Made by a program: the position numbers and the translations under genes
Shown here: one piece after another, positions 1 to 64,000 of the stretch
Layout: every line of letters begins with the position of its first letter
How positions within the stretch are numbered: the first letter of the stretch is position 1
The notes under the pieces: generated by a model
Database searches by the model: none
What the model was told of the DNA's origin: nothing
What the model saw: only the letters and a program-made list of their open reading frames with translations
Source of the DNA: Bacteroidetes bacterium MED-G17
GTDB taxonomy: Bacteria > Bacteroidota > Bacteroidia > NS11-12g > UBA9320
Assembly (NCBI GenBank): GCA_002457675.1
Contig: NTKK01000006.1
Location: 11,742 to 75,741 of the forward strand
Length of the DNA stretch: 64,000 bases
Reading direction: 5' to 3'

Positions 1-509
1 TCTCCAATTTTTAGCTTTTTGCTATCAGCGAATTCTATGGCCTGTAAATCACCCGCATCAATTTTTAAAAGAGCCAAATCTGTGGATGGTGCAGCACCAA
101 CAAGTTTGGCTTCGTAAGCCATTTTGCTGTTGTTAAGCATGACTTCAATCTTATCAGCATTTTTTACCACATGATGATTGGTAACTAGATAGCCATCAGC
201 AGATAAAATAACCCCTGAACCTGAGCTGCTCACTTTTCCAATGCTACCAAATGGATCAAAAAACCATGTTCTTCTTTGTACAGAACTCTCTGTTTTTATA
301 AAGACTACGGAGGGGGTACTTTTTGTTGAGGCCAAATTGAAGTTACCTCCACTTTCCGGTTGTTCATTTACTAGAACAATCTCTTTTCTTATTTGGGAAT
401 CTGTATTTTGAGTGGATCCCAAAATTAGACTTGGGTACTGCTTTATGATACTTAAAGAAATGAATACGCTGGATATACAGGTTAAAAAAATAAACAGAAA
501 GTTTTTCAT
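1..509 (-). CDS. HtrA/DegP (Do) family serine protease, N-terminal part only; the C-terminus runs off the window start
   Basis: Reverse-strand translation from ATG at 507-509 gives MKNFLFIFLTCISSVFISLS...GSGVILSADGYLVTNHHVVKNADKIEVMLNN...DLALLKIDAGDLQAIEFADS. It has a signal peptide and the classic trypsin-like HtrA motifs (GSGVI..DGY.VTNHHV, DLALLKI). Absent from the ORF track because it is partial. Confidence 0.7.
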   Translation of the reverse strand, partial: MKNFLFIFLTCISSVFISLSIIKQYPSLILGSTQNTDSQIRKEIVLVNEQPESGGNFNLASTKSTPSVVFIKTESSVQRRTWFFDPFGSIGKVSSSGSGVILSADGYLVTNHHVVKNADKIEVMLNNSKMAYEAKLVGAAPSTDLALLKIDAGDLQAIEFADSKKLKIG

Positions 510-540
510 CGTAGTTGTTTAAACAAAAACCGAACCAAAG

Positions 541-1674
541 TTAATAATCAGTTGCCATATAATCGGTGACATTTGCTTTAATCTGAACCGTTATTACAGA
601 ACTGTTTGGACTATTTGTGTAGATAGTAATTGGTTTTGATTGAATACCTTTTTTGAATATAGAGTCAAATTCAACTGAAAAAGTCGAGGAGCTGTTAGGC
701 GCTATTTCCCTTTTTGGATTCTTGATTATTGTACAACTACAATCGGTTTTAATATGGTATACTTTTAGCGTTGTTTTGCCTGTATTTGTTATAGTGAAGG
801 TGCCCGATTTTTTAAGACCTGCTTTAATTTTTCCTAGGTCAACTTTGTTTGAGCTCAAGCTTGCCATCGGGGCTTTTTTAAGCTCCTTTTTTCGCAATTT
901 GCTAAAATCTTTTTTTATACTTGCATTATAGATAATCTCTTTCCGGGGGTTGAAATTATCTGTTGTATACAGAATAAATCTTCCATTTTGAAAGCCCCAA
1001 ATATCGTCTGACACCGAAGGGTCATAGGTTAAAAAAATAGTATCTGAATCTCCCGGTTTGGTTGGTTTTGTGGGGCCACTCCAAGAAATGGATTTTGGAA
1101 GCTTTTCTATGTTAATCAATTGCAAATCATATGTTCCATTGTTTTTGTAAATAATCGGAAATTGACGTTTCTCATTTTTGTCCATTTCGCCAAAAAGCAC
1201 AAAATGACTTTTAAGTCTAAAATGGCCGGCTTTTTTGTTTTGAATGATTGATTCTTCTCTTGTATAAGGAACTTTTTGATCGTGATTCACAGTACCCTTG
1301 ATAGACAATGAAATTTCCTGGTTGCCTATAAAATTTCCAAGAACGCGTAGATATTTTTCAAATCGGCCATATACACGAGAAGACTGAAAAGTGGCTTTGA
1401 TTTGCGCTCTTTCTCCAGGAAGAATTGGTTTTGTAGGAAATTGTGGTGCTGTGCAGCCGCATTCTGTTGTTACCTGTTTAATAAGTAAAGGAATTTTGCT
1501 TCTATTTACAAAATCAAAAGCGGCTATTTTTGGACCTTCAGACACATTCACCACGCCCAAATTTATCGATTTTGAATCCCATGTAATCTCTTTTGGATCA
1601 ACAAGTTGTGCAAAAACAGATGAAGCCATAAAAAAATGTACAAACAGCACCAATAGGCATTTATTCCCTTTCAT
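541..1674 (-). CDS. DUF1573 domain-containing secreted protein with two DUF1573 repeats
   Basis: N-terminal signal peptide. Two copies of the DUF1573-type motif, with TECGCTAP and TDCSCT cores in Ig-like beta-rich contexts. Confidence 0.6.
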   Translation of the reverse strand: MKGNKCLLVLFVHFFMASSVFAQLVDPKEITWDSKSINLGVVNVSEGPKIAAFDFVNRSKIPLLIKQVTTECGCTAPQFPTKPILPGERAQIKATFQSSRVYGRFEKYLRVLGNFIGNQEISLSIKGTVNHDQKVPYTREESIIQNKKAGHFRLKSHFVLFGEMDKNEKRQFPIIYKNNGTYDLQLINIEKLPKSISWSGPTKPTKPGDSDTIFLTYDPSVSDDIWGFQNGRFILYTTDNFNPRKEIIYNASIKKDFSKLRKKELKKAPMASLSSNKVDLGKIKAGLKKSGTFTITNTGKTTLKVYHIKTDCSCTIIKNPKREIAPNSSSTFSVEFDSIFKKGIQSKPITIYTNSPNSSVITVQIKANVTDYMATDY

Positions 1675-1755
1675 TGTTACGAAGATAAACGTATTGGCTT
1701 ACATGAAAGTTGCATGTAAAGATGTGCAAAAGAAAAAAAAGTAACTTCGCAATTC

Positions 1756-2781
1756 ATGTCAAACGAGCACTTGCAAGCGGATAAAAATCATCTAACGCCT
1801 ATCGAGCAAGATGCGGAGAAAGTATTGCGTCCTGCGCGTTTCGAAGATTTTACGGGTCAAGATAAATTGGTGGAAAACCTCAAAGTGTTTGTAAAAGCTG
1901 CTAAACAAAGGGGTGAAGCACTAGACCATGTTTTGTTGCATGGTCCTCCAGGCTTAGGGAAAACCACTTTGTCACACATCATCAGCAATGAAATGGATAG
2001 TCAAATGAAAATCACCAGTGGACCTGTATTGGAAAAACCAGGAGATTTGGCTGGATTGCTTACTAATTTGGAGGAAGGAGATGTTTTATTTATTGATGAG
2101 ATCCATAGGATGAGCTCAGTCATAGAAGAGTATCTCTACTCAGCAATGGAAGATTATAAGATTGATATTGTACTCGATACTGGACCTGCAGCAAGAAGCG
2201 TACAAATAAGTTTAAACCCATTCACATTAATTGGTGCCACGACTAGGTCAGGTCTTTTAACGGCTCCTTTACGTGCGCGTTTTGGTATCAATTGCCGATT
2301 GGAATACTATAATGCAAAATTGATTGCCACTATCGCCAAAAGGTCAGCTCAAATATTGGATATACCGATAGACAACAATGCAGCTTCGGAAATTGCCAAA
2401 AGAAGTAGGGGAACACCCAGGATAGCAAATGCGCTCCTTCGCAGAACTAGAGACTTTGCTCAGATAAAAGGTAAAGGCATCATTACTTTGGAAATTGCAC
2501 AAATGGCACTTCGTGCATTAAATGTTGACCAAAGCGGGCTAGATGAAATGGACAACCTTATTTTACTTACAATTATTGATAAATTTAACGGTGGCCCAGT
2601 TGGTTTAAATACCATCGCGACAGCCGTTGGTGAAGATGCAGGTACGATTGAAGAAGTTTATGAACCTTTTCTTATCCAAGAGGGATTTGTCCAGAGAACA
2701 GCACGAGGAAGAGAGGCAACCACTAGGGCCTATAAACATTTGGGTAAAACAAAATCTGGGGACGCGCCGACCTTATTTTGA
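1756..2781 (+). CDS. ruvB: Holliday junction branch migration DNA helicase RuvB
   Basis: Walker A motif [10 protein letters not shown]; RuvB N-terminal segment [10 protein letters not shown]; conserved C-terminal winged-helix region; 341 aa. Confidence 0.95.
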
Positions 2782-3707
2782 AAACAGATTTACTTCAAAA
2801 AAATAGCCAAGAAGTGAAGAGCATTGCCCAGTCATTGGGCTTTGAATTTTGTGGAATTGCTAAGGCAGAAAAGTTGGTTGAAGAAGAAAGTAGATTAGAA
2901 AGCTGGCTTAATCAGAAGCATCATGCAAGCATGCAGTACATGGAAAATCACTTCGAATTAAGATTAGATCCAACCTTACTTGTTCCCGGGGCCAAAACGG
3001 TCATCTCATTAATGTATAACTATTTTCAACAAGCTCGACCTAAGAGCGAAAAGGGGTACAAAATCGCTCAATATGCTTGGGGAAAAGACTACCATAAAGT
3101 AGTCAAGAAAAAATTACAAGAATTTATAATGCAATTGAATCAGTCAATTGGGCAGGTAAATGGGCGGGTTTTTGTCGATTCTGCGCCGATTTTAGAAAGA
3201 TCATGGGCAGCTCGGTCAGGGCTTGGCTGGGTAGGTAAAAATTCAATGCTGATTAATAAAAAAAAAGGCAGTTTTTATTTTTTGGCAGAAATAATTTCAG
3301 ATTTGGAGGCATGGCCTGATATACCAGATACTGACCATTGTGGTACGTGCACGGCGTGTATAGACGCTTGTCCAACAGATGCGATTTTGCCAGAAAAAAA
3401 TATCAATAGCAACAATTGTATTTCTTATTTCACCATTGAACACAAAGACAAAATAGGGCCGCATATGTCAGGTAAAATGGATGACTGGATTTTTGGTTGT
3501 GATATTTGTCAAGATGTTTGTCCTTGGAATCGCTTTGCTCAAAAGCATCAAGAACCCAAATTTGAAGGGCCAAAAAATAACCTATCAAAGACAGATTGGG
3601 AAGAGATGACCCACGAAGTATTTAATGAAATATTTGCTGGTAGTCCATTGAAACGTGCTAAATGGGAGGGGATAAAAAGGAATATTTTGTTTAACAAAAA
3701 GGCTTAA
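2778..3707 (+). CDS. queG: tRNA epoxyqueuosine(34) reductase QueG
   Basis: Two 4Fe-4S ferredoxin motifs ([12 protein letters not shown] and CDICQDVCP) and a DUF1730-like N-terminus. Overlaps the ruvB stop by 4 nt. Confidence 0.85.
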
Positions 3708-4444
3708 AAGTTAAACATGTTGGGAAAATTTTTTGATACCATTTGTGCGGTATCTCCGGGTTTATGAATCTTATGAAAATATCGAAGCGGTAGCTGGCTG
3801 GCGTCAGAAAAAAGCTTGGATAAATCAACATTTATGTTTAACTCTTTTTTTTGGCTTAGCCCCTGGTTATTTGTCAATTTATTGGGCAATGTTAAACGTA
3901 TTTCTTGAGCTGTTTCTTGGCCAGATTTATAGCCTCCGATGTGCATTGTCACCCCTTCATTTGGACTACTAGGGCTATTACCTTCCAACTTAAAATTTAT
4001 GTAGCCTGAGTTCATTTGCCAGTACATTGGATCTATAAACTGGTCATTAAGCCCGCCGTTAATGTTTATAGTTGAATCTCTAACACCAAGATCAAAGGCC
4101 AGTGACACAAAATCGTCAAGTGGGAATGTTCCTAATTCAATTTGGGTGTTTCCTGTGGCAGGGTTTATCAGGGCATATTTATTTTCAAACCTATACGTTG
4201 TGCCATCTTCAGAAATTAACTGGAAATTATTTACATGGTAAATCAACTTAGAAGGAGTAAAAGAATCGCCATTACTGGTAAGATAAGTTTGGTTATCAAA
4301 TACAAGCTTTTCATTGTCAAAATTGTGCGAAAAGCCAATCATCAAAATTTGCTTGTATTTCTTTGGGTCTTCATCATTACACTGAATAAATGATAAAGCA
4401 GCCGGTACCAAAAAAAGTAAAAAGTAATTAAGGCGCATTCCCAA
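3704..4444 (-). CDS. hypothetical secreted protein / lipoprotein
   Basis: Signal peptide with a lipobox-like FIQC. No motif I can assign with confidence. Transcribed divergently from crtZ. Confidence 0.45.
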   Translation of the reverse strand: MGMRLNYFLLFLVPAALSFIQCNDEDPKKYKQILMIGFSHNFDNEKLVFDNQTYLTSNGDSFTPSKLIYHVNNFQLISEDGTTYRFENKYALINPATGNTQIELGTFPLDDFVSLAFDLGVRDSTININGGLNDQFIDPMYWQMNSGYINFKLEGNSPSSPNEGVTMHIGGYKSGQETAQEIRLTLPNKLTNNQGLSQKKELNINVDLSKLFSDASQLPLRYFHKIHKPGDTAQMVSKNFPNMFNF

Positions 4445-4479
4445 AGATAATCAAATGATTTAAGGAGATAAAGTGTAAT

Positions 4480-4506
4480 TTGACTTTGTTTAATTTTTAA
4501 AGTCAA
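4480..4506. promoter_or_regulatory. Perfect inverted repeat TTGACTTT-N11-AAAGTCAA in the crtZ/divergent-gene intergenic region; candidate operator
   Basis: Read directly from the sequence: 8-bp arms, 11-bp AT spacer, about 40 bp upstream of the crtZ ATG. No flanking T-run on either strand, so it is not a terminator. Confidence 0.45.
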
Positions 4507-4516
4507 AAAATGAACA

Positions 4517-4524
4517 TAAATTTG
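4517..4524 (+). promoter_or_regulatory. Candidate Bacteroidota sigma-A -7 box (TAAATTTG) for crtZ-crtB
   Basis: Exact match to the TAnnTTTG consensus, 22 nt upstream of the crtZ ATG. Confidence 0.35.
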
Positions 4525-4546
4525 GTGCAATTGTAAAAATAAGACA

Positions 4547-4987
4547 ATGAAATTATTTTTCATCTTTGTTACGTTTTGTTTTATGGAGTTTATGGCATGG
4601 TTTACGCACAAATTCATTATGCATGGCTTTATGTGGAGATGGCATAAATCACACCACAGTGTGCACAAACAAGTTTTCGAAAAAAACGACCTATTTGCAG
4701 TAGTATTTGCCCTTGTCTCGGCGGGGCTGATAGTACTTTCAAGCGAAAAAATAATTCCATCAATATTCTTCGAAATCGGTATTGGAGTTTGTCTTTACGG
4801 GGTAGCATACTTTTTGGTTCACGATGTATTTGTTCATCAAAGAATCAAATGGCTTAGAAAGACAAATATTAAATATTTTAAAGCCATGAGAAAGGCGCAT
4901 AAAATTCACCATAAGACATTAACCAAAGATGGGGCAGAGGCGTTTGGCTTCTTATTTGTGCCCAAAAAATATTTGAGAAAGGTATGA
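4547..4987 (+). CDS. crtZ: beta-carotene 3-hydroxylase (fatty acid hydroxylase superfamily)
   Basis: Histidine boxes HKSHHS and HKIHH in a 146-aa membrane protein (WRWHKSHH), typical of CrtZ. Immediately upstream of phytoene synthase. Confidence 0.8.
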   Translation: MKLFFIFVTFCFMEFMAWFTHKFIMHGFMWRWHKSHHSVHKQVFEKNDLFAVVFALVSAGLIVLSSEKIIPSIFFEIGIGVCLYGVAYFLVHDVFVHQRIKWLRKTNIKYFKAMRKAHKIHHKTLTKDGAEAFGFLFVPKKYLRKV

Positions 4988-5829
4988 AAAATGCAATTAA
5001 ATTATACAATGAAGTCTCTCTCGAATCGAGCAAGCTTACAACAGAAAGATACAGTACCTCTTTTTCAGTTGGCATTCGTTTAATTTCTGGTGAATTAAGG
5101 TGGGCTATTTATGCTTTGTATGGTATGGTTCGTTATGCAGACGAAATTGTAGATACCTTTCACAATCAAGATAAAGGTCTTTTGTTAAATGATTTTGAAG
5201 CGCAGACCTATGAAGCAATTGAGCGAAAATTTTCAACCAACCCAATTTTACATGCTTACCAAATGGCACATCATCAATTTTCTATTGATCAAGCGCTAGT
5301 AAAGTCCTTTTTTGAGAGCATGAAGATGGACTTAGAGCAAAAAGTACACGATAAAGATTCATATGATACGTACGTATATGGAAGTGCCGAAGTAGTAGGG
5401 TTGATGTGTTTGCATGTTTTTACCGAGGGGAATAAAAAATTGTTTAATGACTTACTGCCCAACGCTAGAGCCCTTGGTTCGGCCTTCCAAAAAGTAAATT
5501 TTTTAAGAGACCTTAAGAGCGATTTAGAAGAAAGAGGAAGACTGTATTTCCCAAATGTGAACTTCACCAATTTCTCTGATGAAGACAAACAACAAATTAT
5601 TCAAGAAGTAAAAGAAGAGTTCAAGCATGCGTTAAGCGGGATTAAAAAATTGCCTTTATCCTGCAGATTTGGCGTTTATACCGCGTATAAATATTACCTC
5701 AAACTTTTGGTAAAAATCGACAGTAAGCACAAAGAAGAGCTTTTGGAAAAGAGAATTAGAGTGAATAATGCTCAAAAAGTATGGGTGCTTGCCAAAAGTT
5801 TTTCAAGGTACCAGCTAAATCTACTTTAA
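4984..5829 (+). CDS. crtB: phytoene synthase (squalene/phytoene synthase family)
   Basis: Isoprenoid synthase motifs YGMVRYADEIVD and the second Asp-rich region. 281 aa. Start overlaps the crtZ stop by 4 nt. Confidence 0.85.
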   Translation: MKNAIKLYNEVSLESSKLTTERYSTSFSVGIRLISGELRWAIYALYGMVRYADEIVDTFHNQDKGLLLNDFEAQTYEAIERKFSTNPILHAYQMAHHQFSIDQALVKSFFESMKMDLEQKVHDKDSYDTYVYGSAEVVGLMCLHVFTEGNKKLFNDLLPNARALGSAFQKVNFLRDLKSDLEERGRLYFPNVNFTNFSDEDKQQIIQEVKEEFKHALSGIKKLPLSCRFGVYTAYKYYLKLLVKIDSKHKEELLEKRIRVNNAQKVWVLAKSFSRYQLNLL

Positions 5830-7061
5830 ATAGAGAAATAGGTTGGCGGAATTAAAAAGTCAATTTCCTTAATTTTTATATTGAATTTATTTCCCAACAA
5901 TTCATTTGTAAGATGACCTTTATAAAGGTACGTTCCCATGCGCATACCTTTATGATGAGAAATATAAGTTTCTAAATCACCATATTTTGCCCATTCAATA
6001 AATATGCCTGTAAACAAATTACTTAAAGCATAGCTAGCAGTTCTTGCTACGCGGCTTGGAATATTTGGCACACAATAATGAATTACATCAAACTTCTCGA
6101 AAACGGGCTCGTGATGGTTGGTAATTTTTGATGTACTGAAATTTCCGCCCCGATCAATTGCAACATCGATAATCATTGACTTTGCTTTCATCTGTTGCAC
6201 CATTTCTTCACTTACAACGCATGGAGACTCCGCTTTTCGCATGGCCATAGCGCCTATGGCAACATCTGCATTTTGAAGCGCTTTAGTCAGCAATTCAGGT
6301 ATAAGCGTGGAAGTATGAATTCTATTGCCTAATTTTTGTTCCAGATTCTTGAGACGAAATACAGAATTGTCAAAAATACTTACAGAAGCACCTACACCCA
6401 AAGCAGTTTTGGCGGCATGTTCTGCAACTGTACCCGCTCCTATAATTACAACTTGTGTTGGGTGTACACCAGAAATGCCACCCAAAAGTTCGCCTTTCCC
6501 ATATTGTTGGTTGGTTAGGTATTCTGCCGCGATAAATACGGCAGCTTTTCCGGCAATTTCACTCATTGTTTGTGTAAAGGGAAAGCTGCCACCTTCGTCT
6601 TCAATAAATTCATACGCCAATGCGTTTATCCTTTTCTGCATCATACTCTGCATACAATCTTCCTTGATATCAGCAAGTTGTACCGCGCTTATGAGATTTT
6701 GTCCTTCCTTAAGGTGTACAATTTCTTCCTGTGTTGGTGGGTCAATTTTTAATATGGTTTGACATGCATAAATTTCTTTTTGACTGTTTACAATTTCTGC
6801 TCCTGCTTCGCTGTATTCCATATCAGAAAAATGTGCTTGAAGGCCTGCACCTTTTTCTATCTTGAAGATATAGCCATATTCAGTAAGTAATTTCAGCGAT
6901 AAAGGCGTAAGTGGAACTCTTTTTTCTTGATAAGTAATTTCTTTAGGTATGCCTATTTCTATGCCCTTTTGCTTTGTATCAATAGGTAAAAGTTGTTCCT
7001 TTGGCTGAATAGAAGATTCTTGCATGATTTTTTGAAATGTTTTTTTGGATTGTTCAGCCAT
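5826..7061 (-). CDS. ald: alanine dehydrogenase (AlaDH/PNT family) with N-terminal extension
   Basis: NAD-binding VIIGAGTVAEHAAKTALGVGASVSIFD and an AlaDH/PNT N-domain. Stop codon overlaps the crtB stop (convergent). Confidence 0.75.
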   Translation of the reverse strand: MAEQSKKTFQKIMQESSIQPKEQLLPIDTKQKGIEIGIPKEITYQEKRVPLTPLSLKLLTEYGYIFKIEKGAGLQAHFSDMEYSEAGAEIVNSQKEIYACQTILKIDPPTQEEIVHLKEGQNLISAVQLADIKEDCMQSMMQKRINALAYEFIEDEGGSFPFTQTMSEIAGKAAVFIAAEYLTNQQYGKGELLGGISGVHPTQVVIIGAGTVAEHAAKTALGVGASVSIFDNSVFRLKNLEQKLGNRIHTSTLIPELLTKALQNADVAIGAMAMRKAESPCVVSEEMVQQMKAKSMIIDVAIDRGGNFSTSKITNHHEPVFEKFDVIHYCVPNIPSRVARTASYALSNLFTGIFIEWAKYGDLETYISHHKGMRMGTYLYKGHLTNELLGNKFNIKIKEIDFLIPPTYFSI

Positions 7062-7159
7062 AATTTATGCTCTCAAATTAGTCTAATTTTATATAAATCC
7101 CCAAAAAAACAGTCTATGTTGGCAATTCACAATACAAAAATTAAGTTTTATATTCATAT

Positions 7160-8272
7160 TTGTTTCAAGTGATTAGGTTTATTCTTATTCTTTGCGTGTT
7201 TAGTTTTTCTTGTACGAGGGCGAGTAACTTGACTGAAAAAGATGAAGATCATTTGGTCGTTTTTCCGAGTGGTTCACTAAATGTGACCGAGGAAATCTTT
7301 TACAACAAGATGAACAAGCTCGAATTTGAGGTGCCCATGGTGTATAATGAACAAGTAGCAAAGTTCATCGACTTTTTTGCCATCAACTGGCAACCGAGAC
7401 TTAAAGAAGTATTGAGCCTGTCTGAACATTATTTTCCCATCTACGACAAAATTTTTGATCAGTATGACATTCCTTACGAAATAAAATATCTGTCGATAAT
7501 TGAATCAGCTTTAAATCCTAAAGCTGTTTCGCGGTCAGGTGCTGTTGGTCTTTGGCAGTTTATGCCTGCAACGGGTAAACTTTATGGTTTGAAAAATACT
7601 TATGAAATTGATGAAAGAAGCTCCATCGAAAAATCTACGGAGGCTGCGGCTAAATATTTGAAAGAATCTTACAAACGTTTTGGAGATTGGCATTTGGCTT
7701 TGGCAAGTTATAATGCTGGCCCTGGAGGTATTGCCCGTGCTATGAGGAGATCAGGCGGGGAAAATTTTTGGGAAATTCAACCATTTCTATATAAGGAAAC
7801 ACAAGATTATATTCCAAAATATATAGCTATGGCATACATAATGAATACCTATAAGGAGTACGGCATTACAGCCAAAACCAGTGATATTGACTTACATAAT
7901 TTAACAACGGTTGCTTTAGGGGACATTTACTTCCTTGATGACTTGGCAAAGGTGTTAGAGGTAAAGGTGAGCACTATAAAATCTTGGAACCCTGAGTTGA
8001 AGTCCGATCGTTTACCCTCAAAAAGTTATGCTTTGAGACTACCCGAAGATTATAGTTATAAGATACTTGAAAGAAAAAATGTGCTTATGGATTTAAACAA
8101 GATTTCTACTGTGGCTAGGGTACCAAAATATTATTTCCATACGGTAAAAAAAGGGGAATGTTTACCTTTAATCGCAAAGCGGTATAAAATTACTGTTGGG
8201 CAATTAAAAACTTGGAACAGCTTACACAGCAGTCTAATTTTTCCCAACCAAAAATTAAAAATTTATAAGTAA
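7160..8272 (+). CDS. lytic transglycosylase (SLT domain) with C-terminal LysM domains, MltD-like
   Basis: SLT catalytic motif ESALNPKAVSRSGAVGLWQFMP...AYNAGPGGIARA, plus two LysM-like repeats at the C-terminus. Start is TTG. Confidence 0.8.
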   Translation: MFQVIRFILILCVFSFSCTRASNLTEKDEDHLVVFPSGSLNVTEEIFYNKMNKLEFEVPMVYNEQVAKFIDFFAINWQPRLKEVLSLSEHYFPIYDKIFDQYDIPYEIKYLSIIESALNPKAVSRSGAVGLWQFMPATGKLYGLKNTYEIDERSSIEKSTEAAAKYLKESYKRFGDWHLALASYNAGPGGIARAMRRSGGENFWEIQPFLYKETQDYIPKYIAMAYIMNTYKEYGITAKTSDIDLHNLTTVALGDIYFLDDLAKVLEVKVSTIKSWNPELKSDRLPSKSYALRLPEDYSYKILERKNVLMDLNKISTVARVPKYYFHTVKKGECLPLIAKRYKITVGQLKTWNSLHSSLIFPNQKLKIYK

Positions 8273-9328
8273 ATGAGGAAGTTTCTGTTTGTCATTTTTT
8301 GCAGCTTGTTTGCTTTTTGTGATAAGGGCAACAACAAACAAATTAAACTTGAATCGTATGCCAAATATGGTGATTTTTTTATCCTAGCAGATGATCGATT
8401 AATTCAGCATCAAATGAAAGAAACATTTCTGAACGTTTTTTCTGCTGAGGAAGAAAATCTTTTGCCTCCAAAACCTAGAAAATTTTTACCAAGATTTTTG
8501 CCTTTAGATCAAATGGGCAACTTTACTCGACGTTATTTCAATTCGATTATTCTTCTCGATAACAAGTCCAAAGATTATTTTCTTTCACTATTTGATAGGC
8601 AAACAGTTCAAAATCTTTTACAAAAAATAAATGAAAAAAATGCTTTTGGTTTTGTGATAAACAACTTGTGGGCAAAGCCGCAAAAAACACTTATTATCTA
8701 TGCAGAAAATCAAAATTCACTTCTAGAAAAAATAGTTAAAAACCAAGAAAAACTTATCCAATATGTTGAGCAAGCGGAGCTTTCTGTAGGAGAAAATAAA
8801 ATGTTTCCACTCGGGAAGGCGAGAAATTCGAGCTTTATAAAAATGAAGAAGTCGAGAAAATTTGCCTTACCACTACATCCTTATTATCGATTGGCTTTAA
8901 ATAAAAAAGAGATGCTTTGGTATAGAAGAAATTCTAAAAAAATGGATTATGCAATTTGTATTTATGAAGAGCCATTCGCGTCGGAAAGTCAATTTGAATT
9001 GAACTACATTAAAAAAATGCGAAATCAAAAAACCAAAAAATTTTTGAAGGGCCAATTGGACAATACATATGTGGAGATTGATCCCGAGATTGATTGCAGC
9101 TTTACCAAAGAAAATTTTAGTGGAATGCCTTGTTACACCCTAAAAGGTTGGTGGAGTATGAATAATGACTTTATGGCTGGTCCATTTGTTACCCGAACAA
9201 TTTTTGATCAAAAAAATAAACGTGTAATTACCATAGATGGACATTTATACGGACCAGAGGTAGCTAATAAAATTAATCACCTAAGAGAGTTAGAGGTTTA
9301 TATACATACTTTTGAACCAAGTTTATGA
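8273..9328 (+). CDS. DUF4837-like lipoprotein (hypothetical)
   Basis: Lipoprotein signal (LFAFC); about 350 aa, Bacteroidota-specific-looking. ATG directly abuts the upstream stop. Family assigned from memory only. Confidence 0.45.
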   Translation: MRKFLFVIFCSLFAFCDKGNNKQIKLESYAKYGDFFILADDRLIQHQMKETFLNVFSAEEENLLPPKPRKFLPRFLPLDQMGNFTRRYFNSIILLDNKSKDYFLSLFDRQTVQNLLQKINEKNAFGFVINNLWAKPQKTLIIYAENQNSLLEKIVKNQEKLIQYVEQAELSVGENKMFPLGKARNSSFIKMKKSRKFALPLHPYYRLALNKKEMLWYRRNSKKMDYAICIYEEPFASESQFELNYIKKMRNQKTKKFLKGQLDNTYVEIDPEIDCSFTKENFSGMPCYTLKGWWSMNNDFMAGPFVTRTIFDQKNKRVITIDGHLYGPEVANKINHLRELEVYIHTFEPSL

Positions 9329-9891
9329 TTCGCTTGGCAATACTCGCTTCGGGCTCCGGAACCAATGCACAGGCAATAATTGAATATTTTGATGGTCACG
9401 CATCTATTGAAATTTCGGGCGTATATACAAACAATCCTGAGGCGGGTGTAATTAAAAAGTGTCAACAATTAAACATGGATTGTTTTGTTTTTTCAAATGC
9501 TGATTTAAAAAATGATACATTACTTAAATTACTTATTTCTTCACATGTTGAAGGAATTATTCTTGCTGGATTTTTGAGAAAAATTACACCAAATATTCTT
9601 GAAACGTATTCAAATAAAATTATGAATATTCATCCAAGTCTTTTGCCAAAATATGGTGGTAAGGGCATGTACGGAGCGCACGTCCACCATTCAGTGTTGG
9701 CTAATAAGGAAAAAGAAACAGGTATAACCATACATCTTGTTAATGAAAATTATGATGAAGGAGATTACCTATTTCAAAGACGGGTAAAACTTGGTAAGGA
9801 TGAAAGCATAGAATCTATTATAAAAAAGATTTCTAGTTTGGAACATACCTACTATCCCCAAGTCATAGAACGTTTTTTTTTAATTAAATAA
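9325..9891 (+). CDS. purN: phosphoribosylglycinamide formyltransferase
   Basis: MIRLAILASGSGTNAQAI N-terminus; folate-binding HPSLLP...G motif; 188 aa. Confidence 0.9.
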   Translation: MIRLAILASGSGTNAQAIIEYFDGHASIEISGVYTNNPEAGVIKKCQQLNMDCFVFSNADLKNDTLLKLLISSHVEGIILAGFLRKITPNILETYSNKIMNIHPSLLPKYGGKGMYGAHVHHSVLANKEKETGITIHLVNENYDEGDYLFQRRVKLGKDESIESIIKKISSLEHTYYPQVIERFFLIK

Positions 9892-10237
9892 AATAGCTTT
9901 GTTTGCCAAATTTGATTACCAGTAAACAATAAACCAGCACTCGGTATTTTCTCTTGTTTGAGAGACCTAATTTTTCCAAGACTTTCCAAATATGCTCGTC
10001 TAATATAGGATTATCTCCTAAACCCAGTTTATTTCCAAGAAATTCTTTTTTTATTTTAGCTATTTCGCCTTTTTGCACGGATATAATTTCTGTTTCTCGC
10101 TTGTATATAGCGCTTCCCAAAGATTTTGTTATTGCTTCCAATAATTCATCTGAAATATTTAGTCCCAATTTATCTCTCTGCCTTTTGTATATAGCTAACT
10201 TTTGCATGAATCTATTTGTCATAGATACAAAGAACAA
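9884..10237 (-). CDS. hypothetical small protein (117 aa; an internal Met start is possible)
   Basis: Intact ORF, convergent with purN. No recognisable motif. Preceded by a TGTCA/TGACA repeat array. Confidence 0.4.
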   Translation of the reverse strand: MFFVSMTNRFMQKLAIYKRQRDKLGLNISDELLEAITKSLGSAIYKRETEIISVQKGEIAKIKKEFLGNKLGLGDNPILDEHIWKVLEKLGLSNKRKYRVLVYCLLVIKFGKQSYFI

Positions 10238-10266
10238 GACTAGTTTTTTATAGAAATTGTCTCTAG

Positions 10267-10307
10267 TGTCATGGAAATGTCATTTTTTTACTGACATAAA
10301 ATTGTCA
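10267..10307. promoter_or_regulatory. Array of four TGTCA/TGACA pentamers upstream of the 9884..10237 ORF
   Basis: Pentamer starts at 10267, 10278, 10292 and 10303: a direct pair TGTCA-N6-TGTCA, then a palindrome TGACA-N6-TGTCA. The paired spacings are 11 bp. Confidence 0.4.
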
Positions 10308-10376
10308 CAATATGAGCACAGATTTTTAACACTCAAAAATCAAATTCAAAAATTTAAGGGCTAATGTGCTACTAAA

Positions 10377-12086
10377 TTACTGCAATAGATTTCTTTTATA
10401 GAATGCGTAAGGGCCGCGTTCATAAAGAAATTCAAGTTTAGGATATTGCGACATTTTATGTTGGTCTTTTTTAAGGATGCTTATGTATACTGGTTTATCA
10501 ATTTTACCTGTCAAAAGTCTTTGCCAAATCTCTGAAGAAAAAGCTCCGCGTTTCTCCAAAGGTAAATTACTGTAAGAATTACAATTGTATTTCTGTAAAA
10601 CGTCTTTGCGAATCTGCCATATTTCATCATCCTCACGATAAGATTTATTTCGCGCATAAAAGTTAGGAATATAGGTGGCAAAAGAATGGCTGATAAAATA
10701 GGCATCTTCATTTTGTCGAGCTTTATGAAAAGCCACAAGTTCCTTTTGGCTGTGCGCTTCAATTTTTGGTGCAAAACTGACCAACAACATGGGACAAAAT
10801 ATAGCTACCCAAAAGAACAAGTATTGAAATTTGTGCGCGTATAAAACAAATAAAACTCCGATAAAAAATATCCCTACAATTCCAAATTCCATACCAGTCC
10901 AAGGTCCTTCTAATTGGAGCGCTTCAGTTGTTATTGGGTTGTTGATGAAGTTCGCTATAGTATTTTTAAAAGTTGGATTGTTTCCTACAAGGGACAGTAA
11001 AGAAAGCGCGGCAACGATTATCAAAGAAATTACCCATAAAAGCGAAATTTCTAATTTATTTAATTTAATATTTTTCAATCGGATTGCGGCGAAGTAAGTT
11101 ATGGGGAGATAGGTCATGGAGCTGTAATGCACTATCTTGGTTTTTACCAAACTAAACAAGATCAAAACCACCCAAAAGAATATACGTAGTAAGTTTTCCA
11201 ACAGATATGCTTTATTTCCCTTATCACCCACCTTTTTTGTAAGTCCTCGAAAAGCCAATATAGAGGCAGGAAACATACCAACCAACAAAACCAATGGATG
11301 GTAGAAAAATGGTTGGGCATGGTTGGCAACATTTTTTGAAAAAAGATCTTTTTGTATAGAAATAAAATTTCCTAAAACCTTCGATGGAGATCCGTCATTA
11401 CCCAATAGGTACCACCAAAAAATAACTGAAAGTATAGGCAAAGCTAGGAGCACCAAATGGCTTAAGGCAAAATATCTACGAAAGTTGTTCTGAATTAAAA
11501 TATAAAGCCCCACTAAGCCAATAACTAAAATGGCAACGGGTCCTTTGGTTAGAAAGGCCAAAGCCAGTGAAATGCCCATCAAAAAGAAATAAACATGTTT
11601 CTTGGATGAAGAAATGGCCTGAGAAAGAAAGTATAAAGCAAAAAATATAAATAGGTTGAACCAAGGATCAATAATGCCTGACCTGAAGTATAACTGAGAG
11701 GTGAAACTACCCAAATAAACTAAAACCCACTGCCAAGCCATCTTACTATTGTGGTGTTTTTTACCAAGAAAAAACACAAAGTTGATGGTGGCAATACCTG
11801 CTAAAGCATTCGGTAATCTTGCGGCCCACTCATTTATGCCAAAAATTTTCATGCTTATAGATTGCATCCAAAAAAATAAAGGAGGTTTATCTGAAAAAGG
11901 TAAATAGTCAACGCTCGTTCTCATCCAATTATGGCTAAGCAACATTTCCTTTGCTACAGTAGCAAAGTTTACTTCATCCCAATCAAAAAGGTGAACACGT
12001 CCTAGGAAAAAACCAAAAAATAAAGCTGCAGAAATACTGAGAAAAAAGTGCGGAAATCGCTTAATTACTTTTCTCATGTCGCACAA
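10377..12086 (-). CDS. ArnT/PMT-like membrane glycosyltransferase (GT83/GT39 family)
   Basis: N-terminal region (...DEVNFATVAKEML...FSDKPPLFFWMQSISMKIFGINEWAARLPNALAGI) matches the conserved ArnT / dolichyl-phosphate-mannose mannosyltransferase signature. Polytopic, 569 aa. Confidence 0.8.
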   Translation of the reverse strand: MCDMRKVIKRFPHFFLSISAALFFGFFLGRVHLFDWDEVNFATVAKEMLLSHNWMRTSVDYLPFSDKPPLFFWMQSISMKIFGINEWAARLPNALAGIATINFVFFLGKKHHNSKMAWQWVLVYLGSFTSQLYFRSGIIDPWFNLFIFFALYFLSQAISSSKKHVYFFLMGISLALAFLTKGPVAILVIGLVGLYILIQNNFRRYFALSHLVLLALPILSVIFWWYLLGNDGSPSKVLGNFISIQKDLFSKNVANHAQPFFYHPLVLLVGMFPASILAFRGLTKKVGDKGNKAYLLENLLRIFFWVVLILFSLVKTKIVHYSSMTYLPITYFAAIRLKNIKLNKLEISLLWVISLIIVAALSLLSLVGNNPTFKNTIANFINNPITTEALQLEGPWTGMEFGIVGIFFIGVLFVLYAHKFQYLFFWVAIFCPMLLVSFAPKIEAHSQKELVAFHKARQNEDAYFISHSFATYIPNFYARNKSYREDDEIWQIRKDVLQKYNCNSYSNLPLEKRGAFSSEIWQRLLTGKIDKPVYISILKKDQHKMSQYPKLEFLYERGPYAFYKRNLLQ

Positions 12087-12678
12087 ATATACGTAAGCTA
12101 AAGAAAGAAAATAAAGATATGGAAAGCCCTATCCAGGAACCTACAAAAACATCAATGAGAAAATGTTGAGCCAAAATTACTCTACTGAGCGCAACCAAAA
12201 TAGGAGGAAAAATAAGTGTCCAGGCATAAGGCTTATCTCTAAATGCGAAGGCTAAATTTGTGAAAAATACAAATGCTGCACTGGTATGACCCGATGGGAA
12301 AGAAAATTGACGATTTATTTTTATGTTTTGATGGTATTGGATTTGATCGGCAAAAAAAGCATAAGGCCGGTCAAAATGTGGAAAAACCTTGTGCTTGAGA
12401 AGGTATATGACCAGAAGATTTAATAAAACTGAAACCAGATAGGGTAACAAATTTTTTTTTCTTTTATAAAAAAGAAAAAATACACCTATAAGAAGACCAA
12501 CATAAAACTCTCCAAATAGTGTGATCAAAGCAAAAGTACTTTCAAAAAATCCGTTATAAAAGCTGTTGAAAAATAATACCGCTTCACCTTTTGGAAATAT
12601 CAATATAGACAAACCTATCAATACATTCCACAGCAGAAATGAAAGAAAAAATAGACGATTGCTAATAAGTTCCCGCAA
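12061..12678 (-). CDS. PAP2 family phosphatase (LpxE/LpxF-like lipid phosphatase candidate)
   Basis: PAP2 motifs, including PSGHTSAAF and a later SR...H region. Membrane protein. Its 3' end overlaps the downstream ArnT-like start by about 26 nt. Confidence 0.75.
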   Translation of the reverse strand: MRELISNRLFFLSFLLWNVLIGLSILIFPKGEAVLFFNSFYNGFFESTFALITLFGEFYVGLLIGVFFLFYKRKKNLLPYLVSVLLNLLVIYLLKHKVFPHFDRPYAFFADQIQYHQNIKINRQFSFPSGHTSAAFVFFTNLAFAFRDKPYAWTLIFPPILVALSRVILAQHFLIDVFVGSWIGLSISLFSFFSLRIFVRHEKSN

Positions 12679-12727
12679 AACGCTTCAAAGATGAAAAAAC
12701 TTTGATATTAAATAAATTGTTTTTAAT

Positions 12728-13129
12728 TTGAAACTTTCAGAGGAGCAGATGAATAGGGAAAAACTGGAGTTAGAGTTTGAGGTTAGATCAAGTCCAAGTG
12801 TATTGTTTAACTACCTTTCAACCCCCAGTGGTTTGGTAGAATGGTTTTGTGATGATGTCAATTTGAAAGGTAAAGATAAATTTATTTTTATCTGGGAAGG
12901 CGAAGAAAGAGTTGCGACTTTGCAAAGAAAAGTATCTGGGAAATACATTAAATGGAGCTGGGATGATGAAGAAGAATCAGAATTTTTTGAATTTTCTATA
13001 AACAAAGATGAATTAACTGGAGACATCGCGCTTATTATAACAGATTTTGCTGACGAGGATGAGGTTGAGGAAATGGAATTATTGTGGGAAAGTCAAGTTC
13101 AAGATTTGAGAAATGCATTGGGCGTTTAA
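12728..13129 (+). CDS. START-like / SRPBCC superfamily protein (hypothetical)
   Basis: 133 aa, acidic C-terminus, ...GLVEWFCDDVN... pattern reminiscent of the AHSA1/START-like fold. Assignment tentative. Confidence 0.4.
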   Translation: MKLSEEQMNREKLELEFEVRSSPSVLFNYLSTPSGLVEWFCDDVNLKGKDKFIFIWEGEERVATLQRKVSGKYIKWSWDDEEESEFFEFSINKDELTGDIALIITDFADEDEVEEMELLWESQVQDLRNALGV

Positions 13130-13141
13130 AATCAAAAAAAA

Positions 13142-15633
<2,492 letters not shown>

Positions 15634-15658
15634 TCACGGGGTTCAAAACTAGCCAATG

Positions 15659-16447
15659 TCAAGGAATTTTTTGCTGTTGTGGATGATTTGACAATAATTG
15701 TTTAATACGCTCTAAGTCTTCAGGCGAATCTACGCCATTACTCTCCATTTGGGTTTTAAGCAAAGAGATGACAAAATGGTCTTGAAGCCATCTTAGTTGT
15801 TCCAAACTTTCTGCATTTTCCAAAGGCGCTTCGGGGACATCTACCAATTCAGGAACAATTTCTGCTTGAAAAGCATAAATTCCTATGTGTTTATAAAAAA
15901 TATGATTTGATAGCCATTGTTCTTTTCCCATATTTCTTAAATAAGGTATTACCTGTCGGCTAAAATATAGCGCATCGGCAGTATTTTCATGAAAAATAGT
16001 ACTTACAACTTTCACAACATTTGGAGATTCTAATTCTTCAAGGTTAGAAATTTCTTTTACCAATGTAAGTATTTCCGTTGTTTCATTTTGCTTAAAAAAG
16101 TCAATAATCTTATCTATTTCTTTAGGGTTAATCAAGGGTTCATCACCTTGTAAATTAACCAAAATATCAAACCCCTTCCCCTCGTTTTCTAAATGTTCCA
16201 GTACTTCAGCACAACGTTCTGTTCCATTATTGTGGTCTGGTGAGGTCATTATGACTTCACCTCCAAATTTGACCACTGTATTAAAAATTCGTTCATCATC
16301 TGTAGCGACTATAACTCTGCTAGCTTTTGATGCAGCAGCTTTTTCATATACATGCTGTATCATTGTTTTTCCTACAATGTCTGCCAAAGGCTTTCCTGGA
16401 AATCTTTGGGAATTATATCTTGCTGGTATGACAATTAAGCTATTCAT
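15659..16447 (-). CDS. kdsB: 3-deoxy-manno-octulosonate cytidylyltransferase (CMP-Kdo synthetase)
   Basis: IVIPARYNSQRFPGKPL N-terminal motif, 262 aa. Confidence 0.9.
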   Translation of the reverse strand: MNSLIVIPARYNSQRFPGKPLADIVGKTMIQHVYEKAAASKASRVIVATDDERIFNTVVKFGGEVIMTSPDHNNGTERCAEVLEHLENEGKGFDILVNLQGDEPLINPKEIDKIIDFFKQNETTEILTLVKEISNLEELESPNVVKVVSTIFHENTADALYFSRQVIPYLRNMGKEQWLSNHIFYKHIGIYAFQAEIVPELVDVPEAPLENAESLEQLRWLQDHFVISLLKTQMESNGVDSPEDLERIKQLLSNHPQQQKIP

Positions 16448-17327
16448 GATTTTTTGGAATCCAATCTAAGACCAAACCTACAAATGACGAAACTAAGGTT
16501 ATTAAACTAAAAATAAGTGCTGCAGTAATACCCAATGTGCTATTGATTTGGAAAGTTTGCGCTAATTTTTCGAAAATTAATTCTCGTGCACCCATGCCAC
16601 CTAAAAAAACTGGAATTGCAGTTGCCACTGAAGATATCCAAAAAATTATTGCTGATGCTAGAGACTTATATCCCAAACTCCAAACTATGGAATAAAAACT
16701 AAGACCCTGTAACAGTTGAATAAGTAAAGACCATAAAAACCCTAAACCAAATGAGATGCCTTGTTTGAAAAATATTTTAGTGCCAATAAAAGAAAAAATT
16801 AGAACCAATATGGCTGAGAATATCCATACACTTTTTGGATACCCTAAGTTGAAAAAAGTAAGGCCGGTTAGGATTAAAATAAGTAAAGCCAAAAGCCCTA
16901 AAAGCCTATCCAAAAGTAATGCTGAGACCAAGGTCTTTTTTTTGTATTTGTGAATTCTATTGATTTGTAAAATTTTATATGCATCACCACCTATACCACC
17001 AGGTAAGAACAAATTGTAGGCCATCCCGATATAGTAAAGCAAAAGATTTTTTGGGAAAGTAATCTCTGCTTTGTGATTTTTCAGAATATAACCTAATCGT
17101 GCTGCAGACGCCATTTGTGAAGTGTTGAACAAAAAAAAAGCGCATACAACATAATGCCACTTTACATTCTTCATTTTTTCATAAATGGAGGACAAATCTA
17201 CATGTTGAAATACATACCAAAACGCAAATAAAGAAACCACAATTTTTCCAATTGTGAGGAAAACATTGTTACTCTTCAAGGGTATGAATTTTGCGTATGT
17301 TGTAAGTTTTTTTCTGCTGAGATTCAA
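16440..17327 (-). CDS. flippase-like domain membrane protein (lysylphosphatidylglycerol synthase TM-region family)
   Basis: About 8 predicted TM helices. N-terminus resembles UPF0104/MprF-flippase-like proteins. The annotated start overlaps the upstream GT2 by 59 nt, so the true start may be downstream. Confidence 0.55.
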   Translation of the reverse strand: MNLSRKKLTTYAKFIPLKSNNVFLTIGKIVVSLFAFWYVFQHVDLSSIYEKMKNVKWHYVVCAFFLFNTSQMASAARLGYILKNHKAEITFPKNLLLYYIGMAYNLFLPGGIGGDAYKILQINRIHKYKKKTLVSALLLDRLLGLLALLILILTGLTFFNLGYPKSVWIFSAILVLIFSFIGTKIFFKQGISFGLGFLWSLLIQLLQGLSFYSIVWSLGYKSLASAIIFWISSVATAIPVFLGGMGARELIFEKLAQTFQINSTLGITAALIFSLITLVSSFVGLVLDWIPKNHE

Positions 17328-18204
17328 AGTATGTGCGCATCAACAATTCTGAAACAATTCCAAAAATAATAAGTTGAAATCCAGCAAGGATTAGAAGAAC
17401 TCCTAAAATCAATATTGGTCTTCCCCAGATATCTTGACCAAATATTTTAAGGATAAGTAAATACAGATTGATTAAAATGCCTAAACCAAAAATCACGAAA
17501 CCCAAATTGCCAAAAAGATGCATAGGTTTTCTTAAATATTTTTTCATAAAAACCATCAAAATAAGGTCACTAATTACCTTAAATGTCCGGTTTAGCGAAT
17601 ATTTGGATTTTCCATGAATTCTAGGGTGATGTTTTACAGGTACCTGTAGAATTCGCGCTCCTTGTAAACTCGCTAATACAGGAATAAATCTGTGCAACTC
17701 TCCATACAAATCAAGTTTTTTAGCAAAATATGATTTGAAAATCTTTAACGTGCAACCGTAATCCCGAATATGTACATCTGTTGCATTTCTTATTATACCA
17801 TTGGCAATTTTAGAAGGAATTTTACGTAAAAACATACCATCTTTTCGGTTAATTCTCTCTCCTGCAATAAGATCAAAAGGTTCATTCTCAATTTTTTCAA
17901 GGAGTATAGGAATATCGCTCGGGTCATTTTGTAAGTCTCCATCAAGTGTGACAATATATTCCCCAATACTCTCATCAATGCCGGCTTGCATAGCCGTACT
18001 TTGACCATAATTTTTGGTAAACTCCAAAACCTTCATACCGTCAAACGCATATTCAAGAAGTTTATCTACTGTAAGGTCTGTTGAACCATCATCCACAAAA
18101 ATTACTTCGTGATCAATTTGTGATAAGTTTTTTTTGAGCGATTCTATGAGAGGAATAATATTATCTTCTTCATTCATAACTGCTATAACCACTGATAATT
18201 TCAA
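17269..18204 (-). CDS. family 2 glycosyltransferase, polyprenol-phosphate sugar synthase type (ArnC/DPM1-like)
   Basis: VVIAVMNEEDNI...VDDGSTD...DGDLQ (DXD) GT2 catalytic core with C-terminal TM helices; 311 aa. Confidence 0.85.
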   Translation of the reverse strand: MKLSVVIAVMNEEDNIIPLIESLKKNLSQIDHEVIFVDDGSTDLTVDKLLEYAFDGMKVLEFTKNYGQSTAMQAGIDESIGEYIVTLDGDLQNDPSDIPILLEKIENEPFDLIAGERINRKDGMFLRKIPSKIANGIIRNATDVHIRDYGCTLKIFKSYFAKKLDLYGELHRFIPVLASLQGARILQVPVKHHPRIHGKSKYSLNRTFKVISDLILMVFMKKYLRKPMHLFGNLGFVIFGLGILINLYLLILKIFGQDIWGRPILILGVLLILAGFQLIIFGIVSELLMRTYFESQQKKTYNIRKIHTLEE

Positions 18205-18223
18205 ACCAAAATCAAAGTAACAA

Positions 18224-19843
18224 TTATTGGTTTAGATAATATCTAGGTTCTTCGTTTTCGTTTTCCACAACTTTGCTTTGTTTATGTCTTAATTTTTTGA
18301 ATTTTACCAAAGCCATCTTTTTGTTTTCAAATTTTCTAACAAATCTTAAATAGTAAGTAACATCCTCTGGATACCTTATTATGTCTTCAGGGACGATGTA
18401 AAAGCGAACGGTGTCAAAATTCTCCGTTCGAGTTTTGGTTGGTTGATTTCGAAGTGTTGTAATGTACCAATTCATGCTCAATTCAATATTACAATTCATC
18501 ATTTCTAATTCTTTGTTTTTGGTAATTTCTGCTATGCGTTTTGCCAAAAGTTTTTCACTTGGCATGCTTATGTGACTTTTTCTTAGAGGCAATGCAAAAA
18601 CATTTAGGAAAAGTTTACCCATTAAAAAAAACATGACCAAATCCATAAGGACATGCCCATTCCGAAAATAATATAAATATGAACCCCAAAAAATCAGCAT
18701 CATAAGCAAGGCAATTTGGTAATTAACTGGATTCATTGAGTAGACGGGATGGCCCAGAGAACCACACAGAAGTAAAAAAAATACAATTATCAGAAGTGTA
18801 AAAAGTGCTTTTTTTAAAATTCTGGATCGGAATAAACTCAAATCCATAGCTTCAATTATAGGGATGCATAAGAGCGGAAGCAGCGCAAAAACATATCGTG
18901 CTCTATAATCAGGAGATAACCAATAAGGAAATAAATTGAACAAGGCTACCCAAGCCAAAAGTGCGTGGTCAGAAGTTCTGAACTTGTGCCTAAATTTCTT
19001 GCCAAAGAAGAAAAAGGTAAGAAAAATACTAGGTAAAAAGTCCACAAGTATTTTAAAAGGAAATTCAACAAGATGTTTTATTGTTTGCCACAAGGTTTTG
19101 TTTACCATGGTCCTTTGGCTAGACTCTTTAAATAAAACATGCATTAAATCCACAAGTGAGCCGTTTAGAGAGAAAAACCAAAAATATCCTATGATTGCGA
19201 GAGTAAATAAACCAAAAAATAAAAAATGTTCAGGTTTAAATATCTTTTTAAATTGTTTACCACCAAAAAATAAAGTGAATAAAGAGATGCTTTGAAAAAC
19301 CAAACTTGGTAGTCCTTTCATCATAAATCCAATGCCACAAAAAAGATAAGAGAATGCAAAAATTTGCCGGTATTTTTTTCGTTTCAAAAAATAAAAAGAC
19401 CAGTAGATTTGGTTGAAAACCAACCAACTAAAAGGAATATCAATATGCCCTAAAAGAGAACTGAAAACCAAAAAATTTCCACTAATTAGTAAGCTGGCTC
19501 CAAGTAAAATAGCCTTTACTTTGTTTTGATAAATTTTTAAACCCAAAAAGTATAATTGCGCGCTAAAACCCAAAATAGCAATGTATGAAGGCAATCTAAT
19601 CACCCATTCTTTTGTGCCAAATATTTTGATAAATAAAGCCAATAACCAATTATAAAGTGGGGGTTTATTGAGGTAGGGAAGACCATTCAAGTGTGGATTT
19701 AGCCAATTGTGGTCTAAAAGCATATGAAATGAAACTAAAGCCCTTATTGGCTCATCTGCCCAAAGGGGCAATAGGTGTAAATTTAAGCCAAAAGCAAAGA
19801 TGCCAACAACCAAGAAAAAACAAGCTAGTAGATGTGCTTTCAA
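18224..19843 (-). CDS. ArnT/PMT-like membrane glycosyltransferase (GT83/GT39 family), second paralogue
   Basis: ...WADEPIRALVSF...LNGLPYLNKPPLYNWLLALFIKIFG signature (PMT_2-like), polytopic, 539 aa. Confidence 0.75.
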   Translation of the reverse strand: MKAHLLACFFLVVGIFAFGLNLHLLPLWADEPIRALVSFHMLLDHNWLNPHLNGLPYLNKPPLYNWLLALFIKIFGTKEWVIRLPSYIAILGFSAQLYFLGLKIYQNKVKAILLGASLLISGNFLVFSSLLGHIDIPFSWLVFNQIYWSFYFLKRKKYRQIFAFSYLFCGIGFMMKGLPSLVFQSISLFTLFFGGKQFKKIFKPEHFLFFGLFTLAIIGYFWFFSLNGSLVDLMHVLFKESSQRTMVNKTLWQTIKHLVEFPFKILVDFLPSIFLTFFFFGKKFRHKFRTSDHALLAWVALFNLFPYWLSPDYRARYVFALLPLLCIPIIEAMDLSLFRSRILKKALFTLLIIVFFLLLCGSLGHPVYSMNPVNYQIALLMMLIFWGSYLYYFRNGHVLMDLVMFFLMGKLFLNVFALPLRKSHISMPSEKLLAKRIAEITKNKELEMMNCNIELSMNWYITTLRNQPTKTRTENFDTVRFYIVPEDIIRYPEDVTYYLRFVRKFENKKMALVKFKKLRHKQSKVVENENEEPRYYLNQ

Positions 19844-19879
19844 GAGAAAACAAAATAAGGCATTTTTGGCTTAATTACT

Positions 19880-19887
19880 TAGTTTTG
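19880..19887 (+). promoter_or_regulatory. Candidate -7 box TAGTTTTG immediately upstream of the T9SS cargo gene
   Basis: Exact TAnnTTTG match ending 5 nt before the ATG at 19893; would imply a near-leaderless transcript. Confidence 0.3.
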
Positions 19888-19892
19888 ATATT

Positions 19893-21752
19893 ATGACAAA
19901 ATATGTACTTCTTTCTTTTTTGTTTGTTTTTATGAGTCAAATTGTTGGTGCACAAAAATTTTCACTTAAACAGACTCAAAAAAGCTACCCAAAACTAAAA
20001 AACATGCGTTTAGCTGATTTACCTTTGGATGTTTTATATAAGGCAGAGGAAATGTCAAAGCATATGCATTTTGCTGAAAATAAAAAGAAAGTAGATGCCT
20101 TAAGAAAAAGAAGATTTGTCAATAAATTAGACAAGACTTACAGTGAAACTACCCAATCTATTACACCACAACTGGGGGTGAATTTTAACGGTCATCCAAC
20201 TGGATCAAGAGGCATTCCCAATGACAACAATATGGCCATCTCAAATGACGGTTGGATAGTAAGTGTTCAAAACAGTATTGTTCGTGTTTTCAACCCAAAC
20301 GGTGAGGCGCAACTTATTCGTTCTCTAGAATTTATGGCCTCCGGACAAGTTGGAAGACTTGAGAGATCCTTTGATCCTAAAATAATGTATGATCCACATG
20401 CCGATAGGTTCATTATGGTTTTCTTAGAAGGAAATACCAGCACAACGTCTAAAATAATTGTAGGATTCAGTCAAAGTAACTTACCCACTGGACAATGGAG
20501 TTTTTATGCTCTAGATGGAAGCCCATTTGGCGATAAACGTTGGAGCGATTATCCAATAATTGCCTTTAACGAGAGTGACTTGTTCATAACGGTAAATATG
20601 CTAGAAGATGGTGGTTCATGGATAGAAGATTTTGCAGAGAGTGTTATATGGCAGGTTTCATTGAGAGATGGATACAATGGGATGGAACAACTTTCGACCA
20701 ATCTCCTTAGTGATATTACCTTTAATGAAAAATATATTTGGAGTGTTTGTCCAGTTAAATGTGGAAGCGCACCCAATAGGGATGAAACCATGTATTTTTT
20801 ATCTGTTCGGCCAGGCGATTTAAAAAATGATACACTTTTTTTACATACGTTATCTGGTAATGTGAGAAGCGAGTCAAAATATCAAGTAGAAGTCTTTAAA
20901 AGTCCTTTAAAATATGGTATTCCACCCTCAGGTTTTCAGCCAAATGGTGGAAAAGGTTTGCATACCAATGATGCTCGAGTTCTTGACGCCTTTTTTGAGC
21001 AAAACAAGATTCAATATGTACAAACAACCAACATCATCGACAAAAACATGCCAGGCGTTTATCACGGAATTTTGGACTTGGATAAGAGAGAAATACAAGC
21101 AAACTATATATATTCAGATACGTTTGACTATGCATACCCTAGTATCGCTTTTGCAGGTAATCATAAATTCCCTAACGCCAGTGTAATTACATTTTCTCAC
21201 TCATCAGAGCTAAACTTTCCTGGTACAAGTGCTATTTTCTATAATCAAATCGATGGTTATGAAGGAATTTATTCAAAGATTTTAAAAGTTAAAGAAGGAA
21301 AAAGGCTAATAAATTATAGTACTAATGATTCCAATGTAAGGTGGGGTGATTATACAAGTATTCAGACTAAATACGATCAAGAAGGCATTCTTTGGCTTAG
21401 TGGGTCTTTTGGCGATGAAAATCAACCATCCGGATATGGTACATGGTTGGCTCAACTTTCAACTAATCCTAAACTTCATGTTCAATTAAATGAAGGTGAT
21501 ATGCAACTTTTTCCTAATCCAAGTAATGCTATGGTAAATCTGCAAGTTTTTTTAAATGCGCAAAAAACACTTAAAGTTACTGTGTGTAGTCAACTTGGTC
21601 AAAAAGTGTACGAATCGTCTCAGGTAACAACTTCACCTGGGCTTTTCAATTACCAGCTCAGTACAGACTTTTTAGCTAAAGGACTATATATTTTATCTAT
21701 TTCCGAACTTAGTGGGAAGCCAATTATCAGTAAAAAGCTTATCGTAAGGTAA
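19893..21752 (+). CDS. secreted protein with T9SS (Por) C-terminal sorting domain
   Basis: Signal peptide. C-terminal about 80 aa (LFPNPSNAMVNLQVF...GLYILSISELSGKPIISKKLIVR) matches the T9SS type-A CTD pattern. Confidence 0.65.
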   Translation: MTKYVLLSFLFVFMSQIVGAQKFSLKQTQKSYPKLKNMRLADLPLDVLYKAEEMSKHMHFAENKKKVDALRKRRFVNKLDKTYSETTQSITPQLGVNFNGHPTGSRGIPNDNNMAISNDGWIVSVQNSIVRVFNPNGEAQLIRSLEFMASGQVGRLERSFDPKIMYDPHADRFIMVFLEGNTSTTSKIIVGFSQSNLPTGQWSFYALDGSPFGDKRWSDYPIIAFNESDLFITVNMLEDGGSWIEDFAESVIWQVSLRDGYNGMEQLSTNLLSDITFNEKYIWSVCPVKCGSAPNRDETMYFLSVRPGDLKNDTLFLHTLSGNVRSESKYQVEVFKSPLKYGIPPSGFQPNGGKGLHTNDARVLDAFFEQNKIQYVQTTNIIDKNMPGVYHGILDLDKREIQANYIYSDTFDYAYPSIAFAGNHKFPNASVITFSHSSELNFPGTSAIFYNQIDGYEGIYSKILKVKEGKRLINYSTNDSNVRWGDYTSIQTKYDQEGILWLSGSFGDENQPSGYGTWLAQLSTNPKLHVQLNEGDMQLFPNPSNAMVNLQVFLNAQKTLKVTVCSQLGQKVYESSQVTTSPGLFNYQLSTDFLAKGLYILSISELSGKPIISKKLIVR

Positions 21753-21813
21753 AGGTTTAATTTTTTTATTTAGGTAACACAAAAAATCATTTTATGTGTT
21801 TTAGCTGTGGGTT

Positions 21814-23355
21814 ATGGCGAAAGTTATATTAGAAAAAGCAAAGTGGGACAACTTATTTTCTCAACTCAAAAGTATCGCACCAGAATGTTTCAATCAAGAG
21901 GGTGATATTTTAAATTTAATAGAGGGTAAGTGGCAAAAAGAAGGCAATCTGAGACCCTTTAATTCTAGCGTAGATGGTACACTTCTTGGTCACTATCCCA
22001 TGCTTCAAAAAGAAGATGCTTTGCAAGCTGTAGAATATGGTAAAGAGGATTTCAACAAGTGGTCCAAAATCAGTTTGGAACGAAGAAAAGAGAAAGTTTC
22101 TTCTGTTGTCAAAGAAATTGAAAAGCACAAAGAACTCATTGCTTTGTTATTGGTTTGGGAAATTGGTAAGCCTTATAAGCAATCTCTCACGGGTGTAGAA
22201 AGATGTATAGATGGTGTTTATTGGTATATTGAAAATATAGATAATATGATGGATTCTCGAACTCCACTTGGTCTAATATCAAATATTGCATCTTGGAATT
22301 ACCCACTTTCTGTATTGGTACATGCTTGTTTGGTTCAAGTTTTGTGTGGGAGTGCTGTAATCGCCAAAACGCCTACTGACGGTGGATTATTTGCCTTAAC
22401 ATTATGTTTTGCCATTGCTAGAAGACAAGACTTACCTGTCTCTTTGCTAAGTGGTTCAGGTGCTGTATTGAGTGACGCCTTGGTGGCACATCCTTCAATT
22501 GACTGTTTGTCTTATGTCGGGGGGAAAAGCAATGGAAAAAGGATTGCAAATGCTGTCTTTAATCATAAAAAACGTTACATGCTGGAAATGGAGGGCATTA
22601 ATACATATGGCGTATGGAATTTTACAGATTGGGCTAACTTAGGAAAACAAATAAAATCTGGCTTTAAATATGGCAAGCAAAGATGCACCGCATATGCACG
22701 CTTTGTAGTGCAAAGGAAATTATTTCCCAAGTTTTTGGATATGTATTTACCTATATTGAAGTCGCTAAGTTATGGCAATCCTGTATTGGTTGAGGAGGGC
22801 AGTTCAGTTTTACCAGACTATGATTTTGGACCGATTATTAATGCCAAAAAAGTGAGCGACGTAAATGTCATGTTCAATGATGCGCTAGGCAAAGGAGCTG
22901 TTGCATTATATCAGGGTATTCTGGATTCAGATTTATTTTTAAATAAACAAGATACGTCAGCTTATTTTGCGCCTAGTTCTGTTTTAAATTTACCAAAAAA
23001 TGCAATGCTATACCACAATGAACCATTTGCGCCCTTAGACAGCATAGTTTTAGTGGATTCACCCGAAGAACTCGTAACTGAAATGAATGTTTCAAATGGG
23101 GCTTTGGTATCTTCTATTGCTTGTGATAATGAAATTCAAGCACGCGACTTAGCATCTCAATTGAGAGCTTACAAAGTGGGGATCAATAAAATGAAATCAA
23201 GAGGTGACAAACACCAAACTTTTGGGGGAATTGGAGAATCTTGGAAAGGTTGTTTTGTTGGAGGTGAATATTTGGTGAAATCTGTTACAAATGGTCCTGG
23301 TAGATTACACGGCAACTTCGATGATTATACTTTAATGCCTGAGCAAAGAGATTAA
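21814..23355 (+). CDS. aldehyde dehydrogenase family protein (divergent)
   Basis: ALDH catalytic Cys region [10 protein letters not shown] and a Glu region LEMEG; 513 aa. Confidence 0.7.
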
Positions 23356-24170
23356 TAACTCTCCTGCTCATTTGGAAAATCAATATTTCTGACATCATCA
23401 ATATACTTTCCAACCGCTGATTTGATATCATCGTAAAGATTCATGTATCTTCTTAAAAACCGTGGATTAAATTCATTGGTAATGCCTAACAAATCGTGCA
23501 AAACCAAAACTTGCCCGTCAGTTGCATTTCCTGCACCAATCCCAATAGTAGGAATGTGCAAGGTTTTGGAAACGTTTTCCGCCAGAGCAGATGGAATTTT
23601 TTCTAGCACAATAGAAAAGCAACCTGCTTCTTCTAATAGTTGGGCATCTACCATTAGTTTTTCTGCCTCCGCCTCTTCCTTTGCTCTTACAGCATATGTC
23701 CCGAACTTAAAAATGGATTGTGGGGTAAGTCCCAAATGGCCCATAACTGGAATACCTGCTGAAAGAATACGTTTTACAGATTCTAAAATTTCTTCACCGC
23801 CCTCCATTTTGATAGCATGAGCACCTGCTTCTTTCATAATCCTGATGGCCGATGCTAGTGCTTCTTTTGAATTTCCTTGATAAGATCCAAAAGGTAAATC
23901 AACCACTACAAGTGCCCTCTCAACAGCTTTTATTACAGATTGTGCATGGTAGATCATGTGGTCTAAAGTAATTGGGAGTGTAGAAATATGACCTGCCATT
24001 ACATTGCTTGCGGAATCTCCAACTAGGATAACATCAATACCCGCTGCATCTACAATTTTAGCTAGAGAATAGTCGTAACTTGTAAGCATAGAGATTTTCT
24101 GACTATGCTCTTTCATTTCCAACAATGAGTTGGTGGTTACTTTTTTAAATTCCAATTTGTGTTTAGCCAT
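23352..24170 (-). CDS. panB: 3-methyl-2-oxobutanoate hydroxymethyltransferase
   Basis: [29 protein letters not shown]...LGLTPQS motifs; 272 aa. Confidence 0.9.
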
Positions 24171-25286
24171 TTAGTTATTACTTTCTTGTAAAAGTTCCAT
24201 AATTTTTTTTGTCAATTCTTGATTTTCTTTTTTGAGCTTTTGAATTTCTATTTGCGCTTCGTTGTTCTTATTTTTTTCTTTGTTAAGCACTTCCATAAGG
24301 TTCATGACCATATCACCATCTTGGTTTGATTCAATTTCCACTTTCATAGCCTCTAAATAATTTAATCTTCTTTGTTGTTCTTCTAGTTGCATATTTAAGT
24401 CTCTTATTTCCAATTCCTTAATTTCAAATTTGTTTAAGAGTCTTTTTAGTTTGCCAGAATTTATGGTGTCCTGAATGGCAATATTTTGATAGCCTACAAG
24501 TTCTCGTTTTAGAGCAAGATTCTCTGCTCTATGATTGTTTACTTTTGTTCGTAAAAGTTTGATAAGTTCAAAAAGCTGTGGGTCTTCTTCTTTGGTTTCT
24601 TCTTTTTTTAATTTTTCCTCTTGCATCAAATTTATCTCTAAACTTTCTATTGAGATAGCAGATTCTGCTCCAACAAAAAATCCGATTTGTCCAGATTCAT
24701 TAAGTTTATCAATAAATGAAGTTTGATATTTATTGTCTATATATAAATCAAATACATTTTTAAAAGACCGTAACCTAATTTCATGAAAACCGGCTGTTTT
24801 TAGACTTTTACAAGACACCCAGCCATCGTTACTTTTGTTACTAAACTTACTTAATTTTTTATTACTTAGTTGTAAAAGTCGAAAACCCTTTTTTGAATGG
24901 AATTCAATAATTAAGGCACTTTGATCTTTATCATTTGCATGAACAACAATACCTGCGGAACTATATTTTTGAGAAAAAGTCAGTCCATTTAAACTAAATT
25001 GTTTTTTGTCATCGATAAGTTCCATTTGGGTAATTAATTCAAAATTGGAAAGTGACGAAATACTATCGTTGGTGAATACACTAAATCCGTTTTCTGCTTT
25101 TCTTATAAGTTGATATTGGCCGTTTTCTATCGAGGCATTATCAAAAGAGTTTTGTTGGATCGGCCAGAATTCATTTTCTATTTCAAAATTTTCCTGCACA
25201 TAGGGATAGGAAAATTTCTTAAATATCCTCTGTGCAAGAATAAGGTTGCTAAAAAACAAACTTAAAATGAGTGCAAAATATCGCAT
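24171..25286 (-). CDS. hypothetical secreted protein with long C-terminal coiled-coil
   Basis: Signal peptide MRYFALILSLFFSNLILAQ. C-terminal about 150 aa with a heptad-like E/K/L/Q-rich sequence. Abuts panB with no gap. Confidence 0.5.
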   Translation of the reverse strand: MRYFALILSLFFSNLILAQRIFKKFSYPYVQENFEIENEFWPIQQNSFDNASIENGQYQLIRKAENGFSVFTNDSISSLSNFELITQMELIDDKKQFSLNGLTFSQKYSSAGIVVHANDKDQSALIIEFHSKKGFRLLQLSNKKLSKFSNKSNDGWVSCKSLKTAGFHEIRLRSFKNVFDLYIDNKYQTSFIDKLNESGQIGFFVGAESAISIESLEINLMQEEKLKKEETKEEDPQLFELIKLLRTKVNNHRAENLALKRELVGYQNIAIQDTINSGKLKRLLNKFEIKELEIRDLNMQLEEQQRRLNYLEAMKVEIESNQDGDMVMNLMEVLNKEKNKNNEAQIEIQKLKKENQELTKKIMELLQESNN

Positions 25287-25301
25287 ATTTGTGACCTCGC
25301 T

Positions 25302-26378
25302 GTGGGAAACAAAACTAAGTCAATTATATTTTTAACTCAATCAATTACCAAGCAAATATTTCTTTTATTCATATGTAGCACTTTGGTTGTCCACGTCGCA
25401 TGCAATGATGTAATAGATGTAACAGCAAATTGGAAATCGATTCCAGTAGTTTTTGGGGTCCTAAACCCAACAAACGATAGCACATTTATTCGCATCAACA
25501 AAGCTTATTTAAATCAGAACGAAAATGACGCACAATTCGCAAATGTTTCAGACAGTCTATTTTTCGACTCACTTGAGGTGTACATCGAGGAGTTTGAAAA
25601 TGGGAATTTCACCGGAAATAAAATTGAACTAATGAAAATAAATGCTAGGCAATGGGGTGTTGATAAAGACTCAGGTTCGTTTGCCTATCAAAGCCATTTT
25701 TTGTATTACACAAACTATAATTTTAAAGAAACCATATTTCAAGAAAATTATGTTTACCGATTAACGGTGAAAATAATTGATAATTCAAATACGAATAAGT
25801 CTTATTATGCGGAAACCAAATCGGTTGGTTCAATTACCTCTACTTCGCCTAGATTCGACAGACCACCAGTTTTTCTAAATATCTCAGACGAAGGTGATTT
25901 TCGAATCCTATTCTCGGAAGCTTATAATGCTACAACTTACGATTTAGTCATAAGAATGAAATATGATGAATACTTAAAAGATAATCCAAGCCAAAAAGAA
26001 GCTAAAATTTTGAGCTATACAGGTCAATCTGGAGTAATAGGAAACCCCAAAGGAGGGGATATCAATGCGCTCAGTTTCCCAGGCGCATCGTATTATAATT
26101 TTCTAGAAAGCAGTCTTGAAGCAAATTCAAAAATAGAGAGAGAAATAAAAGGCTTTGATGTAATTATTATTGGGGGAGATCAACAGCTTTCAACCTACAT
26201 AGAGGTCAGTAAACCATCAATCGGTATCATTCAAAAACGTCCCGAATACACAAATATTGTTGGTGGAAGAGGTGTTTTTGGAAGCAAATTTGAACGCAGG
26301 TACGAGAACATTGGTGTTAATCCTGACATGCTCAAACGATTAAGAGACAACGAAAAAACAGAAAAACTCAATTTTTAA
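25302..26378 (+). CDS. hypothetical lipoprotein (possibly DUF4249-like)
   Basis: Lipobox ...LVVHVAC preceded by a hydrophobic stretch. Only 15 bp from the divergent neighbour's start, so the start codon is uncertain. Family guess weak. Confidence 0.4.
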   Translation: MGNKTKSIIFLTQSITKQIFLLFICSTLVVHVACNDVIDVTANWKSIPVVFGVLNPTNDSTFIRINKAYLNQNENDAQFANVSDSLFFDSLEVYIEEFENGNFTGNKIELMKINARQWGVDKDSGSFAYQSHFLYYTNYNFKETIFQENYVYRLTVKIIDNSNTNKSYYAETKSVGSITSTSPRFDRPPVFLNISDEGDFRILFSEAYNATTYDLVIRMKYDEYLKDNPSQKEAKILSYTGQSGVIGNPKGGDINALSFPGASYYNFLESSLEANSKIEREIKGFDVIIIGGDQQLSTYIEVSKPSIGIIQKRPEYTNIVGGRGVFGSKFERRYENIGVNPDMLKRLRDNEKTEKLNF

Positions 26379-26443
26379 TGCCTTTTTGGCAGTAATATAA
26401 GTTCTCCATACTTTGGCATTTTACTTGATATTACGGGTTTACT

Positions 26444-28357
26444 ATGAGTAAAGTAATAGGTATAGACCTTGGAACAACCAATTCTGTGGTTAGCGTTATG
26501 GAAGGTAACGAACCAGTGGTTATTCCCAACAGCGAAGGCCGACGAACCACACCAAGTATCGTTGCTTTTTTGGATAATGGTAATGGAGAAAGAAAAGTGG
26601 GCGATCCAGCGAAAAGACAAGCCATTACCAATCCAGTAAACACCATTAGTTCTATAAAGCGATTTATGGGAACACGGTTCTCTAAACTAAAAAAAGAAGC
26701 AGAAAGAGTTCCTTACAGCGTTGTAGAAGGTTCAAATGATACGCCGAGGGTGTTAATTGGTGATAGAAAATACACCCCACAAGAAATATCAGCTATAATT
26801 CTTCAAAAAATGAAAAAAACTGCAGAAGACTATCTCGGTACTTCTGTAGAAAGAGCAGTAATTACTGTGCCGGCATATTTCAACGACAGCCAAAGACAAG
26901 CTACTAAAGAAGCGGGAGAAATTGCTGGTTTTAAAGTAGAAAGAATCGTAAACGAACCAACGGCTGCGGCCTTGGCTTATGGTCTAGATAAAAGAAATAA
27001 AGATATGACCATTGCTGTCTATGATCTCGGAGGTGGAACCTTTGATGTGTCAATCTTAGAGCTAGGCGATGGAGTATTTGAAGTAAAATCTACCAATGGA
27101 GACACACACCTTGGTGGAGATGATTTTGATCAAGTTATTATAAATTGGCTCGCAAATGAGTTCTATAGTGATGAGAATATGGAACTAAAGAAAGATCCTG
27201 CTGCATTACAAAGACTGAAAGAGGCGGCAGAAAAAGCCAAAATTGAACTTTCTAGTTCTGCTGAAACAGAAATCAACTTACCATACATAACTATTAAAGA
27301 CAATGTTCCAAAGCATTTGGTGCGCAAACTAACTCGTGCCAAATTTGAGCAACTGGCAGACGAATTGGTGCAAAGAACATTGGAGCCATGTAAGCAAGCA
27401 TTGGCAGATGCAGGACTCAAAATTGCTGAAATAGATGACATAATTTTGGTAGGAGGTTCTACACGAATTCCTAAAATTCAAGAAGAAGTACAGAAGTTCT
27501 TTGATAAAGAGCCTTCAAAGGGTGTTAATCCCGACGAAGTTGTAGCAATTGGTGCAGCAATTCAAGGCGGTGTGCTTACTGGCGAAGTAAAAGATGTTTT
27601 GCTTTTAGATGTAACACCACTCTCATTAGGTATAGAAACACTTGGTGGTGTTATGACCAAGCTTATTGAATCGAATACAACTATCCCCACCAAGAAGTCT
27701 GAAACATTTAGCACAGCAGCAGACAACCAACCCTCTGTGGAAATTCATGTTCTACAAGGTGAAAGATCAATGGCCAAGGACAACAAAACCATAGGAAGAT
27801 TTCACTTAAGCGACATCCCACCGGCACCAAGAGGCGTTCCACAAGTTGAAGTTACTTTTGATATCGATGCCAACGGAATTCTCAATGTGAGTGCGAAAGA
27901 CAAAGGAACAGGTAAAGAGCAGAAGATAAAAATTGAAGCTTCCTCTGGATTAAGTGAAGAAGAGATTGAAAAAATGAAGAAAGAAGCTGAAGCCAATGCA
28001 GATTCGGATGCCAAAGCCAAAGAAGAGATTGATAAGTTTAATGCAGCCGATGCTTTGGTGTTTTCTACCGAAAAACAATTAAATGAATTTGGTGATAAAA
28101 TCCCAGCGGACAAAAAAGACAAGATTACCAAAGCCACAGATGCTTTGAAAAAAGCACATTCCGATAAAAACCTGGCTGATATTGAAAAATATACAGAAGA
28201 ACTCAACACTGTTTGGCAAGAAGCCTCACAAGATATTTATCAAGCGCAGCAAGAAGCGGGTGGTGCACCCAATGCGGAAAATGGTAGCCAAGAGAGCAAT
28301 CCAAATCCCAACGAAGATGGTGATGTTCAAGATGCAGATTTTGAAGAAGTTAAATAA
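26444..28357 (+). CDS. dnaK: molecular chaperone DnaK (Hsp70)
   Basis: [32 protein letters not shown]; 637 aa. Confidence 0.97.
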
Positions 28358-28379
28358 ACATAAAAATTCACAAACAACA

Positions 28380-28404
28380 AAACCCGCTTTTTGCGGGTTT
28401 TTTT
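28380..28404 (+). terminator. Rho-independent terminator after dnaK
   Basis: AAACCCGC-ttttt-GCGGGTTT stem-loop followed by a T-run, 23 nt after the dnaK stop. Confidence 0.8.
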
Positions 28405-28428
28405 ATGTCCTCAATTATTTTTGGACCC

Positions 28429-29136
28429 ATGCAACTATTTTTTTCGCAAAACATAGAATATGAAAATATTTTTTTTGGTCAAGAAGAGTTGCATCATCTT
28501 AAAGTCACCCGCAAAAAAATAGGTGACAGCATAATAGTTGTCGATGGGAAATCAAACGCTTTTAGGGCGCGTATTGAAAAAATAACAAGATCCGGGGCAG
28601 AGGCAACCATTATTTCAGCATATAAATCTCCTGAAATATCATCAGCTATGCCATATCAACTTCACTTAGTTGTTTCACCTTCTAAGAACCTTGAAAGAAT
28701 GGAATGGCTAGTAGAAAAAGTTTGCGAGCTTGGTATTCAAAAAATCACCTTTATTACTACCGAACACTCAGAAAGAAAAAAGCTCAAATTCGACCGATTA
28801 CATAGGAAAGCTATATCAGCTATGAAACAAAGTAAAAAAAGCTTTCTGCCTAAATTTCAGATGCTGACAATAAATGAATTTTTGGTTAATGAATTTATTG
28901 GGACGCTTTGTATAGCACACTGTCAAGGGTCTGACAAAACTTCAATAAGCAATATAAAATGGCAAAAAAATGAACCAATAACTATAATGATTGGACCTGA
29001 AGGTGATTTTACCCCAAAAGAGATACATCTTGCAGAACAAAAGGGATTTAAATCGATAAGCTTGGGTAGCTCCCGATTAAGAACTGAAACTGCCGCACTT
29101 TTTGCTGTGACTTGTGTTTATGCACATTTTTCTTAA
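28429..29136 (+). CDS. rsmE: 16S rRNA (uracil1498-N3)-methyltransferase RsmE
   Basis: RsmE-like PUA-like N-domain and C-terminal SPOUT region (ITIMIGPEGDFTPKE). The start is moved from 28405 to the in-frame ATG at 28429, because 28405 lies inside the dnaK terminator. Confidence 0.8.
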   Translation: MQLFFSQNIEYENIFFGQEELHHLKVTRKKIGDSIIVVDGKSNAFRARIEKITRSGAEATIISAYKSPEISSAMPYQLHLVVSPSKNLERMEWLVEKVCELGIQKITFITTEHSERKKLKFDRLHRKAISAMKQSKKSFLPKFQMLTINEFLVNEFIGTLCIAHCQGSDKTSISNIKWQKNEPITIMIGPEGDFTPKEIHLAEQKGFKSISLGSSRLRTETAALFAVTCVYAHFS

Positions 29137-29148
29137 TTTGCACTCATT

Positions 29149-30078
29149 ATGAAAATATTTATTCAACGCCTTACGACTATACATAAGCAAATTGATGAAA
29201 TTTATCCTAAAATCGCAGATTTTAGTGAATGGAAAATTTGGTCTCCTTGGCTCATTGCTGATCCGAAAACGAGGATAAATATTTCAGAAAATGGAAAGTT
29301 CTATCAATGGGAAAGTCCTATAACAGGTACTGGCAATATGAAAATTATGGAAGAAAATAAACCTAGCCAAATCGATATGAATTTACAGTTTTTAAAACCT
29401 ATGAAATCGAGGTCTAAAGTTTCTTTTTTTTTAGAGCCCCAAGGGCCTAATACCAAGGTGACTTGGACGATGGAATTTAATGCACCAATCTTTTTTGTCT
29501 TCTGGAAAAAATCAATGGAAAATTTTATAGGTATGGATTACGAAAGAGGCTTACTTATGCTAAAAGACTATTGTGAAAAAGGAAATATTCCTTCGTATTT
29601 AACATTTAGCGGAATCAAAAACGTTGCGAGCAAAAAATATATTGGAATAAAAACTACGTGTGAAATGAATCAAATAGATAAGCACATGTCAGCAGATTTT
29701 GAGCAATTATTTGCCTTTGTAAATAAGGGGTTTGATGATGTTGTAACTTCGGGAAAAGGAATGTCATTATACCATAAATGGGATATGGCTAAGAAAATTA
29801 CAACGTATACAGCCGCAATTGAAGTAAAAGATTTTCCACCCAAAATACCCTTACAATTTGTTAAGGGGACCATCCCAGCATCCAAATTTTATTGTATTGA
29901 GCACAAAGGCCCTTATCGGTACATGGGGAACGCATGGGCAGTGCAAATGATGCATAAACGGAGTAAGCAGTTTAAAGCAAACAAGGGCATTTCACCAATG
30001 GAGCTATACCACAACAGCCCCAAAGAGGTGGCAAATACAAGTGATCTTATTACGGAAGTAATGATGGCTACAAAATGA
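29149..30078 (+). CDS. two-domain protein: SRPBCC (Bet v1/polyketide-cyclase-like) N-domain plus GyrI-like small-molecule-binding C-domain (hypothetical)
   Basis: Pattern recognition only; 309 aa, no signal peptide. Confidence 0.4.
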   Translation: MKIFIQRLTTIHKQIDEIYPKIADFSEWKIWSPWLIADPKTRINISENGKFYQWESPITGTGNMKIMEENKPSQIDMNLQFLKPMKSRSKVSFFLEPQGPNTKVTWTMEFNAPIFFVFWKKSMENFIGMDYERGLLMLKDYCEKGNIPSYLTFSGIKNVASKKYIGIKTTCEMNQIDKHMSADFEQLFAFVNKGFDDVVTSGKGMSLYHKWDMAKKITTYTAAIEVKDFPPKIPLQFVKGTIPASKFYCIEHKGPYRYMGNAWAVQMMHKRSKQFKANKGISPMELYHNSPKEVANTSDLITEVMMATK

Positions 30079-30725
30079 GGATTTTTATAATCATCGCTTT
30101 ATTTTTTGTTTCTATGGCTCCAAAATCTGGGGTAAAATTGGCTAAACTTAAATACAATGGTGGTGGGGATTGGTATTCCAATAGAACAGCTTTGCCAAAT
30201 CTAATTGCTTTTTGTAACAAAAATTTAGGTACCCAAATCATTGAGAATGAAGATGAAATAGAAGTTGGCTCGGTACAAATATTTAATTATCCATACATTT
30301 ACATGACGGGTCATGGAAACGTAGAATTTTCAGTTGATGAAGCAAAAAATTTAAGAAAATACCTTTTAGCTGGTGGATTTTTGCATATAGACGACAATTA
30401 TGGCTTAGATCCATATATAAGGCCTCAGATGAAAAAAGTTTTTCCTGAATTAGATTTTGTGGAATTGCCCTTTAGTCATAGTATTTACCATAAAGCATTT
30501 TCATTTAAGAATGGATTGCCCAAGGTACACATGCACGACAATAAACCAGCCCGTGGTTTCGGTTTGATATATGAAGGCAGGCTGGTCTGTTTTTATGATA
30601 CAGAATGCGACTTAGGGAATGGATGGGAGGATGAAGGAATATACCCAGAAGACTCTCCCGAAATAAGGAAAAAAGCCCTGCAAATGGGTGCAAATATTAT
30701 TCAATATGTGTTCGAAGGATATTAG
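30075..30725 (+). CDS. DUF4159 domain protein (class I glutamine amidotransferase-like fold)
   Basis: Signal peptide and the KLKYNGGGDWYSN motif characteristic of DUF4159. Start overlaps the upstream stop (ATGA). Confidence 0.55.
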   Translation: MRIFIIIALFFVSMAPKSGVKLAKLKYNGGGDWYSNRTALPNLIAFCNKNLGTQIIENEDEIEVGSVQIFNYPYIYMTGHGNVEFSVDEAKNLRKYLLAGGFLHIDDNYGLDPYIRPQMKKVFPELDFVELPFSHSIYHKAFSFKNGLPKVHMHDNKPARGFGLIYEGRLVCFYDTECDLGNGWEDEGIYPEDSPEIRKKALQMGANIIQYVFEGY

Positions 30726-32533
30726 CGCTTAGGTCTTCCAGAATACGGATCAATTCCCCTTTTTTTAGCCATTTCTTCAATTTTTTTCTGAAATCTAGAC
30801 TTTTTAACCGGCCCCACCTTTTTCTTGTTAGCCTCTATTTGTTTTTTGATTTTGTTTTCATCTACAAAAAATCTTTTTATCAATGCATTTTGTCCAAACG
30901 TAATCATGTTGGCCAGAAAGTAGTAAAAACTAAGTGCAGCAGGGTAGTTATTAAAAAAACCTAAAAACATGATGGGCATTATATAACTAATTACTTTCAT
31001 TTGACCAGTAGCACCACTCATGGAATTGTTCAGTCGTGTATATATCAGTGTTGAAATGGTCATCAGTAAAGTAAATAAACTGACATGGTCTCCATAAAAT
31101 GGTATTTCAAAACCCAAATCTAGAATGGAGTCATAAGTAGAAAGATCTTTACACCACCACAATTTCTCTTGTCTAAGTTCTATAGATGACGGAAAAAACC
31201 TAAACATGGCAAATAAAATTGGCATTTGAATCAAGAGGGGTAAACAACCACCGAAAGGACTTGCACCAGCTTTTTTATACAATTTCATCTGCTCTTGTTG
31301 CATTTTTTGCATGTTATCTCCGTATTTTTCCTTCATTGCGTCAATCTCCGGTTTTAAAACCCGCATTTTGGCCATACTGACGTAAGATTTGAAGGTCAAT
31401 GGAGAAAGCACCAATTTTAAAATAATAGTTAGCATGAGTATGATGACTCCGTAGCTATTGAAAAATGAACTTAAAAAATTAAAAATAGGTATAACCGCTA
31501 ATTTATTTACCCAACTGATGATGCTAGGTCCTAAGGGTATCATTTTTTCTAGATTGAGTGATTGCTTCCTGAGTGTTTGATAATGATTGGGTCCCATGTA
31601 AAACGACATATCATAGCTTTCCTTTGGGTTAAAGTCATAACTTAGGTAAATTTCAGCTTCAGCTTTTTTAACCCAATCAGTATTGTTCTCATTTTCTGGC
31701 GACTCAATTTTGATTTGGCTACCATCATCAATAAAATTGTCATGGGCAATAATTGTTGTATTGAAAAACTTCTGTTTAAATGATATCCAATTGATTTCAC
31801 CTTGCAGTGTTTTGTCTTCCTTTGTGATATAATCTATCGATTCATTTTCTCTATATTTAAATAAAATTCGGGAAGCTTCCCTCTCATTTTTTGCACTTTG
31901 CTCAAGTAAGGGTTGTTGGAGACCCATCTTAAGGGTTAAATAACCTTGTTTTCTTGGAACAATATTATCAAAACCTATAAGACTAACTTGTTGGCTTAAG
32001 ATGTAATTTTCTTTTAGTTGATAAGCAATAAGAATGCTTTGTTCTTCGCTTAGTTTACTTTCTAGAACAAGCTTATTTTTATTTGCCGATTTTTGGGTGA
32101 ATAAGAGCTGGTTTGTGGCAATAGGGCCTTCCATTGTAGGGATGCTGATATTGTATTTAAACTCCTGTTTATCAAATAAATAAAGATCATTTTGACTATG
32201 GGTTTTGTATTTCTTTAAGCAAATGTTTTCAGGTGCTCCTCCAAAATTGCTGATGGCAATTTTACGCTTATCATCTTCTAGATAAAAGAATTTTTGATTG
32301 GCATTTTTATTTAATCGAAGTGCTTCCTCATCGGACGATTCCACCATACCCGAGTCAATGGCATTTAATGTTGTGCTATCAGGTAACATACTAGTTACAG
32401 AGACACTATCTTCCTTCGTCTTATTTTGCTGAATTTCTTTGTAATTTTCTCTGTTAATATACCAAAAAACGCCAATAATAACGGCGATAAGCAAGTATCC
32501 AACACTAGCACTTCTGTCCATAAAAGATGGCAA
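30722..32533 (-). CDS. yidC: membrane protein insertase YidC (long Bacteroidota form)
   Basis: 603 aa; large periplasmic domain; C-terminal 60-kDa IMP core with GGCLPLLIQMPILFAMF. Confidence 0.9.
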   Translation of the reverse strand: MPSFMDRSASVGYLLIAVIIGVFWYINRENYKEIQQNKTKEDSVSVTSMLPDSTTLNAIDSGMVESSDEEALRLNKNANQKFFYLEDDKRKIAISNFGGAPENICLKKYKTHSQNDLYLFDKQEFKYNISIPTMEGPIATNQLLFTQKSANKNKLVLESKLSEEQSILIAYQLKENYILSQQVSLIGFDNIVPRKQGYLTLKMGLQQPLLEQSAKNEREASRILFKYRENESIDYITKEDKTLQGEINWISFKQKFFNTTIIAHDNFIDDGSQIKIESPENENNTDWVKKAEAEIYLSYDFNPKESYDMSFYMGPNHYQTLRKQSLNLEKMIPLGPSIISWVNKLAVIPIFNFLSSFFNSYGVIILMLTIILKLVLSPLTFKSYVSMAKMRVLKPEIDAMKEKYGDNMQKMQQEQMKLYKKAGASPFGGCLPLLIQMPILFAMFRFFPSSIELRQEKLWWCKDLSTYDSILDLGFEIPFYGDHVSLFTLLMTISTLIYTRLNNSMSGATGQMKVISYIMPIMFLGFFNNYPAALSFYYFLANMITFGQNALIKRFFVDENKIKKQIEANKKKVGPVKKSRFQKKIEEMAKKRGIDPYSGRPKR

Positions 32534-32543
32534 ATTTAAAGAT

Positions 32544-33683
32544 TTAATTGAGAGCTTCTTGCTTTTGACTGCTTATTAAAGATACAATATTTTTAGTAGC
32601 TTTAGCTAAATCAAAAATGGAGTTTTTTAGAAATTCTTTTCTTTCTTTAATTTTTTTTGCATCGAAGTTAGCTTGAAAATAAAATTCAATTTGGTCTACA
32701 AAATCAATAGGGCTGCTACAAACAATACACTCTTTGTGTAGCTTGGTGCCTTTGATCATTTTTTCGTTGACCATGCAGAATTTTCCGAGATACAAGCTAT
32801 TTATTAGTTTAAGCTTTACTCCAGTTGCTTGTTCAGTATAAAGAAGATTTATCTGCGCCTGTTGTATTAGTTCGTAAATTTTATCAGAACCTATATTCAC
32901 TTGTAGGCTTACATTGGGCAGTTTATTTACCAAATGCGTTAATTCTTTACTTGGTTTACTGCCCGCGATAATTACGGGAAATTTGATTTTTGAGAAAACT
33001 TCTTTTAGTAAAAATAGAGCAGCTTGGTTGTTTTCTCCAACAGCTAAGTTACCATGATATAAAATAAAATCTCCTTTACCCTCTTTAATTAGAATTTCAT
33101 TATTTATATGGAATGGTGCAATGAATTTTACGTTTGGATGAATTTTCTTGAAGTATAACTCATCTTTTAAAGACAATGGACAAAGTAAATTGGCGTGATG
33201 AATTCTTTTTTGATATTTCTTTAACCTTTCAGACTCAATTCTGAAAAAATATTTTTTAAAAAAGTTTTTTTCCACCCATTCTAGGTGTTTATAGTATTCA
33301 TGTTCAACGTTGTGGGTTCTTAATATTTTATAACGATTTTTTAGTTGAGGATGGTCTAAAAAATAGGTGGTATGCAAACCTTCAAAAAGTATTGGTGCTT
33401 CGTCTTGAAGCAAATTTCTTAAAACATATTTTGAGCTCCTAGTCTCAACGATATAAGGCAAGTTGCTAGTCAAAGGATTCTTGTAAATATTCCTTTTGTA
33501 ATAATAAATTTTATCACACAATTCATCCAACTTTTTTGATCTTTCTCTACCGTATTCAAAGCAGTGTAGTGTGATTTTAAAATTGTTTTTTTTGAGATTT
33601 TTTAACTTGTAATATATATCAATTACTCCTCCATAGTTTGCTGGAAATGGTATATCAAATGCTATGATATGAAGCGTTTTCAA
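32544..33683 (-). CDS. glycosyltransferase family 1 (GT4-like)
   Basis: GT-B fold N-domain and C-terminal E..K-type motif region; 379 aa. Confidence 0.6.
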   Translation of the reverse strand: MKTLHIIAFDIPFPANYGGVIDIYYKLKNLKKNNFKITLHCFEYGRERSKKLDELCDKIYYYKRNIYKNPLTSNLPYIVETRSSKYVLRNLLQDEAPILFEGLHTTYFLDHPQLKNRYKILRTHNVEHEYYKHLEWVEKNFFKKYFFRIESERLKKYQKRIHHANLLCPLSLKDELYFKKIHPNVKFIAPFHINNEILIKEGKGDFILYHGNLAVGENNQAALFLLKEVFSKIKFPVIIAGSKPSKELTHLVNKLPNVSLQVNIGSDKIYELIQQAQINLLYTEQATGVKLKLINSLYLGKFCMVNEKMIKGTKLHKECIVCSSPIDFVDQIEFYFQANFDAKKIKERKEFLKNSIFDLAKATKNIVSLISSQKQEALN

Positions 33684-34759
33684 ATTTCTTTAATCAAAGT
33701 GGTTAATTTAACTTTTTCGTTGCTCCAGTTTAGCTCTTTTGCAGCAATAAAGCAGCTTTCTCTCATTTTTTCTACATTAGCTTGATTGTTAAGCAGGAAG
33801 TTCATGGATTTTGCAATTTCACTAGACGTGTTTTTTGTAGGTATTAAAATTTGAAATTGTTTATTTATCTCTTTATACTCAGGAAATTGACTACCAATGA
33901 TCGGTATTTGGTGGTGAATATAATCGAAAAATTTATTGGCCAATGAGTAATAATAACTTTTACTAGAATTATCCAAAATATTTAAACCTGCATACGCCCT
34001 CAATAGGTGTAAAGAAATTTCTGTTGGTTGCAAATAACCAGTAAAAAATACTTTTTGTTCTAGCTGATTCATTTTTACCATTTCCTCAAGTTTTTTCCTT
34101 AAAGGACCATCGCCTATAATTTGAAGTTGGGCATCAACTTTTTCTATTGCCTTAATACAATTTTCGAGGCCTCTTCCCGGATTTAAGTCACCTAGATAAA
34201 CGAAAATATTTTGGCGAACGTGGTTTTTCTGTTCACTAATTGGCGGGATGTTGCGTATAGTATGAAATTTTGCATTGTATGATTTAGAGAAAATTTCTGC
34301 CAATTTTTGACCTACGGTTAAACAAAGGTCGCTGTTCGCAATGCCCCATTTACCAATTCTATTCCATAAGTATTTCTTAAATTTATTCTTATGCACTTCT
34401 GGAACTTCGGTAAAATATTCATGGGCATCGAAAATCATTTTGTTCTTGAATATTTTGTGGTATAGAGTATTAGCAATGAGGGTGTCAAAATCAACTGCAT
34501 AGAGGATATCAGGACGTAACTTTACAAGTTTTACAAAAAAACGAATGTTTATTTCTAAGTAAAACAAGAAAGAATTTTGAAATATGGGTTTAACTCTTTT
34601 TTGGTTATAATTTTTTAGGCGAATGCACTGGGCATCAATTTTTTGAACGCCAAGAAGAAATACTTGAAAACCTCCTTCTATAAGGGCATCAGATATTCTA
34701 TGCATTCTTCTGTCTCTAAGAAGATCGTTACTAACCGTTATACTTAACACTTTGCCCAC
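33680..34759 (-). CDS. glycosyltransferase family 1 (GT4-like)
   Basis: 359 aa; GT1/GT4 C-domain pattern (GDGP...FTGY); overlaps its neighbour by 4 nt. Confidence 0.6.
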   Translation of the reverse strand: MGKVLSITVSNDLLRDRRMHRISDALIEGGFQVFLLGVQKIDAQCIRLKNYNQKRVKPIFQNSFLFYLEINIRFFVKLVKLRPDILYAVDFDTLIANTLYHKIFKNKMIFDAHEYFTEVPEVHKNKFKKYLWNRIGKWGIANSDLCLTVGQKLAEIFSKSYNAKFHTIRNIPPISEQKNHVRQNIFVYLGDLNPGRGLENCIKAIEKVDAQLQIIGDGPLRKKLEEMVKMNQLEQKVFFTGYLQPTEISLHLLRAYAGLNILDNSSKSYYYSLANKFFDYIHHQIPIIGSQFPEYKEINKQFQILIPTKNTSSEIAKSMNFLLNNQANVEKMRESCFIAAKELNWSNEKVKLTTLIKEI

Positions 34760-36393
34760 TGATATTCCATATTTTTATTTAAGGCAATATGCCCTTCACT
34801 TTCTAAATCTCTTAAAATATCTTTCAATACTTTTCCTTTTACCAATGGAAATAATCTTTGGATTTCTTCATGTGATTTAGGATGTAGCAATACTTTTTCC
34901 AGCGTAATTAAGCTAGGTGTTTCTGTTTTCTGCTTATCTACACAAATGTCGCAAATCATGCAATCCGCAGTCATTTTTTGATTAAAATATGCCAAAATTA
35001 TTTTATTTCTGCATTGGTACTGGTTGTTAAGATACTCAGCCATTCTATCTAATTTTTGTTTTTTTTCTCTATTGATTTGGAGATACGCTTTGAAATTAAA
35101 ATTTGGTTTTGGCTTTCTATCTTCTAAAAAATCTATAAGTAAGCTACTTTCTTTTTTTGTTTCTATTAGTTTGAAAATTAAGTGATTATTGATTTCTAAC
35201 CATCTTAGGGCTTTTAAAACTTTGCTGTTGAAGAAGCCAAATTTTTCAGAGAATTCATCAAGGTTTATTTTGAAGTTGAGATTTTTCCCTTGGTGGTTGG
35301 CAATACCATTATAATTGAACAGCGCGTGGTAAATTTTACTTATTTCAGCTAGCACTAAATTACCATCTTGGGAAATTTTCTTTTGCTCTTTGAACTCATT
35401 GATCTTTTGAAAAACTACACAATATGCTTGTTTCCCGTCTCTACCAGCACGTCCTGCTTCTTGGTAATATGACTCTATGTCCTGCGGTGCTTGATAATGA
35501 AGCACAAAACGTACATCAGGTTTGTCAATCCCCATTCCAAAGGCGTTGGTACAAACCAATACTTTGTATTGATTTTTCAACCACCTTGTCAATATTTTTT
35601 GTCTTTGAATGGAATCCAATCCAGCATGATAGAAGTTGGAGCTTATGCCATTTACCTCTAGAAGTTGACTAAGTTCTTCTGTTTTTGCACGTTTATTAAC
35701 ATAGATTAACCCTATACCTTTTAGTTTCTTGATATACCATAATATTCTTTCGCTTTTGTCATTGGTTGTCTCAACACCAAATTTAAGATTGGGTCGAAAG
35801 AAGGTATTGGTAAACAGATTTACTTCCTTTAATTCTAATTGTTCAGTTATATCTGTACACACTTTTGATGTTGCTGAAGCGGTTAAAGCAATGCAAGGGC
35901 AGTTTTCTAATTTCCTTCTAAATGTTTTGATTTTCCGATAGCTTGGGCGAAAATCGTGACCCCATTGAGAAATGCAGTGCGCTTCGTCAATGGCAAGAAG
36001 CTTTGGAGGAGTATTTTTGGCAAACTCTTGAAATAATTTATTTTCTAATCTTTCAGGAGAAATATAAACCAAAGTGTACTTGCCATATTTGATATTTTCC
36101 AATTCTTGTTGGTATTTCTTTTGTCCCAAATTCGCATGCAAATAGATAGCTTTAATCCCTTTTGAATGTAAATATGCTACCTGGTTTTGCATAAGGGCAA
36201 TAAGAGGTGAAACGACCAATGTATAGCCGCTAAACATTAAGGCAGGTATTTGATAACAGATAGATTTACCTCCGCCAGTAGGAAGTAAAGCCACAGTATC
36301 TCTTTTCTCAAGAATAGACTTTATAATATCTTCTTGCAGTGGTCTAAAGGCTTCGTATGACCAATGTTTATGTAATATTTCTAAGGCTGTCAC
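34744..36393 (-). CDS. recQ: RecQ family ATP-dependent DNA helicase (short form, no HRDC)
   Basis: FRPLQ, LLPTGGGKSICYQIPAL, DEAHCISQWGHDFRP, Zn-binding C4 (CDICVD). Confidence 0.85.
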   Translation of the reverse strand: MTALEILHKHWSYEAFRPLQEDIIKSILEKRDTVALLPTGGGKSICYQIPALMFSGYTLVVSPLIALMQNQVAYLHSKGIKAIYLHANLGQKKYQQELENIKYGKYTLVYISPERLENKLFQEFAKNTPPKLLAIDEAHCISQWGHDFRPSYRKIKTFRRKLENCPCIALTASATSKVCTDITEQLELKEVNLFTNTFFRPNLKFGVETTNDKSERILWYIKKLKGIGLIYVNKRAKTEELSQLLEVNGISSNFYHAGLDSIQRQKILTRWLKNQYKVLVCTNAFGMGIDKPDVRFVLHYQAPQDIESYYQEAGRAGRDGKQAYCVVFQKINEFKEQKKISQDGNLVLAEISKIYHALFNYNGIANHQGKNLNFKINLDEFSEKFGFFNSKVLKALRWLEINNHLIFKLIETKKESSLLIDFLEDRKPKPNFNFKAYLQINREKKQKLDRMAEYLNNQYQCRNKIILAYFNQKMTADCMICDICVDKQKTETPSLITLEKVLLHPKSHEEIQRLFPLVKGKVLKDILRDLESEGHIALNKNMEYQWAKC

Positions 36394-36629
36394 CGAGTAG
36401 AAATATCGTCAAGAATAGAGGCAAGTTGATGGTCTTTTTCGGTAACAATTCCGCCAGCATCATGCGTGTTTAATTTTACATGAATTGTGTTATATATATT
36501 CGTCCATTCAGGATGGTGATTTAGCTGATCTATTTTTTTTGCAGCTTTTTGCATCCAATTCATAGCATCTTCAAAAGATTTAAAGACAAATGTCTTGGTC
36601 AAAGAGTCATTTGATTCTTTCCAACTCAT
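36390..36629 (-). CDS. phhB: 4a-hydroxytetrahydrobiopterin dehydratase (pterin-4a-carbinolamine dehydratase)
   Basis: 79 aa; ...HHPEW...H.AGG pattern. Confidence 0.8.
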   Translation of the reverse strand: MSWKESNDSLTKTFVFKSFEDAMNWMQKAAKKIDQLNHHPEWTNIYNTIHVKLNTHDAGGIVTEKDHQLASILDDISTR

Positions 36630-38332
36630 CTAGCAATAATAATTTTTTTGTTAATGATTTTGCCATAGTTTAACTGAAGAATATACAAACCTTTTGGCAA
36701 AGTTGAATGTATAAGCATCTGCCCAGAATTGGATTTGAATTCAGCAACTTTGGCTCCATTTGTACAGAAAATAGACGCAGAAAATTCGGTTGGAAATGGG
36801 AATATTATCTCCAAAGGAGCCTGTTTAAATGCAAATCCATATGTGTTTTTAAATATTGGATTATTGTCAATGTTGATTGGCATTACAACAGGGATTTCTG
36901 GTAGTATACCTTGTTCAAAAAAAGCTTTCCAAATAATATTGCTATACTCAGCATCATAAAATTGGGTATCTAGTTTTAAAATGATTTTTGCCATTTCTGG
37001 CATTTTCGTATTGGGCATTTGAAAAAATAAATGAGACAAAATCAATCTGTCTGTTTTTTCTTTTCCTATTTTTTCCCAAATTTTCATTAGGGGTGTGCTC
37101 CAAATTTCACGATTGTTATTTGAACTTGCTGTCAAATCATTTGGATAGACTTTCTGCGAGTTTATGTTGAACCCCGGCCAAAATTCATTGTGTCCATCCC
37201 AAGAAAATACTTTATAGCTATTTACAGAGCCAGTAAAAGATCTGCTGTAGCTTTTTGTCAAATAATCTGCATTCCCTTCTTCCATAGCCAATCTTTCGAC
37301 CCCAGAAGTTGTATTTGGCGACGCTTTTGTAGATAATGAATGGGCATATTCATGTATAACAACTTCTCCGTCCTCTGCATCGTCAACATTGCCAATGCCA
37401 AACTGGAGTTCTCTTTTATTGATATCAAAAAAGGAATTATCACCTTCAATTCTTGGATCAATTACCAAGGTATCGAGAAGATTAAAGAACTGAAGTTTTT
37501 GGATATAATTGGCGTAATTACTCAAGTGAAAATAACAATTGACAAACTCAAAATTGGGGTTTGATCTTTCAAAAAAGAAAGAATCATTTTTGCTTTTGGG
37601 TGTCTTTTGTATTGGGTCACTTAGTTCGCTAAACCTGAATAGGTTATTTTGTAAAACAAATGAGTCAGATTCCAGGGAGAGGTTGATTTTTTTCCAACTT
37701 AACTCTTTACTTAAATAAGAGCTATTGGCATCCGCATTATCAACAAATGGTGGGCCATAAGAGACACCTGCAGAATTTACGGGGTTGACCAAAAACACTT
37801 TTACATTTGCTTGCGTATCCCTTGAATTAAGGTCATAGAGATACAATTTCCCTGAATTTCGATACAAAATTTCTCCACTTTTGGATCTAATCTCTGTCCC
37901 ATTTTGTGTTCTCTTTTTATTTGCATAAATCAAGCCATTTTTTGTATTTGTAAGAATGTTTGCTCCTTTAAAAAGGCTGTTTCTTGGCCTTGAATCTGAA
38001 AGGTGTGCTTGTTTATGAAAAAGTTCACCAAATTTATTGAAGTGTGCTTTTAGGATCGCATTTTCTATTGGTATCCCATTGTAAAATTGTTGATAGGTAA
38101 GATGAAAACCTATCGGGCTTTTTTGGATACTGCTTAGTTCTAGTTCGCCTTTTGGAACAATTGGGCTACTTCTTAAGCACATTGAGATATTCTCTGGAAT
38201 TCCTATTTTATTGATATCTTTTGTTAGTTCTACCAGTAAGTCAATTTCCTCGGTTTGGGTAATAGATTCTTGCGCTACCAAATCAATTTGTAGGAAAAAA
38301 AAACAGATCGATGTAATAAGAAATGATTTCAA
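36626..38332 (-). CDS. secreted zinc metallopeptidase-like protein (HExxH) with T9SS C-terminal sorting domain
   Basis: Signal peptide; VVIHEYAHSL zinc motif with a downstream EEGNADY; C-terminal T9SS CTD (GLYILQLNYGKIINKKIIIAR). Confidence 0.55.
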   Translation of the reverse strand: MKSFLITSICFFFLQIDLVAQESITQTEEIDLLVELTKDINKIGIPENISMCLRSSPIVPKGELELSSIQKSPIGFHLTYQQFYNGIPIENAILKAHFNKFGELFHKQAHLSDSRPRNSLFKGANILTNTKNGLIYANKKRTQNGTEIRSKSGEILYRNSGKLYLYDLNSRDTQANVKVFLVNPVNSAGVSYGPPFVDNADANSSYLSKELSWKKINLSLESDSFVLQNNLFRFSELSDPIQKTPKSKNDSFFFERSNPNFEFVNCYFHLSNYANYIQKLQFFNLLDTLVIDPRIEGDNSFFDINKRELQFGIGNVDDAEDGEVVIHEYAHSLSTKASPNTTSGVERLAMEEGNADYLTKSYSRSFTGSVNSYKVFSWDGHNEFWPGFNINSQKVYPNDLTASSNNNREIWSTPLMKIWEKIGKEKTDRLILSHLFFQMPNTKMPEMAKIILKLDTQFYDAEYSNIIWKAFFEQGILPEIPVVMPINIDNNPIFKNTYGFAFKQAPLEIIFPFPTEFSASIFCTNGAKVAEFKSNSGQMLIHSTLPKGLYILQLNYGKIINKKIIIAR

Positions 38333-38367
38333 CTGGTCTAACCAAAGATATGTTTTTTTTGATCAAG

Positions 38368-39228
38368 TTAAGCTATTTGACTCCCAATAGCCATGATTCC
38401 AATGGCAAATAGTGCCAGCAAAACTCCCCAATAATTTGAAGAATAAAGTTTTTCTTTGAAGAGTAAGGACGCCATAAACCCCACTAAAATCACCCCCATA
38501 TTATTAATTGGAAATAAAATGGAGGATGGGAAAGGTGCACTCCGTAGACTTAGGAATAGGAAATATATAGAAAAGAAATTTGGGATGCCTAATAAAATGC
38601 CCCAAAAAACTGTTGATTTTTTTTTTGCATCTGTACGACTTGATTTGAATAAGGAGGGGAGGCCCCAAAAAGCAGCAGAACCAAAAATAAACAAAGTAGG
38701 CAACATGAAATTTGTATTATTGGTAAAAAAATGGGTCTCTAAAAATGTTATTCCAACATCAATTGTCCCTGATAAAAAGAAAACTGCAATTAGAAGCAAA
38801 GTGCCTTCTCTAAATGATGACTTTTTAGGACTTTTGGTAATTAAGTAAACACTCAACAAACATGAAAAAATCCCTAGAATAATTAACCAATTTACTCGCT
38901 CTCCCAATATAATCAGGCCATAACTTACAGGAAAAATCAAACTCATTTTATTTGAAATAACCATGGCTGATATACCTGATTTCTTTGTTGCCTGTGCCAT
39001 TAATTCTAGCGTGACAATGAATAGAAGTCCCATAATTAGGGTTACAATCATCCAATTTTTCAGAGGTAATTTTTGGAGTTCATTAAAAGTTAAGACAACA
39101 CCTAAAATGGTGCATGTAAGGTAATTGACAAATATTGCTTTTTTTATTTCGACATTTTTTTTCTCAAAGAATTTAAAAAATATACCTAACGAACCTGAAC
39201 ATAGTATACTTGCTAGGAGATATATCAT
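38368..39228 (-). CDS. polytopic membrane protein, DMT/EamA-like (hypothetical)
   Basis: About 10 TM segments, 286 aa. Confidence 0.4.
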   Translation of the reverse strand: MIYLLASILCSGSLGIFFKFFEKKNVEIKKAIFVNYLTCTILGVVLTFNELQKLPLKNWMIVTLIMGLLFIVTLELMAQATKKSGISAMVISNKMSLIFPVSYGLIILGERVNWLIILGIFSCLLSVYLITKSPKKSSFREGTLLLIAVFFLSGTIDVGITFLETHFFTNNTNFMLPTLFIFGSAAFWGLPSLFKSSRTDAKKKSTVFWGILLGIPNFFSIYFLFLSLRSAPFPSSILFPINNMGVILVGFMASLLFKEKLYSSNYWGVLLALFAIGIMAIGSQIA

Positions 39229-40211
39229 AAGGCTAAGATATGATTGATATAATTGTCCCCGATTGTATAGGTACCTATTTGTTCTCCGACAATACGTGGG
39301 GATTTTAGTCCTTCAATTATTTTGTTTTCAGACTTGATTATGAATGCTTCATCCCACAGACTTTTTTCAATAAACTTGCTAATGGTATAAGGACCTCCCT
39401 CTACCAAAAAAGTGTAAATATTATTCTCTTCTGCAATTTGAAAAATACTTTGTATTAAATTGTTTTCTCTAGATTGAATGACAAAGGGTGGTTTGGCTGA
39501 TTGAAAAATATTATATGATTTATTTACTTTTTTCTCAGGGTCCAAAACAAAAATTTGTGGAGACTTTCCATGCCAAAAGCGCGTATTTAAAAGAGGATTG
39601 TCATCTATTATAGTATTGCTACCAACCAATATCGCATCAACTTCACTGCGTAATTTATGTACCAAAATTTGAGATATCTCGTTTGATATTTTCTTGTATT
39701 TATCGACACTTGGCGCCATTATGCCATCGAAAGATTCGGCCCATTTTAGTATAACATAAGGTCTTTTTTTACTCAAATAGTGTAGGAATTGACGATTGTA
39801 CAATTCACATTTTTTTTGATTTACAGGTACAATGACCTCTATGTTGTTCTGCTTCAATTTTTCAATACCCTTCCCTGCTACCAATTGATTTGGATCTTTC
39901 ATGCCAATAACCACTTTTTTGATAGTAGATTTTATAATGGCTTCGCAACATGGTGGGGTTTTCCCAAAATGGCTACATGGTTCTAAATTAACATACATAG
40001 TACATTCACTTAAATCCGTTTCTTCTGGCACCTTATTTAATGCATTAATTTCAGCGTGTGCATGACCATATTCTTCATGATAACCTTCAGCTATTATTGT
40101 ATTTTGTTGGTTCACAATTACACATCCAACAAGGGGATTAGGTGTTGTTTTTCCTCTTCCCTGCTCTGCTAGTTGAAGGCATCGATTAATATATGTTGAA
40201 TGTGCAGTCAA
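39225..40211 (-). CDS. ribD: riboflavin biosynthesis protein RibD (deaminase/reductase)
   Basis: CMP/dCMP deaminase motif HAEINAL, PCxxC zinc ligands, C-terminal reductase domain. Confidence 0.9.
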   Translation of the reverse strand: MTAHSTYINRCLQLAEQGRGKTTPNPLVGCVIVNQQNTIIAEGYHEEYGHAHAEINALNKVPEETDLSECTMYVNLEPCSHFGKTPPCCEAIIKSTIKKVVIGMKDPNQLVAGKGIEKLKQNNIEVIVPVNQKKCELYNRQFLHYLSKKRPYVILKWAESFDGIMAPSVDKYKKISNEISQILVHKLRSEVDAILVGSNTIIDDNPLLNTRFWHGKSPQIFVLDPEKKVNKSYNIFQSAKPPFVIQSRENNLIQSIFQIAEENNIYTFLVEGGPYTISKFIEKSLWDEAFIIKSENKIIEGLKSPRIVGEQIGTYTIGDNYINHILAL

Positions 40212-41083
40212 AATTTCAAAGTAAGCTAAATTTGGTGCAAATTTTGAGATACATTGATTTTCAAAAAAAGTTGTTTAATACGTTATCAGCAAACTATTCT
40301 TTGTCAGAATGTACGCGTATTTTTTTCTCGCTTCTCGAGGAAATTGAGTCCACCCCCAAATACAAAGTTGTATTAAATTGGGAAGGAGAGGTTGCTTTTG
40401 AACAAAAATTATTGTCTCATTTAGCTAGCCTGAAACAAGGTTTTCCATTGCAATATGTGCTGGGTTCAACGTGGTTTTATGGTATAAAAATTTTGCTAAA
40501 TAAAAATGTATTAATTCCAAGGCCAGAAACAGAAGAATTGGTGCAAAAAGTTCTTCAAAAGATTAAAAATATAGAACAAAATCAGGTGTTGGATATTGGT
40601 ACTGGAAGTGGTTGTATCGCTGTAGCGATAAAAAAAAGTATGCCATTGTTGAAAGTTTTTGCATTAGATGTATCAGAAAAAGCTATCAAACTAGCTCGTC
40701 AAAATGCTAGGAGCAATGGTGTCAATATAAATTGTATAAAGCTTGATATTTTAGATGTTGATGCCTGGAAAAGAATTCCCGAAAAGATCAACATTATAGT
40801 AAGTAATCCTCCGTACATCGCCAATCCAAAAGAAATAGATAATAAAGTGTTTTTGAATGAACCTCATTTGGCATTATTAACACCGCCAAACGATCCCTTC
40901 ATTTTTTACAGAAAAATTGTAGAATTGGCCAAAAACAAAAAAACGGTAAGAAAAATATTTTTTGAAATCCACGAAAATTATTCGGAGGAGCTGGTGAGAA
41001 AAGACTTCATGCTTAGACTCAAGAAAGAAGTAGTGAAAGATCTTCAAGGCAAAGATCGATTTTTATTTATTTCGTTGGATTAA
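40193..41083 (+). CDS. prmC: release factor glutamine N5-methyltransferase PrmC/HemK
   Basis: VSNPPYI motif; SAM motif DIGTGSGCIA. The annotated start overlaps the divergent ribD start by 19 nt. Confidence 0.85.
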   Translation: MLNVQSKFQSKLNLVQILRYIDFQKKLFNTLSANYSLSECTRIFFSLLEEIESTPKYKVVLNWEGEVAFEQKLLSHLASLKQGFPLQYVLGSTWFYGIKILLNKNVLIPRPETEELVQKVLQKIKNIEQNQVLDIGTGSGCIAVAIKKSMPLLKVFALDVSEKAIKLARQNARSNGVNINCIKLDILDVDAWKRIPEKINIIVSNPPYIANPKEIDNKVFLNEPHLALLTPPNDPFIFYRKIVELAKNKKTVRKIFFEIHENYSEELVRKDFMLRLKKEVVKDLQGKDRFLFISLD

Positions 41084-41876
41084 ACTTCTCCAATCCCAAA
41101 CCAAAAAGAGCAAAATCATATTTAATGGGATCTATTGGGTCAAACTGTATTAAAGCTTTAGTTAGTTCTTCTGTTGACTTCCAATCATTTTGTTTTCGGT
41201 GTAACAAATTTAGTCTTCTAGCGGTATTGCCAACATGCACATCTAGTGGGCAGAATAAGTCACTTGGTTTTAGAATAGACCACAAACCAAAATCTACATT
41301 TTGTTCATCTTTTCTTACCATCCAACGCAAAAACATGTTCAAACGTTTGCAAGCTGATCCTGATTTGGGCGACGAAATGTGTTTCCCATTTCGGTTTTGA
41401 AACAAAGGGTCTGTTGTGAAAAATTGACGCAGTTTATGGAGCCCCTCTTCAACGCCATTTGAAAAAAAATGTTGAATACTTCCCAATTCAGAGTAGATTC
41501 TTCTCAAGATATGTATTGTAAAAAGCAGGTCTGTATCGTTATAAGTTCTGTGCACAAAACCTTCCATAATTTTCAAATCACTGGATTTATGGTGCATAAT
41601 AAATTGGTAAGGGGTATTTCCCATTCTATTCATTAAATCTTTGCTTTTTTTGATGATTGTTTTTCTCTGACCCCAAGCAAAAATGGCGGCAAAAAAACCT
41701 GCAATTTCGATATCTTCTTTTTTTGAATATAGTCGAGGTATTTTAATGGGGTCGTCTTTCAAAAAATCTTGTTGATTGTATTGTAAGACCTTTTGCTCAA
41801 GAAGTTCTTTAATTTTATTCAGGGATAAACCGGTTTTTATATTTTGATGATAGTCCTCAACATAGTTTCTTAGCAT
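41067..41876 (-). CDS. TIGR02757/DUF2400-like conserved hypothetical protein
   Basis: Trimmed to the internal ATG (41874-41876) to remove a 40-nt overlap with the upstream Ldh-family gene. Family call from memory. Confidence 0.4.
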   Translation of the reverse strand: MLRNYVEDYHQNIKTGLSLNKIKELLEQKVLQYNQQDFLKDDPIKIPRLYSKKEDIEIAGFFAAIFAWGQRKTIIKKSKDLMNRMGNTPYQFIMHHKSSDLKIMEGFVHRTYNDTDLLFTIHILRRIYSELGSIQHFFSNGVEEGLHKLRQFFTTDPLFQNRNGKHISSPKSGSACKRLNMFLRWMVRKDEQNVDFGLWSILKPSDLFCPLDVHVGNTARRLNLLHRKQNDWKSTEELTKALIQFDPIDPIKYDFALFGLGLEKFNPTK

Positions 41877-41916
41877 AATTTGCACATTAAACTTTTGGAA
41901 TTCGATTTCATAGTTG

Positions 41917-43014
41917 TTAAAAAAAATCCTTTGCCGAAATGTTTGATTGATCCGCAATATTTAATAAATCTTCAAGTACTTTTTGGTTCAAGGGTATGCC
42001 TTCTATACTTCTTTTTTGAAACGTTTTATGCTCAGGTTCTCCCGGAATTAATACTGGATTTTCAGGGTTTATAGCTTTTGTTTGTTTGAACCTTTTTGTC
42101 CACAAATCTATATTGGAAAAATAGTCTTTTTCTTCACAAAACCCCTGTATTGAAAAAGCGCCAAAAAAATGACCTATTCCTTTTCCAGGTGGGTTCTTTA
42201 AAGGCTCCTTAAAAGAGACAAATGGTGGGACCCAAGGGCCAAAGTTTGCTCCACTTAATACCCCGGAAAAAATATCTACTGAAGCGGCAAGTCCATATCC
42301 TTTGTGGCTGCCTAAGTTGCGGGAGCTTCCTAGAGGCAGTAGCTGACCGTTATCTTTCAGTATGTGCGGGTTTTTTGAATCATTTCCATGTGAATCTTGC
42401 GCCCATCCTGAAGGTATTTCTTTATCTGATCTTTGGGCAATTTGCAGTTTCCCATTGGCTGCTGCACTGGTGGCCATATCAACAACTATAGGTTCGTTTT
42501 TACTAGGAAAAGCATAGCAGATTGGATTTGTTCCCAACATAGCTTCTTTTCCAAAAGTTGGTGCGACTAAAGGGCTCGCATTGGTCATTGAGCAGCCAAT
42601 TAAGTTTTGTTCAGTTGCAAGAAGAGCATGGTATGCAGCTATACCAAAGTGATTAGAATTCATTACACTCACCTGACCAGAACCTGTGATTTTTGCTTTT
42701 TCTATTGCAATTTCCATTGCTTTGGGGCCTACGACTAAGCCCAAACCAGCATCGCCATCGAGAGTGCAAGTCGATAACATTTCTTTTTTAATTTTAATAT
42801 TGGGTTTGGGATTAACTCTCCCTTCATTAATTAACCTTAGGTAGCCAGAAAGTCTTGCTACTCCATGGCTGTCAATACCCCTTAAATCCGAACTAATAAG
42901 CACTTTTGCAGCAAGCTCAGCTTCATTTATTTTGAAGGATTTTTTAAGAAATACAAGCTTGCAAAATTCAAAAAGATGATGATGTCGAACAGAGTGCATA
43001 AGCTTAAGTTGCAT
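41917..43014 (-). CDS. Ldh_2 family (malate/L-lactate/sulfolactate dehydrogenase-like) oxidoreductase
   Basis: ...SDLRGIDSHGVARL...HKGYGLA... signature of the type-2 malate/L-lactate dehydrogenase family. Confidence 0.75.
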   Translation of the reverse strand: MQLKLMHSVRHHHLFEFCKLVFLKKSFKINEAELAAKVLISSDLRGIDSHGVARLSGYLRLINEGRVNPKPNIKIKKEMLSTCTLDGDAGLGLVVGPKAMEIAIEKAKITGSGQVSVMNSNHFGIAAYHALLATEQNLIGCSMTNASPLVAPTFGKEAMLGTNPICYAFPSKNEPIVVDMATSAAANGKLQIAQRSDKEIPSGWAQDSHGNDSKNPHILKDNGQLLPLGSSRNLGSHKGYGLAASVDIFSGVLSGANFGPWVPPFVSFKEPLKNPPGKGIGHFFGAFSIQGFCEEKDYFSNIDLWTKRFKQTKAINPENPVLIPGEPEHKTFQKRSIEGIPLNQKVLEDLLNIADQSNISAKDFF

Positions 43015-43102
43015 AATTAAGTTATGTCACTCATATTTTGATGATTTATTTTGTTTTAATGCAAATTTGATATTACTTTTACAAATCGTACATTACTCAC
43101 CT

Positions 43103-46100
43103 ATGAGCTCATTTATACATTCTTCCAAAAAAATTTTCCGACAGGTAAAATTAATTTTTGTTTTTTCAGTTCTTGCTATTTGTTTTTCTCCAAAGAAGAC
43201 GCATGGCACACATATGATGGGTGCAGACATCACATATGAGTGCGTAGACACCATGAAGTTCAAAATTATCTTCAAGGTTTATCGAGATTGTAGAGGTATC
43301 GGCATGTCATCTGTAAGAGGAACCATTACTGGTTGTGGTAAATCATTAAGTATCAGCCCAACTAGGGTAAGTATAGCAGAAAAAACACCTTTGTGTGCCA
43401 CTGCCAAGAGTAGATGTTCTCCCGCAAATACTTATGGAACAGGAAAGGGAATAGAAGAACACCGGTTTGAATTGATAGTTGATTTCAATAAATCTCCGTA
43501 TAGTACGTTCAAAAATTGCGAATGGATAAGGTTCTCAACTGGACAGTGTTGTCGTAATGGCGCTATAACAACAGGTGTTGGAGGAAATTTTTATACAGAT
43601 GCTTTATTGAATTTGAAAAAAGCGCCCTGTAACAATTCTCCTAAAATGACAACTGACCCAATCGCATTTTTATGTTGTAATCAACCGTTCTATTATAACA
43701 ATGGCGCAGTTGATTTGAAGGATGGTGATTCGCTGAGCTTTCGGTTTTCAGATCCGCTGAGTGGCACCAATGTGGCCATCGGTTATACTTCCCCATGGAG
43801 TAAAAAGTACCCCTTTACACCATACTGCCCCGGCCAACCAGGCAAAGTGGATTGCGATCCTATACCAACGGCAGATCCACCCATTGGTATTTATTTAGAT
43901 TCATTGACGGGAGATTTGGTTCTCACACCTACCAAGTGCGATGAGGTAACTGTGGTGGTTTTGGAAATGAAAGAATATCGAAAGAACAAAAATGGTAAGT
44001 ATGAACATATAGGCACTACGCGCAGAGATATGCAGTTTTGGGTAAACTCCTGCCCTGGAAATTATCCGCCCGTTTTGAAACCACTGGCGGGAAAAAATAA
44101 GTTCGCATACACTGTTTGTGCCGGCCAACAAGTCTGTTTCAAGGTTTCTGCTACAGACAAAATATTCGTGCCCAAAGGTCAAACCTCAGGCAAATCGGAT
44201 ACAGTTGTACTTACGACCAACCTATCGCAAAGCCCATCACCAATTCCCGGGGCAACGTGGAAAAAAACCAACGGTCCTCCCAAAACTCGTTACGAAGAAT
44301 ATGAGTTCTGCTGGACTCCTACGCAGGGAGACGCTAGAAGTTTACCTTATTATTTCACCGTAACTGCTAAAGATGATGCTTGTCCAATTCCGGCTATTTC
44401 AACCCGTTCCTTTAGTATAAAAGTCAATCGACGGGCCGAAGCAGACAGAAAAATTACCAAACTAGCTTGCGGTAGAGTTGCTATAGAAAGTAAAAAAGAC
44501 AATTTGTTTGAAGGATCACCTAACTATGCTTGGTCTTTAAAGGATTCAACAGGAAAGGTATTAAGAAGAACCTCAGGTTATTTTGAAAGTACCGGAACGC
44601 CTGTTTTCAGCAAAGGACGGATTGATACAATCAAGTTTAATTATGAAGGAAAATATATCATTGAGCATGAAATCAACAACAAGTTTAACTGCCCAACAGT
44701 TTATAAAGATACAGTTATAATTCCGCCAGTATTCAATGTAGATTTAAGTTTACAGAATGATACGTTTATATGTTTCGGAGATTCCTTGACTTTAGTACCT
44801 AGAGAAGCAAATGGTAAAGCTCCTTACTCATACCAATGGGGTCTTCCCAATTTTACAGGTGCAGACACCAACCAAAGCTTTACAGTGAATGCGCCTTTAG
44901 ATGGTTGGGATACAGCTACACTTTATGCTGTTGATGCGCTAGGTTGTAAAGCTAGCGATTCAGTAAATGTTTTTTTACGGGAGAATCCCGAAGTAGATTT
45001 GGGTCCAGATGTAAGACTTTGTACTTACGATGATTATATCATTAAGTCTCAAATTGACTCTGGTTTTTGGATCAATCCTTTTGACAGCGTGTCTTATAAT
45101 ACTGGCGATACTTTAATCAAGACTTGGTATTATAATAATGTTCAAACTTCTGATAGTACTGACAATCTTCTCGCAACAAAAGAGGGAATATACATTCTTC
45201 AAGTCTCTGATAGTACTTCATGTTTTGGTATGGATACTTTGGAAATTGTCATGAATGATACGGTGAAAGCGTTTGCTGGATTAGATGAAATTCATTGTTG
45301 GGATGAAGAAGTGAAATTGGTTGCTAATTATCTAGATACGGCAAATAATAGTAAAAGTGGTAGAGTTATTTGGAGACAAGAACCAACAGGCACGTTCGTT
45401 AGTGATTTGGATACGGTTGAATTCAATATAGGCGCCAAGGATGATCCGTTTGCGAGTAAAGATTTCTTCTATAGTTTGTTCCTAGAAATTACAGAAGATA
45501 CAGTGAGTTGCTCTGACATAGATACGGTTTTATTTTCCATGGACCCACTCCCTAAACTCACGATGCCAAATAACTTAAGTGTTTGTTTCGATGAGCTGGA
45601 TATTGATTTGAGAAGTCAGTCTTATACGCCTAAAGACTTCAATAATGGGTATTGGTATGTCGAAGGACATCCTAATTGGATCAACAACTTTGAGGTGCTG
45701 GTTTTAGACAGCTTCAGAGACCCTAATAATAAAAGCTGTGTAAAGGCAATTTATCGATTCAAAGATCCATCGAGTAGACTTAAAGCCTGCGAGAATACTG
45801 ACAGTTTTGAAATTTGTGTAAATCCACTTCCAAGGGTGGAAGCAATCCCAGGTGATTATTGCCAAGCAGTTGGTACAATCAATCTAACAACAGATCACAT
45901 ATTGCGTCCAGCTAACCCAGATTTTGGTTTGGTAAACCAATGGAAATGTCTAGACTGTAAAGGTTTTGATGAAACTAAAATTCTCACTGAGCAAATCTTA
46001 GGCGGGGGTGCACAGTATCGTCACTTTTTAAACGTAGCTCCTAGTATCATGGATTTGGGGACAAATGACGATGTAACACTTACGCTCGAATATACTTTTC

Positions 46101-47815
46101 AAGACATCAATGGATGTCTGAATAAAGACACGGTAGATTTTACGATAACACGGTTACCAACCATTGCATTTGATGCTTTTCCAAGCTTGTGTTTTGATGA
46201 TGGCGCGATAAGTTTAAAAAATATAAGCAACTCTAGCCCTTCTTACGGAGAGTGGTCTTGTGTTGATCAGGCAGGTTATGCCAATTGCAATCAATTAGGA
46301 GGTATCTTAAATGGGGATACAATTGTTACCAATTTTGATCCAACTTTTATCAATACTAAGAGATCGTTTTTGATGCGCTTTACGGCATCTATTAAGGGCT
46401 GTAGCATAAGTAAAGATACCCAGCTTGTAATCAATGGACTTCCTTTGATTAACTTAACGAGCCCAAGTGCTAGTGGACAAACAACACCATTCTGTGAAAG
46501 TGATAATCCGATAGACTTGACTGCTATTCCAAGCACGGGTGTTTGGAGTACAGCAAATGGCGAGTCTGGCTTGATAGGTAACCAGTTTGATCCAACACAA
46601 GCTCAAATAGGCACTACCAAATTGATTTATGACTTTATTGACGGTGCTACTGGATGTGCTGCAAATGATTCATTGTACATCAAAATAGATCCACAGCCTT
46701 ATGCAAATATTAATACAATACCAGATACTTGCGTTAATGCAGATGGCTCGGCAATAACTTTCACAGCGACTGGAAACTTAACAAATGTCGATCAGAGTAC
46801 TTGGTTTGTAGTAGATGAAGATGGGATTCAAGTCCCGTTTAACATAGTAGATTTAGATAAAATTACCTTTGATTATACACCACTCAACAAAACTACCAAA
46901 CTATATTATTTAATCATTGATTACAACCTTGGCTCTTCTGTTTGTCCAGTGAATTTCTTCCCAACGGATTCTGTAACTATACATCCTCGTCCAGAGCTAG
47001 ATATCATACCAGATGATCCTAACGGTTGTGAACCTTGGACTGTAAATTATAGCTTGAACATAAAAAATGAAATTGATCCTGGTACATCAGTTTTTGACTG
47101 GGATTTCAACAATGGGCAAGGAAGCTCAAATTTGGAAAATCCAAGTTTTACTTTTGATGAAATTGGAAATAACGATGTGGGTTTAACAGTTACTACTATT
47201 CATGGATGTGATGCCTCCTTTACTTCTCAAGCGACAGTTTATCCTAATCCAATAGCCGATTTTACGCCAGACCCAGATAACTTTACAACAGCAGCATTGC
47301 CAAAATTCACCTTCGAAGACCAGTCAACTGTCGACGGTACCGCTGGCAGCTTTATTGAACTTTATTCTTGGGATTTTGGAGATCCATTTGCCACAGATGA
47401 TGTATCTTCTGAGCAAAATACGCTGTACTGGTATCCTGCAGATACTGGTAGATATAACGTAAGCTTAGAGGTTACTACAAATCACGGATGTAAAGGGGCC
47501 ATTACGAAAGAGGTAATCATAGGGCCGGATATGATTATTTACATTCCAAATGCATTTTCACCAAATGGTGGTGGAGTTTTAGACAATGAAGACTTCCATG
47601 TAAAGATAAAATCGGGTACTTATACCAGTTTTAATATTCAAATTTTTAATAGATGGGGAGAAATTATGTGGACGGCAGATGATCCAAATGAAGGCTGGGA
47701 TGGTACTTATAAAAATAAACCCGTTAAGCAAGATGTTTACAGTTATTTAGTAAAAGTAACTAGTTTAGGTAATGAGGAGTTTACCTATACAGGAACCATT
47801 ACTTTACTGAGATAA
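43103..47815 (+). CDS. giant secreted adhesin-like protein with PKD-like repeats and gliding-motility-associated (T9SS type B / CHU_C) C-terminal domain
   Basis: Start trimmed to ATG 43103, ahead of the signal peptide (...IFVFSVLAICFSP). Cys-rich N-terminal region; several PKD-like modules (WDFNNGQGSS, YSWDFGDP). C-terminal YIPNAFSPNGGGVLDNEDFHV...FNRWGEIMW...WDGTYKNKPVKQDVYSYLVKV matches the TIGR04131-type CTD. Confidence 0.8.
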   Translation: MSSFIHSSKKIFRQVKLIFVFSVLAICFSPKKTHGTHMMGADITYECVDTMKFKIIFKVYRDCRGIGMSSVRGTITGCGKSLSISPTRVSIAEKTPLCATAKSRCSPANTYGTGKGIEEHRFELIVDFNKSPYSTFKNCEWIRFSTGQCCRNGAITTGVGGNFYTDALLNLKKAPCNNSPKMTTDPIAFLCCNQPFYYNNGAVDLKDGDSLSFRFSDPLSGTNVAIGYTSPWSKKYPFTPYCPGQPGKVDCDPIPTADPPIGIYLDSLTGDLVLTPTKCDEVTVVVLEMKEYRKNKNGKYEHIGTTRRDMQFWVNSCPGNYPPVLKPLAGKNKFAYTVCAGQQVCFKVSATDKIFVPKGQTSGKSDTVVLTTNLSQSPSPIPGATWKKTNGPPKTRYEEYEFCWTPTQGDARSLPYYFTVTAKDDACPIPAISTRSFSIKVNRRAEADRKITKLACGRVAIESKKDNLFEGSPNYAWSLKDSTGKVLRRTSGYFESTGTPVFSKGRIDTIKFNYEGKYIIEHEINNKFNCPTVYKDTVIIPPVFNVDLSLQNDTFICFGDSLTLVPREANGKAPYSYQWGLPNFTGADTNQSFTVNAPLDGWDTATLYAVDALGCKASDSVNVFLRENPEVDLGPDVRLCTYDDYIIKSQIDSGFWINPFDSVSYNTGDTLIKTWYYNNVQTSDSTDNLLATKEGIYILQVSDSTSCFGMDTLEIVMNDTVKAFAGLDEIHCWDEEVKLVANYLDTANNSKSGRVIWRQEPTGTFVSDLDTVEFNIGAKDDPFASKDFFYSLFLEITEDTVSCSDIDTVLFSMDPLPKLTMPNNLSVCFDELDIDLRSQSYTPKDFNNGYWYVEGHPNWINNFEVLVLDSFRDPNNKSCVKAIYRFKDPSSRLKACENTDSFEICVNPLPRVEAIPGDYCQAVGTINLTTDHILRPANPDFGLVNQWKCLDCKGFDETKILTEQILGGGAQYRHFLNVAPSIMDLGTNDDVTLTLEYTFQDINGCLNKDTVDFTITRLPTIAFDAFPSLCFDDGAISLKNISNSSPSYGEWSCVDQAGYANCNQLGGILNGDTIVTNFDPTFINTKRSFLMRFTASIKGCSISKDTQLVINGLPLINLTSPSASGQTTPFCESDNPIDLTAIPSTGVWSTANGESGLIGNQFDPTQAQIGTTKLIYDFIDGATGCAANDSLYIKIDPQPYANINTIPDTCVNADGSAITFTATGNLTNVDQSTWFVVDEDGIQVPFNIVDLDKITFDYTPLNKTTKLYYLIIDYNLGSSVCPVNFFPTDSVTIHPRPELDIIPDDPNGCEPWTVNYSLNIKNEIDPGTSVFDWDFNNGQGSSNLENPSFTFDEIGNNDVGLTVTTIHGCDASFTSQATVYPNPIADFTPDPDNFTTAALPKFTFEDQSTVDGTAGSFIELYSWDFGDPFATDDVSSEQNTLYWYPADTGRYNVSLEVTTNHGCKGAITKEVIIGPDMIIYIPNAFSPNGGGVLDNEDFHVKIKSGTYTSFNIQIFNRWGEIMWTADDPNEGWDGTYKNKPVKQDVYSYLVKVTSLGNEEFTYTGTITLLR

Positions 47816-47838
47816 TTTGAACGAACTATTTTAGGATT

Positions 47839-47866
47839 TTATAAAAAAGGACTGGCGTTAGCTGGT
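47839..47866 (+). terminator. Candidate Rho-independent terminator after the giant adhesin gene
   Basis: GGACUGGC-guua-GCUGGUC (7-bp stem with two G-U pairs) followed by a 9-nt T-run. Confidence 0.55.
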
Positions 47867-47912
47867 CTTTTTTTTTAATTAGTCTTAGGTTTTCTCAAAT
47901 GTAGAAAAGTGG

Positions 47913-50123
47913 ATGCTCAGGGATCAAAATGAAATAGAAAACAAGAAAATTGTTAAAGAGTACAGAAATTTACTCAAGGCGTCTTTTTATATTAGAGAAA
48001 AAGGAGATGTCAAAATTATTAGAAGGGCTTTCGATTTAGCCGTAAAAGCGCATAGCAACATGCGCAGAAAGTCAGGCGAGCCTTATATCCTTCACCCATT
48101 GGCAGTTGCAAAAATTGCGGCCCAAGAAATTGGATTGGGTACAACCTCCATTGTTTGTGCTCTCCTGCACGATGTGGTTGAGGATACGAGTATAACATTA
48201 GAAATTATTGAAGAAAAATTTGGAAAAAAAACAGCGCAAATAATTGATGGATTGACAAAAAATTCCGGAGTTTTTGACCATAAAAGTTCTCCGCAGGCTG
48301 AAAATTTTCGAAAAATGATGCTAACACTGGGTGAGGATGTTCGTGTAATCCTTATTAAGCTTTGCGATCGTTTACATAATATGCGCACACTAGAACATAT
48401 GAGCAGAAGCGCTCAACTGAAAATTGCTAGTGAAACACTTTATTTATATGCACCCCTTGCACACCGATTAGGTCTTTACAACATCAAGACCGAAATGGAA
48501 GACTTATCTCTTAAATTTACTGAACCCGATATTTTTTTATTTCTAAAAAAGAAATTGGCGGAAACCAAAGAACAAAGAAATAGATATATCCGAAGGTTTA
48601 TAAAACCTGTAAAGGAAGAAATAAACAATATGGGTATTTCTTTTGAAATAAAAGGTCGGCCAAAATCAATTTACTCAATTAATCAAAAAATGAAAATGCA
48701 ACAAATTGATTTTGAAGATGTATATGACCTATTTGCGATTAGGGTAATCATAGATAGTCCAATAGAAAAAGAAAAAATTAATTGTTGGAATACATATTCG
48801 GTCATTTCAAATTTATACATACCAAACCCAGATCGGCTCAGGGACTGGGTATCTAGTCCAAAGAGTAATGGTTATGAAAGTCTTCACACCACTGTAATGG
48901 GTCCTGGTGGTCGGTGGGTGGAAGTTCAGATTAGGACAAAAAGAATGGATGATATAGCTGAAAGAGGCTATGCTGCTCATTGGAAATATAAAGAAAGTAA
49001 TACAGACTCTAGTGGATTGGATTTGTGGTTGGAAAAAGTAAGAGAGGTATTAGACTCTAAGGAGGAAATTGCTACTGAATTTTTAGACGATATAAAAGGC
49101 GATCTTTTTTCAGAAGAAATATTTGTGTTTACTCCTCGAGGAGAATTAATACAACTGCCATCAAACTCTTCTGCATTGGATTTTGCTTTTGCGATACACA
49201 CGCAAGTTGGAGAAAGATGCATTGGAGCAAAGGTTAATCACAAATTGGTATCAATTCAACACAAGCTTACCAATGGGGATCAAGTAGAAATAATTACAAG
49301 TGCCAAACAAAAACCTAGCGAAGATTGGCTGAACTACGTTCAAACAGGTCGGGCAAAAAGCAAAATAAAACAGATGCTAAAAGCCGATAAACGTAAAATC
49401 GCAAAAGATGGTAAAGAGTCACTTTCAAGGAAATTCAAAAACAATAAAGTCCCATTTGTCTCTGAAAATCTAATCAGAGTTGCACAATATTTTGGATTGA
49501 TGAATGAACAGGACCTATTTTATTTATATCAAATTGGAAAAATAAAAAGTGAAGACATAAAGCTTAAAGAAATTCTTACTGAAAAATTGAGAATTACTCC
49601 ACCAAAAGAAGAAAATACAGTCACTAAACTTTCTTCAAAAGAGAGCAAAATAATTATTGGTAAAGGAGAAACCAAAATGGAATATCAATTAGCCAAATGT
49701 TGTTCTCCAATACCTGGAGATGAGATTATAGGTTTTGTAACGGTAAGTGAAGGGATTAAAATTCATAGGATAAATTGTAAAAATGCAATCAGATTAATGT
49801 CTCAGTTTGGCTACCGAATTATTCAAGCTAATTGGGCTTATCAGCCAAGTTTAGACGGAAATTATGAAGTGGTTATTAATTTAGAAGGATTAGATAGTGC
49901 TGGAATTGTTGCTCAGTTGATGACAAAGTTGTCTGCAAAACTGCATGTAAATGTAAAATCAATTAACTTTACATCTAATAATGGAACCTTTAATGGTGAA
50001 CTCGTTATTGAAGTGAATAGCACTATAGATGTGGATAAGATAATAAAAGAAATACGCAGCGTAAATAACGTAGTAAATGTTTCAAGATTAAACTTTGAAG
50101 AAAATATAAACCTAAAAAAATAG
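47913..50123 (+). CDS. bifunctional (p)ppGpp synthetase/hydrolase RelA/SpoT family
   Basis: HD domain (HPLAVA...HD), synthetase domain (RxKxxxSxxxK), TGS and ACT domains; 736 aa. Confidence 0.93.
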
Positions 50124-50131
50124 AATCTATT

Positions 50132-50614
50132 TTGAATATTGAAATAAAAGAAAAAGTCAAAGAAATTTTCACCACCTATTTGGAAGAAAGAGGACAAAGA
50201 AAAACGCCAGAAAGGTATGCAATACTTGATGAAATATATTCCAAAAAGAGCCATTTTGATGTAGATACGCTATACATTCAAATGAAAAATAGAAATTATC
50301 AAGTAAGCAGAGCAACAGTCTATAATACGCTAGATTTATTATTGGACTGTAGCCTTGTGATCAAGCACCAATTTGGGCAAAATGTAGCCCAATTCGAACA
50401 GGCATATGGTTATAAACAACATGACCACCTAATTTGTACGGCTTGCGGAAAGGTAAGCGAATTTTGTGATCCCCGAATTCAGCAAACCTCTTCTATGGTG
50501 GGCGATTTACTGAAATACGAAGTGAAAAGTCATTCTTTAAGTTTGTATGGTAAGCCAAAGGTAGATAAAGATGGGTTGTGTGAAGTTTGTGATAACGAAG
50601 TAATGATTGATTAG
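50132..50614 (+). CDS. fur: Fur family transcriptional regulator
   Basis: Winged-helix segment YNTLDLL, HxH motif and CxxC pairs (CTACGK, CEVCD). Confidence 0.85.
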
Positions 50615-50617
50615 TAT

Positions 50618-51880
50618 ATGGTTGATGTATTGTTGGGACTTCAGTGGGGTGATGAAGGAAAAGGGAAAATTGCAGACTACATAACTCCAGATTATGATAT
50701 CGTTGCAAGATTTCAAGGTGGGCCAAATGCAGGACATACCATTGCTTTTGGAGAAAAAAAATATATTCTAAATACAATCCCATCTGGAATATTTAGAGAG
50801 GGTTGCTTAAATCTAATCGGAAATGGAGTAGTGGTTGATCCTGTAAGACTTCTTGAAGAAATCAAGCGCACCGAAATATCAGGAGTTTCTGTAAAAGAAA
50901 AACTAATATTTAGTTACCGGGCAAATCTTATTCTGCCCACCCATAAATTACTGGACGAAGCTTCCGAAAATGCTAAAGGCAAGAGTAAAATAGGAAGCAC
51001 ATTAAGAGGAATAGGTCCTACTTATAGAGATAAAACAGGACGCTCTGGATTAAAGATGTATCATCTTTTTAGTAATGACTTTAAGCAAGTTTATAAAAAA
51101 GTGGTGAATAGACATTTAGCACTTCTTGAGCATTACAAATTTACCGATTTTGACCTTGTTAAGGAGGAAACCGCATTCTTTGAGGCATGTGAGATACTTA
51201 AACAATATCAATTTGCAAACATTGAATACCTTGTTCATAATGCAATAAGGGAAGGTAAGAAAATATTGGCAGAAGGTGCACAAGGTACGTTGTTAGATGT
51301 AGATTTTGGGTCTTATCCATATGTAACTTCTAGTAACACAATTTCCGGTGCTGTCTGCACAGGATTAGGCGTGGCGCCAAAACACATTAATAAAGTTAAG
51401 GGTATTTTCAAAGCATATTGTACAAGGGTAGGTTCAGGGCCATTTCCTACAGAACTGAATGATGAAATGGGCGAAAGGCTCCGAATGGTAGGGAATGAAT
51501 TTGGAGCTACAACAGGTAGACCTAGACGATGTGGATGGCTAGACCTAGTGGCTTTACAATATGCAGTAATGATTAACGGTGTAGACGAGCTTTATATGAT
51601 GAAAACTGATGTTTTGTCGGGAATTGACAAATTACATGTTGGAACGGCATATGATTTGGGCAATAAAATTGTTGATCATTTCCATTCAACTTCTCTAGAA
51701 ACGAATAAAGTAATATACTCAGAGATGGAAGGTTGGAATGAAGATATTACCCAATTAGTAGCTTTTGAAAAGCTGCCTAAAAGCTTGCACAACTACATTG
51801 ATTTTTTAGAAGAAAAAACAGAAACACAAGTAAAATTGGTGTCTGTTGGTCCGGATAGAAGTCAAACAATAGTAAGGTAG
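50618..51880 (+). CDS. purA: adenylosuccinate synthase
   Basis: MVDVLLGLQWGDEGKGK; GPNAGH; TTGRPRRCGWLD. Confidence 0.95.
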   Translation: MVDVLLGLQWGDEGKGKIADYITPDYDIVARFQGGPNAGHTIAFGEKKYILNTIPSGIFREGCLNLIGNGVVVDPVRLLEEIKRTEISGVSVKEKLIFSYRANLILPTHKLLDEASENAKGKSKIGSTLRGIGPTYRDKTGRSGLKMYHLFSNDFKQVYKKVVNRHLALLEHYKFTDFDLVKEETAFFEACEILKQYQFANIEYLVHNAIREGKKILAEGAQGTLLDVDFGSYPYVTSSNTISGAVCTGLGVAPKHINKVKGIFKAYCTRVGSGPFPTELNDEMGERLRMVGNEFGATTGRPRRCGWLDLVALQYAVMINGVDELYMMKTDVLSGIDKLHVGTAYDLGNKIVDHFHSTSLETNKVIYSEMEGWNEDITQLVAFEKLPKSLHNYIDFLEEKTETQVKLVSVGPDRSQTIVR

Positions 51881-51885
51881 TTGAT

Positions 51886-52461
51886 TTGATTCATTTGTAT
51901 GAAAAAACAGAAGGTCAGTTGGTTCATAAAAAACCACTAAAATTGGCTGGACGTAAGCAAGGGATACTATACCAACACAGAATTAAGGTAAAAAAAATTA
52001 ATCAACATTCGTTTTACTTAAAAGTAAATAAGCTCTTTCCAAAAACAAGTAAAGTTGTATTATGCCCGCTACCATCAACTGTTAGTGAGCAATTATTTTT
52101 TGAACTAGACGAATTATATGGTTATTCTTATCATGGAAATATTTATTTGATGTTGGTATTTTATTTCTTAGATAAAGGCAGTCAAAATAAAAACATTTCT
52201 TCAAGTAGAGGTGATATGCATTTTTCAAATCTAAAAATCGAAGGTAAATTTATAGATGATCGTTGGGAGGGAAGCTTAAATTATATTGACCCTTCACCAG
52301 TATACTACCAAACTTTTGACCAAGAGGTTGCAGCTTTTTACCAAAAAGTTCTTTCCAAAAGAATAAAAAAATCAAATAAAAATTATTTCCTCAGTGGGTT
52401 TCCAAATTTTCGAAATATTTCCAATAAAAAAATATTAAGTAAGAGTAAATCATACAAATAA
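51886..52461 (+). CDS. hypothetical protein (doubtful; TTG start; antisense-overlaps the next gene's 3' end by 79 nt)
   Basis: Open frame only. Lys-rich, no motif. Positioned 6 nt after purA. Confidence 0.25.
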   Translation: MIHLYEKTEGQLVHKKPLKLAGRKQGILYQHRIKVKKINQHSFYLKVNKLFPKTSKVVLCPLPSTVSEQLFFELDELYGYSYHGNIYLMLVFYFLDKGSQNKNISSSRGDMHFSNLKIEGKFIDDRWEGSLNYIDPSPVYYQTFDQEVAAFYQKVLSKRIKKSNKNYFLSGFPNFRNISNKKILSKSKSYK

Positions 52462-53075
52462 AATGCGTCATCAAGAGGTATTGAGCCCATTCTAATATTC
52501 ATATTTTCAAGATCATTGTACCAAACTACAGGAAGTTTTGTAAGGACCCCATTAACAAGAAAAAAAGGAATTAAACTAAAAAAATATCCGTAGTAGAAAT
52601 GGGGAAGCTTGATTTTTTTGAATAAAACCATTGTCGATACGGTTAGAACAAGTTGAAGGATAGCAGTAACGTTAGTGTATAATTGGTCTTGAAAATAAGT
52701 ATAATTATATAATGCAATTAAGAAAAATGCTAGATGCAATGAAAAGGTAATATGCTTATTGAGCCCATTTGGGAAATAAAACTTACAAACTTCATAAATG
52801 AATATACAAGCTAAAGGAATGACAAAAAAGAATAAAATTTCTTCAATCGGAAGCAGCCAGATTCTTATACCCAAAAAATAGTTGTTATTAAAGCCCCAAA
52901 TACCCTCCTCTGTAAACCAAATATCCCAAAGGATAAAAATGATGGCTGTAATTAAGGTAGACAATAAAAAATCTTTCCACTTTTTGTCCAACTTTACCCG
53001 AGAATCATACCATTTTCTGAGTGGATAATATAAAGTGAATATTAATAATCCTAGATAGACGAATTGATTCATCAA
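52383..53075 (-). CDS. lycopene cyclase domain-containing protein (CrtYcd-type carotenoid cyclase)
   Basis: Two repeats of the cyclase-domain signature: WDIWFTEEGIWGFNNNYFLGIRIWLLPIEEILFFFVIPLACIF and GSIPLDDAFYLYDLLLLN. About 7 TM helices, 230 aa. Start overlaps the upstream ECF sigma stop (ATGA). Confidence 0.7.
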   Translation of the reverse strand: MMNQFVYLGLLIFTLYYPLRKWYDSRVKLDKKWKDFLLSTLITAIIFILWDIWFTEEGIWGFNNNYFLGIRIWLLPIEEILFFFVIPLACIFIYEVCKFYFPNGLNKHITFSLHLAFFLIALYNYTYFQDQLYTNVTAILQLVLTVSTMVLFKKIKLPHFYYGYFFSLIPFFLVNGVLTKLPVVWYNDLENMNIRMGSIPLDDAFYLYDLLLLNIFLLEIFRKFGNPLRK

Positions 53076-53602
53076 TTTTTTTCCTTTAACCCATAATCAT
53101 GGGCATAGGAACGAAGATGCTTTCGTAATTTTCTTTTTGCAACAAAAATTCGAGTTTTGACTGTACCAATAGGAATATTTAGTATATCCGCTATCTCGTG
53201 GTATTTGAATCCCTGCCTGTTATAGTTAAAAGTTACTTGTAAATCTTCTGGCAGTTGTTCTATGGCATATTCCATATCTCTTCGAAGAAAATTATTGGTA
53301 CCTTTATTTTCGGTATAATAACCTTCAATGTCCATATGATAAGTACTGTCTGTTGTGTCGATGAAGGTATTTCGCTTTACTATTCTTCTATAATTATTAA
53401 TGAAACTATTTTTCATAATTGTGTATAGCCAACCCTTTAAATTGGTGCCCTCTTTAAATTTACTCTTATACGTAAACGCTTTTAACATAGTTTCCTGAAC
53501 CAAATCTTTTGCATCTTCAAAATCTTTAGTTAACTGAAGGGCATAATTCATTAGCGGTCTTTCTTGCTGCTGAACTTGTTTATCAAAATCTACGGATGTC
53601 AT
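53072..53602 (-). CDS. RNA polymerase ECF-type sigma-70 factor
   Basis: Region 2 (LMNYALQLTKDFEDAKDLVQETMLKAF...WLYTIMKNSFIN) and region 4 (HEIADILNIPIGTVKTRIFVAKRKL); 176 aa. Confidence 0.85.
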   Translation of the reverse strand: MTSVDFDKQVQQQERPLMNYALQLTKDFEDAKDLVQETMLKAFTYKSKFKEGTNLKGWLYTIMKNSFINNYRRIVKRNTFIDTTDSTYHMDIEGYYTENKGTNNFLRRDMEYAIEQLPEDLQVTFNYNRQGFKYHEIADILNIPIGTVKTRIFVAKRKLRKHLRSYAHDYGLKEKN

Positions 53603-53733
53603 TTTATTTGATTCAAATCTATGAACAAATATTTTCTTTACCTATATTTTGTTTAAACTTTTTTTTATTTAGTTAAACAAAAATTTAATGGATAAAAAAG
53701 GAATCACGCATAATTATTATTATATATCACTGA

Positions 53734-53751
53734 TTTACAATTAGTTGTAAA
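53734..53751. promoter_or_regulatory. Perfect palindrome TTTACAA-ttag-TTGTAAA in the 258-bp ECF-sigma/PTPS intergenic region
   Basis: Read directly. Flanked by two TGTTTAAAC copies (53650 and 53803) and TGTTTA-like direct repeats at about 10-bp spacing (53782-53811). Confidence 0.4.
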
Positions 53752-53860
53752 CTTAAAATGAAAATGATGAGGGATAAGATTTGTTTATCTTGTTATATTT
53801 ACTGTTTAAACAAAGACAAATAAACTAAAACTTTTCGGCTTAGGATTGTTTGCTATATAC

Positions 53861-54271
53861 GTGATAGTTACAGTTTGTAGAAAAGCGCACTTTAATGCGG
53901 CGCATCGTTTACATGTTTCTTCTTGGGATGAAGAACAGAACAAAGACTTCTTTGGTCTCTGTAACAACGAAAATTATCATGGACACAATTACCAATTGAT
54001 TGTAAAAGTAAAGGGGAAGGTGGACGAAACCTCTGGTTATCTTATTGATATGAAAGAATTGAGTAAAATTATCAAAGAAGAAGTAGAAAACCCTTTTGAC
54101 CACAAAAATCTAAATTTAGACACTGAGGAATTTAAACATCTTAACCCAACCGCAGAAAATATTGCGGGTGTGATCTACCGGAAAATAAAAACAAGACTAA
54201 ACCCAGACTTCCAACTAAGTATAACACTTTATGAAACAGAACGAAACTTTATTGAATATCATGGAGAATGA
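53861..54271 (+). CDS. 6-pyruvoyl-tetrahydropterin synthase family protein (PTPS/QueD-like)
   Basis: Start set at the GTG, giving (M)[16 protein letters not shown]..., which matches the PTPS N-terminus. Later GHNY..L segment is also PTPS-like. Confidence 0.75.
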
Positions 54272-54923
54272 TGAATTGATGCAAGACGATAGTCATTTCT
54301 CAACCTCCCTAGAAACACCTCTTCGACCAGATGCATTTAAACTCACAGAAGAGCAAAAAATTGAAAAAATTGAACATCATTTTAGAGAGATTTTGACCAC
54401 TTTGGGCATGGATTTGAATGATGATAGCCTAAATAAAACCCCCTACAGAGTGGCTAAAATGTATGTGAAAGAAATATTCTCAGGTCTCGATCCCAACAAT
54501 AAACCAAAAGTTTCTCTTTTTGAGAATAAATTTGGTTACAACCAAATGTTGGTTGAAAAAGATATAAATGTTAACTCTCAGTGTGAGCACCATTTGGTTC
54601 CAATATTTGGCAAAGCACATGTTGCCTATATTGCAAATGGGGAAGTAATTGGCTTATCAAAAATCAATAGAATTGTTGACTATTACTGCAAAAGACCTCA
54701 AGTTCAGGAAAGACTTACCAGACAAATTGCAGAGGAATTGAAGCAGGTTTTAAAAACAGAGGATGTTGCTGTTGTACTAGACGCGAAGCATATGTGTGTT
54801 AGTTCAAGGGGTATCAAAGATGTAAATAGCAGTACAATTACAGCGGCAATTTCTGGTCAGTTTCAAAATGAAGCGACCCGTTTGGAATTTTTAAGGTATA
54901 TAGGAATGAATTCTTCCTTTTAA
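54231..54923 (+). CDS. folE: GTP cyclohydrolase I
   Basis: ...[17 protein letters not shown]...RPQVQERLT... An alternative in-frame start at 54261 (MENDEL...) gives only a 10-nt overlap with the PTPS gene. Confidence 0.9.
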
Positions 54924-54947
54924 GTTCTAAATAAGATATTTGTTCCC

Positions 54948-55835
54948 ATGGATAACATAAGCGTTATTGGCTCTGGAACTATGGGAAATGGGATTGCCCA
55001 CGTATTCGCGCAGAATAATTACAATGTTTCACTTATTGACATAAATGAGAAGGCCCTTGAAAAGGGCTTATCTATTATTTCGAAAAATCTTGATAGACTT
55101 ATTGCCAAGGATAAAATTAACATAGTTGATAAAGAGAGAACCTTGGCTAATATACATACGTTCAGCAATATTGAAGATGGGGTAAAAAATGCTGATTTAG
55201 TAATTGAAGCTGCAACAGAAAATCTTTCATTAAAAGAAAGAATATTTGAAAATATGGATAATTTTTCCCCTGAAAATGCCATTTTAGCTTCCAATACATC
55301 TTCAATTTCTATAACCCAATTGGCTTCAAAAACAAAAAGACCCTCAAAAGTGATAGGAATGCATTTTATGAATCCTGTTCCCATTATGAAGTTGGTTGAG
55401 GTAATTAACGGCTTTCAAACAGACAAACAAACTACTGAAAAAATAGTGAGCCTATCTAAAAAAATTGGTAAAATTCCAGCAATGGCCAATGACTATCCTG
55501 GTTTTATTGCCAATAGAATTTTAATGCCTATGATTAATGAAGCAATTTATACCCTTTATGAAGGTGTAGGCAAGGTAGAAGAGATTGATATAGTAATGAA
55601 ATTGGGTATGGCACACCCTATGGGTCCTCTTCAATTAGCTGATTTTATAGGCTTAGATGTATGCCAAGCAATTCTACAAGTACTTTATAGAGGTTTTGGC
55701 AATTCAAAGTATGCACCATGTCCTTTATTGGTAAATATGGTAGAAGCTGGTCAATTGGGAGTGAAATCAGGAGAAGGATTTTATCAATACGAAAAGGGTC
55801 GAAAGGAATTGGTGGTTTCTAATTCTTTTAGTTAA
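54948..55835 (+). CDS. hbd: 3-hydroxybutyryl-CoA / 3-hydroxyacyl-CoA dehydrogenase
   Basis: ISVIGSGTMGNGIAHV NAD-binding region, 3HCDH C-terminal domain; 295 aa. Confidence 0.85.
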   Translation: MDNISVIGSGTMGNGIAHVFAQNNYNVSLIDINEKALEKGLSIISKNLDRLIAKDKINIVDKERTLANIHTFSNIEDGVKNADLVIEAATENLSLKERIFENMDNFSPENAILASNTSSISITQLASKTKRPSKVIGMHFMNPVPIMKLVEVINGFQTDKQTTEKIVSLSKKIGKIPAMANDYPGFIANRILMPMINEAIYTLYEGVGKVEEIDIVMKLGMAHPMGPLQLADFIGLDVCQAILQVLYRGFGNSKYAPCPLLVNMVEAGQLGVKSGEGFYQYEKGRKELVVSNSFS

Positions 55836-57114
55836 AAAATGAGTCCACCTGTTTTTGCCACTCCATTAGATCGGAGTTATAAAAAGCATGTTTTTTACTT
55901 ATATTATACTGTTTCCATTTTTTGTAAAAAGTATCCCATTTAATAAGGTAAACCGTACTAATTCTGCCTATGATTAGCAGAACTGGCAGCAGTATTAGAT
56001 ACTTACTTCCAAAAATTATTGCAAAGACTACACCAACAATAACATACCAAAACAAATTTAAAAATAAGCCCAACGCTATTATCATTGAGCCCTTAAAGCT
56101 TGGTTTTGTTTTTATTTTTTTTCTAATCGGTCTGATTAAGGATATCGGCACAAAATGAAACAATCTTCCAACCAAGAATACTGGAAACAGAAGAACAAAT
56201 CCAACCAGAAGTATGTATTTTAAGCTTGAAAATTCTGTCTCAATTTTATTTATTTTATTAATGCCAAGACTTAAGAGCTTTTTCTCCAAATATTCAGCTT
56301 GCGTACTTAATTTTTTAAATTCTTGGTTGTCATCGTTCGATAGATCATTTAGCCTATCTGCTATAGATTTTTGATGCGAAAATGTTTTCTCATCATTTTC
56401 AAAAAATCTCCAAGAGGGCAAAAGTCGGAAAAATCTCCAGTAGTTTATTTCTGCTGTTTCATTTTCAAGATGTATGACAGTCTTTTTCATTTCATCTTCT
56501 ATTTTTTCTGTTAAGGTTTTAATATTATCTGAAGTATTTTCTGTATGCTCTAAAAAAAATCCAGCATTTATTTTTATATGAACATCGCTAAATGCTTGGT
56601 GATGATTTGTAAAATTTAATCCTATAGGAATTATTTTGATTGGTAGTTGCGGATATTTCTGTTTTGTGCCAATGGCTATTCTGGCCAAACCAGTTTTTAA
56701 CGGTTGTATCTTCAATCTTTTTACACTAACACCTTCGGGGTGAACCAATAACATTTTTGAATCTTTCAACAAATCAGAGCATTCTTTGAACATATCGCTA
56801 TTTCCTTTTGTGTCAGCAAAAACACTAGGTCTATATACAGGAACCATATGGAATTCTTTTCGCATAAACCAATTTTTAATCCCTTTTCCCATATATTCAG
56901 CTGCGGTCAAATAATATAAATTGCCAAAAAGTATACTAGTTACTAGTAAAGGATCAATGAAAGAGTTTGGATGATTAACGGCAAGTAATGTGGCTCCTTC
57001 TGAGTCATAATTGTCTTTTCCTTCAACACTTATCTTTTTAAAATAAGTACGTAAAGCTAGAGGAAGCAAAAAATATTGAAGAAGTCTCCGTATCAAGTCG
57101 CAGTAAAACATCAA
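55828..57114 (-). CDS. PlsC-like acyltransferase fused to a C-terminal polytopic membrane domain
   Basis: Motif I AVNHPNSFIDP; about 4 TM helices in the last 150 aa; 428 aa. Confidence 0.6.
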   Translation of the reverse strand: MMFYCDLIRRLLQYFLLPLALRTYFKKISVEGKDNYDSEGATLLAVNHPNSFIDPLLVTSILFGNLYYLTAAEYMGKGIKNWFMRKEFHMVPVYRPSVFADTKGNSDMFKECSDLLKDSKMLLVHPEGVSVKRLKIQPLKTGLARIAIGTKQKYPQLPIKIIPIGLNFTNHHQAFSDVHIKINAGFFLEHTENTSDNIKTLTEKIEDEMKKTVIHLENETAEINYWRFFRLLPSWRFFENDEKTFSHQKSIADRLNDLSNDDNQEFKKLSTQAEYLEKKLLSLGINKINKIETEFSSLKYILLVGFVLLFPVFLVGRLFHFVPISLIRPIRKKIKTKPSFKGSMIIALGLFLNLFWYVIVGVVFAIIFGSKYLILLPVLLIIGRISTVYLIKWDTFYKKWKQYNISKKHAFYNSDLMEWQKQVDSFFN

Positions 57115-57212
57115 AAATATATAGATACTAGCTACTTATCGTAATTATTCGCTTTTTCATATAATCTCGCTCAACTATTGTGCTCTAAATTGGTTTTTTA
57201 GTTAGACCACAA

Positions 57213-58676
57213 ATGAATAAAGTAGGTATAGACGATATGGCAGTTTATGTACCAAAAATATTTTTGGACATTGGTGAATTGGCAAAAAATCGCGGAATCG
57301 AAAAAGAAAAACTTCAGAGGGGATTGGGCTTAGAAAAAATGGCATTACCTGATACCTACGAAGACGCAGCAACCATGGGTGCAAATGCCGTGCTTAGTTT
57401 GATGCAAAAAAACAGCTTAAAGCCTCAAGATTTAGGCAGAATATATTTGGGGACTGAAAGTGCGCTAGATGGAGCAAAGCCAACATCCACTTATATTTTA
57501 CACATGCTAATTGATTTTTATGCACCTGAATTTGGCGAAGACTGTTTCAATCAGTGCGATGTTGTAGATATGACTTTTGCTTGTATTGGGGGTGTAGACG
57601 CATTGCACAATACTTTGGACTGGGTGGGTAGTGAAAGTGGAAAGGTTGGTATTGTAGTGACCGCGGATTTTGCAAAATACGACTTGCATTCTTCAGGAGA
57701 ATATACCCAAGGAGCTGGCGCTATAGCGTTGCTTATTAAACAAAATCCAAGATTAATTTCTATAGACGAAACGTGGGGTATCGCTACAAAACCAGTTCAT
57801 GATTTTTTCAAACCGAGGAGAGTCAAAAGTAAATTTAAACTGTTTAAAGAGTCATTAGAACTTGTAGGAATCGAAAGCCAAAAGATTGATGAAATATGGA
57901 ATTCTTTAGATAACTTAAGTAAACAAAAATATCTTGGTGTAGATGAAGACAACATAGCAATTTTTAAGGAAACACCTGTTTTTGATGGACAGTATTCTAA
58001 TGACTGTTATAAAAATAGAATTAACGAAGCGTATAAAAATTTCCAAAAGAAAAACCCAAAATTTTCTCTAGAAAATTGGGATTTTTTGGCATTTCACTTG
58101 CCATATGCTTTTCATGGAAAGAGAATTTTTACAGAAATTTTCATTCAATATTTATTAGGTACAAACCAGATGATACCCTTTTTAAAGGAAAACCATCTCC
58201 CGGTGGATGTGCATGATTATGATAGCCCCGAATTTGTAAAGAGTATTTATAAATCAAAGGGGTATAAAGCTTTCACAGATGAAAAAATGAGGTATGCATC
58301 AAAGGCCTCCTCAGAAGTTGGCAATATGTATGCTTGTTCTATTTTCCTTTCACTGGCTAGCATAATTGTTTGTAGTGAAGAAAGTGGTATGGATTTACAA
58401 GGAAAAAAAATAGGCTTTATCGCTTATGGAAGTGGCTCAAAGTCAAAAGTTTTTTCTGGGACCATTGGTAAGAACTGGCGACAAGTATCTAGAAATATTC
58501 AGCTTTTTGAGCAATTGCAAAAAAGAAAAGGCCTTTCTTACGAAACTTATGAAGCCTTACATAGAGAACAATTCAATACAGTGGTAAATAAACCGGTCAA
58601 TTGTTTTGTCAGAAAAGAAATTTTTACGGAGAAAGGTGTTAGGGAAGGCATGCGTGTTTATGGATTTGAGGAATGA
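57213..58676 (+). CDS. mvaS: hydroxymethylglutaryl-CoA synthase (mevalonate pathway)
   Basis: VGIDDMAVYVPK N-terminus; thiolase-fold active-site context (...MTFACIGGV...); 487 aa. Confidence 0.8.
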   Translation: MNKVGIDDMAVYVPKIFLDIGELAKNRGIEKEKLQRGLGLEKMALPDTYEDAATMGANAVLSLMQKNSLKPQDLGRIYLGTESALDGAKPTSTYILHMLIDFYAPEFGEDCFNQCDVVDMTFACIGGVDALHNTLDWVGSESGKVGIVVTADFAKYDLHSSGEYTQGAGAIALLIKQNPRLISIDETWGIATKPVHDFFKPRRVKSKFKLFKESLELVGIESQKIDEIWNSLDNLSKQKYLGVDEDNIAIFKETPVFDGQYSNDCYKNRINEAYKNFQKKNPKFSLENWDFLAFHLPYAFHGKRIFTEIFIQYLLGTNQMIPFLKENHLPVDVHDYDSPEFVKSIYKSKGYKAFTDEKMRYASKASSEVGNMYACSIFLSLASIIVCSEESGMDLQGKKIGFIAYGSGSKSKVFSGTIGKNWRQVSRNIQLFEQLQKRKGLSYETYEALHREQFNTVVNKPVNCFVRKEIFTEKGVREGMRVYGFEE

Positions 58677-58712
58677 TGTTTTCTACTTTTTATAATGCTA
58701 AAAGCCATAGGA

Positions 58713-59594
58713 TTATGACTTGATTATCTTATTATAGGTACTTGCGCCAAGCGGTAGTTTTAGTCCGGTTTTACTTATAAAATAGAGTTCGGAAGAATGA
58801 GGTTTGCTTTCCTGAAAAACTTGTTGAAATATATTTTCACAAACCATTGTTGAAAGACCTAAAGAATAAGTGTTTAGGATGACAAGACCATTTGGTTTGA
58901 GTATTTCTGAAACGTTAGACATAATTTCAAAAAGGGAATCCTCTAATTTCCAACGTTCACCTTTACTTCCAATACCGTATGCTGGTGGGTCTAAAATAAT
59001 AAGGTGGTAGGCATTCTTTCTTTTCGCTTCTCTTTTTACAAATTTCAGTGCGTCTTCAATTACCCAACGAATGTTGTCTAATTTACTCAATTGCATATTT
59101 TCAGCTGCCCATGAAATTACTTGTTTCACTGAGTCAACGTGCACAACATCAGATCCAGCTGCCTTTGCAGAAAGTGAAGCTCCGCCAGTGTAGGCAAATA
59201 AATTTAGTGTTTTAGCATTTTCAATTTTAGTTAAATATCTAAAAATTATATCCCAATTGTGCGCTTGCTCAGGAAAGATCCCAATATGTTTAAAACGGGT
59301 GAAGTTGAGTTTAAATTTTATCAAATGCTTTTGATCAATCTTGTAATTTATATTCCAAGGATTCTGTATGTGGTCAAAAAAATCCCATTTCCCTTGGTGA
59401 CTCTCAGTTTGCACAAAGTGTGCATTGCAAATTTTCCCCCAATCTTTTTCCTGCAGTTCTTTTTTCCATAAGGCTTGTGGCTCGGGTCTTCTTAATATAA
59501 ATCTTCCAAATCTTTCGAGTTTCTCTTTATCACCACAGTCAATCAACTCATAATCTTTCCAATATTCTTTGATATTTTTTTTATTTACACTCAC
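58713..59594 (-). CDS. class I SAM-dependent rRNA methyltransferase (RlmI/RlmK-like)
   Basis: ...LNLFAYTGGASL... SAM-binding and DPPAYG motifs. Confidence 0.55.
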   Translation of the reverse strand: MSVNKKNIKEYWKDYELIDCGDKEKLERFGRFILRRPEPQALWKKELQEKDWGKICNAHFVQTESHQGKWDFFDHIQNPWNINYKIDQKHLIKFKLNFTRFKHIGIFPEQAHNWDIIFRYLTKIENAKTLNLFAYTGGASLSAKAAGSDVVHVDSVKQVISWAAENMQLSKLDNIRWVIEDALKFVKREAKRKNAYHLIILDPPAYGIGSKGERWKLEDSLFEIMSNVSEILKPNGLVILNTYSLGLSTMVCENIFQQVFQESKPHSSELYFISKTGLKLPLGASTYNKIIKS

Positions 59595-60307
59595 TTGTAA
59601 ATTATTTGATGGTCCTTAAGCCAATTTTCTTCTACAAATCTAAAGTATACCTGAACTAAAGTTCTGACGTCTTGTTGGCAATAATTTTTTATTCTTTCTA
59701 CATCATTTTGTTTATAATAAACGTTATAAATATCCGAGCCGCTGATATCACTTTTTGGTGAAGGAATATCGAATAAAGTTGCCAATGTATCTAAAGATGT
59801 AAAATTTTTATAATCTCCAAATTTCCAAAATTCTAAGGTGTCAATATGCTGTACTTCCCAGGGTTTTTTCCCTTGAATATTTAAAATTTTTGGTAGTGGG
59901 ATTCTATGAACAAGCATTCTTCGGCAGAGATAGGGGAAATCAAATTCTTTGCCGTTGTGTGCGCAAAGTCTATGAAAAGCTTCGTCAAATGATTTGTTAA
60001 GAAGTGAAGAAAATTCTTCTAATATCTTTTTTTCGTCATTACCATAAAAAGATGTTATTCTCAATTGGCGTTCCACACCGCTTCTAGTAAGAAAACCGCA
60101 AGAGATACAAATTATTTTTCCAAACTCCGCATATATTCCTGCTCTTTCATAAAGCGTATTAAAATCATCTTTGGGGTTATATTTATTAAGTAGTTCAGCT
60201 TTTTTAGACCAAAGTTCTTGCCATTTTTCGCTAAGGTCTTCAAAATGTTCTTGCTGTGGTGCTGTTTCAATGTCAAGAAATAAAATATCTTCTAGCACAA
60301 AAGGCAA
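59591..60307 (-). CDS. RNase H-like 3'-5' exonuclease domain protein (PolB-exonuclease-like, COG3298-type)
   Basis: LFLDIETAPQ exo-I-like motif, later H..NG..FD.PYL motif; 238 aa. Confidence 0.5.
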   Translation of the reverse strand: MPFVLEDILFLDIETAPQQEHFEDLSEKWQELWSKKAELLNKYNPKDDFNTLYERAGIYAEFGKIICISCGFLTRSGVERQLRITSFYGNDEKKILEEFSSLLNKSFDEAFHRLCAHNGKEFDFPYLCRRMLVHRIPLPKILNIQGKKPWEVQHIDTLEFWKFGDYKNFTSLDTLATLFDIPSPKSDISGSDIYNVYYKQNDVERIKNYCQQDVRTLVQVYFRFVEENWLKDHQIIYK

Positions 60308-60313
60308 AATACA

Positions 60314-60997
60314 TTAATTTTTCTTGATTTTATGCTTTGCAAAGCTATAAGAAAAATGCTCTAAGAAGCTTTCAATAAATAGTTGTAAAAATGTAATTTC
60401 ATTTACACTTGATTGAATTTCTTTTTGAAGACTGGTAACTTCCATGTCATCTAAACCACAAGGATTAATGTAATTGTAATGGTCTAAATTGGTGTTAAGA
60501 TTAATGGCAGCTCCGTGAAGGGTAATCCCTTGTGAAATTTTTATTCCTAAAGCGGCAATTTTGCGCCATGGATCTCTGAGCCAAACTCCAGGATTTATTT
60601 CATTAGTTTGCGTTTTTATTTGGTAGGAATTTAAACATTTAATGATGCTTTTTTCTAATAGGTTAACGTATTTCTTTGGGCCGATTTGAAGTTGTGTTAG
60701 GTCAAGTATGGGATATACAACCAATTGGCCTGGACCATGGTAGGTAATATCACCTCCTCTATTAATTTGTACAACTTCAAAACCCAATTTTTTAAGATGG
60801 TTTTCATTTTCGTACAAATTTTTCGTATTCGCATTTTTCCCTAGCGTAAATACAGGTTTATGAACACAGGTTATAAGAGTATGGACAGGATGCTTTATTT
60901 TTTCTTTTAGTTGGTTGTGGTAATATAATTGCTTTTCAAGAATGTTTTGATAAGGCAAATTTTCAAGATGCAAATGATTTAGCAGAGGCTTTTTCAA
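60314..60997 (-). CDS. lipB: lipoyl(octanoyl) transferase
   Basis: ...HKPVFTLGKN...RGGDITYHGPGQLVVYPILDL... signature. Confidence 0.85.
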   Translation of the reverse strand: MKKPLLNHLHLENLPYQNILEKQLYYHNQLKEKIKHPVHTLITCVHKPVFTLGKNANTKNLYENENHLKKLGFEVVQINRGGDITYHGPGQLVVYPILDLTQLQIGPKKYVNLLEKSIIKCLNSYQIKTQTNEINPGVWLRDPWRKIAALGIKISQGITLHGAAINLNTNLDHYNYINPCGLDDMEVTSLQKEIQSSVNEITFLQLFIESFLEHFSYSFAKHKIKKN

Positions 60998-61944
60998 AGA
61001 GTTTCTTTTATTAGGTATTTATTCCTTTCAACAGAATTTCGAGCAATTAATTCACCTACAAAACCAGCTAAAAATAGTTGAACACCAATAATCATGCTTG
61101 TCAAAGCCACATAAAACCAAGAAATATCAGCAATATTTTTGGCGGGGGTATTTTTGATTAGGTGCCAAAGTTTATCTATTGAAATCGACAAGAACAAGCC
61201 AAAGCCTATAACGAACATTAGTGTACCAATGGTACCAAAAAAATGCATAGGCTTTTTCCCAAATCTGCCTACAAAATTGATTGTTAATAAATCTAAAAAG
61301 CCATTTACGAAACGATTTAATCCAAATTTAGTGACACCATATTTTCTAGCTTGGTGGCTGACAACTTTTTCTCCTATTTTATTAAACCCAGCATTTTTGG
61401 CAAGTATGGGTATATATCGGTGCATTTCTCCGTATACTTCAATACTTTTAACTACCTCTTGTTTGTATGCTTTAAGACCGCAATTGAAATCGTTTAGCTT
61501 AATACCACTTGTTTTTCGAGTCGCCCAATTAAATAGTTTAGTAGGAATGGTTTTTGATAAGGGGTCGTAACGTTTTTTCTTCCAGCCTGAAACCAAGTCA
61601 TAATTATTTTCAGTGATCATCTTATACATTTCAGGAAGCTCCTCGGGACTATCTTGTAAGTCAGCATCCATTGTAAAAATTACTCCACCTTGGGCAATTT
61701 TGAAGCCTTCATTAAGGGCAGCTGATTTCCCATAATTTCTTTGGAATCGAATGCACTTTATTATGGAAAATTTTCTTTTAAGTTCAAGAATGACATTCCA
61801 GCTTTTGTCTGAACTTCCATCATCAACAAGTATAATTTCATAAGAATGTTTTTGACCAAGTACTTTATTAATCCATTCTATTAATTCCGGCAATGATTCT
61901 TCCTCATTGTATAAGGGTATGACTATAGAAATATCCATTAGCAT
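60994..61944 (-). CDS. family 2 glycosyltransferase, polyprenol-phosphate glycosyltransferase type
   Basis: ISIVIPLYNEEESL...LVDDGSSD...DADLQD with C-terminal TM helices. Confidence 0.8.
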   Translation of the reverse strand: MLMDISIVIPLYNEEESLPELIEWINKVLGQKHSYEIILVDDGSSDKSWNVILELKRKFSIIKCIRFQRNYGKSAALNEGFKIAQGGVIFTMDADLQDSPEELPEMYKMITENNYDLVSGWKKKRYDPLSKTIPTKLFNWATRKTSGIKLNDFNCGLKAYKQEVVKSIEVYGEMHRYIPILAKNAGFNKIGEKVVSHQARKYGVTKFGLNRFVNGFLDLLTINFVGRFGKKPMHFFGTIGTLMFVIGFGLFLSISIDKLWHLIKNTPAKNIADISWFYVALTSMIIGVQLFLAGFVGELIARNSVERNKYLIKETL

Positions 61945-63209
61945 TGAAAGAATTGAGCTTTATTGGCGGTAAATTTAATTTCGCCCCGTAAACTTTTCTC
62001 AAAATACGGGTGGTTATAGGATTTTGATTTAAGACTTTCAAAATTGTAAAGCCATTCACTATCTAAATCAAACCCAACCAAATTTGATTTTTCCCCTTGC
62101 TCAATAGTAGACTTTTCAAGTCCAAAGATTTTATGTGGTTTTTGGGTAATAGCTTCAATAAATTTTTCGAGGGAAATATGGGTTGACAAATGTCTTACAT
62201 ACATAGGTAAAAAGGTTTGTAGTCCTAACAAGCCTTCTTCAGCATACTCTATTTCAACAGCTTTATTTTCACTATTAACCGGTTGATGGTAAGAGGAAAT
62301 ACAATCAATAGTTCCATCATTTATTCCTTCAATGAGGGCAATTCTATCCTCTTCTGTTCTAAGTGGAGGGTTGGTTTTATAAAGGCTATTGTACGAGGCA
62401 ACGTCTTTTTCGGTAAAGCATAAGTTGTTTATCGAAATATCGCAGGTAAGATTTATGTTTTCATTTTTTGCTTTGCGAATTAATTCTACGCCTTCACTTG
62501 TAGAGATACCTGTAAAATGAAGATGACCACCTGTATATTTTAGTATTTCAATTTGTTGAGCTATCACAGATGTTTCTGCTATGTGTGCTTGTCCCTTAAA
62601 GCCGAGGTGGAGATTTTTTTCACTTTCGTTAATAAAAGAATTCGCCAGAGACTTTTCTAACGGTGAGCTAACAATAGGAAGGTCCAAACTTTTTGCTGAC
62701 CGCAGGGCACGCACCAATATGTCCATATTGCTGTAAGGTATTTTCCCTTGAGAAAAGCCCGCACAACCTGCTTCTTTGTTTAGGAAAAATTCTGTTAGAG
62801 ATAGGTTATTAAAACCTTTAGATGTTGCTGCTAGTGGAATAATTTGTGTTTGAAACTTTTGACATTTTTCAACAATCAAAGAAATATCCGAAGGTTTTTC
62901 AAGTATTGGGATTGTATTTGGTTGTCCCAAGATTTTGGTGAATCCAGAGTTTATTGCCACCTCATTTAGCGTCTGCAAGTCTTCTTGTATTTCTTTTCCT
63001 GGTTCTCGTAACTCACAATAACAATCTACCCAGCCTAAAGATGTATAAGGTGCGTTTTTTATAACAATCTCTTGATTGTCAGTTATTTGAATATTTTTTG
63101 CAATTCTATTTATTTTTCCATTAAGAATTTCAATATCTACAACTTGTTGGTGGTGAGGACCGTTGGGGTCAATCACTTTAGTTTGTCTAATTAGAATTTT
63201 TTGGTTCAA
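61938..63209 (-). CDS. pyrC: dihydroorotase-like cyclic amidohydrolase
   Basis: Amidohydrolase-fold motifs (...DCYCELREPG..., HLHFTGISTS..., late Asp); 423 aa. Confidence 0.7.
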   Translation of the reverse strand: MNQKILIRQTKVIDPNGPHHQQVVDIEILNGKINRIAKNIQITDNQEIVIKNAPYTSLGWVDCYCELREPGKEIQEDLQTLNEVAINSGFTKILGQPNTIPILEKPSDISLIVEKCQKFQTQIIPLAATSKGFNNLSLTEFFLNKEAGCAGFSQGKIPYSNMDILVRALRSAKSLDLPIVSSPLEKSLANSFINESEKNLHLGFKGQAHIAETSVIAQQIEILKYTGGHLHFTGISTSEGVELIRKAKNENINLTCDISINNLCFTEKDVASYNSLYKTNPPLRTEEDRIALIEGINDGTIDCISSYHQPVNSENKAVEIEYAEEGLLGLQTFLPMYVRHLSTHISLEKFIEAITQKPHKIFGLEKSTIEQGEKSNLVGFDLDSEWLYNFESLKSKSYNHPYFEKSLRGEIKFTANKAQFFQC

Positions 63210-63214
63210 TATTC

Positions 63215-64000
63215 TTAGCCGCCAAGTCGCAAAGTTAAACTTTCAAAAATTAAAAATAAGACTGCTACTAAGACAAACCATTTCCAAAGAACTTTTCTAC
63301 CTAAAATATTTGCTTGTAGGTATTTTTGATTGGCCTTTTCATTCTTTATGAATTGGGCGTTTTTTTGCGCTGAAATTTCATTTATTAACTGGTTATTTTT
63401 CCTTATCACTGACTCTCTTCTTGAATGGTTATAAGAAATAATTTGGAAGGAAGTATCATTTTTAAATAATGCTCCATGGCCAGCTTGATTTATCGTTTTA
63501 TAATCATATAAACTACTTAGTCCAGAAATAGAGTAACTTGGACTAAGATGATAACTTTGGTTTACAAATTTTGCTTCAATCCCCTCACTGATGTCAATTT
63601 TAGGATTAAATATGGGTATGATATTATTTTGTCCAACTGTGTAATAATTTTTTAGGTAGGTTTTAGAATTTTCGGCTATTCTACTCATAATGGGGGCAAA
63701 AAGTTCTAGTTTATGAAAGTTGGACGAAGATGGATCTAAGGAACTAGAAAGAAGATAAAGCCATCCCTGGCCAAAATTTTTTCTAGCCAATAAACATTCC
63801 CCATTGGCTAATACAATGAGAGGTTCTAGCTCAAATGGGGCAGCAATTTTTCTACGTATGTATATCTCAGGCAAATGAATGTTATTGGGTTCCCGCAGAA
63901 ACATGCGCTCAAAAAAAGGTGAAGAAAAGTTTAATTTTTTGCCTTCAATTTTTTTAATCAAGGGTCTGCTATTTTCAAATAGTGTCTGATTTGAGATCTC
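63215..64000 (-). CDS. hypothetical C-terminally membrane-anchored protein (5' end beyond the window)
   Basis: The ORF-track 'M' at 63961 is actually a TTG. The reading frame stays open through to the window end. Single C-terminal TM helix. Confidence 0.4.
   Translation of the reverse strand, partial: EISNQTLFENSRPLIKKIEGKKLNFSSPFFERMFLREPNNIHLPEIYIRRKIAAPFELEPLIVLANGECLLARKNFGQGWLYLLSSSLDPSSSNFHKLELFAPIMSRIAENSKTYLKNYYTVGQNNIIPIFNPKIDISEGIEAKFVNQSYHLSPSYSISGLSSLYDYKTINQAGHGALFKNDTSFQIISYNHSRRESVIRKNNQLINEISAQKNAQFIKNEKANQKYLQANILGRKVLWKWFVLVAVLFLIFESLTLRLGG

Follow-up and report, generated by a model that had tools for sequence, protein, structure and literature searches.

The window examined here, a 64-kb stretch of a contig from Bacteroidetes bacterium MED-G17, carries a two-gene carotenoid operon composed of crtZ (4547–4987, forward strand), whose homologues are named beta-carotene hydroxylase, with PF04116, and crtB (4984–5829, forward strand; PF00494, E = 1e-44), which encodes phytoene synthase and overlaps crtZ by 4 nt. 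Divergent from this operon lies the gene of an MbnP-like lipoprotein (3704–4444, reverse strand; PF20243, E = 2e-34; probable ATG at 4439–4437), the product of which, as read from the sequence, has a signal peptide with a lipobox cysteine. As a first-pass annotation had already stated, a regulatory region separates the two transcription units, and no gene for a regulator adjoins it. Within it, a perfect inverted repeat is formed by TTTGACTTT (4479–4487), an 11-nt loop, and AAAGTCAAA (4499–4507). The earlier description of this repeat, TTGACTTT-N11-AAAGTCAA, is indeed found at 4480–4506, but the perfect arms extend to 9 bp instead of the 8 bp first given, and its reported position about 40 bp before the carotenoid operon agrees with the 39 nt that separate the repeat from the crtZ ATG (4547). 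The perfect TAnnTTTG element described just downstream is likewise present, as TAAATTTG at 4517–4524 (forward strand), an exact Bacteroidota sigma-A −7 box; it had been said to overlap the repeat, whereas it begins 10 nt past the repeat end.

The other carotenoid-associated genes considered here lie at the far side of the window, where an ECF sigma factor (53072–53602, reverse strand; Sigma70_r2 and r4_2 domains, passing the ECF superfamily cut-off) is encoded by the first gene in an operon with lycopene cyclase, 49 kb from crtZ-crtB. The cyclase gene (52383–53075, reverse strand) overlaps the sigma gene by 4 nt and encodes two CrtYc/d-type domains (PF18916, E = 1e-32; TIGR03462). Divergent from this operon is a PTPS (queD-like)-GTP cyclohydrolase I (GCH1) gene pair, with a probable GTG start for PTPS at 53861, and the divergent pairing of PTPS-GCH1 with sigma is conserved in relatives. 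Physical linkage of this sigma gene with crt genes extends across Bacteroidota: at 31 of 82 loci, its orthologues have crtZ, a lycopene cyclase gene, or crtI-crtB as neighbors, in sigma-crtI-crtB, sigma-cyclase, and crtZ-neighbor arrangements. No anti-sigma gene adjoins the sigma gene. MerR/B12 regulators were found neither in the window nor, by a motif scan of the fetched loci, near crt or sigma genes; in a single related context, a MerR and B12-binding gene lies 3 kb from the sigma gene. A search for CrtI homologues gave no MED-G17 protein among the 120 matches listed.

We examined the inverted repeat for frequency, additional copies, and conservation. The 64-kb window contains 15 perfect inverted repeats whose arms reach 9 bp or more around loops of 3–20 nt, and order-2 Markov simulations predict 14.3 ± 4.1. 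The full palindrome pattern, allowing up to 3 mismatches, is matched twice in the window (1.83 expected), the relaxed pattern TTGAC-N15-19-GTCAA with at most 1 mismatch 12 times (12.4 ± 3.7 expected), and the half-sites searched separately in the window also occur at chance level. Further copies, for which the regions upstream of crtI or the cyclase locus had seemed likely places, are missing from the whole 64-kb window, cyclase/sigma locus included, and no second copy was found in ~1.2 Mb of related loci. Across 176 fetched loci, the exact pattern is restricted to conspecific contigs and is absent from all 166 loci of other species. Sister species read TTCATTTT...AAAGAAAA at the orthologous promoter, nothing alike is seen in 80 more distant loci, and the GAC/GTC cores are missing in three sister species despite identical gene order. 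The 52-nt block around the palindrome is 80–83% conserved in the sister species, which retain 5 of the 9 arm pairs and differ at 4479, 4482, and 4484 in the left arm and at 4503 and 4504 in the right arm. All five differences raise complementarity in the window, with the pair 4482:4504 changed on both sides; no alignable outgroup was found that would polarize these changes. In the 140 nt compared among 10 conspecific contigs, the only variants fall inside the repeat, in 2 of the 10 contigs of this small sample: contig L010 has a single-nucleotide polymorphism in the left arm, and contig L007 has a loop of 10 nt, a change that also turns TTGTTTAA into TTGTTTTA. The palindrome is intact in the other eight. 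As a DNA hairpin it is weak (−6.2 kcal/mol, z = −2.3), with only 2 G-C pairs in its stem. The first-pass annotation had already set a terminator aside, and we concur, as the terminator search found nothing similar, no T-run flanks the weak AT stem, and the flanking genes are divergent. The palindrome is a real but lineage-specific inverted repeat overlying a conserved control region. The sole stretch of the palindrome region kept in sister species is TTTGTTTAA (4485–4493, forward strand), invariant in the four loci L011–L014; it fits the half-site consensus TTTGTTTAAC, built from sigma-upstream regions, and is all that the palindrome shares with the conserved dyad (M2) described below, of which it forms the left half-site.

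Conservation at this promoter resides in other elements, one of which is a candidate ECF-type promoter of the form AAC-N16-TGT (M1). In the window it lies at 4508–4540 on the forward strand, with GAAC at 4512–4515, a 16-nt spacer, and TGTAAAA at 4532–4538, and its TGT precedes the ATG by 15 nt. Of 80 relatives, 72 carry M1 in the 110 nt upstream of crtZ, against 6.3 in shuffled sequences (maximum 14), with the downstream block ~12–16 nt before the crtZ ATG. Of 62 unique sites, 57 have a 16-nt spacer, and the information is carried mainly by AAAC and TGT, the spacers being variable; the independent locus L176 reads AAAC-N16-TGTAATA. The best position weight matrix (PWM) match in the window (14.4 bits) is an AAAAC-N16-TGTTTGC motif before PTPS-GTP cyclohydrolase I (53824–53855, forward strand), at the same distance from the start codon as the crtZ copy, and of 16 loci, 5 (0.02 expected) have a match of at least 14 bits at the orthologous PTPS position. 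The window copy at crtZ has the AAC −35 block, the 16–17-nt spacer, and the short G/T −10 block of an ECF promoter, although its score is weak, at 7.2 bits; the 5th percentile of the training sites is 13.6, and sister species lie at 4.1–10.3. Upstream of the sigma gene itself, no M1 indicative of autoregulation was found in the window or in relatives; PWM matches at this position in the soil-clade loci L127, L152, L154, L159, L165, L169, and L172 were rejected, as they fall within the murB coding sequence (FKTFTKADCKF). An ECF sigma factor lacking a promoter of its own type is atypical. The first-pass annotation named this ECF sigma, at 53 kb, as one candidate partner for crtZ-crtB, a role that gains credibility from its operon with the cyclase, the crt linkage of 31 of 82 orthologues, and the presence of M1 in 72 of 80 relatives. 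What ties sigma to M1 is genomic association, namely this crt linkage together with M1 at the divergent PTPS operon.

The second conserved element is the −7 box, kept in sister species as TAAATTTG or TAACTTTG. Spacing between the −33 and −7 elements of Bacteroidota sigma-A promoters is about 19–21 nt, and no TTG or TTTG is found at 19–21 nt upstream of the box (4493–4498 reads ATTTTT), the nearest TTTG (4485–4488) being 28 nt upstream. Compared with the characterized Bacteroidota sigma-A promoter, which combines −33 TTTG with −7 TAnnTTTG and has its −7 box at −12 to −5 (PMC9723704), TAAATTTG is an exact −7 match at a suitable distance from the ATG, but differs in sitting within the spacer of the conserved AAC-N16-TGT motif. 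A second start, of the housekeeping kind, may arise from this box ~18 nt before the crtZ ATG. The position of M1 near the same ATG would imply a leaderless or very-short-leader mRNA.

The third element, defined in this analysis and termed M2, is a 32-bp dyad (TTGTTTAA-N16-TTAAACAA) of two inverted 8–9-nt half-sites separated by 16 (17) nt, found at sigma or crt promoters. The perfect dyad lies upstream of the sigma gene (53649–53680) and, at 27.9 bits, is the best match in the window, for which the PWM null maximum is 9.4–21.9 bits per 64 kb. A weaker M2-like dyad with a 17-nt gap (53781–53813; 18.4 bits) is situated just upstream of the PTPS promoter, and a strong one, TTGTTTAAC-N14-GTTAAACAT (3687–3718; 27.0 bits), is centered on the overlapping queG/mbnP stop codons; in sister species this last site scores 27.0–27.8 bits, with identical half-sites and variable spacers. 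Across 15 sigma-PTPS intergenic regions, we counted 26 dyads against 0.56 expected, 18 of them with a gap of exactly 16 nt. In 1.23 Mb, 107 sites reach at least 19 bits, nearly all upstream of sigma or at crtZ promoters, with a sharp gap peak at 16–17 nt and a minor one at 26–27 nt, i.e., one helical turn from the main form. An RNA hairpin was considered and rejected for M2, since it is the sequence of the half-sites that is conserved, and single changes go uncompensated. By these sequence patterns, the dyad appears to behave like an operator across species. No candidate for an M2-binding regulator was found, and the Fur-family protein encoded at 50132–50614 was set aside because the half-sites are, we presume, unlike Fur/PerR boxes. 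At crtZ, the window holds a degenerate version, TTGTTTAA-N16-ATGAACAT (4486–4517), with a perfect left half and 3 mismatches in the right half; its 13.4 bits are at null level for 64 kb. The corresponding sister-species dyad, TTGTTTAA-N16-ATAAACAT, scores 21.4–22.5 bits in L011, L013, and L014, so that the crtZ M2 has probably decayed in the MED-G17 species (TAAACAT to TGAACAT). The right half of M2 overlaps the M1 −35 element and its left half is the TTTGTTTAA of the palindrome. Given the 7.2 bits of M1 and the null-level 13.4 bits of M2, both assignments at crtZ in the window depend on positional orthology with sister species and are best regarded as putative.

The palindrome had been proposed as the operator of a dimeric repressor, a reading left unsupported because the palindrome is not conserved in orthologous promoters and has no other copies in the window, two outcomes that the first-pass annotation had itself named as counting against it; conspecific polymorphisms moreover disrupt its arms or loop. 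In its broader form, this proposal would make the palindrome a genuine operator of a trans-acting dimeric regulator (TetR, MerR, or other) in this species or genus, controlling crtZ-crtB and/or the mbnP-like gene by repression or activation. It draws on the dyad symmetry of two half-sites (9-bp arms, 11-nt spacer), on a location spanning −50 to −22 of the start predicted from the −7 box, on the five arm differences that all add symmetry, the two-sided pair 4482:4504 among them, and on the eight of 10 conspecific contigs in which the repeat is intact. As in palindromic operators of TetR/MerR/Fur-type dimeric repressors, a perfect dyad sits beside or across a promoter between divergent genes, but unlike them it comes with no conservation, regulon, or cognate gene and is polymorphic within the species. 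The search for a regulon and cognate gene returned no copy beyond chance in 64 kb and no MerR/TetR gene in the window, where the Fur-family protein and the sigma factor are the only regulator candidates encoded; a sigma factor reads −35/−10 elements and so would not bind the palindrome. Together with a chance-level frequency, the lack of a second copy even at the sigma/cyclase locus, absence from syntenic sister species and every other relative, and two variant contigs that both break the repeat, this makes such an operator improbable. A considerably more plausible alternative, to which we give slightly less than even odds, is that the palindrome is a functionless mutational by-product in an AT-rich promoter, completed from a 5/9-pair ancestor (a T-run opposite an A-run) by chance substitutions or by template-switch “quasipalindrome correction”. 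Quasipalindromes are well established as sites of mutation by template switching, the imperfect sister-species TTCATTTT...AAAGAAAA pairs at 5 of 9 positions, the count of perfect repeats in the window equals random expectation, and the clustering of intraspecific variation in the repeat is as for a mutationally unstable hairpin. Both arms differ from sister species, however, while a single template switch would rewrite one arm only. Judged from the alignment, the symmetry-raising changes would be unlikely by neutral gain and fit either selection for the palindrome in this lineage or decay of an ancestral palindrome in the sister species. We read the palindrome as a lineage-specific overlay that is probably no protein operator by itself; alone it is an ordinary feature, chance-level and species-specific, and does not merit further treatment as a binding site for a regulator.

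A different question is whether M1 is a promoter at all. Conceivably it could be an arrangement of protein half-sites, as its −10 block TTGTTTAA equals the half-site of M2, and AAAC and GTTT are reverse complements of each other. Extended to the whole operon, this would mean that crtZ-crtB is read solely by sigma-A from TAAATTTG, the AAAC...TGTTTAA of relatives being no promoter but a half-site array for the M2-binding protein. The perfect, sister-conserved −7 box is consistent with such an arrangement, as are the fusion of TAnnTTTG to TTTAA in many relatives and the identity of the M1 −10 block with the M2 half-site. In Flavobacterium, moreover, leaders have a median of 24 nt, not far from the ~18 nt predicted here, and only ~5% of mRNAs are leaderless (PMC9723704). 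Clades of the L042, L047, L066, and L070 type, however, have AAAC-N16-(C)GTGTTA or GGTTTAC without TAnnTTTG nearby, so that sigma-A would have no binding target there. The flanks of M1 are also asymmetric ([A/C]AAAC[C]TTT versus tTGTTtaa), and it keeps one orientation and a fixed distance to the ATG. Finally, the AAC at −35, the strict 16-nt spacer, and the CGT that some of its −10 blocks contain are hallmarks of ECF promoters. Transcription by sigma-A alone is therefore rather unlikely.

Taken together, we consider it probable (roughly 0.6) that the conserved signals at crtZ-crtB are M1, the sigma-A −7 box, and M2, that the palindrome is lineage-specific and most likely no operator, and that control is of the two-tier LitR/LitS style. 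From the motif patterns, their conservation and enrichment, and the gene linkage, we infer a circuit in which a DNA-binding protein would occupy M2 sites and control the sigma gene and, in relatives, crtZ too, with a sign of regulation that is likewise conjectural. Sigma would then direct RNA polymerase to M1 at crtZ(-crtI)-crtB and at PTPS-GTP cyclohydrolase I.

Circuits of comparable design are known from other phyla. In Myxococcus xanthus, the CarQ/CarR and CarH/CarA circuit places carotenoid genes under both an ECF sigma and a repressor that binds an operator, CarQ having an adjacent membrane anti-sigma, CarR. The loci described here resemble that circuit in pairing an ECF sigma with an operator-type site at carotenoid genes, but differ in that no anti-sigma gene is adjacent and the operator sequences are unrelated. 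Light-induced carotenogenesis in Streptomyces proceeds through a LitR-LitS-crtEp cascade (PMC11519972), which offers the closer parallel in a dedicated crt-linked ECF sigma, in special two-block crt promoters, and in an operator-like site, instead of a promoter of the sigma's own type, before the sigma gene. Such a site implies a second regulator above sigma. The two systems differ in promoter consensus (GCATCCR-N15-CVGAAD there, AAAC-N16-TGTT here), in the lack here of a MerR/B12 regulator adjoining sigma, and in the co-transcription of sigma here with biosynthetic genes (cyclase, or crtI-crtB). Control by light in Bacteroidota would rest on analogy, for instance with the light regulons of Pseudomonas, to which FolE belongs (PMC9758184). 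Our literature search found no ECF-sigma carotenoid circuit described for Bacteroidota. To our knowledge, the regulation of pigment synthesis in non-phototrophic and rhodopsin-bearing members of this phylum is poorly known.

More broadly, these results could point towards a previously undescribed two-tier carotenoid/pterin regulon in Bacteroidota, which we advance tentatively, the odds being nearly balanced but leaning against it in full form. Its components would be an orphan ECF sigma without an adjacent anti-sigma, often co-transcribed with crtI-crtB or cyclase; leaderless M1 promoters (AAAC-N16-TGTTTAA) read by this sigma; and an M2-binding protein that would gate the sigma gene and, across many lineages, crtZ as well, plausibly as a switch responding to light or photo-oxidative stress. 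On this view, the crtZ operator of the MED-G17 species would be in decay and a new palindrome would be replacing it. Carotenoid genes in many Bacteroidota, among them abundant lineages of the sea and of fresh water, are accompanied by two sharply defined cis-elements and one sigma, and, if this reading is true, the sigma gene, the promoter consensus, and the 32-bp dyad would represent testable targets in cultured relatives.

The inverted repeat upstream of crtZ-crtB (TTGACTTT-N11-AAAGTCAA, 4480-4506) was read in the first-pass annotation as the operator of a dimeric repressor. It lies in a divergent intergenic region of 102-107 nt, between a minus-strand gene for an MbnP-like lipoprotein and plus-strand crtZ-crtB, and is present as described, with perfect arms that are longer than noted (9 bp; left, 4479-4487, TTTGACTTT; right, 4499-4507, AAAGTCAAA). 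The -7 box (TAAATTTG, 4517-4524) had been said to overlap the repeat; it begins 10 nt 3′ of it, with the crtZ ATG at 4547. The dismissal of a terminator was sound, as no terminator-like site was found, no gene ends there, and the DNA hairpin reaches only -6.2 kcal/mol (z = -2.3). The palindrome is no more frequent than chance would allow in the window (G+C 34.8%). Order-2 Markov simulations predict 14.3 ± 4.1 positions with a perfect inverted repeat (arms of 9 bp or more, loops of 3-20 nt), and the window has 15; a relaxed TTGAC-N15-19-GTCAA pattern occurs 12 times, against 12.4 ± 3.7 expected. The search for further copies, proposed as a check, returned two matches with up to three mismatches across the whole window versus 1.83 expected (the second, with three mismatches, within a helicase gene), and no exact copy in the 166 fetched loci of other species. 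Elsewhere in the window, a G+C-containing 9-bp inverted repeat at 28379-28401 (AAAACCCGC, 5-nt loop), just past the dnaK stop at 28357, looks like an ordinary intrinsic terminator.

Ten conspecific contigs of the marine MAG species MED-G17 encode an identical CrtZ, and eight of them carry the exact palindrome. Across the 140-nt intergenic alignment of these contigs, variable columns fall only within the palindrome: one contig (L010) has a SNP in an arm (TTGACCTT), and in the reference MAG (L007) the loop is 10 nt long, a change that also turns TTGTTTAA into TTGTTTTA. In four sister-species contigs, with gene order exactly as in the window and CrtZ 80-83% identical, a 52-nt block (4475-4526) aligns gap-free at 79-83% identity, and sequence farther upstream is unalignable. 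Conservation of the palindrome in orthologous promoters fails here, since the sister species read TTCATTTT...AAAGAAAA at its position, without the GAC/GTC cores and with only 5/9 arm pairs able to form. Kept across the block are TTTGTTTAA (4485-4493), an A-run, (T/G)AACAT, TGTAA, and the -7 box as TAAATTTG or TAACTTTG. The window differs from one sister contig (L013) at nine positions in the block, and all five that fall in the arms (4479, 4482, 4484, 4503, and 4504) increase complementarity in the window. Because an alignable outgroup is absent, these differences allow two readings: the palindrome may have been gained in the window lineage, either through selection or through mutation (quasipalindrome correction, for example), or it may be ancestral and have then decayed in the sister species. 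By every available test, this true sequence feature is neither a conserved nor a repeated regulatory site. We estimate a probability of about 0.6 for a lineage-specific overlay that does not act as an operator, and consider a species-specific operator unlikely.

The regulated promoter, trans-acting factor, and ECF sigma link anticipated by the annotation were partly borne out, through two other motifs rather than through the palindrome. M1 is a two-block AAC-N16-TGT motif and candidate ECF-type promoter. In 80 crtZ loci obtained by scanning species-representative genomes, it was counted as AAC-N15-17-[TG]GT[TA] up to 110 nt upstream of the crtZ ATG. It occurs in 72 of the 80 versus 6.3 in shuffles (maximum 14), although, as many related loci are phylogenetically non-independent, such shuffle-based enrichments overstate independent support. 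Of 62 unique sites, 57 have a 16-nt spacer; spacers are free to vary in sequence, information being concentrated in [A/C]AAAC[C]TTT and tTGTTtaa, and the downstream block mostly ends 3-7 nt before the ATG (15-18 nt in some clades). ECF promoters typically combine an AAC -35 block with a strict 16-nt spacer and CGT or TGT at -10. A CGT at -10 is an ECF promoter criterion (PMC9723704). Several clades (e.g., L042, L047, L066, and L070) carry (C)GTGTTA or GGTTTAC and lack a TAnnTTTG nearby, so that a sigma-A promoter cannot account for M1 there. In the window, M1 (GAAC at 4512-4515, N16, TGTAAAA at 4532-4538, plus strand) stands as far from the ATG as it does in relatives, but scores only 7.2 bits versus 13.6 for the 5th percentile of training sites; sister species score 4.1-10.3, and an independent locus (L176) reads AAAC-N16-TGTAATA. 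The perfect -7 box sits within the M1 spacer, and its predicted leader of 18 nt is near the Flavobacterium median of 24 nt (PMC9723704); no -33 element was found at canonical spacing to it. Both promoters may possibly exist at crtZ in MED-G17.

The ECF sigma gene (53072-53602) shares 4 nt with the gene of a two-domain lycopene cyclase (52383-53075), with which it is co-transcribed (52383-53602), and is divergent to the gene pair PTPS (queD-like)-GTP cyclohydrolase I. Sigma orthologues are widespread across Bacteroidota (52-70% identity). Across 82 orthologue loci (L094-L175), compared with flanks of just 2.5-4 kb, a carotenoid gene adjoins sigma in 31 (18 with the sigma-lycopene cyclase arrangement, others with sigma-crtI-crtB, e.g., L096, or with crtZ or crtB nearby) and the divergent pterin pair is found in 15; no adjacent anti-sigma gene is visible at these loci or in the window. 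HMG-CoA synthase, an enzyme of the mevalonate pathway and so of isoprenoid precursor supply, is encoded at 57213-58676, 3.6 kb from the sigma/cyclase locus. The best M1 PWM match in the window (53824-53855, 14.4 bits, not significant on its own for 64 kb) ends 5 nt before the probable PTPS GTG start at 53861. At the orthologous position, M1 reaches at least 14 bits in 5/16 loci (0.02 expected) and 9 bits or more in 7/16 (0.27 expected). Combined with its presence at crtZ, this enrichment indicates that M1 marks crtZ operons and the sigma-adjacent pterin operon; the sigma gene itself lacks M1. From linkage and promoter type, we infer that the ECF sigma reads M1. High M1 scores ~650-800 nt upstream of sigma (L127, L152, L154, L159, L165, L169, and L172) were rejected as murB coding sequence, in which conservation of the encoded peptide FKTFTKADCKF is the cause. 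murB often neighbours both crtZ and the sigma gene.

M2, a 32-bp two-half dyad and candidate operator, is present as 1-3 copies of TTTGTTTAAC-N14-GTTAAACAAA in sigma-PTPS intergenic regions. With up to two mismatches, TTGTTTAA...TTAAACAA yields 26 dyads in 15 regions versus 0.56 in shuffles (maximum 4), and in 18 of them the gap is exactly 16. When the fetched loci (1.23 Mb) were scanned with a PWM for the dyad, 107 M2 sites scored 19 bits or more (gap 16 in 53, 17 in 11, and 26-27 in 10), nearly all of them at crtZ promoters or in the ~300 nt preceding sigma. In two clades, the 26-27-nt variants at crtZ, which are one helical turn longer, flank the M1 -35 element or overlap it. Half-site changes are uncompensated, which argues for DNA recognition by a protein and against an RNA hairpin. 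Several relatives have a sigma-A -7 box joined to the left half of the sigma-proximal dyad (TAnnTTTG-TTTAAC), and this dyad covers the short leader or start codon, an arrangement that favours a repressor as the candidate M2-binding protein.

Within the window, M2 scores 27.9 bits upstream of sigma (53649-53680), 18.4 bits (gap 17) upstream of the PTPS promoter (53781-53813), and 13.4 bits at the crtZ promoter (4486-4517), the last not significant given a null maximum per 64 kb of 9.4-21.9 (median near 13.5). Orthologous crtZ sites in three sister species score 21.4-22.5 bits (TTGTTTAA-N16-ATAAACAT), identifying M2 as the conserved dyad at this promoter. M2 and the palindrome are in different registers and have only TTTGTTTAA in common. 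The right half of M2 at crtZ overlaps the AAAC/GAAC of M1 and has decayed in MED-G17 (A to G at 4512), the reference MAG also has a change in the left half, and the TTGTTTAA block is common to M1 and M2. Both roles, M1 as promoter and M2 as operator, are candidate assignments from sequence. A near-perfect M2 (TTGTTTAAC-N14-GTTAAACAT, 3687-3718, 27.0 bits), 799 bp from the crtZ site, is centred exactly where the stop codons of the convergent genes queG and mbnP-like overlap; its half-sites, identical in three sister species with a variable spacer, encode the (L/M)-F-N ends of both proteins.

Distant relatives (among L015-L093) have a crtZ-crtI-crtB operon versus crtZ-crtB with overlapping stop and start codons in the MED-G17 clade, indicating that crtI was lost from the operon there. 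CrtZ (4547-4987) had no Pfam or NCBIfam match at E ≤ 0.001 in family scans, although many of its close homologues have PF04116 and bear the name beta-carotene hydroxylase. The window has no MbnH (di-haem peroxidase) gene to partner the MbnP-like gene (3704-4444); at the unrelated locus L176, a CCP_MauG/MbnH-like gene (6104-7771) lies directly upstream of crtZ-crtI, and thus MbnP/H-type genes repeatedly neighbour crtZ. Next to the start of this copper/iron-related mbnP-like gene, a short palindrome preceded by GATAAT (AATCAAATGATT, 4450-4461) loosely resembles a Fur-type box, and the window includes a Fur/PerR-family gene (50132-50614).

In the circuit we propose, a candidate protein would bind M2 and gate the sigma gene and, in many lineages, would also gate crtZ directly, while sigma would direct transcription from M1 at crtZ(-crtI)-crtB and PTPS-GTP cyclohydrolase I. 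This two-tier logic is that of the Streptomyces LitR-LitS-crtEp cascade (PMC11519972), and Pseudomonas light regulons include GTP cyclohydrolase I (PMC9758184), making light or photo-oxidative stress a reasonable guess for the signal. No MerR/B12 regulator was found in the window or next to the fetched loci; one related context alone has such a gene, 3 kb away from sigma. We found no such ECF-sigma carotenoid circuit described for Bacteroidota in the literature searched; if true, it would be a new addition to the known class of ECF-sigma-based carotenogenesis circuits.

Follow-up and report, generated by a model that had tools for sequence, protein, structure and literature searches.

The window analysed here is a stretch of 64,000 nucleotides from an ordinary chromosome of the uncultured marine MAG lineage "Bacteroidetes bacterium MED-G17" (Bacteroidota). 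The focused region (positions 10377–19843) contains nine genes, all of which were found where the first-pass annotation had placed them and in the families it had named (Pfam and NCBIfam). Two of them encode GT-C-type glycosyltransferases (GT-C #1 and GT-C #2), and each belongs to a separate module. Module 1 (10377–13129) consists of a START_2 gene divergent from a PAP2 gene followed by GT-C #1; module 2 (16440–19843) consists of GT-C #2, a GT2 gene and a UPF0104 gene. An acyltransferase gene, pyrG and kdsB lie between them. The region had been described as an island, but its GC content (0.32–0.37, as compared with 0.30–0.39 over the whole window) shows no anomaly, and the flanks carry housekeeping genes (purN, panB, purA, relA, fur, yidC and recQ). 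Nor do the 9.5 kb behave as one unit: among 80 loci fetched with GT-C #1 and 80 fetched with GT-C #2, the modules were never co-located except in the closest relative (L007, 60%-identical), and the order of the whole unit, whose conservation in relatives the annotation had made its own touchstone, holds in L007 alone. The two modules are conserved separately, and each is built on a known design.

The phosphatase/transferase pair and its partners

The PAP2 gene (12061–12678, minus strand; Pfam PAP2, 70 bits) encodes a predicted LpxE-like lipid phosphatase. The motifs KX6RP, PSGH and SRX5HX3D are intact and invariant among 20 homologues, the invariant residues being K95, R104, P105, P128–H131, R166, H172 and D176, with S165 kept in at least 90%. 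The LpxE-like assignment proposed earlier is supported by the family profile, whose best PDB match is Aquifex LpxE (6EBU; E 7.4e-27, 97.6 bits), 36 bits above B. subtilis PgpB (61.6 bits); E. coli PgpB scores 39.6 bits. The NCBIfam model for the H. pylori-type LpxE gives just 16 bits. Aquifex LpxE is reportedly promiscuous, acting also on C55-PP and PGP, and for this reason the LpxE-like fold does not fix the substrate of the PAP2 protein.

GT-C #1 (10377–12077, minus strand; PMT_2, 78 bits) is a predicted ArnT/RgtF-like polyprenyl-phosphate-sugar-dependent glycosyltransferase. Read from the ATG at 12077 it has 566 aa; a TTG at 12086 opens the longest ORF (10377–12086). The translational overlap with PAP2 noted previously was verified: the PAP2 stop codon (12061–12063) lies within GT-C #1, the two genes sharing 17 nt counted from ATG 12077. 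The claim that the two GT-Cs are paralogous also holds (27% identity across 259 aa, E 8e-20). Both have the GT-C fold, with a multi-pass N-terminal domain and a small C-terminal periplasmic domain, and ArnT is the closest structure; in the PDB searches it was the only match for either family (5EZM for the GT-C #1 family profile A2, E 2.7e-23). The catalytic and UndP-binding residues of ArnT are retained in both families: invariant D37/E38, K67, D140 and Y321 of GT-C #1 align with ArnT D55/E56, K85, D158 and Y345, so that four of five residues are kept, no equivalent of R270 being evident in the alignment, and GT-C #2 keeps all five (D30, K60, D135, R244 and Y317 for D55, K85, D158, R270 and Y345). 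Two closer identifications were considered and rejected. ArnT proper (the Ara4N transferase) does not fit, as the scores in the ArnT model NF009784 (94 bits for GT-C #1 and 66 bits for GT-C #2) are far under its cut-off of 567 and the window has no ArnA/B/D partners; kinship with the PMT/GT39 protein O-mannosyltransferases does not fit either, the closest relatives not being PMTs.

Of 66 metagenome loci that could be tested, 31 have PAP2 immediately upstream of the GT-C, mostly with overlaps of 1–8 nt, and a short GT2 gene occurs within the module in 31 GT-C #1 loci; 19 of the 66 have neither PAP2 nor GT2 adjacent. Beside the PAP2→GT-C pair there is often a START_2 gene, a gene for LptF/LptG, or a short GT2 belonging to the pair. 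The START_2 gene here (12728–13129, plus strand; PF19569, 123 bits) encodes an SRPBCC-type protein that has no signal peptide, and it is separated from the divergent PAP2 gene by 49 nt. It had been listed, correctly as to family, as a START-like gene sitting between the modules; it is not a spacer but a recurrent partner, adjoining PAP2→GT-C in 11 of 26 testable loci and also in L170 and L171, whose outer flanks differ. Judged by gene order, START_2 is a conserved accessory of the pair. The gene for the LPS-export permease LptF/LptG (Pfam, 271 bits) lies beside START_2/PAP2/GT-C in seven loci, and in two of them (L113 and L132) these genes stand in operon-like order.

What the data show directly is which families the genes belong to, how the proteins fold, which catalytic residues are kept, where genes overlap and how often the gene orders recur. 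The substrates, sugar, flippase activity and reaction order given below for either module are inferred. In module 1, LPS or lipid A would first be flipped to the periplasmic face, and the LpxE-like PAP2 protein would then strip the 1- or 4'-phosphate from lipid A. GT-C #1, translationally coupled to it, would move a sugar from a polyprenyl-phosphate-sugar to the freed position or to a nearby LPS site. In relatives, the donor would come from the dedicated short DPM1/PpgS-like GT2 of the same cluster. This short GT2 has no orthologue within the window; therefore, the donor here is probably made by one of two ArnC-like GT2s. One is the GT2 of module 2. The other (60994–61944, minus strand; ArnC HMM, 178 bits across its whole length) is 33% identical to it, is flanked by lipoate-protein ligase-like and amidohydrolase genes, and may make the donor for GT-C #1.

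The GT-C/GT2/UPF0104 triad and its neighbours

GT-C #2 (18224–19843, minus strand; PMT_2, 59 bits), an ArnT-like glycosyltransferase, heads the triad. Its 539 aa from a TTG match NCBI PDH52343.1, and other gene callers start it at 19771. The GT2 (17269–18204, minus strand), a predicted polyprenyl-phosphate glycosyltransferase, is ArnC/GtrB-like across its full length, which agrees with the earlier ArnC-like call: residues 2–306 align with ArnC 9–313 (E 6.5e-43; GtrB sll0501, E 3e-28), and the architecture is complete, including the C-terminal two-helix membrane hairpin. Its score in the ArnC equivalog model is 172 bits (cut-off 529). Its orthologues beside GT-C #2 in other Bacteroidota are 56–82% identical, most of them 59–70%. 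The third gene (16440–17240, minus strand) encodes a stand-alone UPF0104/PplT membrane protein, a candidate polyprenyl-phosphate-sugar flippase, whose length from a GTG start is 266 aa (the ORF is extendable to 17327, giving 295 aa). PF03706 (LPG_synthase_TM; 112 bits, cut-off 33.4) is its sole domain: the aminoacyl-PG synthase domain is absent, and the protein is not MprF proper. It had been called MprF-flippase-like, and its AF2 model (pLDDT 92.7) indeed has the MprF transmembrane fold: in Foldseek against the PDB, the best six matches were all MprF (E 7e-4 to 3e-3, TMq 0.68–0.75), the next having TM 0.2 and no other exceeding 0.27. No GtrA-family or ArnE/F-family flippase was found in the module 2 operon.

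Of 76 testable loci, 42 have the GT2 gene next after GT-C #2, and a UPF0104 gene comes after GT2 in 36 of 41; the same order is also found in Hydrogenimonas urashimensis (Campylobacterota). The GT-C #2 homologues of Bacteroidales are solitary, and in two loci (L043 and L050) the block is otherwise syntenic, yet without the GT2 and UPF0104 genes. In the proposed relay, the GT2 would charge polyprenyl phosphate with a sugar at the cytoplasmic face, the UPF0104 protein would flip the product, and GT-C #2 would hand the sugar to a periplasmic acceptor.

The nature of that acceptor is suggested by kdsB (CMP-Kdo synthetase; 15659–16447, minus strand; TIGR00466, 238 bits, cut-off 155). Its ATG overlaps the UPF0104 stop codon by 8 nt; it is therefore co-transcribed with module 2 in this lineage, and because kdsB is joined to the operon, the acceptor is probably LPS. 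The gene adjoins the triad in L007 only, and in L069 it lies separately upstream of a GT-C #2 homologue; the link was found in a small number of lineages only. The housekeeping gene pyrG (CTP synthase; 13963–15582, minus strand; TIGR00337, 785 bits, cut-off 463) has one of the modules nearby in just two loci, L007 and L141. For both genes, the equivalog scores uphold the identities given before, while the linkage is not conserved and they are lineage-specific neighbours. The gene previously termed PlsC-like (13142–13966, plus strand) is present, and it more specifically resembles the N-terminal domain of OlsF and GlsA, which are lyso-aminolipid O-acyltransferases (NCBIfam OlsF, 132 bits; GlsA, 102 bits; both under the cut-off). 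It belongs to neither module: homologues were found in none of the 80 GT-C #1 loci and, among the GT-C #2 loci, in L007 only, and it is a mere neighbour. On the other side of GT-C #2, a plus-strand gene (19893–21752) encodes a T9SS-secreted protein with a signal peptide, a domain of about 520 aa that matched no Pfam family, and a Por_Secre_tail, the only Pfam match. Sequence and profile searches against the PDB gave only weak matches (E 0.02–1.1), confined to the C-terminal sorting domain. This gene stands divergent beside GT-C #2 in 16 of 80 loci, some with different outer flanks, and a functional link between the two is possible.

Proposed lipid A remodelling and its alternatives

On our reading, two independent modules for periplasmic glycosylation lie side by side specifically in this lineage, both using a polyprenyl-phosphate-sugar donor: module 1 would perform lipid A dephosphorylation followed by glycosylation, and module 2 a GT2/flippase/GT-C relay. 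We put the probability of this reading at roughly 0.55. Working at the periplasmic face, both modules would most likely add sugars to the outer-membrane lipid LPS. An arn-like, polymyxin-type aminosugar modification is not indicated, because arnA/B/D-like or deacetylase genes were not found in the scan of the window, where the sole formyltransferase is PurN-like.

A different role can be conceived for the PAP2 protein, namely that of a general undecaprenyl-pyrophosphate/PGP phosphatase recycling the carrier lipid; the GT-Cs would then act like Gtr enzymes on the LPS core, O-antigen or some other glycan, rather than on a dephosphorylated lipid A position. PAP2 enzymes of similar size do include PgpB and YodM (the second-best PDB matches) and SepP (a weak NCBIfam match), the triad fits the three-component Gtr logic, and 35 of the 66 GT-C #1 loci have no adjacent PAP2. 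However, ArnT-type enzymes release polyprenyl monophosphate and so have no need of a pyrophosphatase. The close translational coupling of PAP2 and GT-C in 31 loci, the gene order resembling rgtE-lpxE-rgtF and the profile preference for LpxE over PgpB favour a link at the substrate level, and the adjacency of LptF/G points to LPS itself; we consider the recycling role unlikely. It is more doubtful still that one or both GT-Cs are PMT-like O-glycosyltransferases acting on secreted or T9SS proteins such as the divergent neighbour, even though Pfam PMT and PMT_2 match and the T9SS gene keeps its position where outer flanks change. We give the least credence to the idea that the GT2 and UPF0104 proteins make and flip a glycolipid end product (a glycosyl-phospholipid or glycosyl-diacylglycerol), with GT-C #2 functionally unrelated. 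C. difficile HexSDF and P. aeruginosa GpgSDF each pair a UPF0104 flippase candidate with a lipid glycosyltransferase (PMC12713373), and scrambling by MprF is promiscuous (PMC11980842); on the other hand, the GT2 has the hairpin-bearing ArnC/GtrB architecture whereas GpgS is a soluble GT4, no deacetylase gene lies nearby, and the order GT-C→GT2→UPF0104 in 36 of 41 loci extends across phyla.

Returning to the two-module reading, a wider proposal is tentative. A widespread bacterial GT-C/GT2/UPF0104 system may have stand-alone UPF0104/PplT proteins as its dedicated flippases for polyprenyl-phosphate-sugars, and separately START_2, PAP2 and GT-C, sometimes with LptF/G, may be the machinery that swaps a lipid A phosphate for a sugar in Bacteroidota, for instance in the GalA-lipid A of Echinicola. 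If so, LPS remodelling would involve a new accessory, namely a START-like protein in the cytoplasm. Such LPS modifications alter LPS charge and immune recognition. To our knowledge, lipid A glycosylation genes have not been assigned in Bacteroidota despite chemical detection in marine members; glycosylated (GalA) lipid A occurs in the marine genus Echinicola, with the genes not assigned (PMC8707317). Concrete candidates are now provided by the conserved PAP2→GT-C pair and by the GT2, START_2 and LptF/G genes that accompany it. The triad, in turn, makes it feasible to ask in bacteria whether an MprF-type domain can flip polyprenyl-phosphate sugars, so far predicted only for archaea. The UPF0104 partners known to us flip phospholipid or glycolipid end products, not polyprenyl-phosphate sugars.

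Comparison with known systems

What was found extends known designs by further members and introduces no new principle. Module 2 shares with the Arn pathway (ArnC, ArnE/F, ArnT) an ArnC-like GT2, an ArnT-like GT-C with the catalytic and UndP-binding residues, and the proposed steps of making a lipid-linked sugar, flipping it and transferring it in the periplasm. The differences are that the scores are far under the ArnC/ArnT equivalog cut-offs, that ArnA, ArnB and ArnD are missing, and that a UPF0104 flippase candidate replaces the SMR-type ArnE/F. The Gtr type (GtrA/GtrB/GtrC; CsbB/GtcA/YfhO) likewise combines a GT2 polyprenyl-phosphate-sugar synthase, a small flippase and a GT-C transferase, but UPF0104 takes the operon place of the GtrA-family protein in module 2. 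PF03706 and the MprF transmembrane fold are common to MprF, PplT (YbhN), HexF, GpgF and HpnL; the module 2 protein differs in lacking the synthase domain and in having a polyprenyl-phosphate-type GT2 and a GT-C, not a phospholipid-modifying enzyme, as partners. The "different flippase family" pointed out earlier is not new: besides the UPF0104 candidates of HexSDF and GpgSDF, the same three families make up a conserved archaeal neighbourhood related to Agl22/Agl23 of Haloarcula hispanica, in which UPF0104 (arCOG00899) is the predicted flippase together with an AglD-like GT2 (arCOG00897) and a PMT/STT3-like protein (arCOG00563) (PMC5898192). There the carrier is dolichyl and the target is the S-layer or a protein, while here the carrier is presumably undecaprenyl and the GT-C is ArnT-like.

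For module 1, the counterpart is lipid A galacturonosylation by rgtE-lpxE-rgtF (also lpxF/rgtD) in Rhizobium, Mesorhizobium and Oligotropha, where the cluster is OCA5_c19730-50 (PMC7663294), together with Aquifex LpxE. A PAP2 lipid A phosphatase likewise stands beside an ArnT-like GT-C there. The adjacency and co-transcription of phosphatase and GT-C are also found here, while the dedicated GT2 is absent from the window; in relatives of module 1, the full order of polyprenyl-phosphate-sugar GT2→PAP2→GT-C is mirrored. Module 1 differs in its occurrence in Bacteroidota, in the low sequence identity of its proteins to ArnT and LpxE, and in having START_2, and sometimes LptF/G, as extra partners. 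The logic proposed to be common to both is that a phosphate is taken off and a sugar is put on.

Gene content and chromosomal setting

The first-pass annotation described an envelope-lipid/LPS remodelling island of 9.5 kb, and all of the genes named in it were recovered by ORF listing and HMM scans where it had placed them. These are GT-C #1, one of two ArnT-like glycosyltransferases (10377-12086 (-); PMT_2 match), PAP2 (12061-12678 (-)), START_2 (PF19569; 12728-13129 (+)), an acyltransferase (13142-13966 (+)), pyrG (13963-15582 (-)), kdsB (15659-16447 (-)), the PF03706/UPF0104 membrane protein, which is an MprF-flippase-domain protein (16440-17327 (-)), an ArnC-like GT2 (17269-18204 (-)) and GT-C #2 (18224-19843 (-)). 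PAP2 runs 17 nt into GT-C #1, and the UPF0104 stop is overlapped by 8 nt by the start of kdsB. GT-C #1 and GT-C #2, which are 27% identical over 259 residues, are paralogues. START_2 and the PAP2→GT-C #1 pair are referred to as module 1 hereafter, and the triad GT-C #2→GT2→UPF0104 as module 2.

The region is ordinary chromosome and was not acquired. Proteins identical to those of the window are found in the NCBI MAG "Bacteroidetes bacterium MED-G17" and on numerous contigs of marine metagenomes. A horizontally acquired island was rejected on the flat GC content throughout the window, the housekeeping character of the remaining genes (purN-like, panB, purA, relA/spoT, fur, yidC and recQ) and the Rfam scan, in which no family, tRNA models included, reached its gathering score within the window. 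A scan for sigma-70 promoters and terminators found sites to be rarer than in shuffled sequence, a result that carries no information, since promoters of Bacteroidota depart from the consensus of sigma-70.

Several other genes of the window were recorded. It carries two acyltransferases, at 13142-13966 (+) and 55828-57114 (-); the former resembles the O-acyltransferase part of OlsF as well as GlsA, and is unlinked to either module in relatives. Both OlsF and GlsA act in the synthesis of aminolipids (ornithine or glycine lipids). At 43067-47815 (+) there is a gene for a 1570-aa PKD/CHU_C surface protein, at 57213-58676 (+) one for an HMG-CoA synthase, which suggests a mevalonate pathway, and at 4984-5829 (+) (SQS_PSY family) and 52383-53075 (-) (lycopene cyclase) there are carotenoid genes.

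Two separately conserved modules

All window proteins were mapped onto related loci (L-numbers), namely, 80 genome loci retrieved with a GT-C #2 alignment and 80 metagenome loci retrieved with a GT-C #1 alignment. The complete arrangement was found again only in the closest relative, L007 (60% identity), and among the fetched loci, none outside L007 had both GT-C families within 8-10 kb of each other. L007 was also the only locus in which the acyltransferase was seen again. As kdsB and pyrG occur near the modules only in L007, L141 and L069, the general claim that they are integral to the system was ruled out. The first-pass annotation had itself named a lack of conservation as a unit in relatives as a refuting condition, and by this condition the island fails. 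The two sub-modules are strongly conserved. The gene content proposed earlier stands, and its interpretation as a remodelling unit is only partly supported, there being two independent modules instead of one island.

In module 1, a same-strand PAP2 lies directly upstream of GT-C in 31 of the 66 testable loci, usually with an overlap of 1-8 nt. START_2, a protein without a signal peptide, is a recurrent partner of this pair. It accompanies PAP2→GT-C in 11 of 26 testable loci and also in two genomes (L170 and L171) whose outer flanks are unrelated; the partner loci are L089, L093-L095, L101, L113, L126, L127, L132, L141, L145, L170 and L171. Relative to the pair, it is divergent or lies upstream, either directly or at a distance of 1.5-2.4 kb. 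In START_2-free loci, a short GT2 is usually found upstream instead. This separate family (~248 aa), whose best NCBIfam matches are AglJ, PpgS and dolichyl-phosphate hexose transferase, belongs to module 1 in 31 loci, and the gene orders observed are GT2→PAP2→GT-C, GT2→GT-C and PAP2→GT-C→GT2. In seven loci (L093, L095, L101, L113, L127, L131 and L132), START_2/PAP2/GT-C #1 homologues have a gene for an LPS-export permease, LptF/LptG (271 bits in Pfam), next to them, and in L113 and L132 the four genes START_2→LptF/G→PAP2→GT-C lie on one strand. Neither an orthologue of the short GT2 nor LptF/G was found in the window.

It was also observed that in L103, L104, L106, L120, L157 and L158, a 402-aa membrane-anchored protein with a weak CehA/McbA metallohydrolase match (47 bits, below the cut-off) is encoded immediately upstream of the GT-C #1 homologue or its adjacent short GT2, in the orders it→GT2→GT-C, it→GT-C and GT2→it→GT-C. 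None of these six loci has an adjacent PAP2, and L120 has a weak PAP2-like ORF ~2 kb upstream. This protein may be a replacement hydrolase.

In module 2, GT-C #2 is followed by GT2 in 42 of 76 testable loci, and GT2 by UPF0104 in 36 of 41. The triad is carried by Flavobacteriales-like MAGs, Chitinophagaceae, Sphingobacteriales, Cytophagales and Lentimicrobiaceae, and the same order exists in Hydrogenimonas urashimensis (Campylobacterota). Cultured Bacteroidota with the triad are found in Arcticibacter, Daejeonella, Pararcticibacter and Hymenobacter (L034, L045, L046, L049 and L066). The triad GT2 orthologues are unusually conserved (mostly 59-70% identity, range 56-82%); the GT-C proteins beside them show only 29-39% identity, and 60% in L007.

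In one synteny block, compared between L024 on one side and L043 and L050 on the other, the GT-C #2 homologue is kept and GT2 and UPF0104 are absent in the latter two. In Bacteroidales MAGs (L028-L041 and others), the homologue stands alone between genes that, judged from the sequences, look SUI1-like and MscS-like. Displacement by a GtrA-like component was considered there and rejected, as the neighbours c13, c10 and c3, judged by sequence alone, resemble a lipid kinase, a SUI1-like and an MscS-like protein, respectively, and not Gtr components.

Mechanism, donor and acceptor

The favoured reading of module 1 is a pair of the LpxE/RgtF type, by which lipid A would be dephosphorylated and then glycosylated. 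The PAP2 motifs KX6RP, PSGH and SRX5HX3D are invariant, and the profile of the family scores highest against Aquifex LpxE (97.6 bits vs 61.6 for B. subtilis PgpB). ArnT was the sole match of GT-C #1 among PDB sequences, and equivalents of ArnT D55/E56, K85, D158 and Y345 are retained. For module 2, the favoured reading is a system of three components for periplasmic glycosylation; UPF0104 would substitute for GtrA or ArnE/F in it. GT-C #2 conserves five of the five ArnT catalytic and UndP-binding residues. ArnC structures (E 6.5e-43) and GtrB both align with the triad GT2 along its entire length, the C-terminal membrane hairpin included, and its score is far below the ArnC equivalog cut-off. 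Since the UPF0104 profile gave no match to PDB sequences, fold comparison was needed: the model (pLDDT 92.7) matches the MprF transmembrane domains only (TMq 0.68-0.75), and the protein has no synthase domain.

Three other readings were weighed: a general carrier-lipid phosphatase together with a Gtr-like decoration, a PMT-like protein glycosylation, and a HexSDF-like system with a glycolipid as the end product. On computation alone, each of the three is less probable, in view of the fold and residues of ArnT type, the GT2 architecture of ArnC type, the close coupling of PAP2 with GT-C, and the LptF/G neighbours.

For the acceptor of module 2, LPS is hinted at by kdsB, which is fused to the operon here, in L007 and in L069. 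A protein target is possible, because a T9SS-CTD gene (19893-21752 (+)), for a T9SS-secreted protein, is divergent from GT-C #2 and this arrangement is conserved in 16 of 80 loci, some of them with other outer flanks. A Pfam search with 11 orthologues of this neighbour and a profile search of PDB matched the C-terminal sorting domain alone; its highly conserved ~520-aa domain matched no Pfam family or PDB sequence.

As for the donor, an aminosugar is less likely than a neutral or acidic sugar, because the window has neither ArnA/B/D nor deacetylase genes. The purN-like formyltransferase (9325-9891) was ruled out as an ArnA-type enzyme (PurN model 141 bits vs ArnA 43). A second full-length ArnC-like GT2 (60994-61944 (-)), 33% identical to the triad GT2, is flanked by lipoate-protein ligase-like and amidohydrolase genes, with neither GT-C nor flippase genes adjacent. 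As the window is without a dedicated short GT2, one of its two ArnC-like GT2s probably serves GT-C #1. In 15 loci, mostly of Sphingobacteriales (including L026, L033, L034, L045, L046, L048, L049, L052, L065, L070, L072, L076, L079 and L083), an extended-SDR NDP-sugar epimerase/dehydratase gene lies 1-3 genes from the triad. Its 321-aa product is below every NCBIfam cut-off. The adjacency suggests a modified nucleotide sugar in these loci and may be a clue to the donor sugar. No c9-type epimerase was found in the window.

Comparison with known systems

Literature searches on ArnT and PAP2 with lipid A in Bacteroidetes, and on LPG_synthase_TM, returned nothing. In the published systems, lipid A is first dephosphorylated by LpxE or LpxF, after which RgtF or RgtD attaches GalA from a bactoprenyl-P-GalA donor that RgtE makes (PMC7663294, PMC9393093); the layout of module 1 equals that of the rgtE-lpxE-rgtF cluster (OCA5_c19730-50). 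In the marine Bacteroidota genus Echinicola, GalA-bearing lipid A was shown chemically, with genes not assigned (PMC8707317). The idea of UPF0104 as a flippase in such a triad is already known. In archaea, UPF0104 shares a conserved gene neighbourhood with an AglD-like GT2 and a PMT/STT3-like protein; Makarova et al., who reported it, predicted that UPF0104 acts as a flippase (PMC5898192), and Haloarcula hispanica Agl22 and Agl23 fall within the same theme (PMC11182771). For HexSDF and GpgSDF (PMC12713373), and for the PplT family (bioRxiv 2022.03.11.483950), UPF0104 proteins have likewise been proposed as the flippases, and MprF is a promiscuous scramblase (PMC11980842). What holds is that two modules of known design adjoin each other in a single marine lineage. 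New, and of modest value, are the partnership of START_2 with PAP2→GT-C, the LptF/G adjacency in related loci, and the bacterial GT-C→GT2→UPF0104 operon that crosses phyla.

Follow-up and report, generated by a model that had tools for sequence, protein, structure and literature searches.

An ECF sigma factor gene coupled to a lycopene cyclase gene in Bacteroidetes bacterium MED-G17 is probably a local fragment of a Bacteroidota-wide carotenoid module

In Streptomyces coelicolor and Streptomyces griseus, as in the Bacteroidota relatives described below, the gene of a B12-binding MerR photoreceptor lies by an ECF sigma gene and near carotenoid genes. LitR with adenosyl-B12 represses litS, and the LitS sigma factor reads the crt promoters; an anti-sigma factor is not mentioned in that account (Takano and colleagues; PMC11519972). 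In the CarQ-CarR-CarS circuit of Myxococcus xanthus, which governs light-induced carotenoid synthesis, the ECF sigma factor CarQ is autoregulated from an ECF-type promoter and translationally coupled to a polytopic membrane protein, CarR, a six-helix DUF1109 anti-sigma factor (PMC8156234) that has no enzyme role. The characterised CarH operators of Thermus, Bacillus and Myxococcales consist of three to five tandem 11-bp direct repeats with TnnACA (PMC9304148). Among Bacteroidota, a fusion-type CrtYcd lycopene beta-cyclase is attributed to Algoriphagus sp. KK10202C (Tao et al. 2006, as cited in PMC7064467), and crt clusters of Echinicola and Algoriphagus include genes labelled 'rpoE' and merR, the sigma factor being an annotation without analysis in the published descriptions (PMC8683446). 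The name 'LitAB' in Klassen 2010, considered as a link between lit genes and cyclases, denotes the C50 cyclases of Dietzia and not Streptomyces litSAB.

Here we analysed a 64-kb stretch of MED-G17 DNA (the window), in which a sigma gene and a cyclase gene meet on the minus strand:

53072..53602, minus strand: ECF sigma gene, 176 aa, limited to sigma regions 2 and 4
52383..53072, minus strand: gene for a CrtYcd-type fused two-domain lycopene cyclase, 229 aa, a polytopic membrane protein
53070..53075, minus strand: sigma/cyclase junction TTGATG(A), with the sigma stop TGA at 53074..53072 and the cyclase ATG at 53072..53070

Both gene identities proposed in the original prediction were confirmed by domain models above their cut-offs. 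The sigma protein matches Pfam Sigma70_r2 (PF04542) at 50.8 bits and Sigma70_r4_2 (PF08281) at 39.8 bits, and NCBIfam TIGR02937 (sigma70-ECF) at 83.3 bits (cut-off 42.9); none of the equivalog or subfamily NCBIfam models passed its own threshold. Having regions 2 and 4 only, a size within about 170-200 aa and a passing superfamily score, it belongs to the ECF (group 4) sigma-70 factors. More than 100 Bacteroidota proteins among the matches listed are 59-70% identical to it, and the sigma factor from the crt cluster of Mongoliibacter shares 49%. Judged by these identities, it is a member of a tightly conserved Bacteroidota family (49-70% across orders). The main text of Casas-Pastor 2021 makes no mention of carotenoid-linked ECF groups.

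As the original prediction had pointed out, ECF sigma genes are usually co-transcribed with a cognate anti-sigma gene. No candidate for one was detected among the window ORFs of at least 100 aa, and about 110 related loci share no anti-sigma-like neighbour of the sigma gene. At the domain level, Pfam searches of all window ORFs of at least 100 aa detected no anti-sigma domain (zf-HC2, RskA, FecR, DUF1109), no second sigma factor and no MerR protein. A convergent ORF of 191 aa (51886-52461), in which no hydrophobic stretch is obvious by eye, was not retained as a possible anti-sigma gene: neither Pfam nor NCBIfam gave a match, and other loci have no homologue of it near the sigma gene. The conserved sigma neighbours elsewhere are MurB, TetR, PfkB, Cyt-b5 and two signal-peptide proteins, none of which occurs in the window. 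An Rfam scan of positions 51500-54500 returned no relevant match.

Control of the sigma factor may instead lie in its promoter region, which is shared with a divergent pterin gene pair and contains conserved inverted repeats:

53614..53621, minus strand: TAGATTTG, candidate -7 box (match to TAnnTTTG), 11 nt ahead of the sigma start codon
53650..53679: inverted repeat A, TGTTTAA-N16-TTAAACA, perfect in its core, 47-78 nt ahead of the sigma start codon; predicted operator
53782..53812: inverted repeat B, TGTTTAT-N17-TTAAACA, with one mismatch, 33 nt ahead of the start of the PTPS ORF; predicted PTPS-folE operator
3688..3717: third copy, TGTTTAA-N16-TTAAACA, perfect in its core, where the 3' ends of queG and an MbnP-like gene converge
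53846..54271, plus strand: 6-pyruvoyl-tetrahydropterin synthase/QueD-family (PTPS) gene (PF01242), divergent from the sigma gene
54231..54923, plus strand: folE, GTP cyclohydrolase I gene (PF01227 in the public annotation), overlapping the PTPS gene

TAnnTTTG is quoted as the -7 box consensus of the Bacteroidetes housekeeping sigma factor (PMC7366714), and a -7 box at the equivalent position is kept upstream of the sigma gene in Cytophagales orthologues; we infer that TAGATTTG is a promoter element of the sigma gene. Unlike carQ, the window sigma gene would thereby combine a housekeeping-type -7 box with palindromic operators. A scan for sigma-70-type promoters, with a consensus not applicable to Bacteroidota, found sites no commoner than in shuffled sequence.

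Repeats A and B both sit between the sigma gene and the PTPS-folE pair. From base composition, we estimated that a perfect-core repeat should occur about 0.006 times per 64 kb; a looser pattern gave about 1.5 matches per shuffle. When 1.3 Mb of related loci were searched, at least 70 of the 76 strict matches lay upstream of sigma orthologues; three loci have the repeat at the same position as repeat A (-78..-46), and four others have equivalent repeats 60-86 nt upstream of PTPS. In Cytophagales, a first copy is located just upstream of the -33 TTTG and a second one brackets the -7 box, ending about 10 nt before the ATG. This layout fits an operator and makes it impossible for the repeat to be the promoter of the sigma gene. 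We therefore rejected the repeat as a promoter read by the sigma factor itself (-35 TGTTTAAC, -10 GTTA), since the proximal copy, which reaches to within about 10 nt of the ATG, encloses the housekeeping -7 box. The 14-nt AAC-to-GTT spacing of the repeat is also shorter than that of familiar ECF promoters. An RNA hairpin was discarded as well, because the core sequence is invariant and no covariation is seen in the flanking arm pair at the first position beyond the core, which favours a DNA site. In the window, only the distal type of repeat precedes the sigma gene; the second copy known from Cytophagales, around the -7 box, has a degenerate counterpart here.

The repeat leads to a candidate regulator. 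Among MerR-centred loci with enough downstream DNA, the sigma gene directly follows the gene of a B12-binding MerR protein of the CarH/LitR type in 31 of 61, and such a gene adjoins the sigma gene in 19 of 80 sigma-centred loci. Wx9EH and ExH motifs are present in these MerR proteins, whose DNA-binding head hardly varies. In the MerR-centred set, the repeat occurs 48 times upstream of the sigma gene and 11 times upstream of the MerR gene; four of the latter cases come from loci without a detected sigma gene, one of them having just 106 nt past the MerR gene. The Echinicola and Algoriphagus crt clusters likewise contain the same sigma family and the B12-MerR, arranged as a single block carH-sigma-crtI-crtB-crtYcd-ispH-crtW/Z, whereas in MED-G17 only the sigma gene and crtYcd are together.

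We consider it reasonably likely that the window holds part of a LitR/LitS-like cascade in which the sigma factor is controlled at the level of transcription, and that MED-G17 keeps only crtYcd behind the sigma gene. The sigma family would have no partner anti-sigma factor and would be governed through its own transcription, from a promoter of housekeeping type (-7 box TAnnTTTG) that the palindromic operator TGTTTAA-N16-TTAAACA flanks or overlaps. The most likely binder of this operator would be a CarH/LitR-type adenosyl-B12 MerR photoreceptor that represses in the dark and releases in the light, as Streptomyces LitR does at litS; light is probably the signal of the cascade. The same operator would also front the divergent PTPS-folE pair, and the sigma factor would then turn on further, unlinked genes through promoters that it is presumed to read. 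An operon sigma-crtI-crtB-crtY just after carH is the probable ancestral layout. In MED-G17 this cluster would have been scattered, leaving crtYcd alone behind the sigma gene, with crtZ-crtB 47 kb off and crtI and carH beyond the window. As the cyclase gene is coupled to the sigma gene, the ring-closing step would come under the same signal as the sigma factor.

Streptomyces LitR/LitS is a closer known parallel than Myxococcus CarQ/CarR, which the original prediction had named as the nearest: in both cases a repressor at the sigma promoter would control transcription of the sigma gene. The two systems are not identical. The predicted Bacteroidota module belongs to another phylum; its carH and sigma genes point in the same direction, whereas those of LitR and LitS are divergent; and its sigma gene is usually co-transcribed with crtI or crtYcd, unlike the separate litSAB operon. 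Furthermore, the LitS target GCATCCR-N15-CVGAAD is unrelated to the predicted Bacteroidota operator or sigma target promoter. A search for an ECF-type promoter motif common to the sigma promoter and unlinked crt upstream regions (86 regions, and the gaps between the sigma gene and the next gene) found none; it yielded terminators, TAnnTTTG boxes, also in front of some crt genes, and conserved stretches specific to individual lineages, and nothing else. Four Pedobacter genomes have an intrinsic terminator after the sigma gene and a cyclase gene with its own housekeeping-type TAnnTTTG promoter, and in another locus a terminator likewise follows the sigma gene and crtI has such a promoter. The sigma factor may therefore be dispensable for crt transcription.

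How well does the repeat agree with a CarH-type operator? Each half-site contains TAAACA, which fits the TnnACA core; a pair of repeats has four half-sites, as many as a tetramer or two dimers would occupy; and the repeats overlap promoter elements, some of them upstream of carH itself. Yet unlike in the known operators the half-sites are inverted, with cores 23 bp apart and repeat pairs spaced by 44-45 or 64-65 bp, and the repeat does not contain the three or more tandem 11-bp nnnnTnnACAn units of a canonical CarH operator. Because of this geometry, binding by CarH is an extrapolation. Further observations count against the LitR/LitS-like cascade, namely that the window contains no carH or litR gene, that only the distal type of repeat stands before its sigma gene, and that the third copy, with its perfect core, occupies an unrelated site.

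The missing carH gene and the geometry of the repeat favour another scenario, according to which the sigma factor is linked to crt genes and the repeat is bound by a different regulator or by none, the signal being not B12 or light, for instance oxidative or envelope stress; an unlinked soluble anti-sigma factor, or other post-translational control of the sigma factor, would fall under it too. Sphingobacteriales lend it some weight, as their sigma gene stays by crt genes with the repeat mostly missing, no B12-MerR gene nearby and a TetR gene beside crtZ, and the sigma factor of the Echinicola cluster was labelled a stress-responsive rpoE (PMC8683446). Against it, the repeat tracks adjacency to the B12-MerR gene, since 19 of 20 sigma promoters next to a B12-MerR gene contain it, versus 6 of 41 Sphingobacteriales-type loci without such a gene, and it is likewise found upstream of B12-MerR genes. 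The sigma gene also keeps company with photolyase, folE and carH genes: in some loci it is in an apparent operon with folE and photolyase; L123 has the order carH-sigma-folE-SDR-photolyase, and in both L123 and L131 folE is directly downstream of the sigma gene and the B12-MerR gene before it. In the related loci L011/L012, a B12-MerR gene and a photolyase gene lie 3-5 kb from a coupled sigma-cyclase pair. With no alternative regulator or anti-sigma candidate conserved beside the sigma gene, this scenario, in all its variants together, is possible, though we regard it as doubtful.

The synteny of the sigma gene across Bacteroidota, which the original prediction had singled out for checking, extends well beyond the cyclase. 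Of 80 sampled genomes, 57, from at least three orders, have one or more crt genes no further than 10 kb from the sigma orthologue, as compared with a rough estimate of 3% for a random gene, and the surroundings of these 57 loci otherwise differ from one another. The association is thus far beyond chance. The sigma family is found inside or adjoining carotenoid clusters in Cytophagales, Sphingobacteriales and Flavobacteriales-like genomes. It heads sigma-crtI-crtB(-crtY) operons whose frames overlap or nearly abut. The other carotenoid genes of the window are remote from the sigma gene:

4479..4507: palindrome TTTGACTTT-N11-AAAGTCAAA, upstream of crtZ-crtB and unlike the sigma-promoter repeat
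4517-4524: TAAATTTG, a -7 box after this palindrome
4547..4987, plus strand: crtZ (beta-carotene hydroxylase) gene, 47 kb from the sigma gene (phmmer E=4.5e-38 to Mongoliibacter CrtZ)
4984..5829, plus strand: crtB (phytoene synthase) gene (PF00494, 153 bits), overlapping crtZ by ATGA

These genes and their palindrome, 47 kb away, are as originally described, and crtI is indeed missing from the 64-kb window, as are genes for a B12-MerR protein and a photolyase. Mongoliibacter CrtZ carries PF04116, and the window CrtZ itself has no Pfam match at E<=0.001. Upstream of crtZ-crtB, only a variant of the repeat with two mismatches and an N15 spacer is found. Pedobacter loci have a similar palindrome, TGACT-N13-AGTCA, ahead of crtZ, with a TetR gene adjoining; TetR was dismissed as a regulator of crtZ here, since it adjoins crtZ in 19 Sphingobacteriales loci and yet has no gene in the window.

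In the clade closest to the window, PTPS-folE rather than crt genes is the steadiest neighbour of the sigma gene, which also counts against the LitR/LitS-like cascade. The divergent PTPS-folE/sigma layout is kept in 13 of 80 genome loci, also in L009, L011 and L013. Ten loci of close relatives, including L009 and L013, have PTPS-folE only and no crt gene within 7-10 kb of the sigma gene. This pattern, together with the scattering of the window's own crt genes, is what one would expect if a general-purpose ECF sigma gene had come to lie beside a stray cyclase gene after break-up of a crt cluster, an adjacency without regulatory meaning. Such an explanation is very unlikely, however, given the crt linkage in 57 of 80 genomes with differing neighbourhoods and the position of the sigma gene at the head of crt operons.

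The close coupling of the sigma and cyclase genes had raised the question whether the cyclase is a hidden anti-sigma factor. Read directly, the minus-strand junction is GAA AAA AAT TGA TGA ATC, in which the first TGA is the sigma stop. From the positions of this stop and of the cyclase ATG, the overlap is 1 nt (TGATG), in agreement with public gene calls in which the two genes share one base, and not the 4-nt ATGA that had been proposed; it would reach 4 nt only if the cyclase started at the TTG at 53075, giving a protein of 230 aa. The true 4-nt ATGA overlap of the window is that of crtZ and crtB at 4984-4987. The best explanation is that sigma factor and cyclase are made from one transcript. 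The same style of overlap occurs in L011/L012 and L026, and overlapping or close sigma-cyclase pairs recur in L011/L012, L025 and L026.

The cyclase matches PF18916 (Lycopene_cyc) at 112.5 bits (cut-off 27) and TIGR03462 at 89.7 bits (cut-off 39.4), each model in two stretches that correspond to tandem lycopene-cyclase (CarR_dom) membrane domains within a single polypeptide (residues ~7-94 and 131-221). It has about seven hydrophobic segments, loops of about 20 residues or shorter, and no soluble domain. The family-invariant motifs P75-x-E77-E78 (LPIEE, 74-78) and P199-x-D-D202 (IPLDD, 198-202) are both kept, as are all 18 of the 18 invariant columns of a 19-sequence alignment; the PxE(E/D) acidic motif of each domain we take to be catalytic. 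The protein is best explained as a working fused CrtYcd lycopene beta-cyclase, as predicted from these residues, of the same single-polypeptide, two-domain family as Algoriphagus CrtYcd; it shares 40% identity with an Algoriphagus yeomjeoni protein. The same genome encodes CrtZ, whose substrate requires beta-rings, which fits the predicted conversion of lycopene to beta-carotene (or gamma-carotene).

That this polytopic enzyme doubles as a CarR-like anti-sigma factor or sensor, sequestering the sigma factor at the membrane until light, singlet oxygen or the lycopene substrate releases it, has the coupling and recurrence of the pair, the missing anti-sigma gene and the precedent of CarR (PMC8156234) on its side, but is highly improbable. 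Among 110 loci, the gene next after the sigma gene is crtI in 38, a cyclase gene in only 7, crtB in 2 and folE in 1, with none within 300 nt in 37; and the gap to crtI is at most 10 nt, or the frames overlap, in 24 of the 38. Tight coupling is therefore an operon habit and not a sign of an anti-sigma factor. Moreover, the two genes are separated by a terminator in the four Pedobacter genomes, and one locus has the cyclase without a nearby sigma gene. The cyclase orthologues are also much less conserved (about 40-48% identity, versus 59-70% for the sigma factor) than expected for an obligate binding pair. In contrast to CarR, the protein encoded here is an enzyme of the lycopene-cyclase-domain type, its family-invariant residues intact; it has no DUF1109 (E<=0.01) or other anti-sigma-domain match, and its loops stay within about 20 residues, short for holding a sigma factor. 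It is just as improbable that, in the crtYcd-coupled lineages (MED-G17, L011/L012 and L026), the cyclase might tether new sigma factor at the membrane and release it upon a change in substrate or photo-oxidative state; if true, a biosynthetic enzyme would act as anti-sigma factor or feedback sensor. Of the two alternatives in the original prediction, a sigma factor in a light- or stress-induced pigment circuit is the one supported by its company of crt, B12-MerR and folE-photolyase genes, while the cyclase is most likely not an anti-sigma factor. The sigma-cyclase coupling is an operon remnant rather than evidence for a new kind of anti-sigma factor.

In marine and freshwater Bacteroidota that are not phototrophic, carotenoids guard against damage by light; they also feed phototrophy based on retinal. 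To our knowledge, how pigment synthesis is switched on in carotenoid-making members of the phylum is essentially unstudied. For the light-induced pigmentation of Chryseobacterium, no known regulator was found (PMC7064467). The sigma-cyclase pair of MED-G17 is probably a local fragment of a Bacteroidota-wide module that joins the sigma factor to carotenoid, pterin and photolyase genes and to a B12 light sensor. The comparative data define a testable, phylum-wide circuit composed of a B12 photoreceptor gene, the candidate operator TGTTTAA-N16-TTAAACA and a conserved ECF sigma factor without an anti-sigma factor, with carotenoid, pterin/folate and photolyase genes among its outputs. If CarH does bind the palindrome, the range of known CarH DNA arrangements would be widened, and the compact sensor-sigma pair could be put to use as a light switch in the genetics of Bacteroidota, a role that LitR/LitS already has in Streptomyces.

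The ECF sigma factor and lycopene-cyclase-domain protein of the original prediction were both confirmed by domain-model searches. The sigma factor matches the ECF superfamily model TIGR02937 with 83.3 bits (cut-off 42.9), and none of the narrower sigma models tried on it passed. The adjoining CrtYcd-type cyclase has two lycopene-cyclase domain matches (PF18916, 112.5 bits; TIGR03462, 89.7 bits), about seven hydrophobic segments and loops of at most about 20 residues. The genes were said to overlap by four nucleotides (ATGA), but the junction reads AAT TGA TGA ATC, i.e. a single base (TGATG) is common to the sigma stop codon and the cyclase ATG, and public gene calls give the same 1-base overlap. 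Identical copies of both proteins are present in 'Bacteroidetes bacterium MED-G17', a marine metagenome-assembled genome. The predicted crtZ-crtB genes are real, and the noted absence of crtI and of any anti-sigma domain was confirmed among the window ORFs of at least 100 aa. The same ORFs include no gene for a CarH/LitR-type B12-binding MerR protein (B12-MerR, carH), no photolyase and no second sigma factor. The genes in question are:

53602..53072, minus strand: ECF sigma gene, 176 aa, sigma-70 regions 2 and 4
53072..52383, minus strand: lycopene cyclase gene, 229 aa, next ORF after sigma
4547-4987: crtZ
4984-5829: crtB

Two further genes lie close by. A 191-aa ORF after purA (51886-52461, plus strand) has no family match; it runs antisense to the cyclase gene and shares 79 nt with the 3′ end of that gene. 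Public annotations list it as a gene, but no homologue was seen close to sigma in other loci. The HMG-CoA synthase gene (57213-58676, plus strand), 3.6 kb from sigma, belongs to the mevalonate pathway, which supplies isoprenoid precursors of carotenoids.

The sigma factor is unusually well conserved: over 100 clusters of proteins from Bacteroidia, Flavobacteriales-like genomes among them, are 59-70% identical to it. For the cyclase, identity to the closest relatives beyond the species group is only 40-48%. Synteny across Bacteroidota was assessed with a sigma alignment scan of one genome per species, from which the best 80 of more than 586 matches were kept; a B12-MerR alignment scan of metagenome contigs yielded another 80 loci. 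Both sets are the best matches among many more and not random samples, and their ORFs come from mechanical calling, with labels assigned by phmmer comparison to a few seed proteins. The sigma-carotenoid linkage is conserved: among the best 80 of the more than 586 matches, 57 genomes carry one or more crt genes no further than 10 kb from sigma (crtI in 44, cyclase in 37, crtZ in 33, crtB in 31), 19 have a B12-MerR gene nearby, and 13 have a divergent gene of the 6-pyruvoyl-tetrahydropterin synthase/QueD family (PTPS), 11 of them with folE too, as in the window. There are three recurrent layouts. Cytophagales show carH-sigma-crtI-crtB-(crtY)-ispH-crtW/Z; Sphingobacteriales show murB-sigma with a convergent crtI and with crtZ, crtB and cyclase nearby; the Flavobacteriales-like layout, nearest to the window, has folE-PTPS divergent from sigma, with or without cyclase or crtB after sigma. 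In Mongoliibacter ruber, a 49%-identical sigma factor lies within a carotenoid cluster ordered crtZ, B12-binding MerR, sigma, crtI, crtB, crtYcd, ispH and a crtW-like gene. Two loci (L011, L012) have sigma and cyclase overlapping as in the window, with B12-MerR and photolyase genes 3-5 kb away. Since carH, sigma, folE, a short-chain dehydrogenase gene and a photolyase gene form an apparent operon in one locus (L123, 104-4619), carH-sigma-folE form another (L131, 6995-9387), and the window has the divergent PTPS-folE pair, the gene order suggests that pterin or folate synthesis may belong to the same regulon as sigma.

In the original prediction, the cyclase itself was considered as a possible anti-sigma factor. 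When 110 non-redundant loci pooled from both best-match sets were compared, the gene after sigma was crtI in 38, separated by at most 10 nt or overlapping in 24 of these; otherwise it was cyclase (7), crtB (2), folE (1) or another gene (25), and 37 loci had no gene within 300 nt. Tight coupling is the normal style of the sigma operon, whichever crt gene follows, and therefore provides no evidence for the cyclase as a regulatory partner. Unlike in the window, sigma and the adjoining crt gene are separate transcription units in four Pedobacter loci (L064, L071, L073, L093), because a clear intrinsic terminator follows sigma and a TAnnTTTG box of its own precedes the cyclase. This strong GC-rich hairpin with a T-run directly after sigma is also found in L066 and L077, and in L077 the next crt gene past it likewise has its own box and is transcribed separately. 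Cyclases without any sigma nearby also occur. Moreover, the window cyclase is unchanged at all 18 positions that are invariant in an alignment of 19 family sequences, LPIEE and IPLDD included, and is, judged by its sequence, an enzyme. An anti-sigma role of the cyclase is thus not upheld, and neither is the proposed parallel with Myxococcus CarQ/CarR: CarR is a DUF1109 six-helix protein (PMC8156234), whereas the cyclase has no DUF1109 match. Clustering of all ORFs within 2.5 kb of sigma gave no anti-sigma-like family; the recurrent neighbours were crt genes, murB, TetR, pfkB kinase, cytochrome-b5-like, PTPS/folE and carH genes as well as two families of signal-peptide proteins.

A conserved signal-peptide protein of about 280 aa is encoded some 90-100 nt downstream of sigma in seven Flavobacteriales-like genomes without a crt gene there (L018, L019, L021-L024, L027); an anti-sigma role is unlikely because of its N-terminal signal peptide. 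Another conserved signal-peptide protein, of about 175 aa and without a Pfam family, recurs in 12 carotenoid clusters, mostly of Sphingobacteriales (L029 12483-13013, L032, L035, L040, L041, L043, L046, L052, L054, L055, L079, L017). Its gene lies directly upstream of the cyclase in most loci and after crtB wherever crtB was detected; in L017 (11387-11914) it comes after crtB in a locus where a cyclase was not detected. A cytochrome-b5-like protein of about 78 aa (PF00173) recurs just after cyclase or sigma in Sphingobacteriales loci (L034 11539-11775 and 11 more, e.g. L064 11346-11579 and L093 11330-11563).

Alignment of the regions upstream of sigma orthologues revealed an inverted repeat with the consensus TTGTTTAAy-N14-rTTAAACAA (core TGTTTAA-N16-TTAAACA). 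When up to one mismatch was allowed in the 14 core bases, about 1.3 Mb of sigma loci contained 76 sites, of which at least 70 are upstream of sigma. The sites in the window are:

53650-53679: repeat with perfect core, -78 to -46 from the sigma ATG
53621..53614: -7-type box TAGATTTG upstream of sigma
53782-53812: repeat with one mismatch, 33 nt before the PTPS ORF
3688-3717: third repeat copy, perfect core (TGTTTAACAAAAAGGCTTAAAAGTTAAACA), between the 3′ ends of queG and an MbnP-like gene
4479-4507: palindrome TTTGACTTT-N11-AAAGTCAAA before crtZ-crtB

Three related loci (L069, L072, L086) have the repeat at the window's offset from the sigma ATG. The layout is regular in Cytophagales, where repeat 1 lies directly upstream of TTTG, with a TAnnTTTG box 19 nt further; the left arm of repeat 2 falls in the promoter spacer, and its right arm comes just past the -7 box, ending about 10 nt before the sigma ATG. 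This bracketing of the -7 box rules out repeat 2 as the sigma promoter. Since TTTG/TAnnTTTG is the Bacteroidetes housekeeping sigma consensus (PMC7366714), the sigma gene is apparently transcribed by the primary sigma factor, and the repeats appear to be positioned as operators. In 20 of the 116 distinct sites, a TAnnTTTG box occupies either of two neighbouring positions in the repeat; in the window sigma promoter the distal-type repeat alone is intact. The first arm position beyond the core varies without covariation (T-G 21, T-A 19, C-A 17, C-G 13), which disfavours an RNA stem and points to a protein-binding DNA site. A search for an ECF-type motif common to the candidate target promoters yielded none, and some crt genes have housekeeping-type boxes.

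The third copy lies across the stop codons where queG (2778-3707) and the MbnP-like gene (3704-4444) converge, about 830 bp from crtZ, where a promoter is not expected. The palindrome at 4479-4507 is separate from the sigma-promoter repeat and lies in the intergenic region common to crtZ and the divergent MbnP-like gene. Pedobacter loci (L030, L032, L035, L036, L039, L041) have a similar TGACT-N13-AGTCA palindrome ahead of crtZ, beside a divergent TetR gene; unlike these loci, the window has no TetR gene. In L016, tandem sigma paralogues (8975-9544 and 9950-10519; 64% and 66% identical to the window protein) each have their own inverted-repeat copy upstream, at equal distance.

What might bind the repeat is suggested by its distribution. 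The B12-MerR proteins have Wx9EH and ExH motifs and a nearly invariant N-terminal DNA-binding head; of the 61 loci whose sequence continues for 1.3 kb or more downstream, 31 have sigma as the next gene. Of 71 repeat matches in the B12-MerR loci, 48 are upstream of sigma, 11 of the MerR gene and one of a crtZ-MerR operon. Sigma was not detected in four of the 11 loci with a MerR-upstream repeat, one of which has only 106 nt after the MerR gene; in several of the other seven the contig ends just after that gene. Among the sigma promoters of the genome set, those with an adjacent B12-MerR gene carry the repeat in 19/20 cases and those with PTPS in 11/15, against only 6/41 Sphingobacteriales-type loci without a nearby B12-MerR gene. 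Each half-site contains TAAACA, consistent with the TnnACA core of CarH sites, and CarH is the leading candidate binder. We infer this binding rather than assert it, because the characterised CarH operators are tandem direct repeats with an 11-bp period (PMC9304148) and differ in arrangement from the inverted repeat.

The closest described circuit is that of Streptomyces, where LitR-AdoB12 acts as the dark repressor of the litS promoter, litS is light-induced and sigma-LitS recognises crt promoters (PMC11519972). The Bacteroidota module seems alike in logic but differs in phylum, gene order and predicted operator, and, unlike LitR/LitS, co-transcribes sigma with biosynthetic genes. For Bacteroidota, we found no functional study of the carotenoid-linked sigma factor in the literature; in Echinicola crt clusters, 'rpoE' and merR were named without analysis (PMC8683446). 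All regulatory statements made here are deduced from sequence. The original interpretation is partly supported: sigma's membership in a conserved carotenoid- and light-associated module without an anti-sigma factor stands, whereas the anti-sigma role of the cyclase and the CarQ/CarR parallel do not. The Bacteroidota module is predicted to be a previously uncharacterised example of the circuit type that combines a B12 photoreceptor with an ECF sigma factor.
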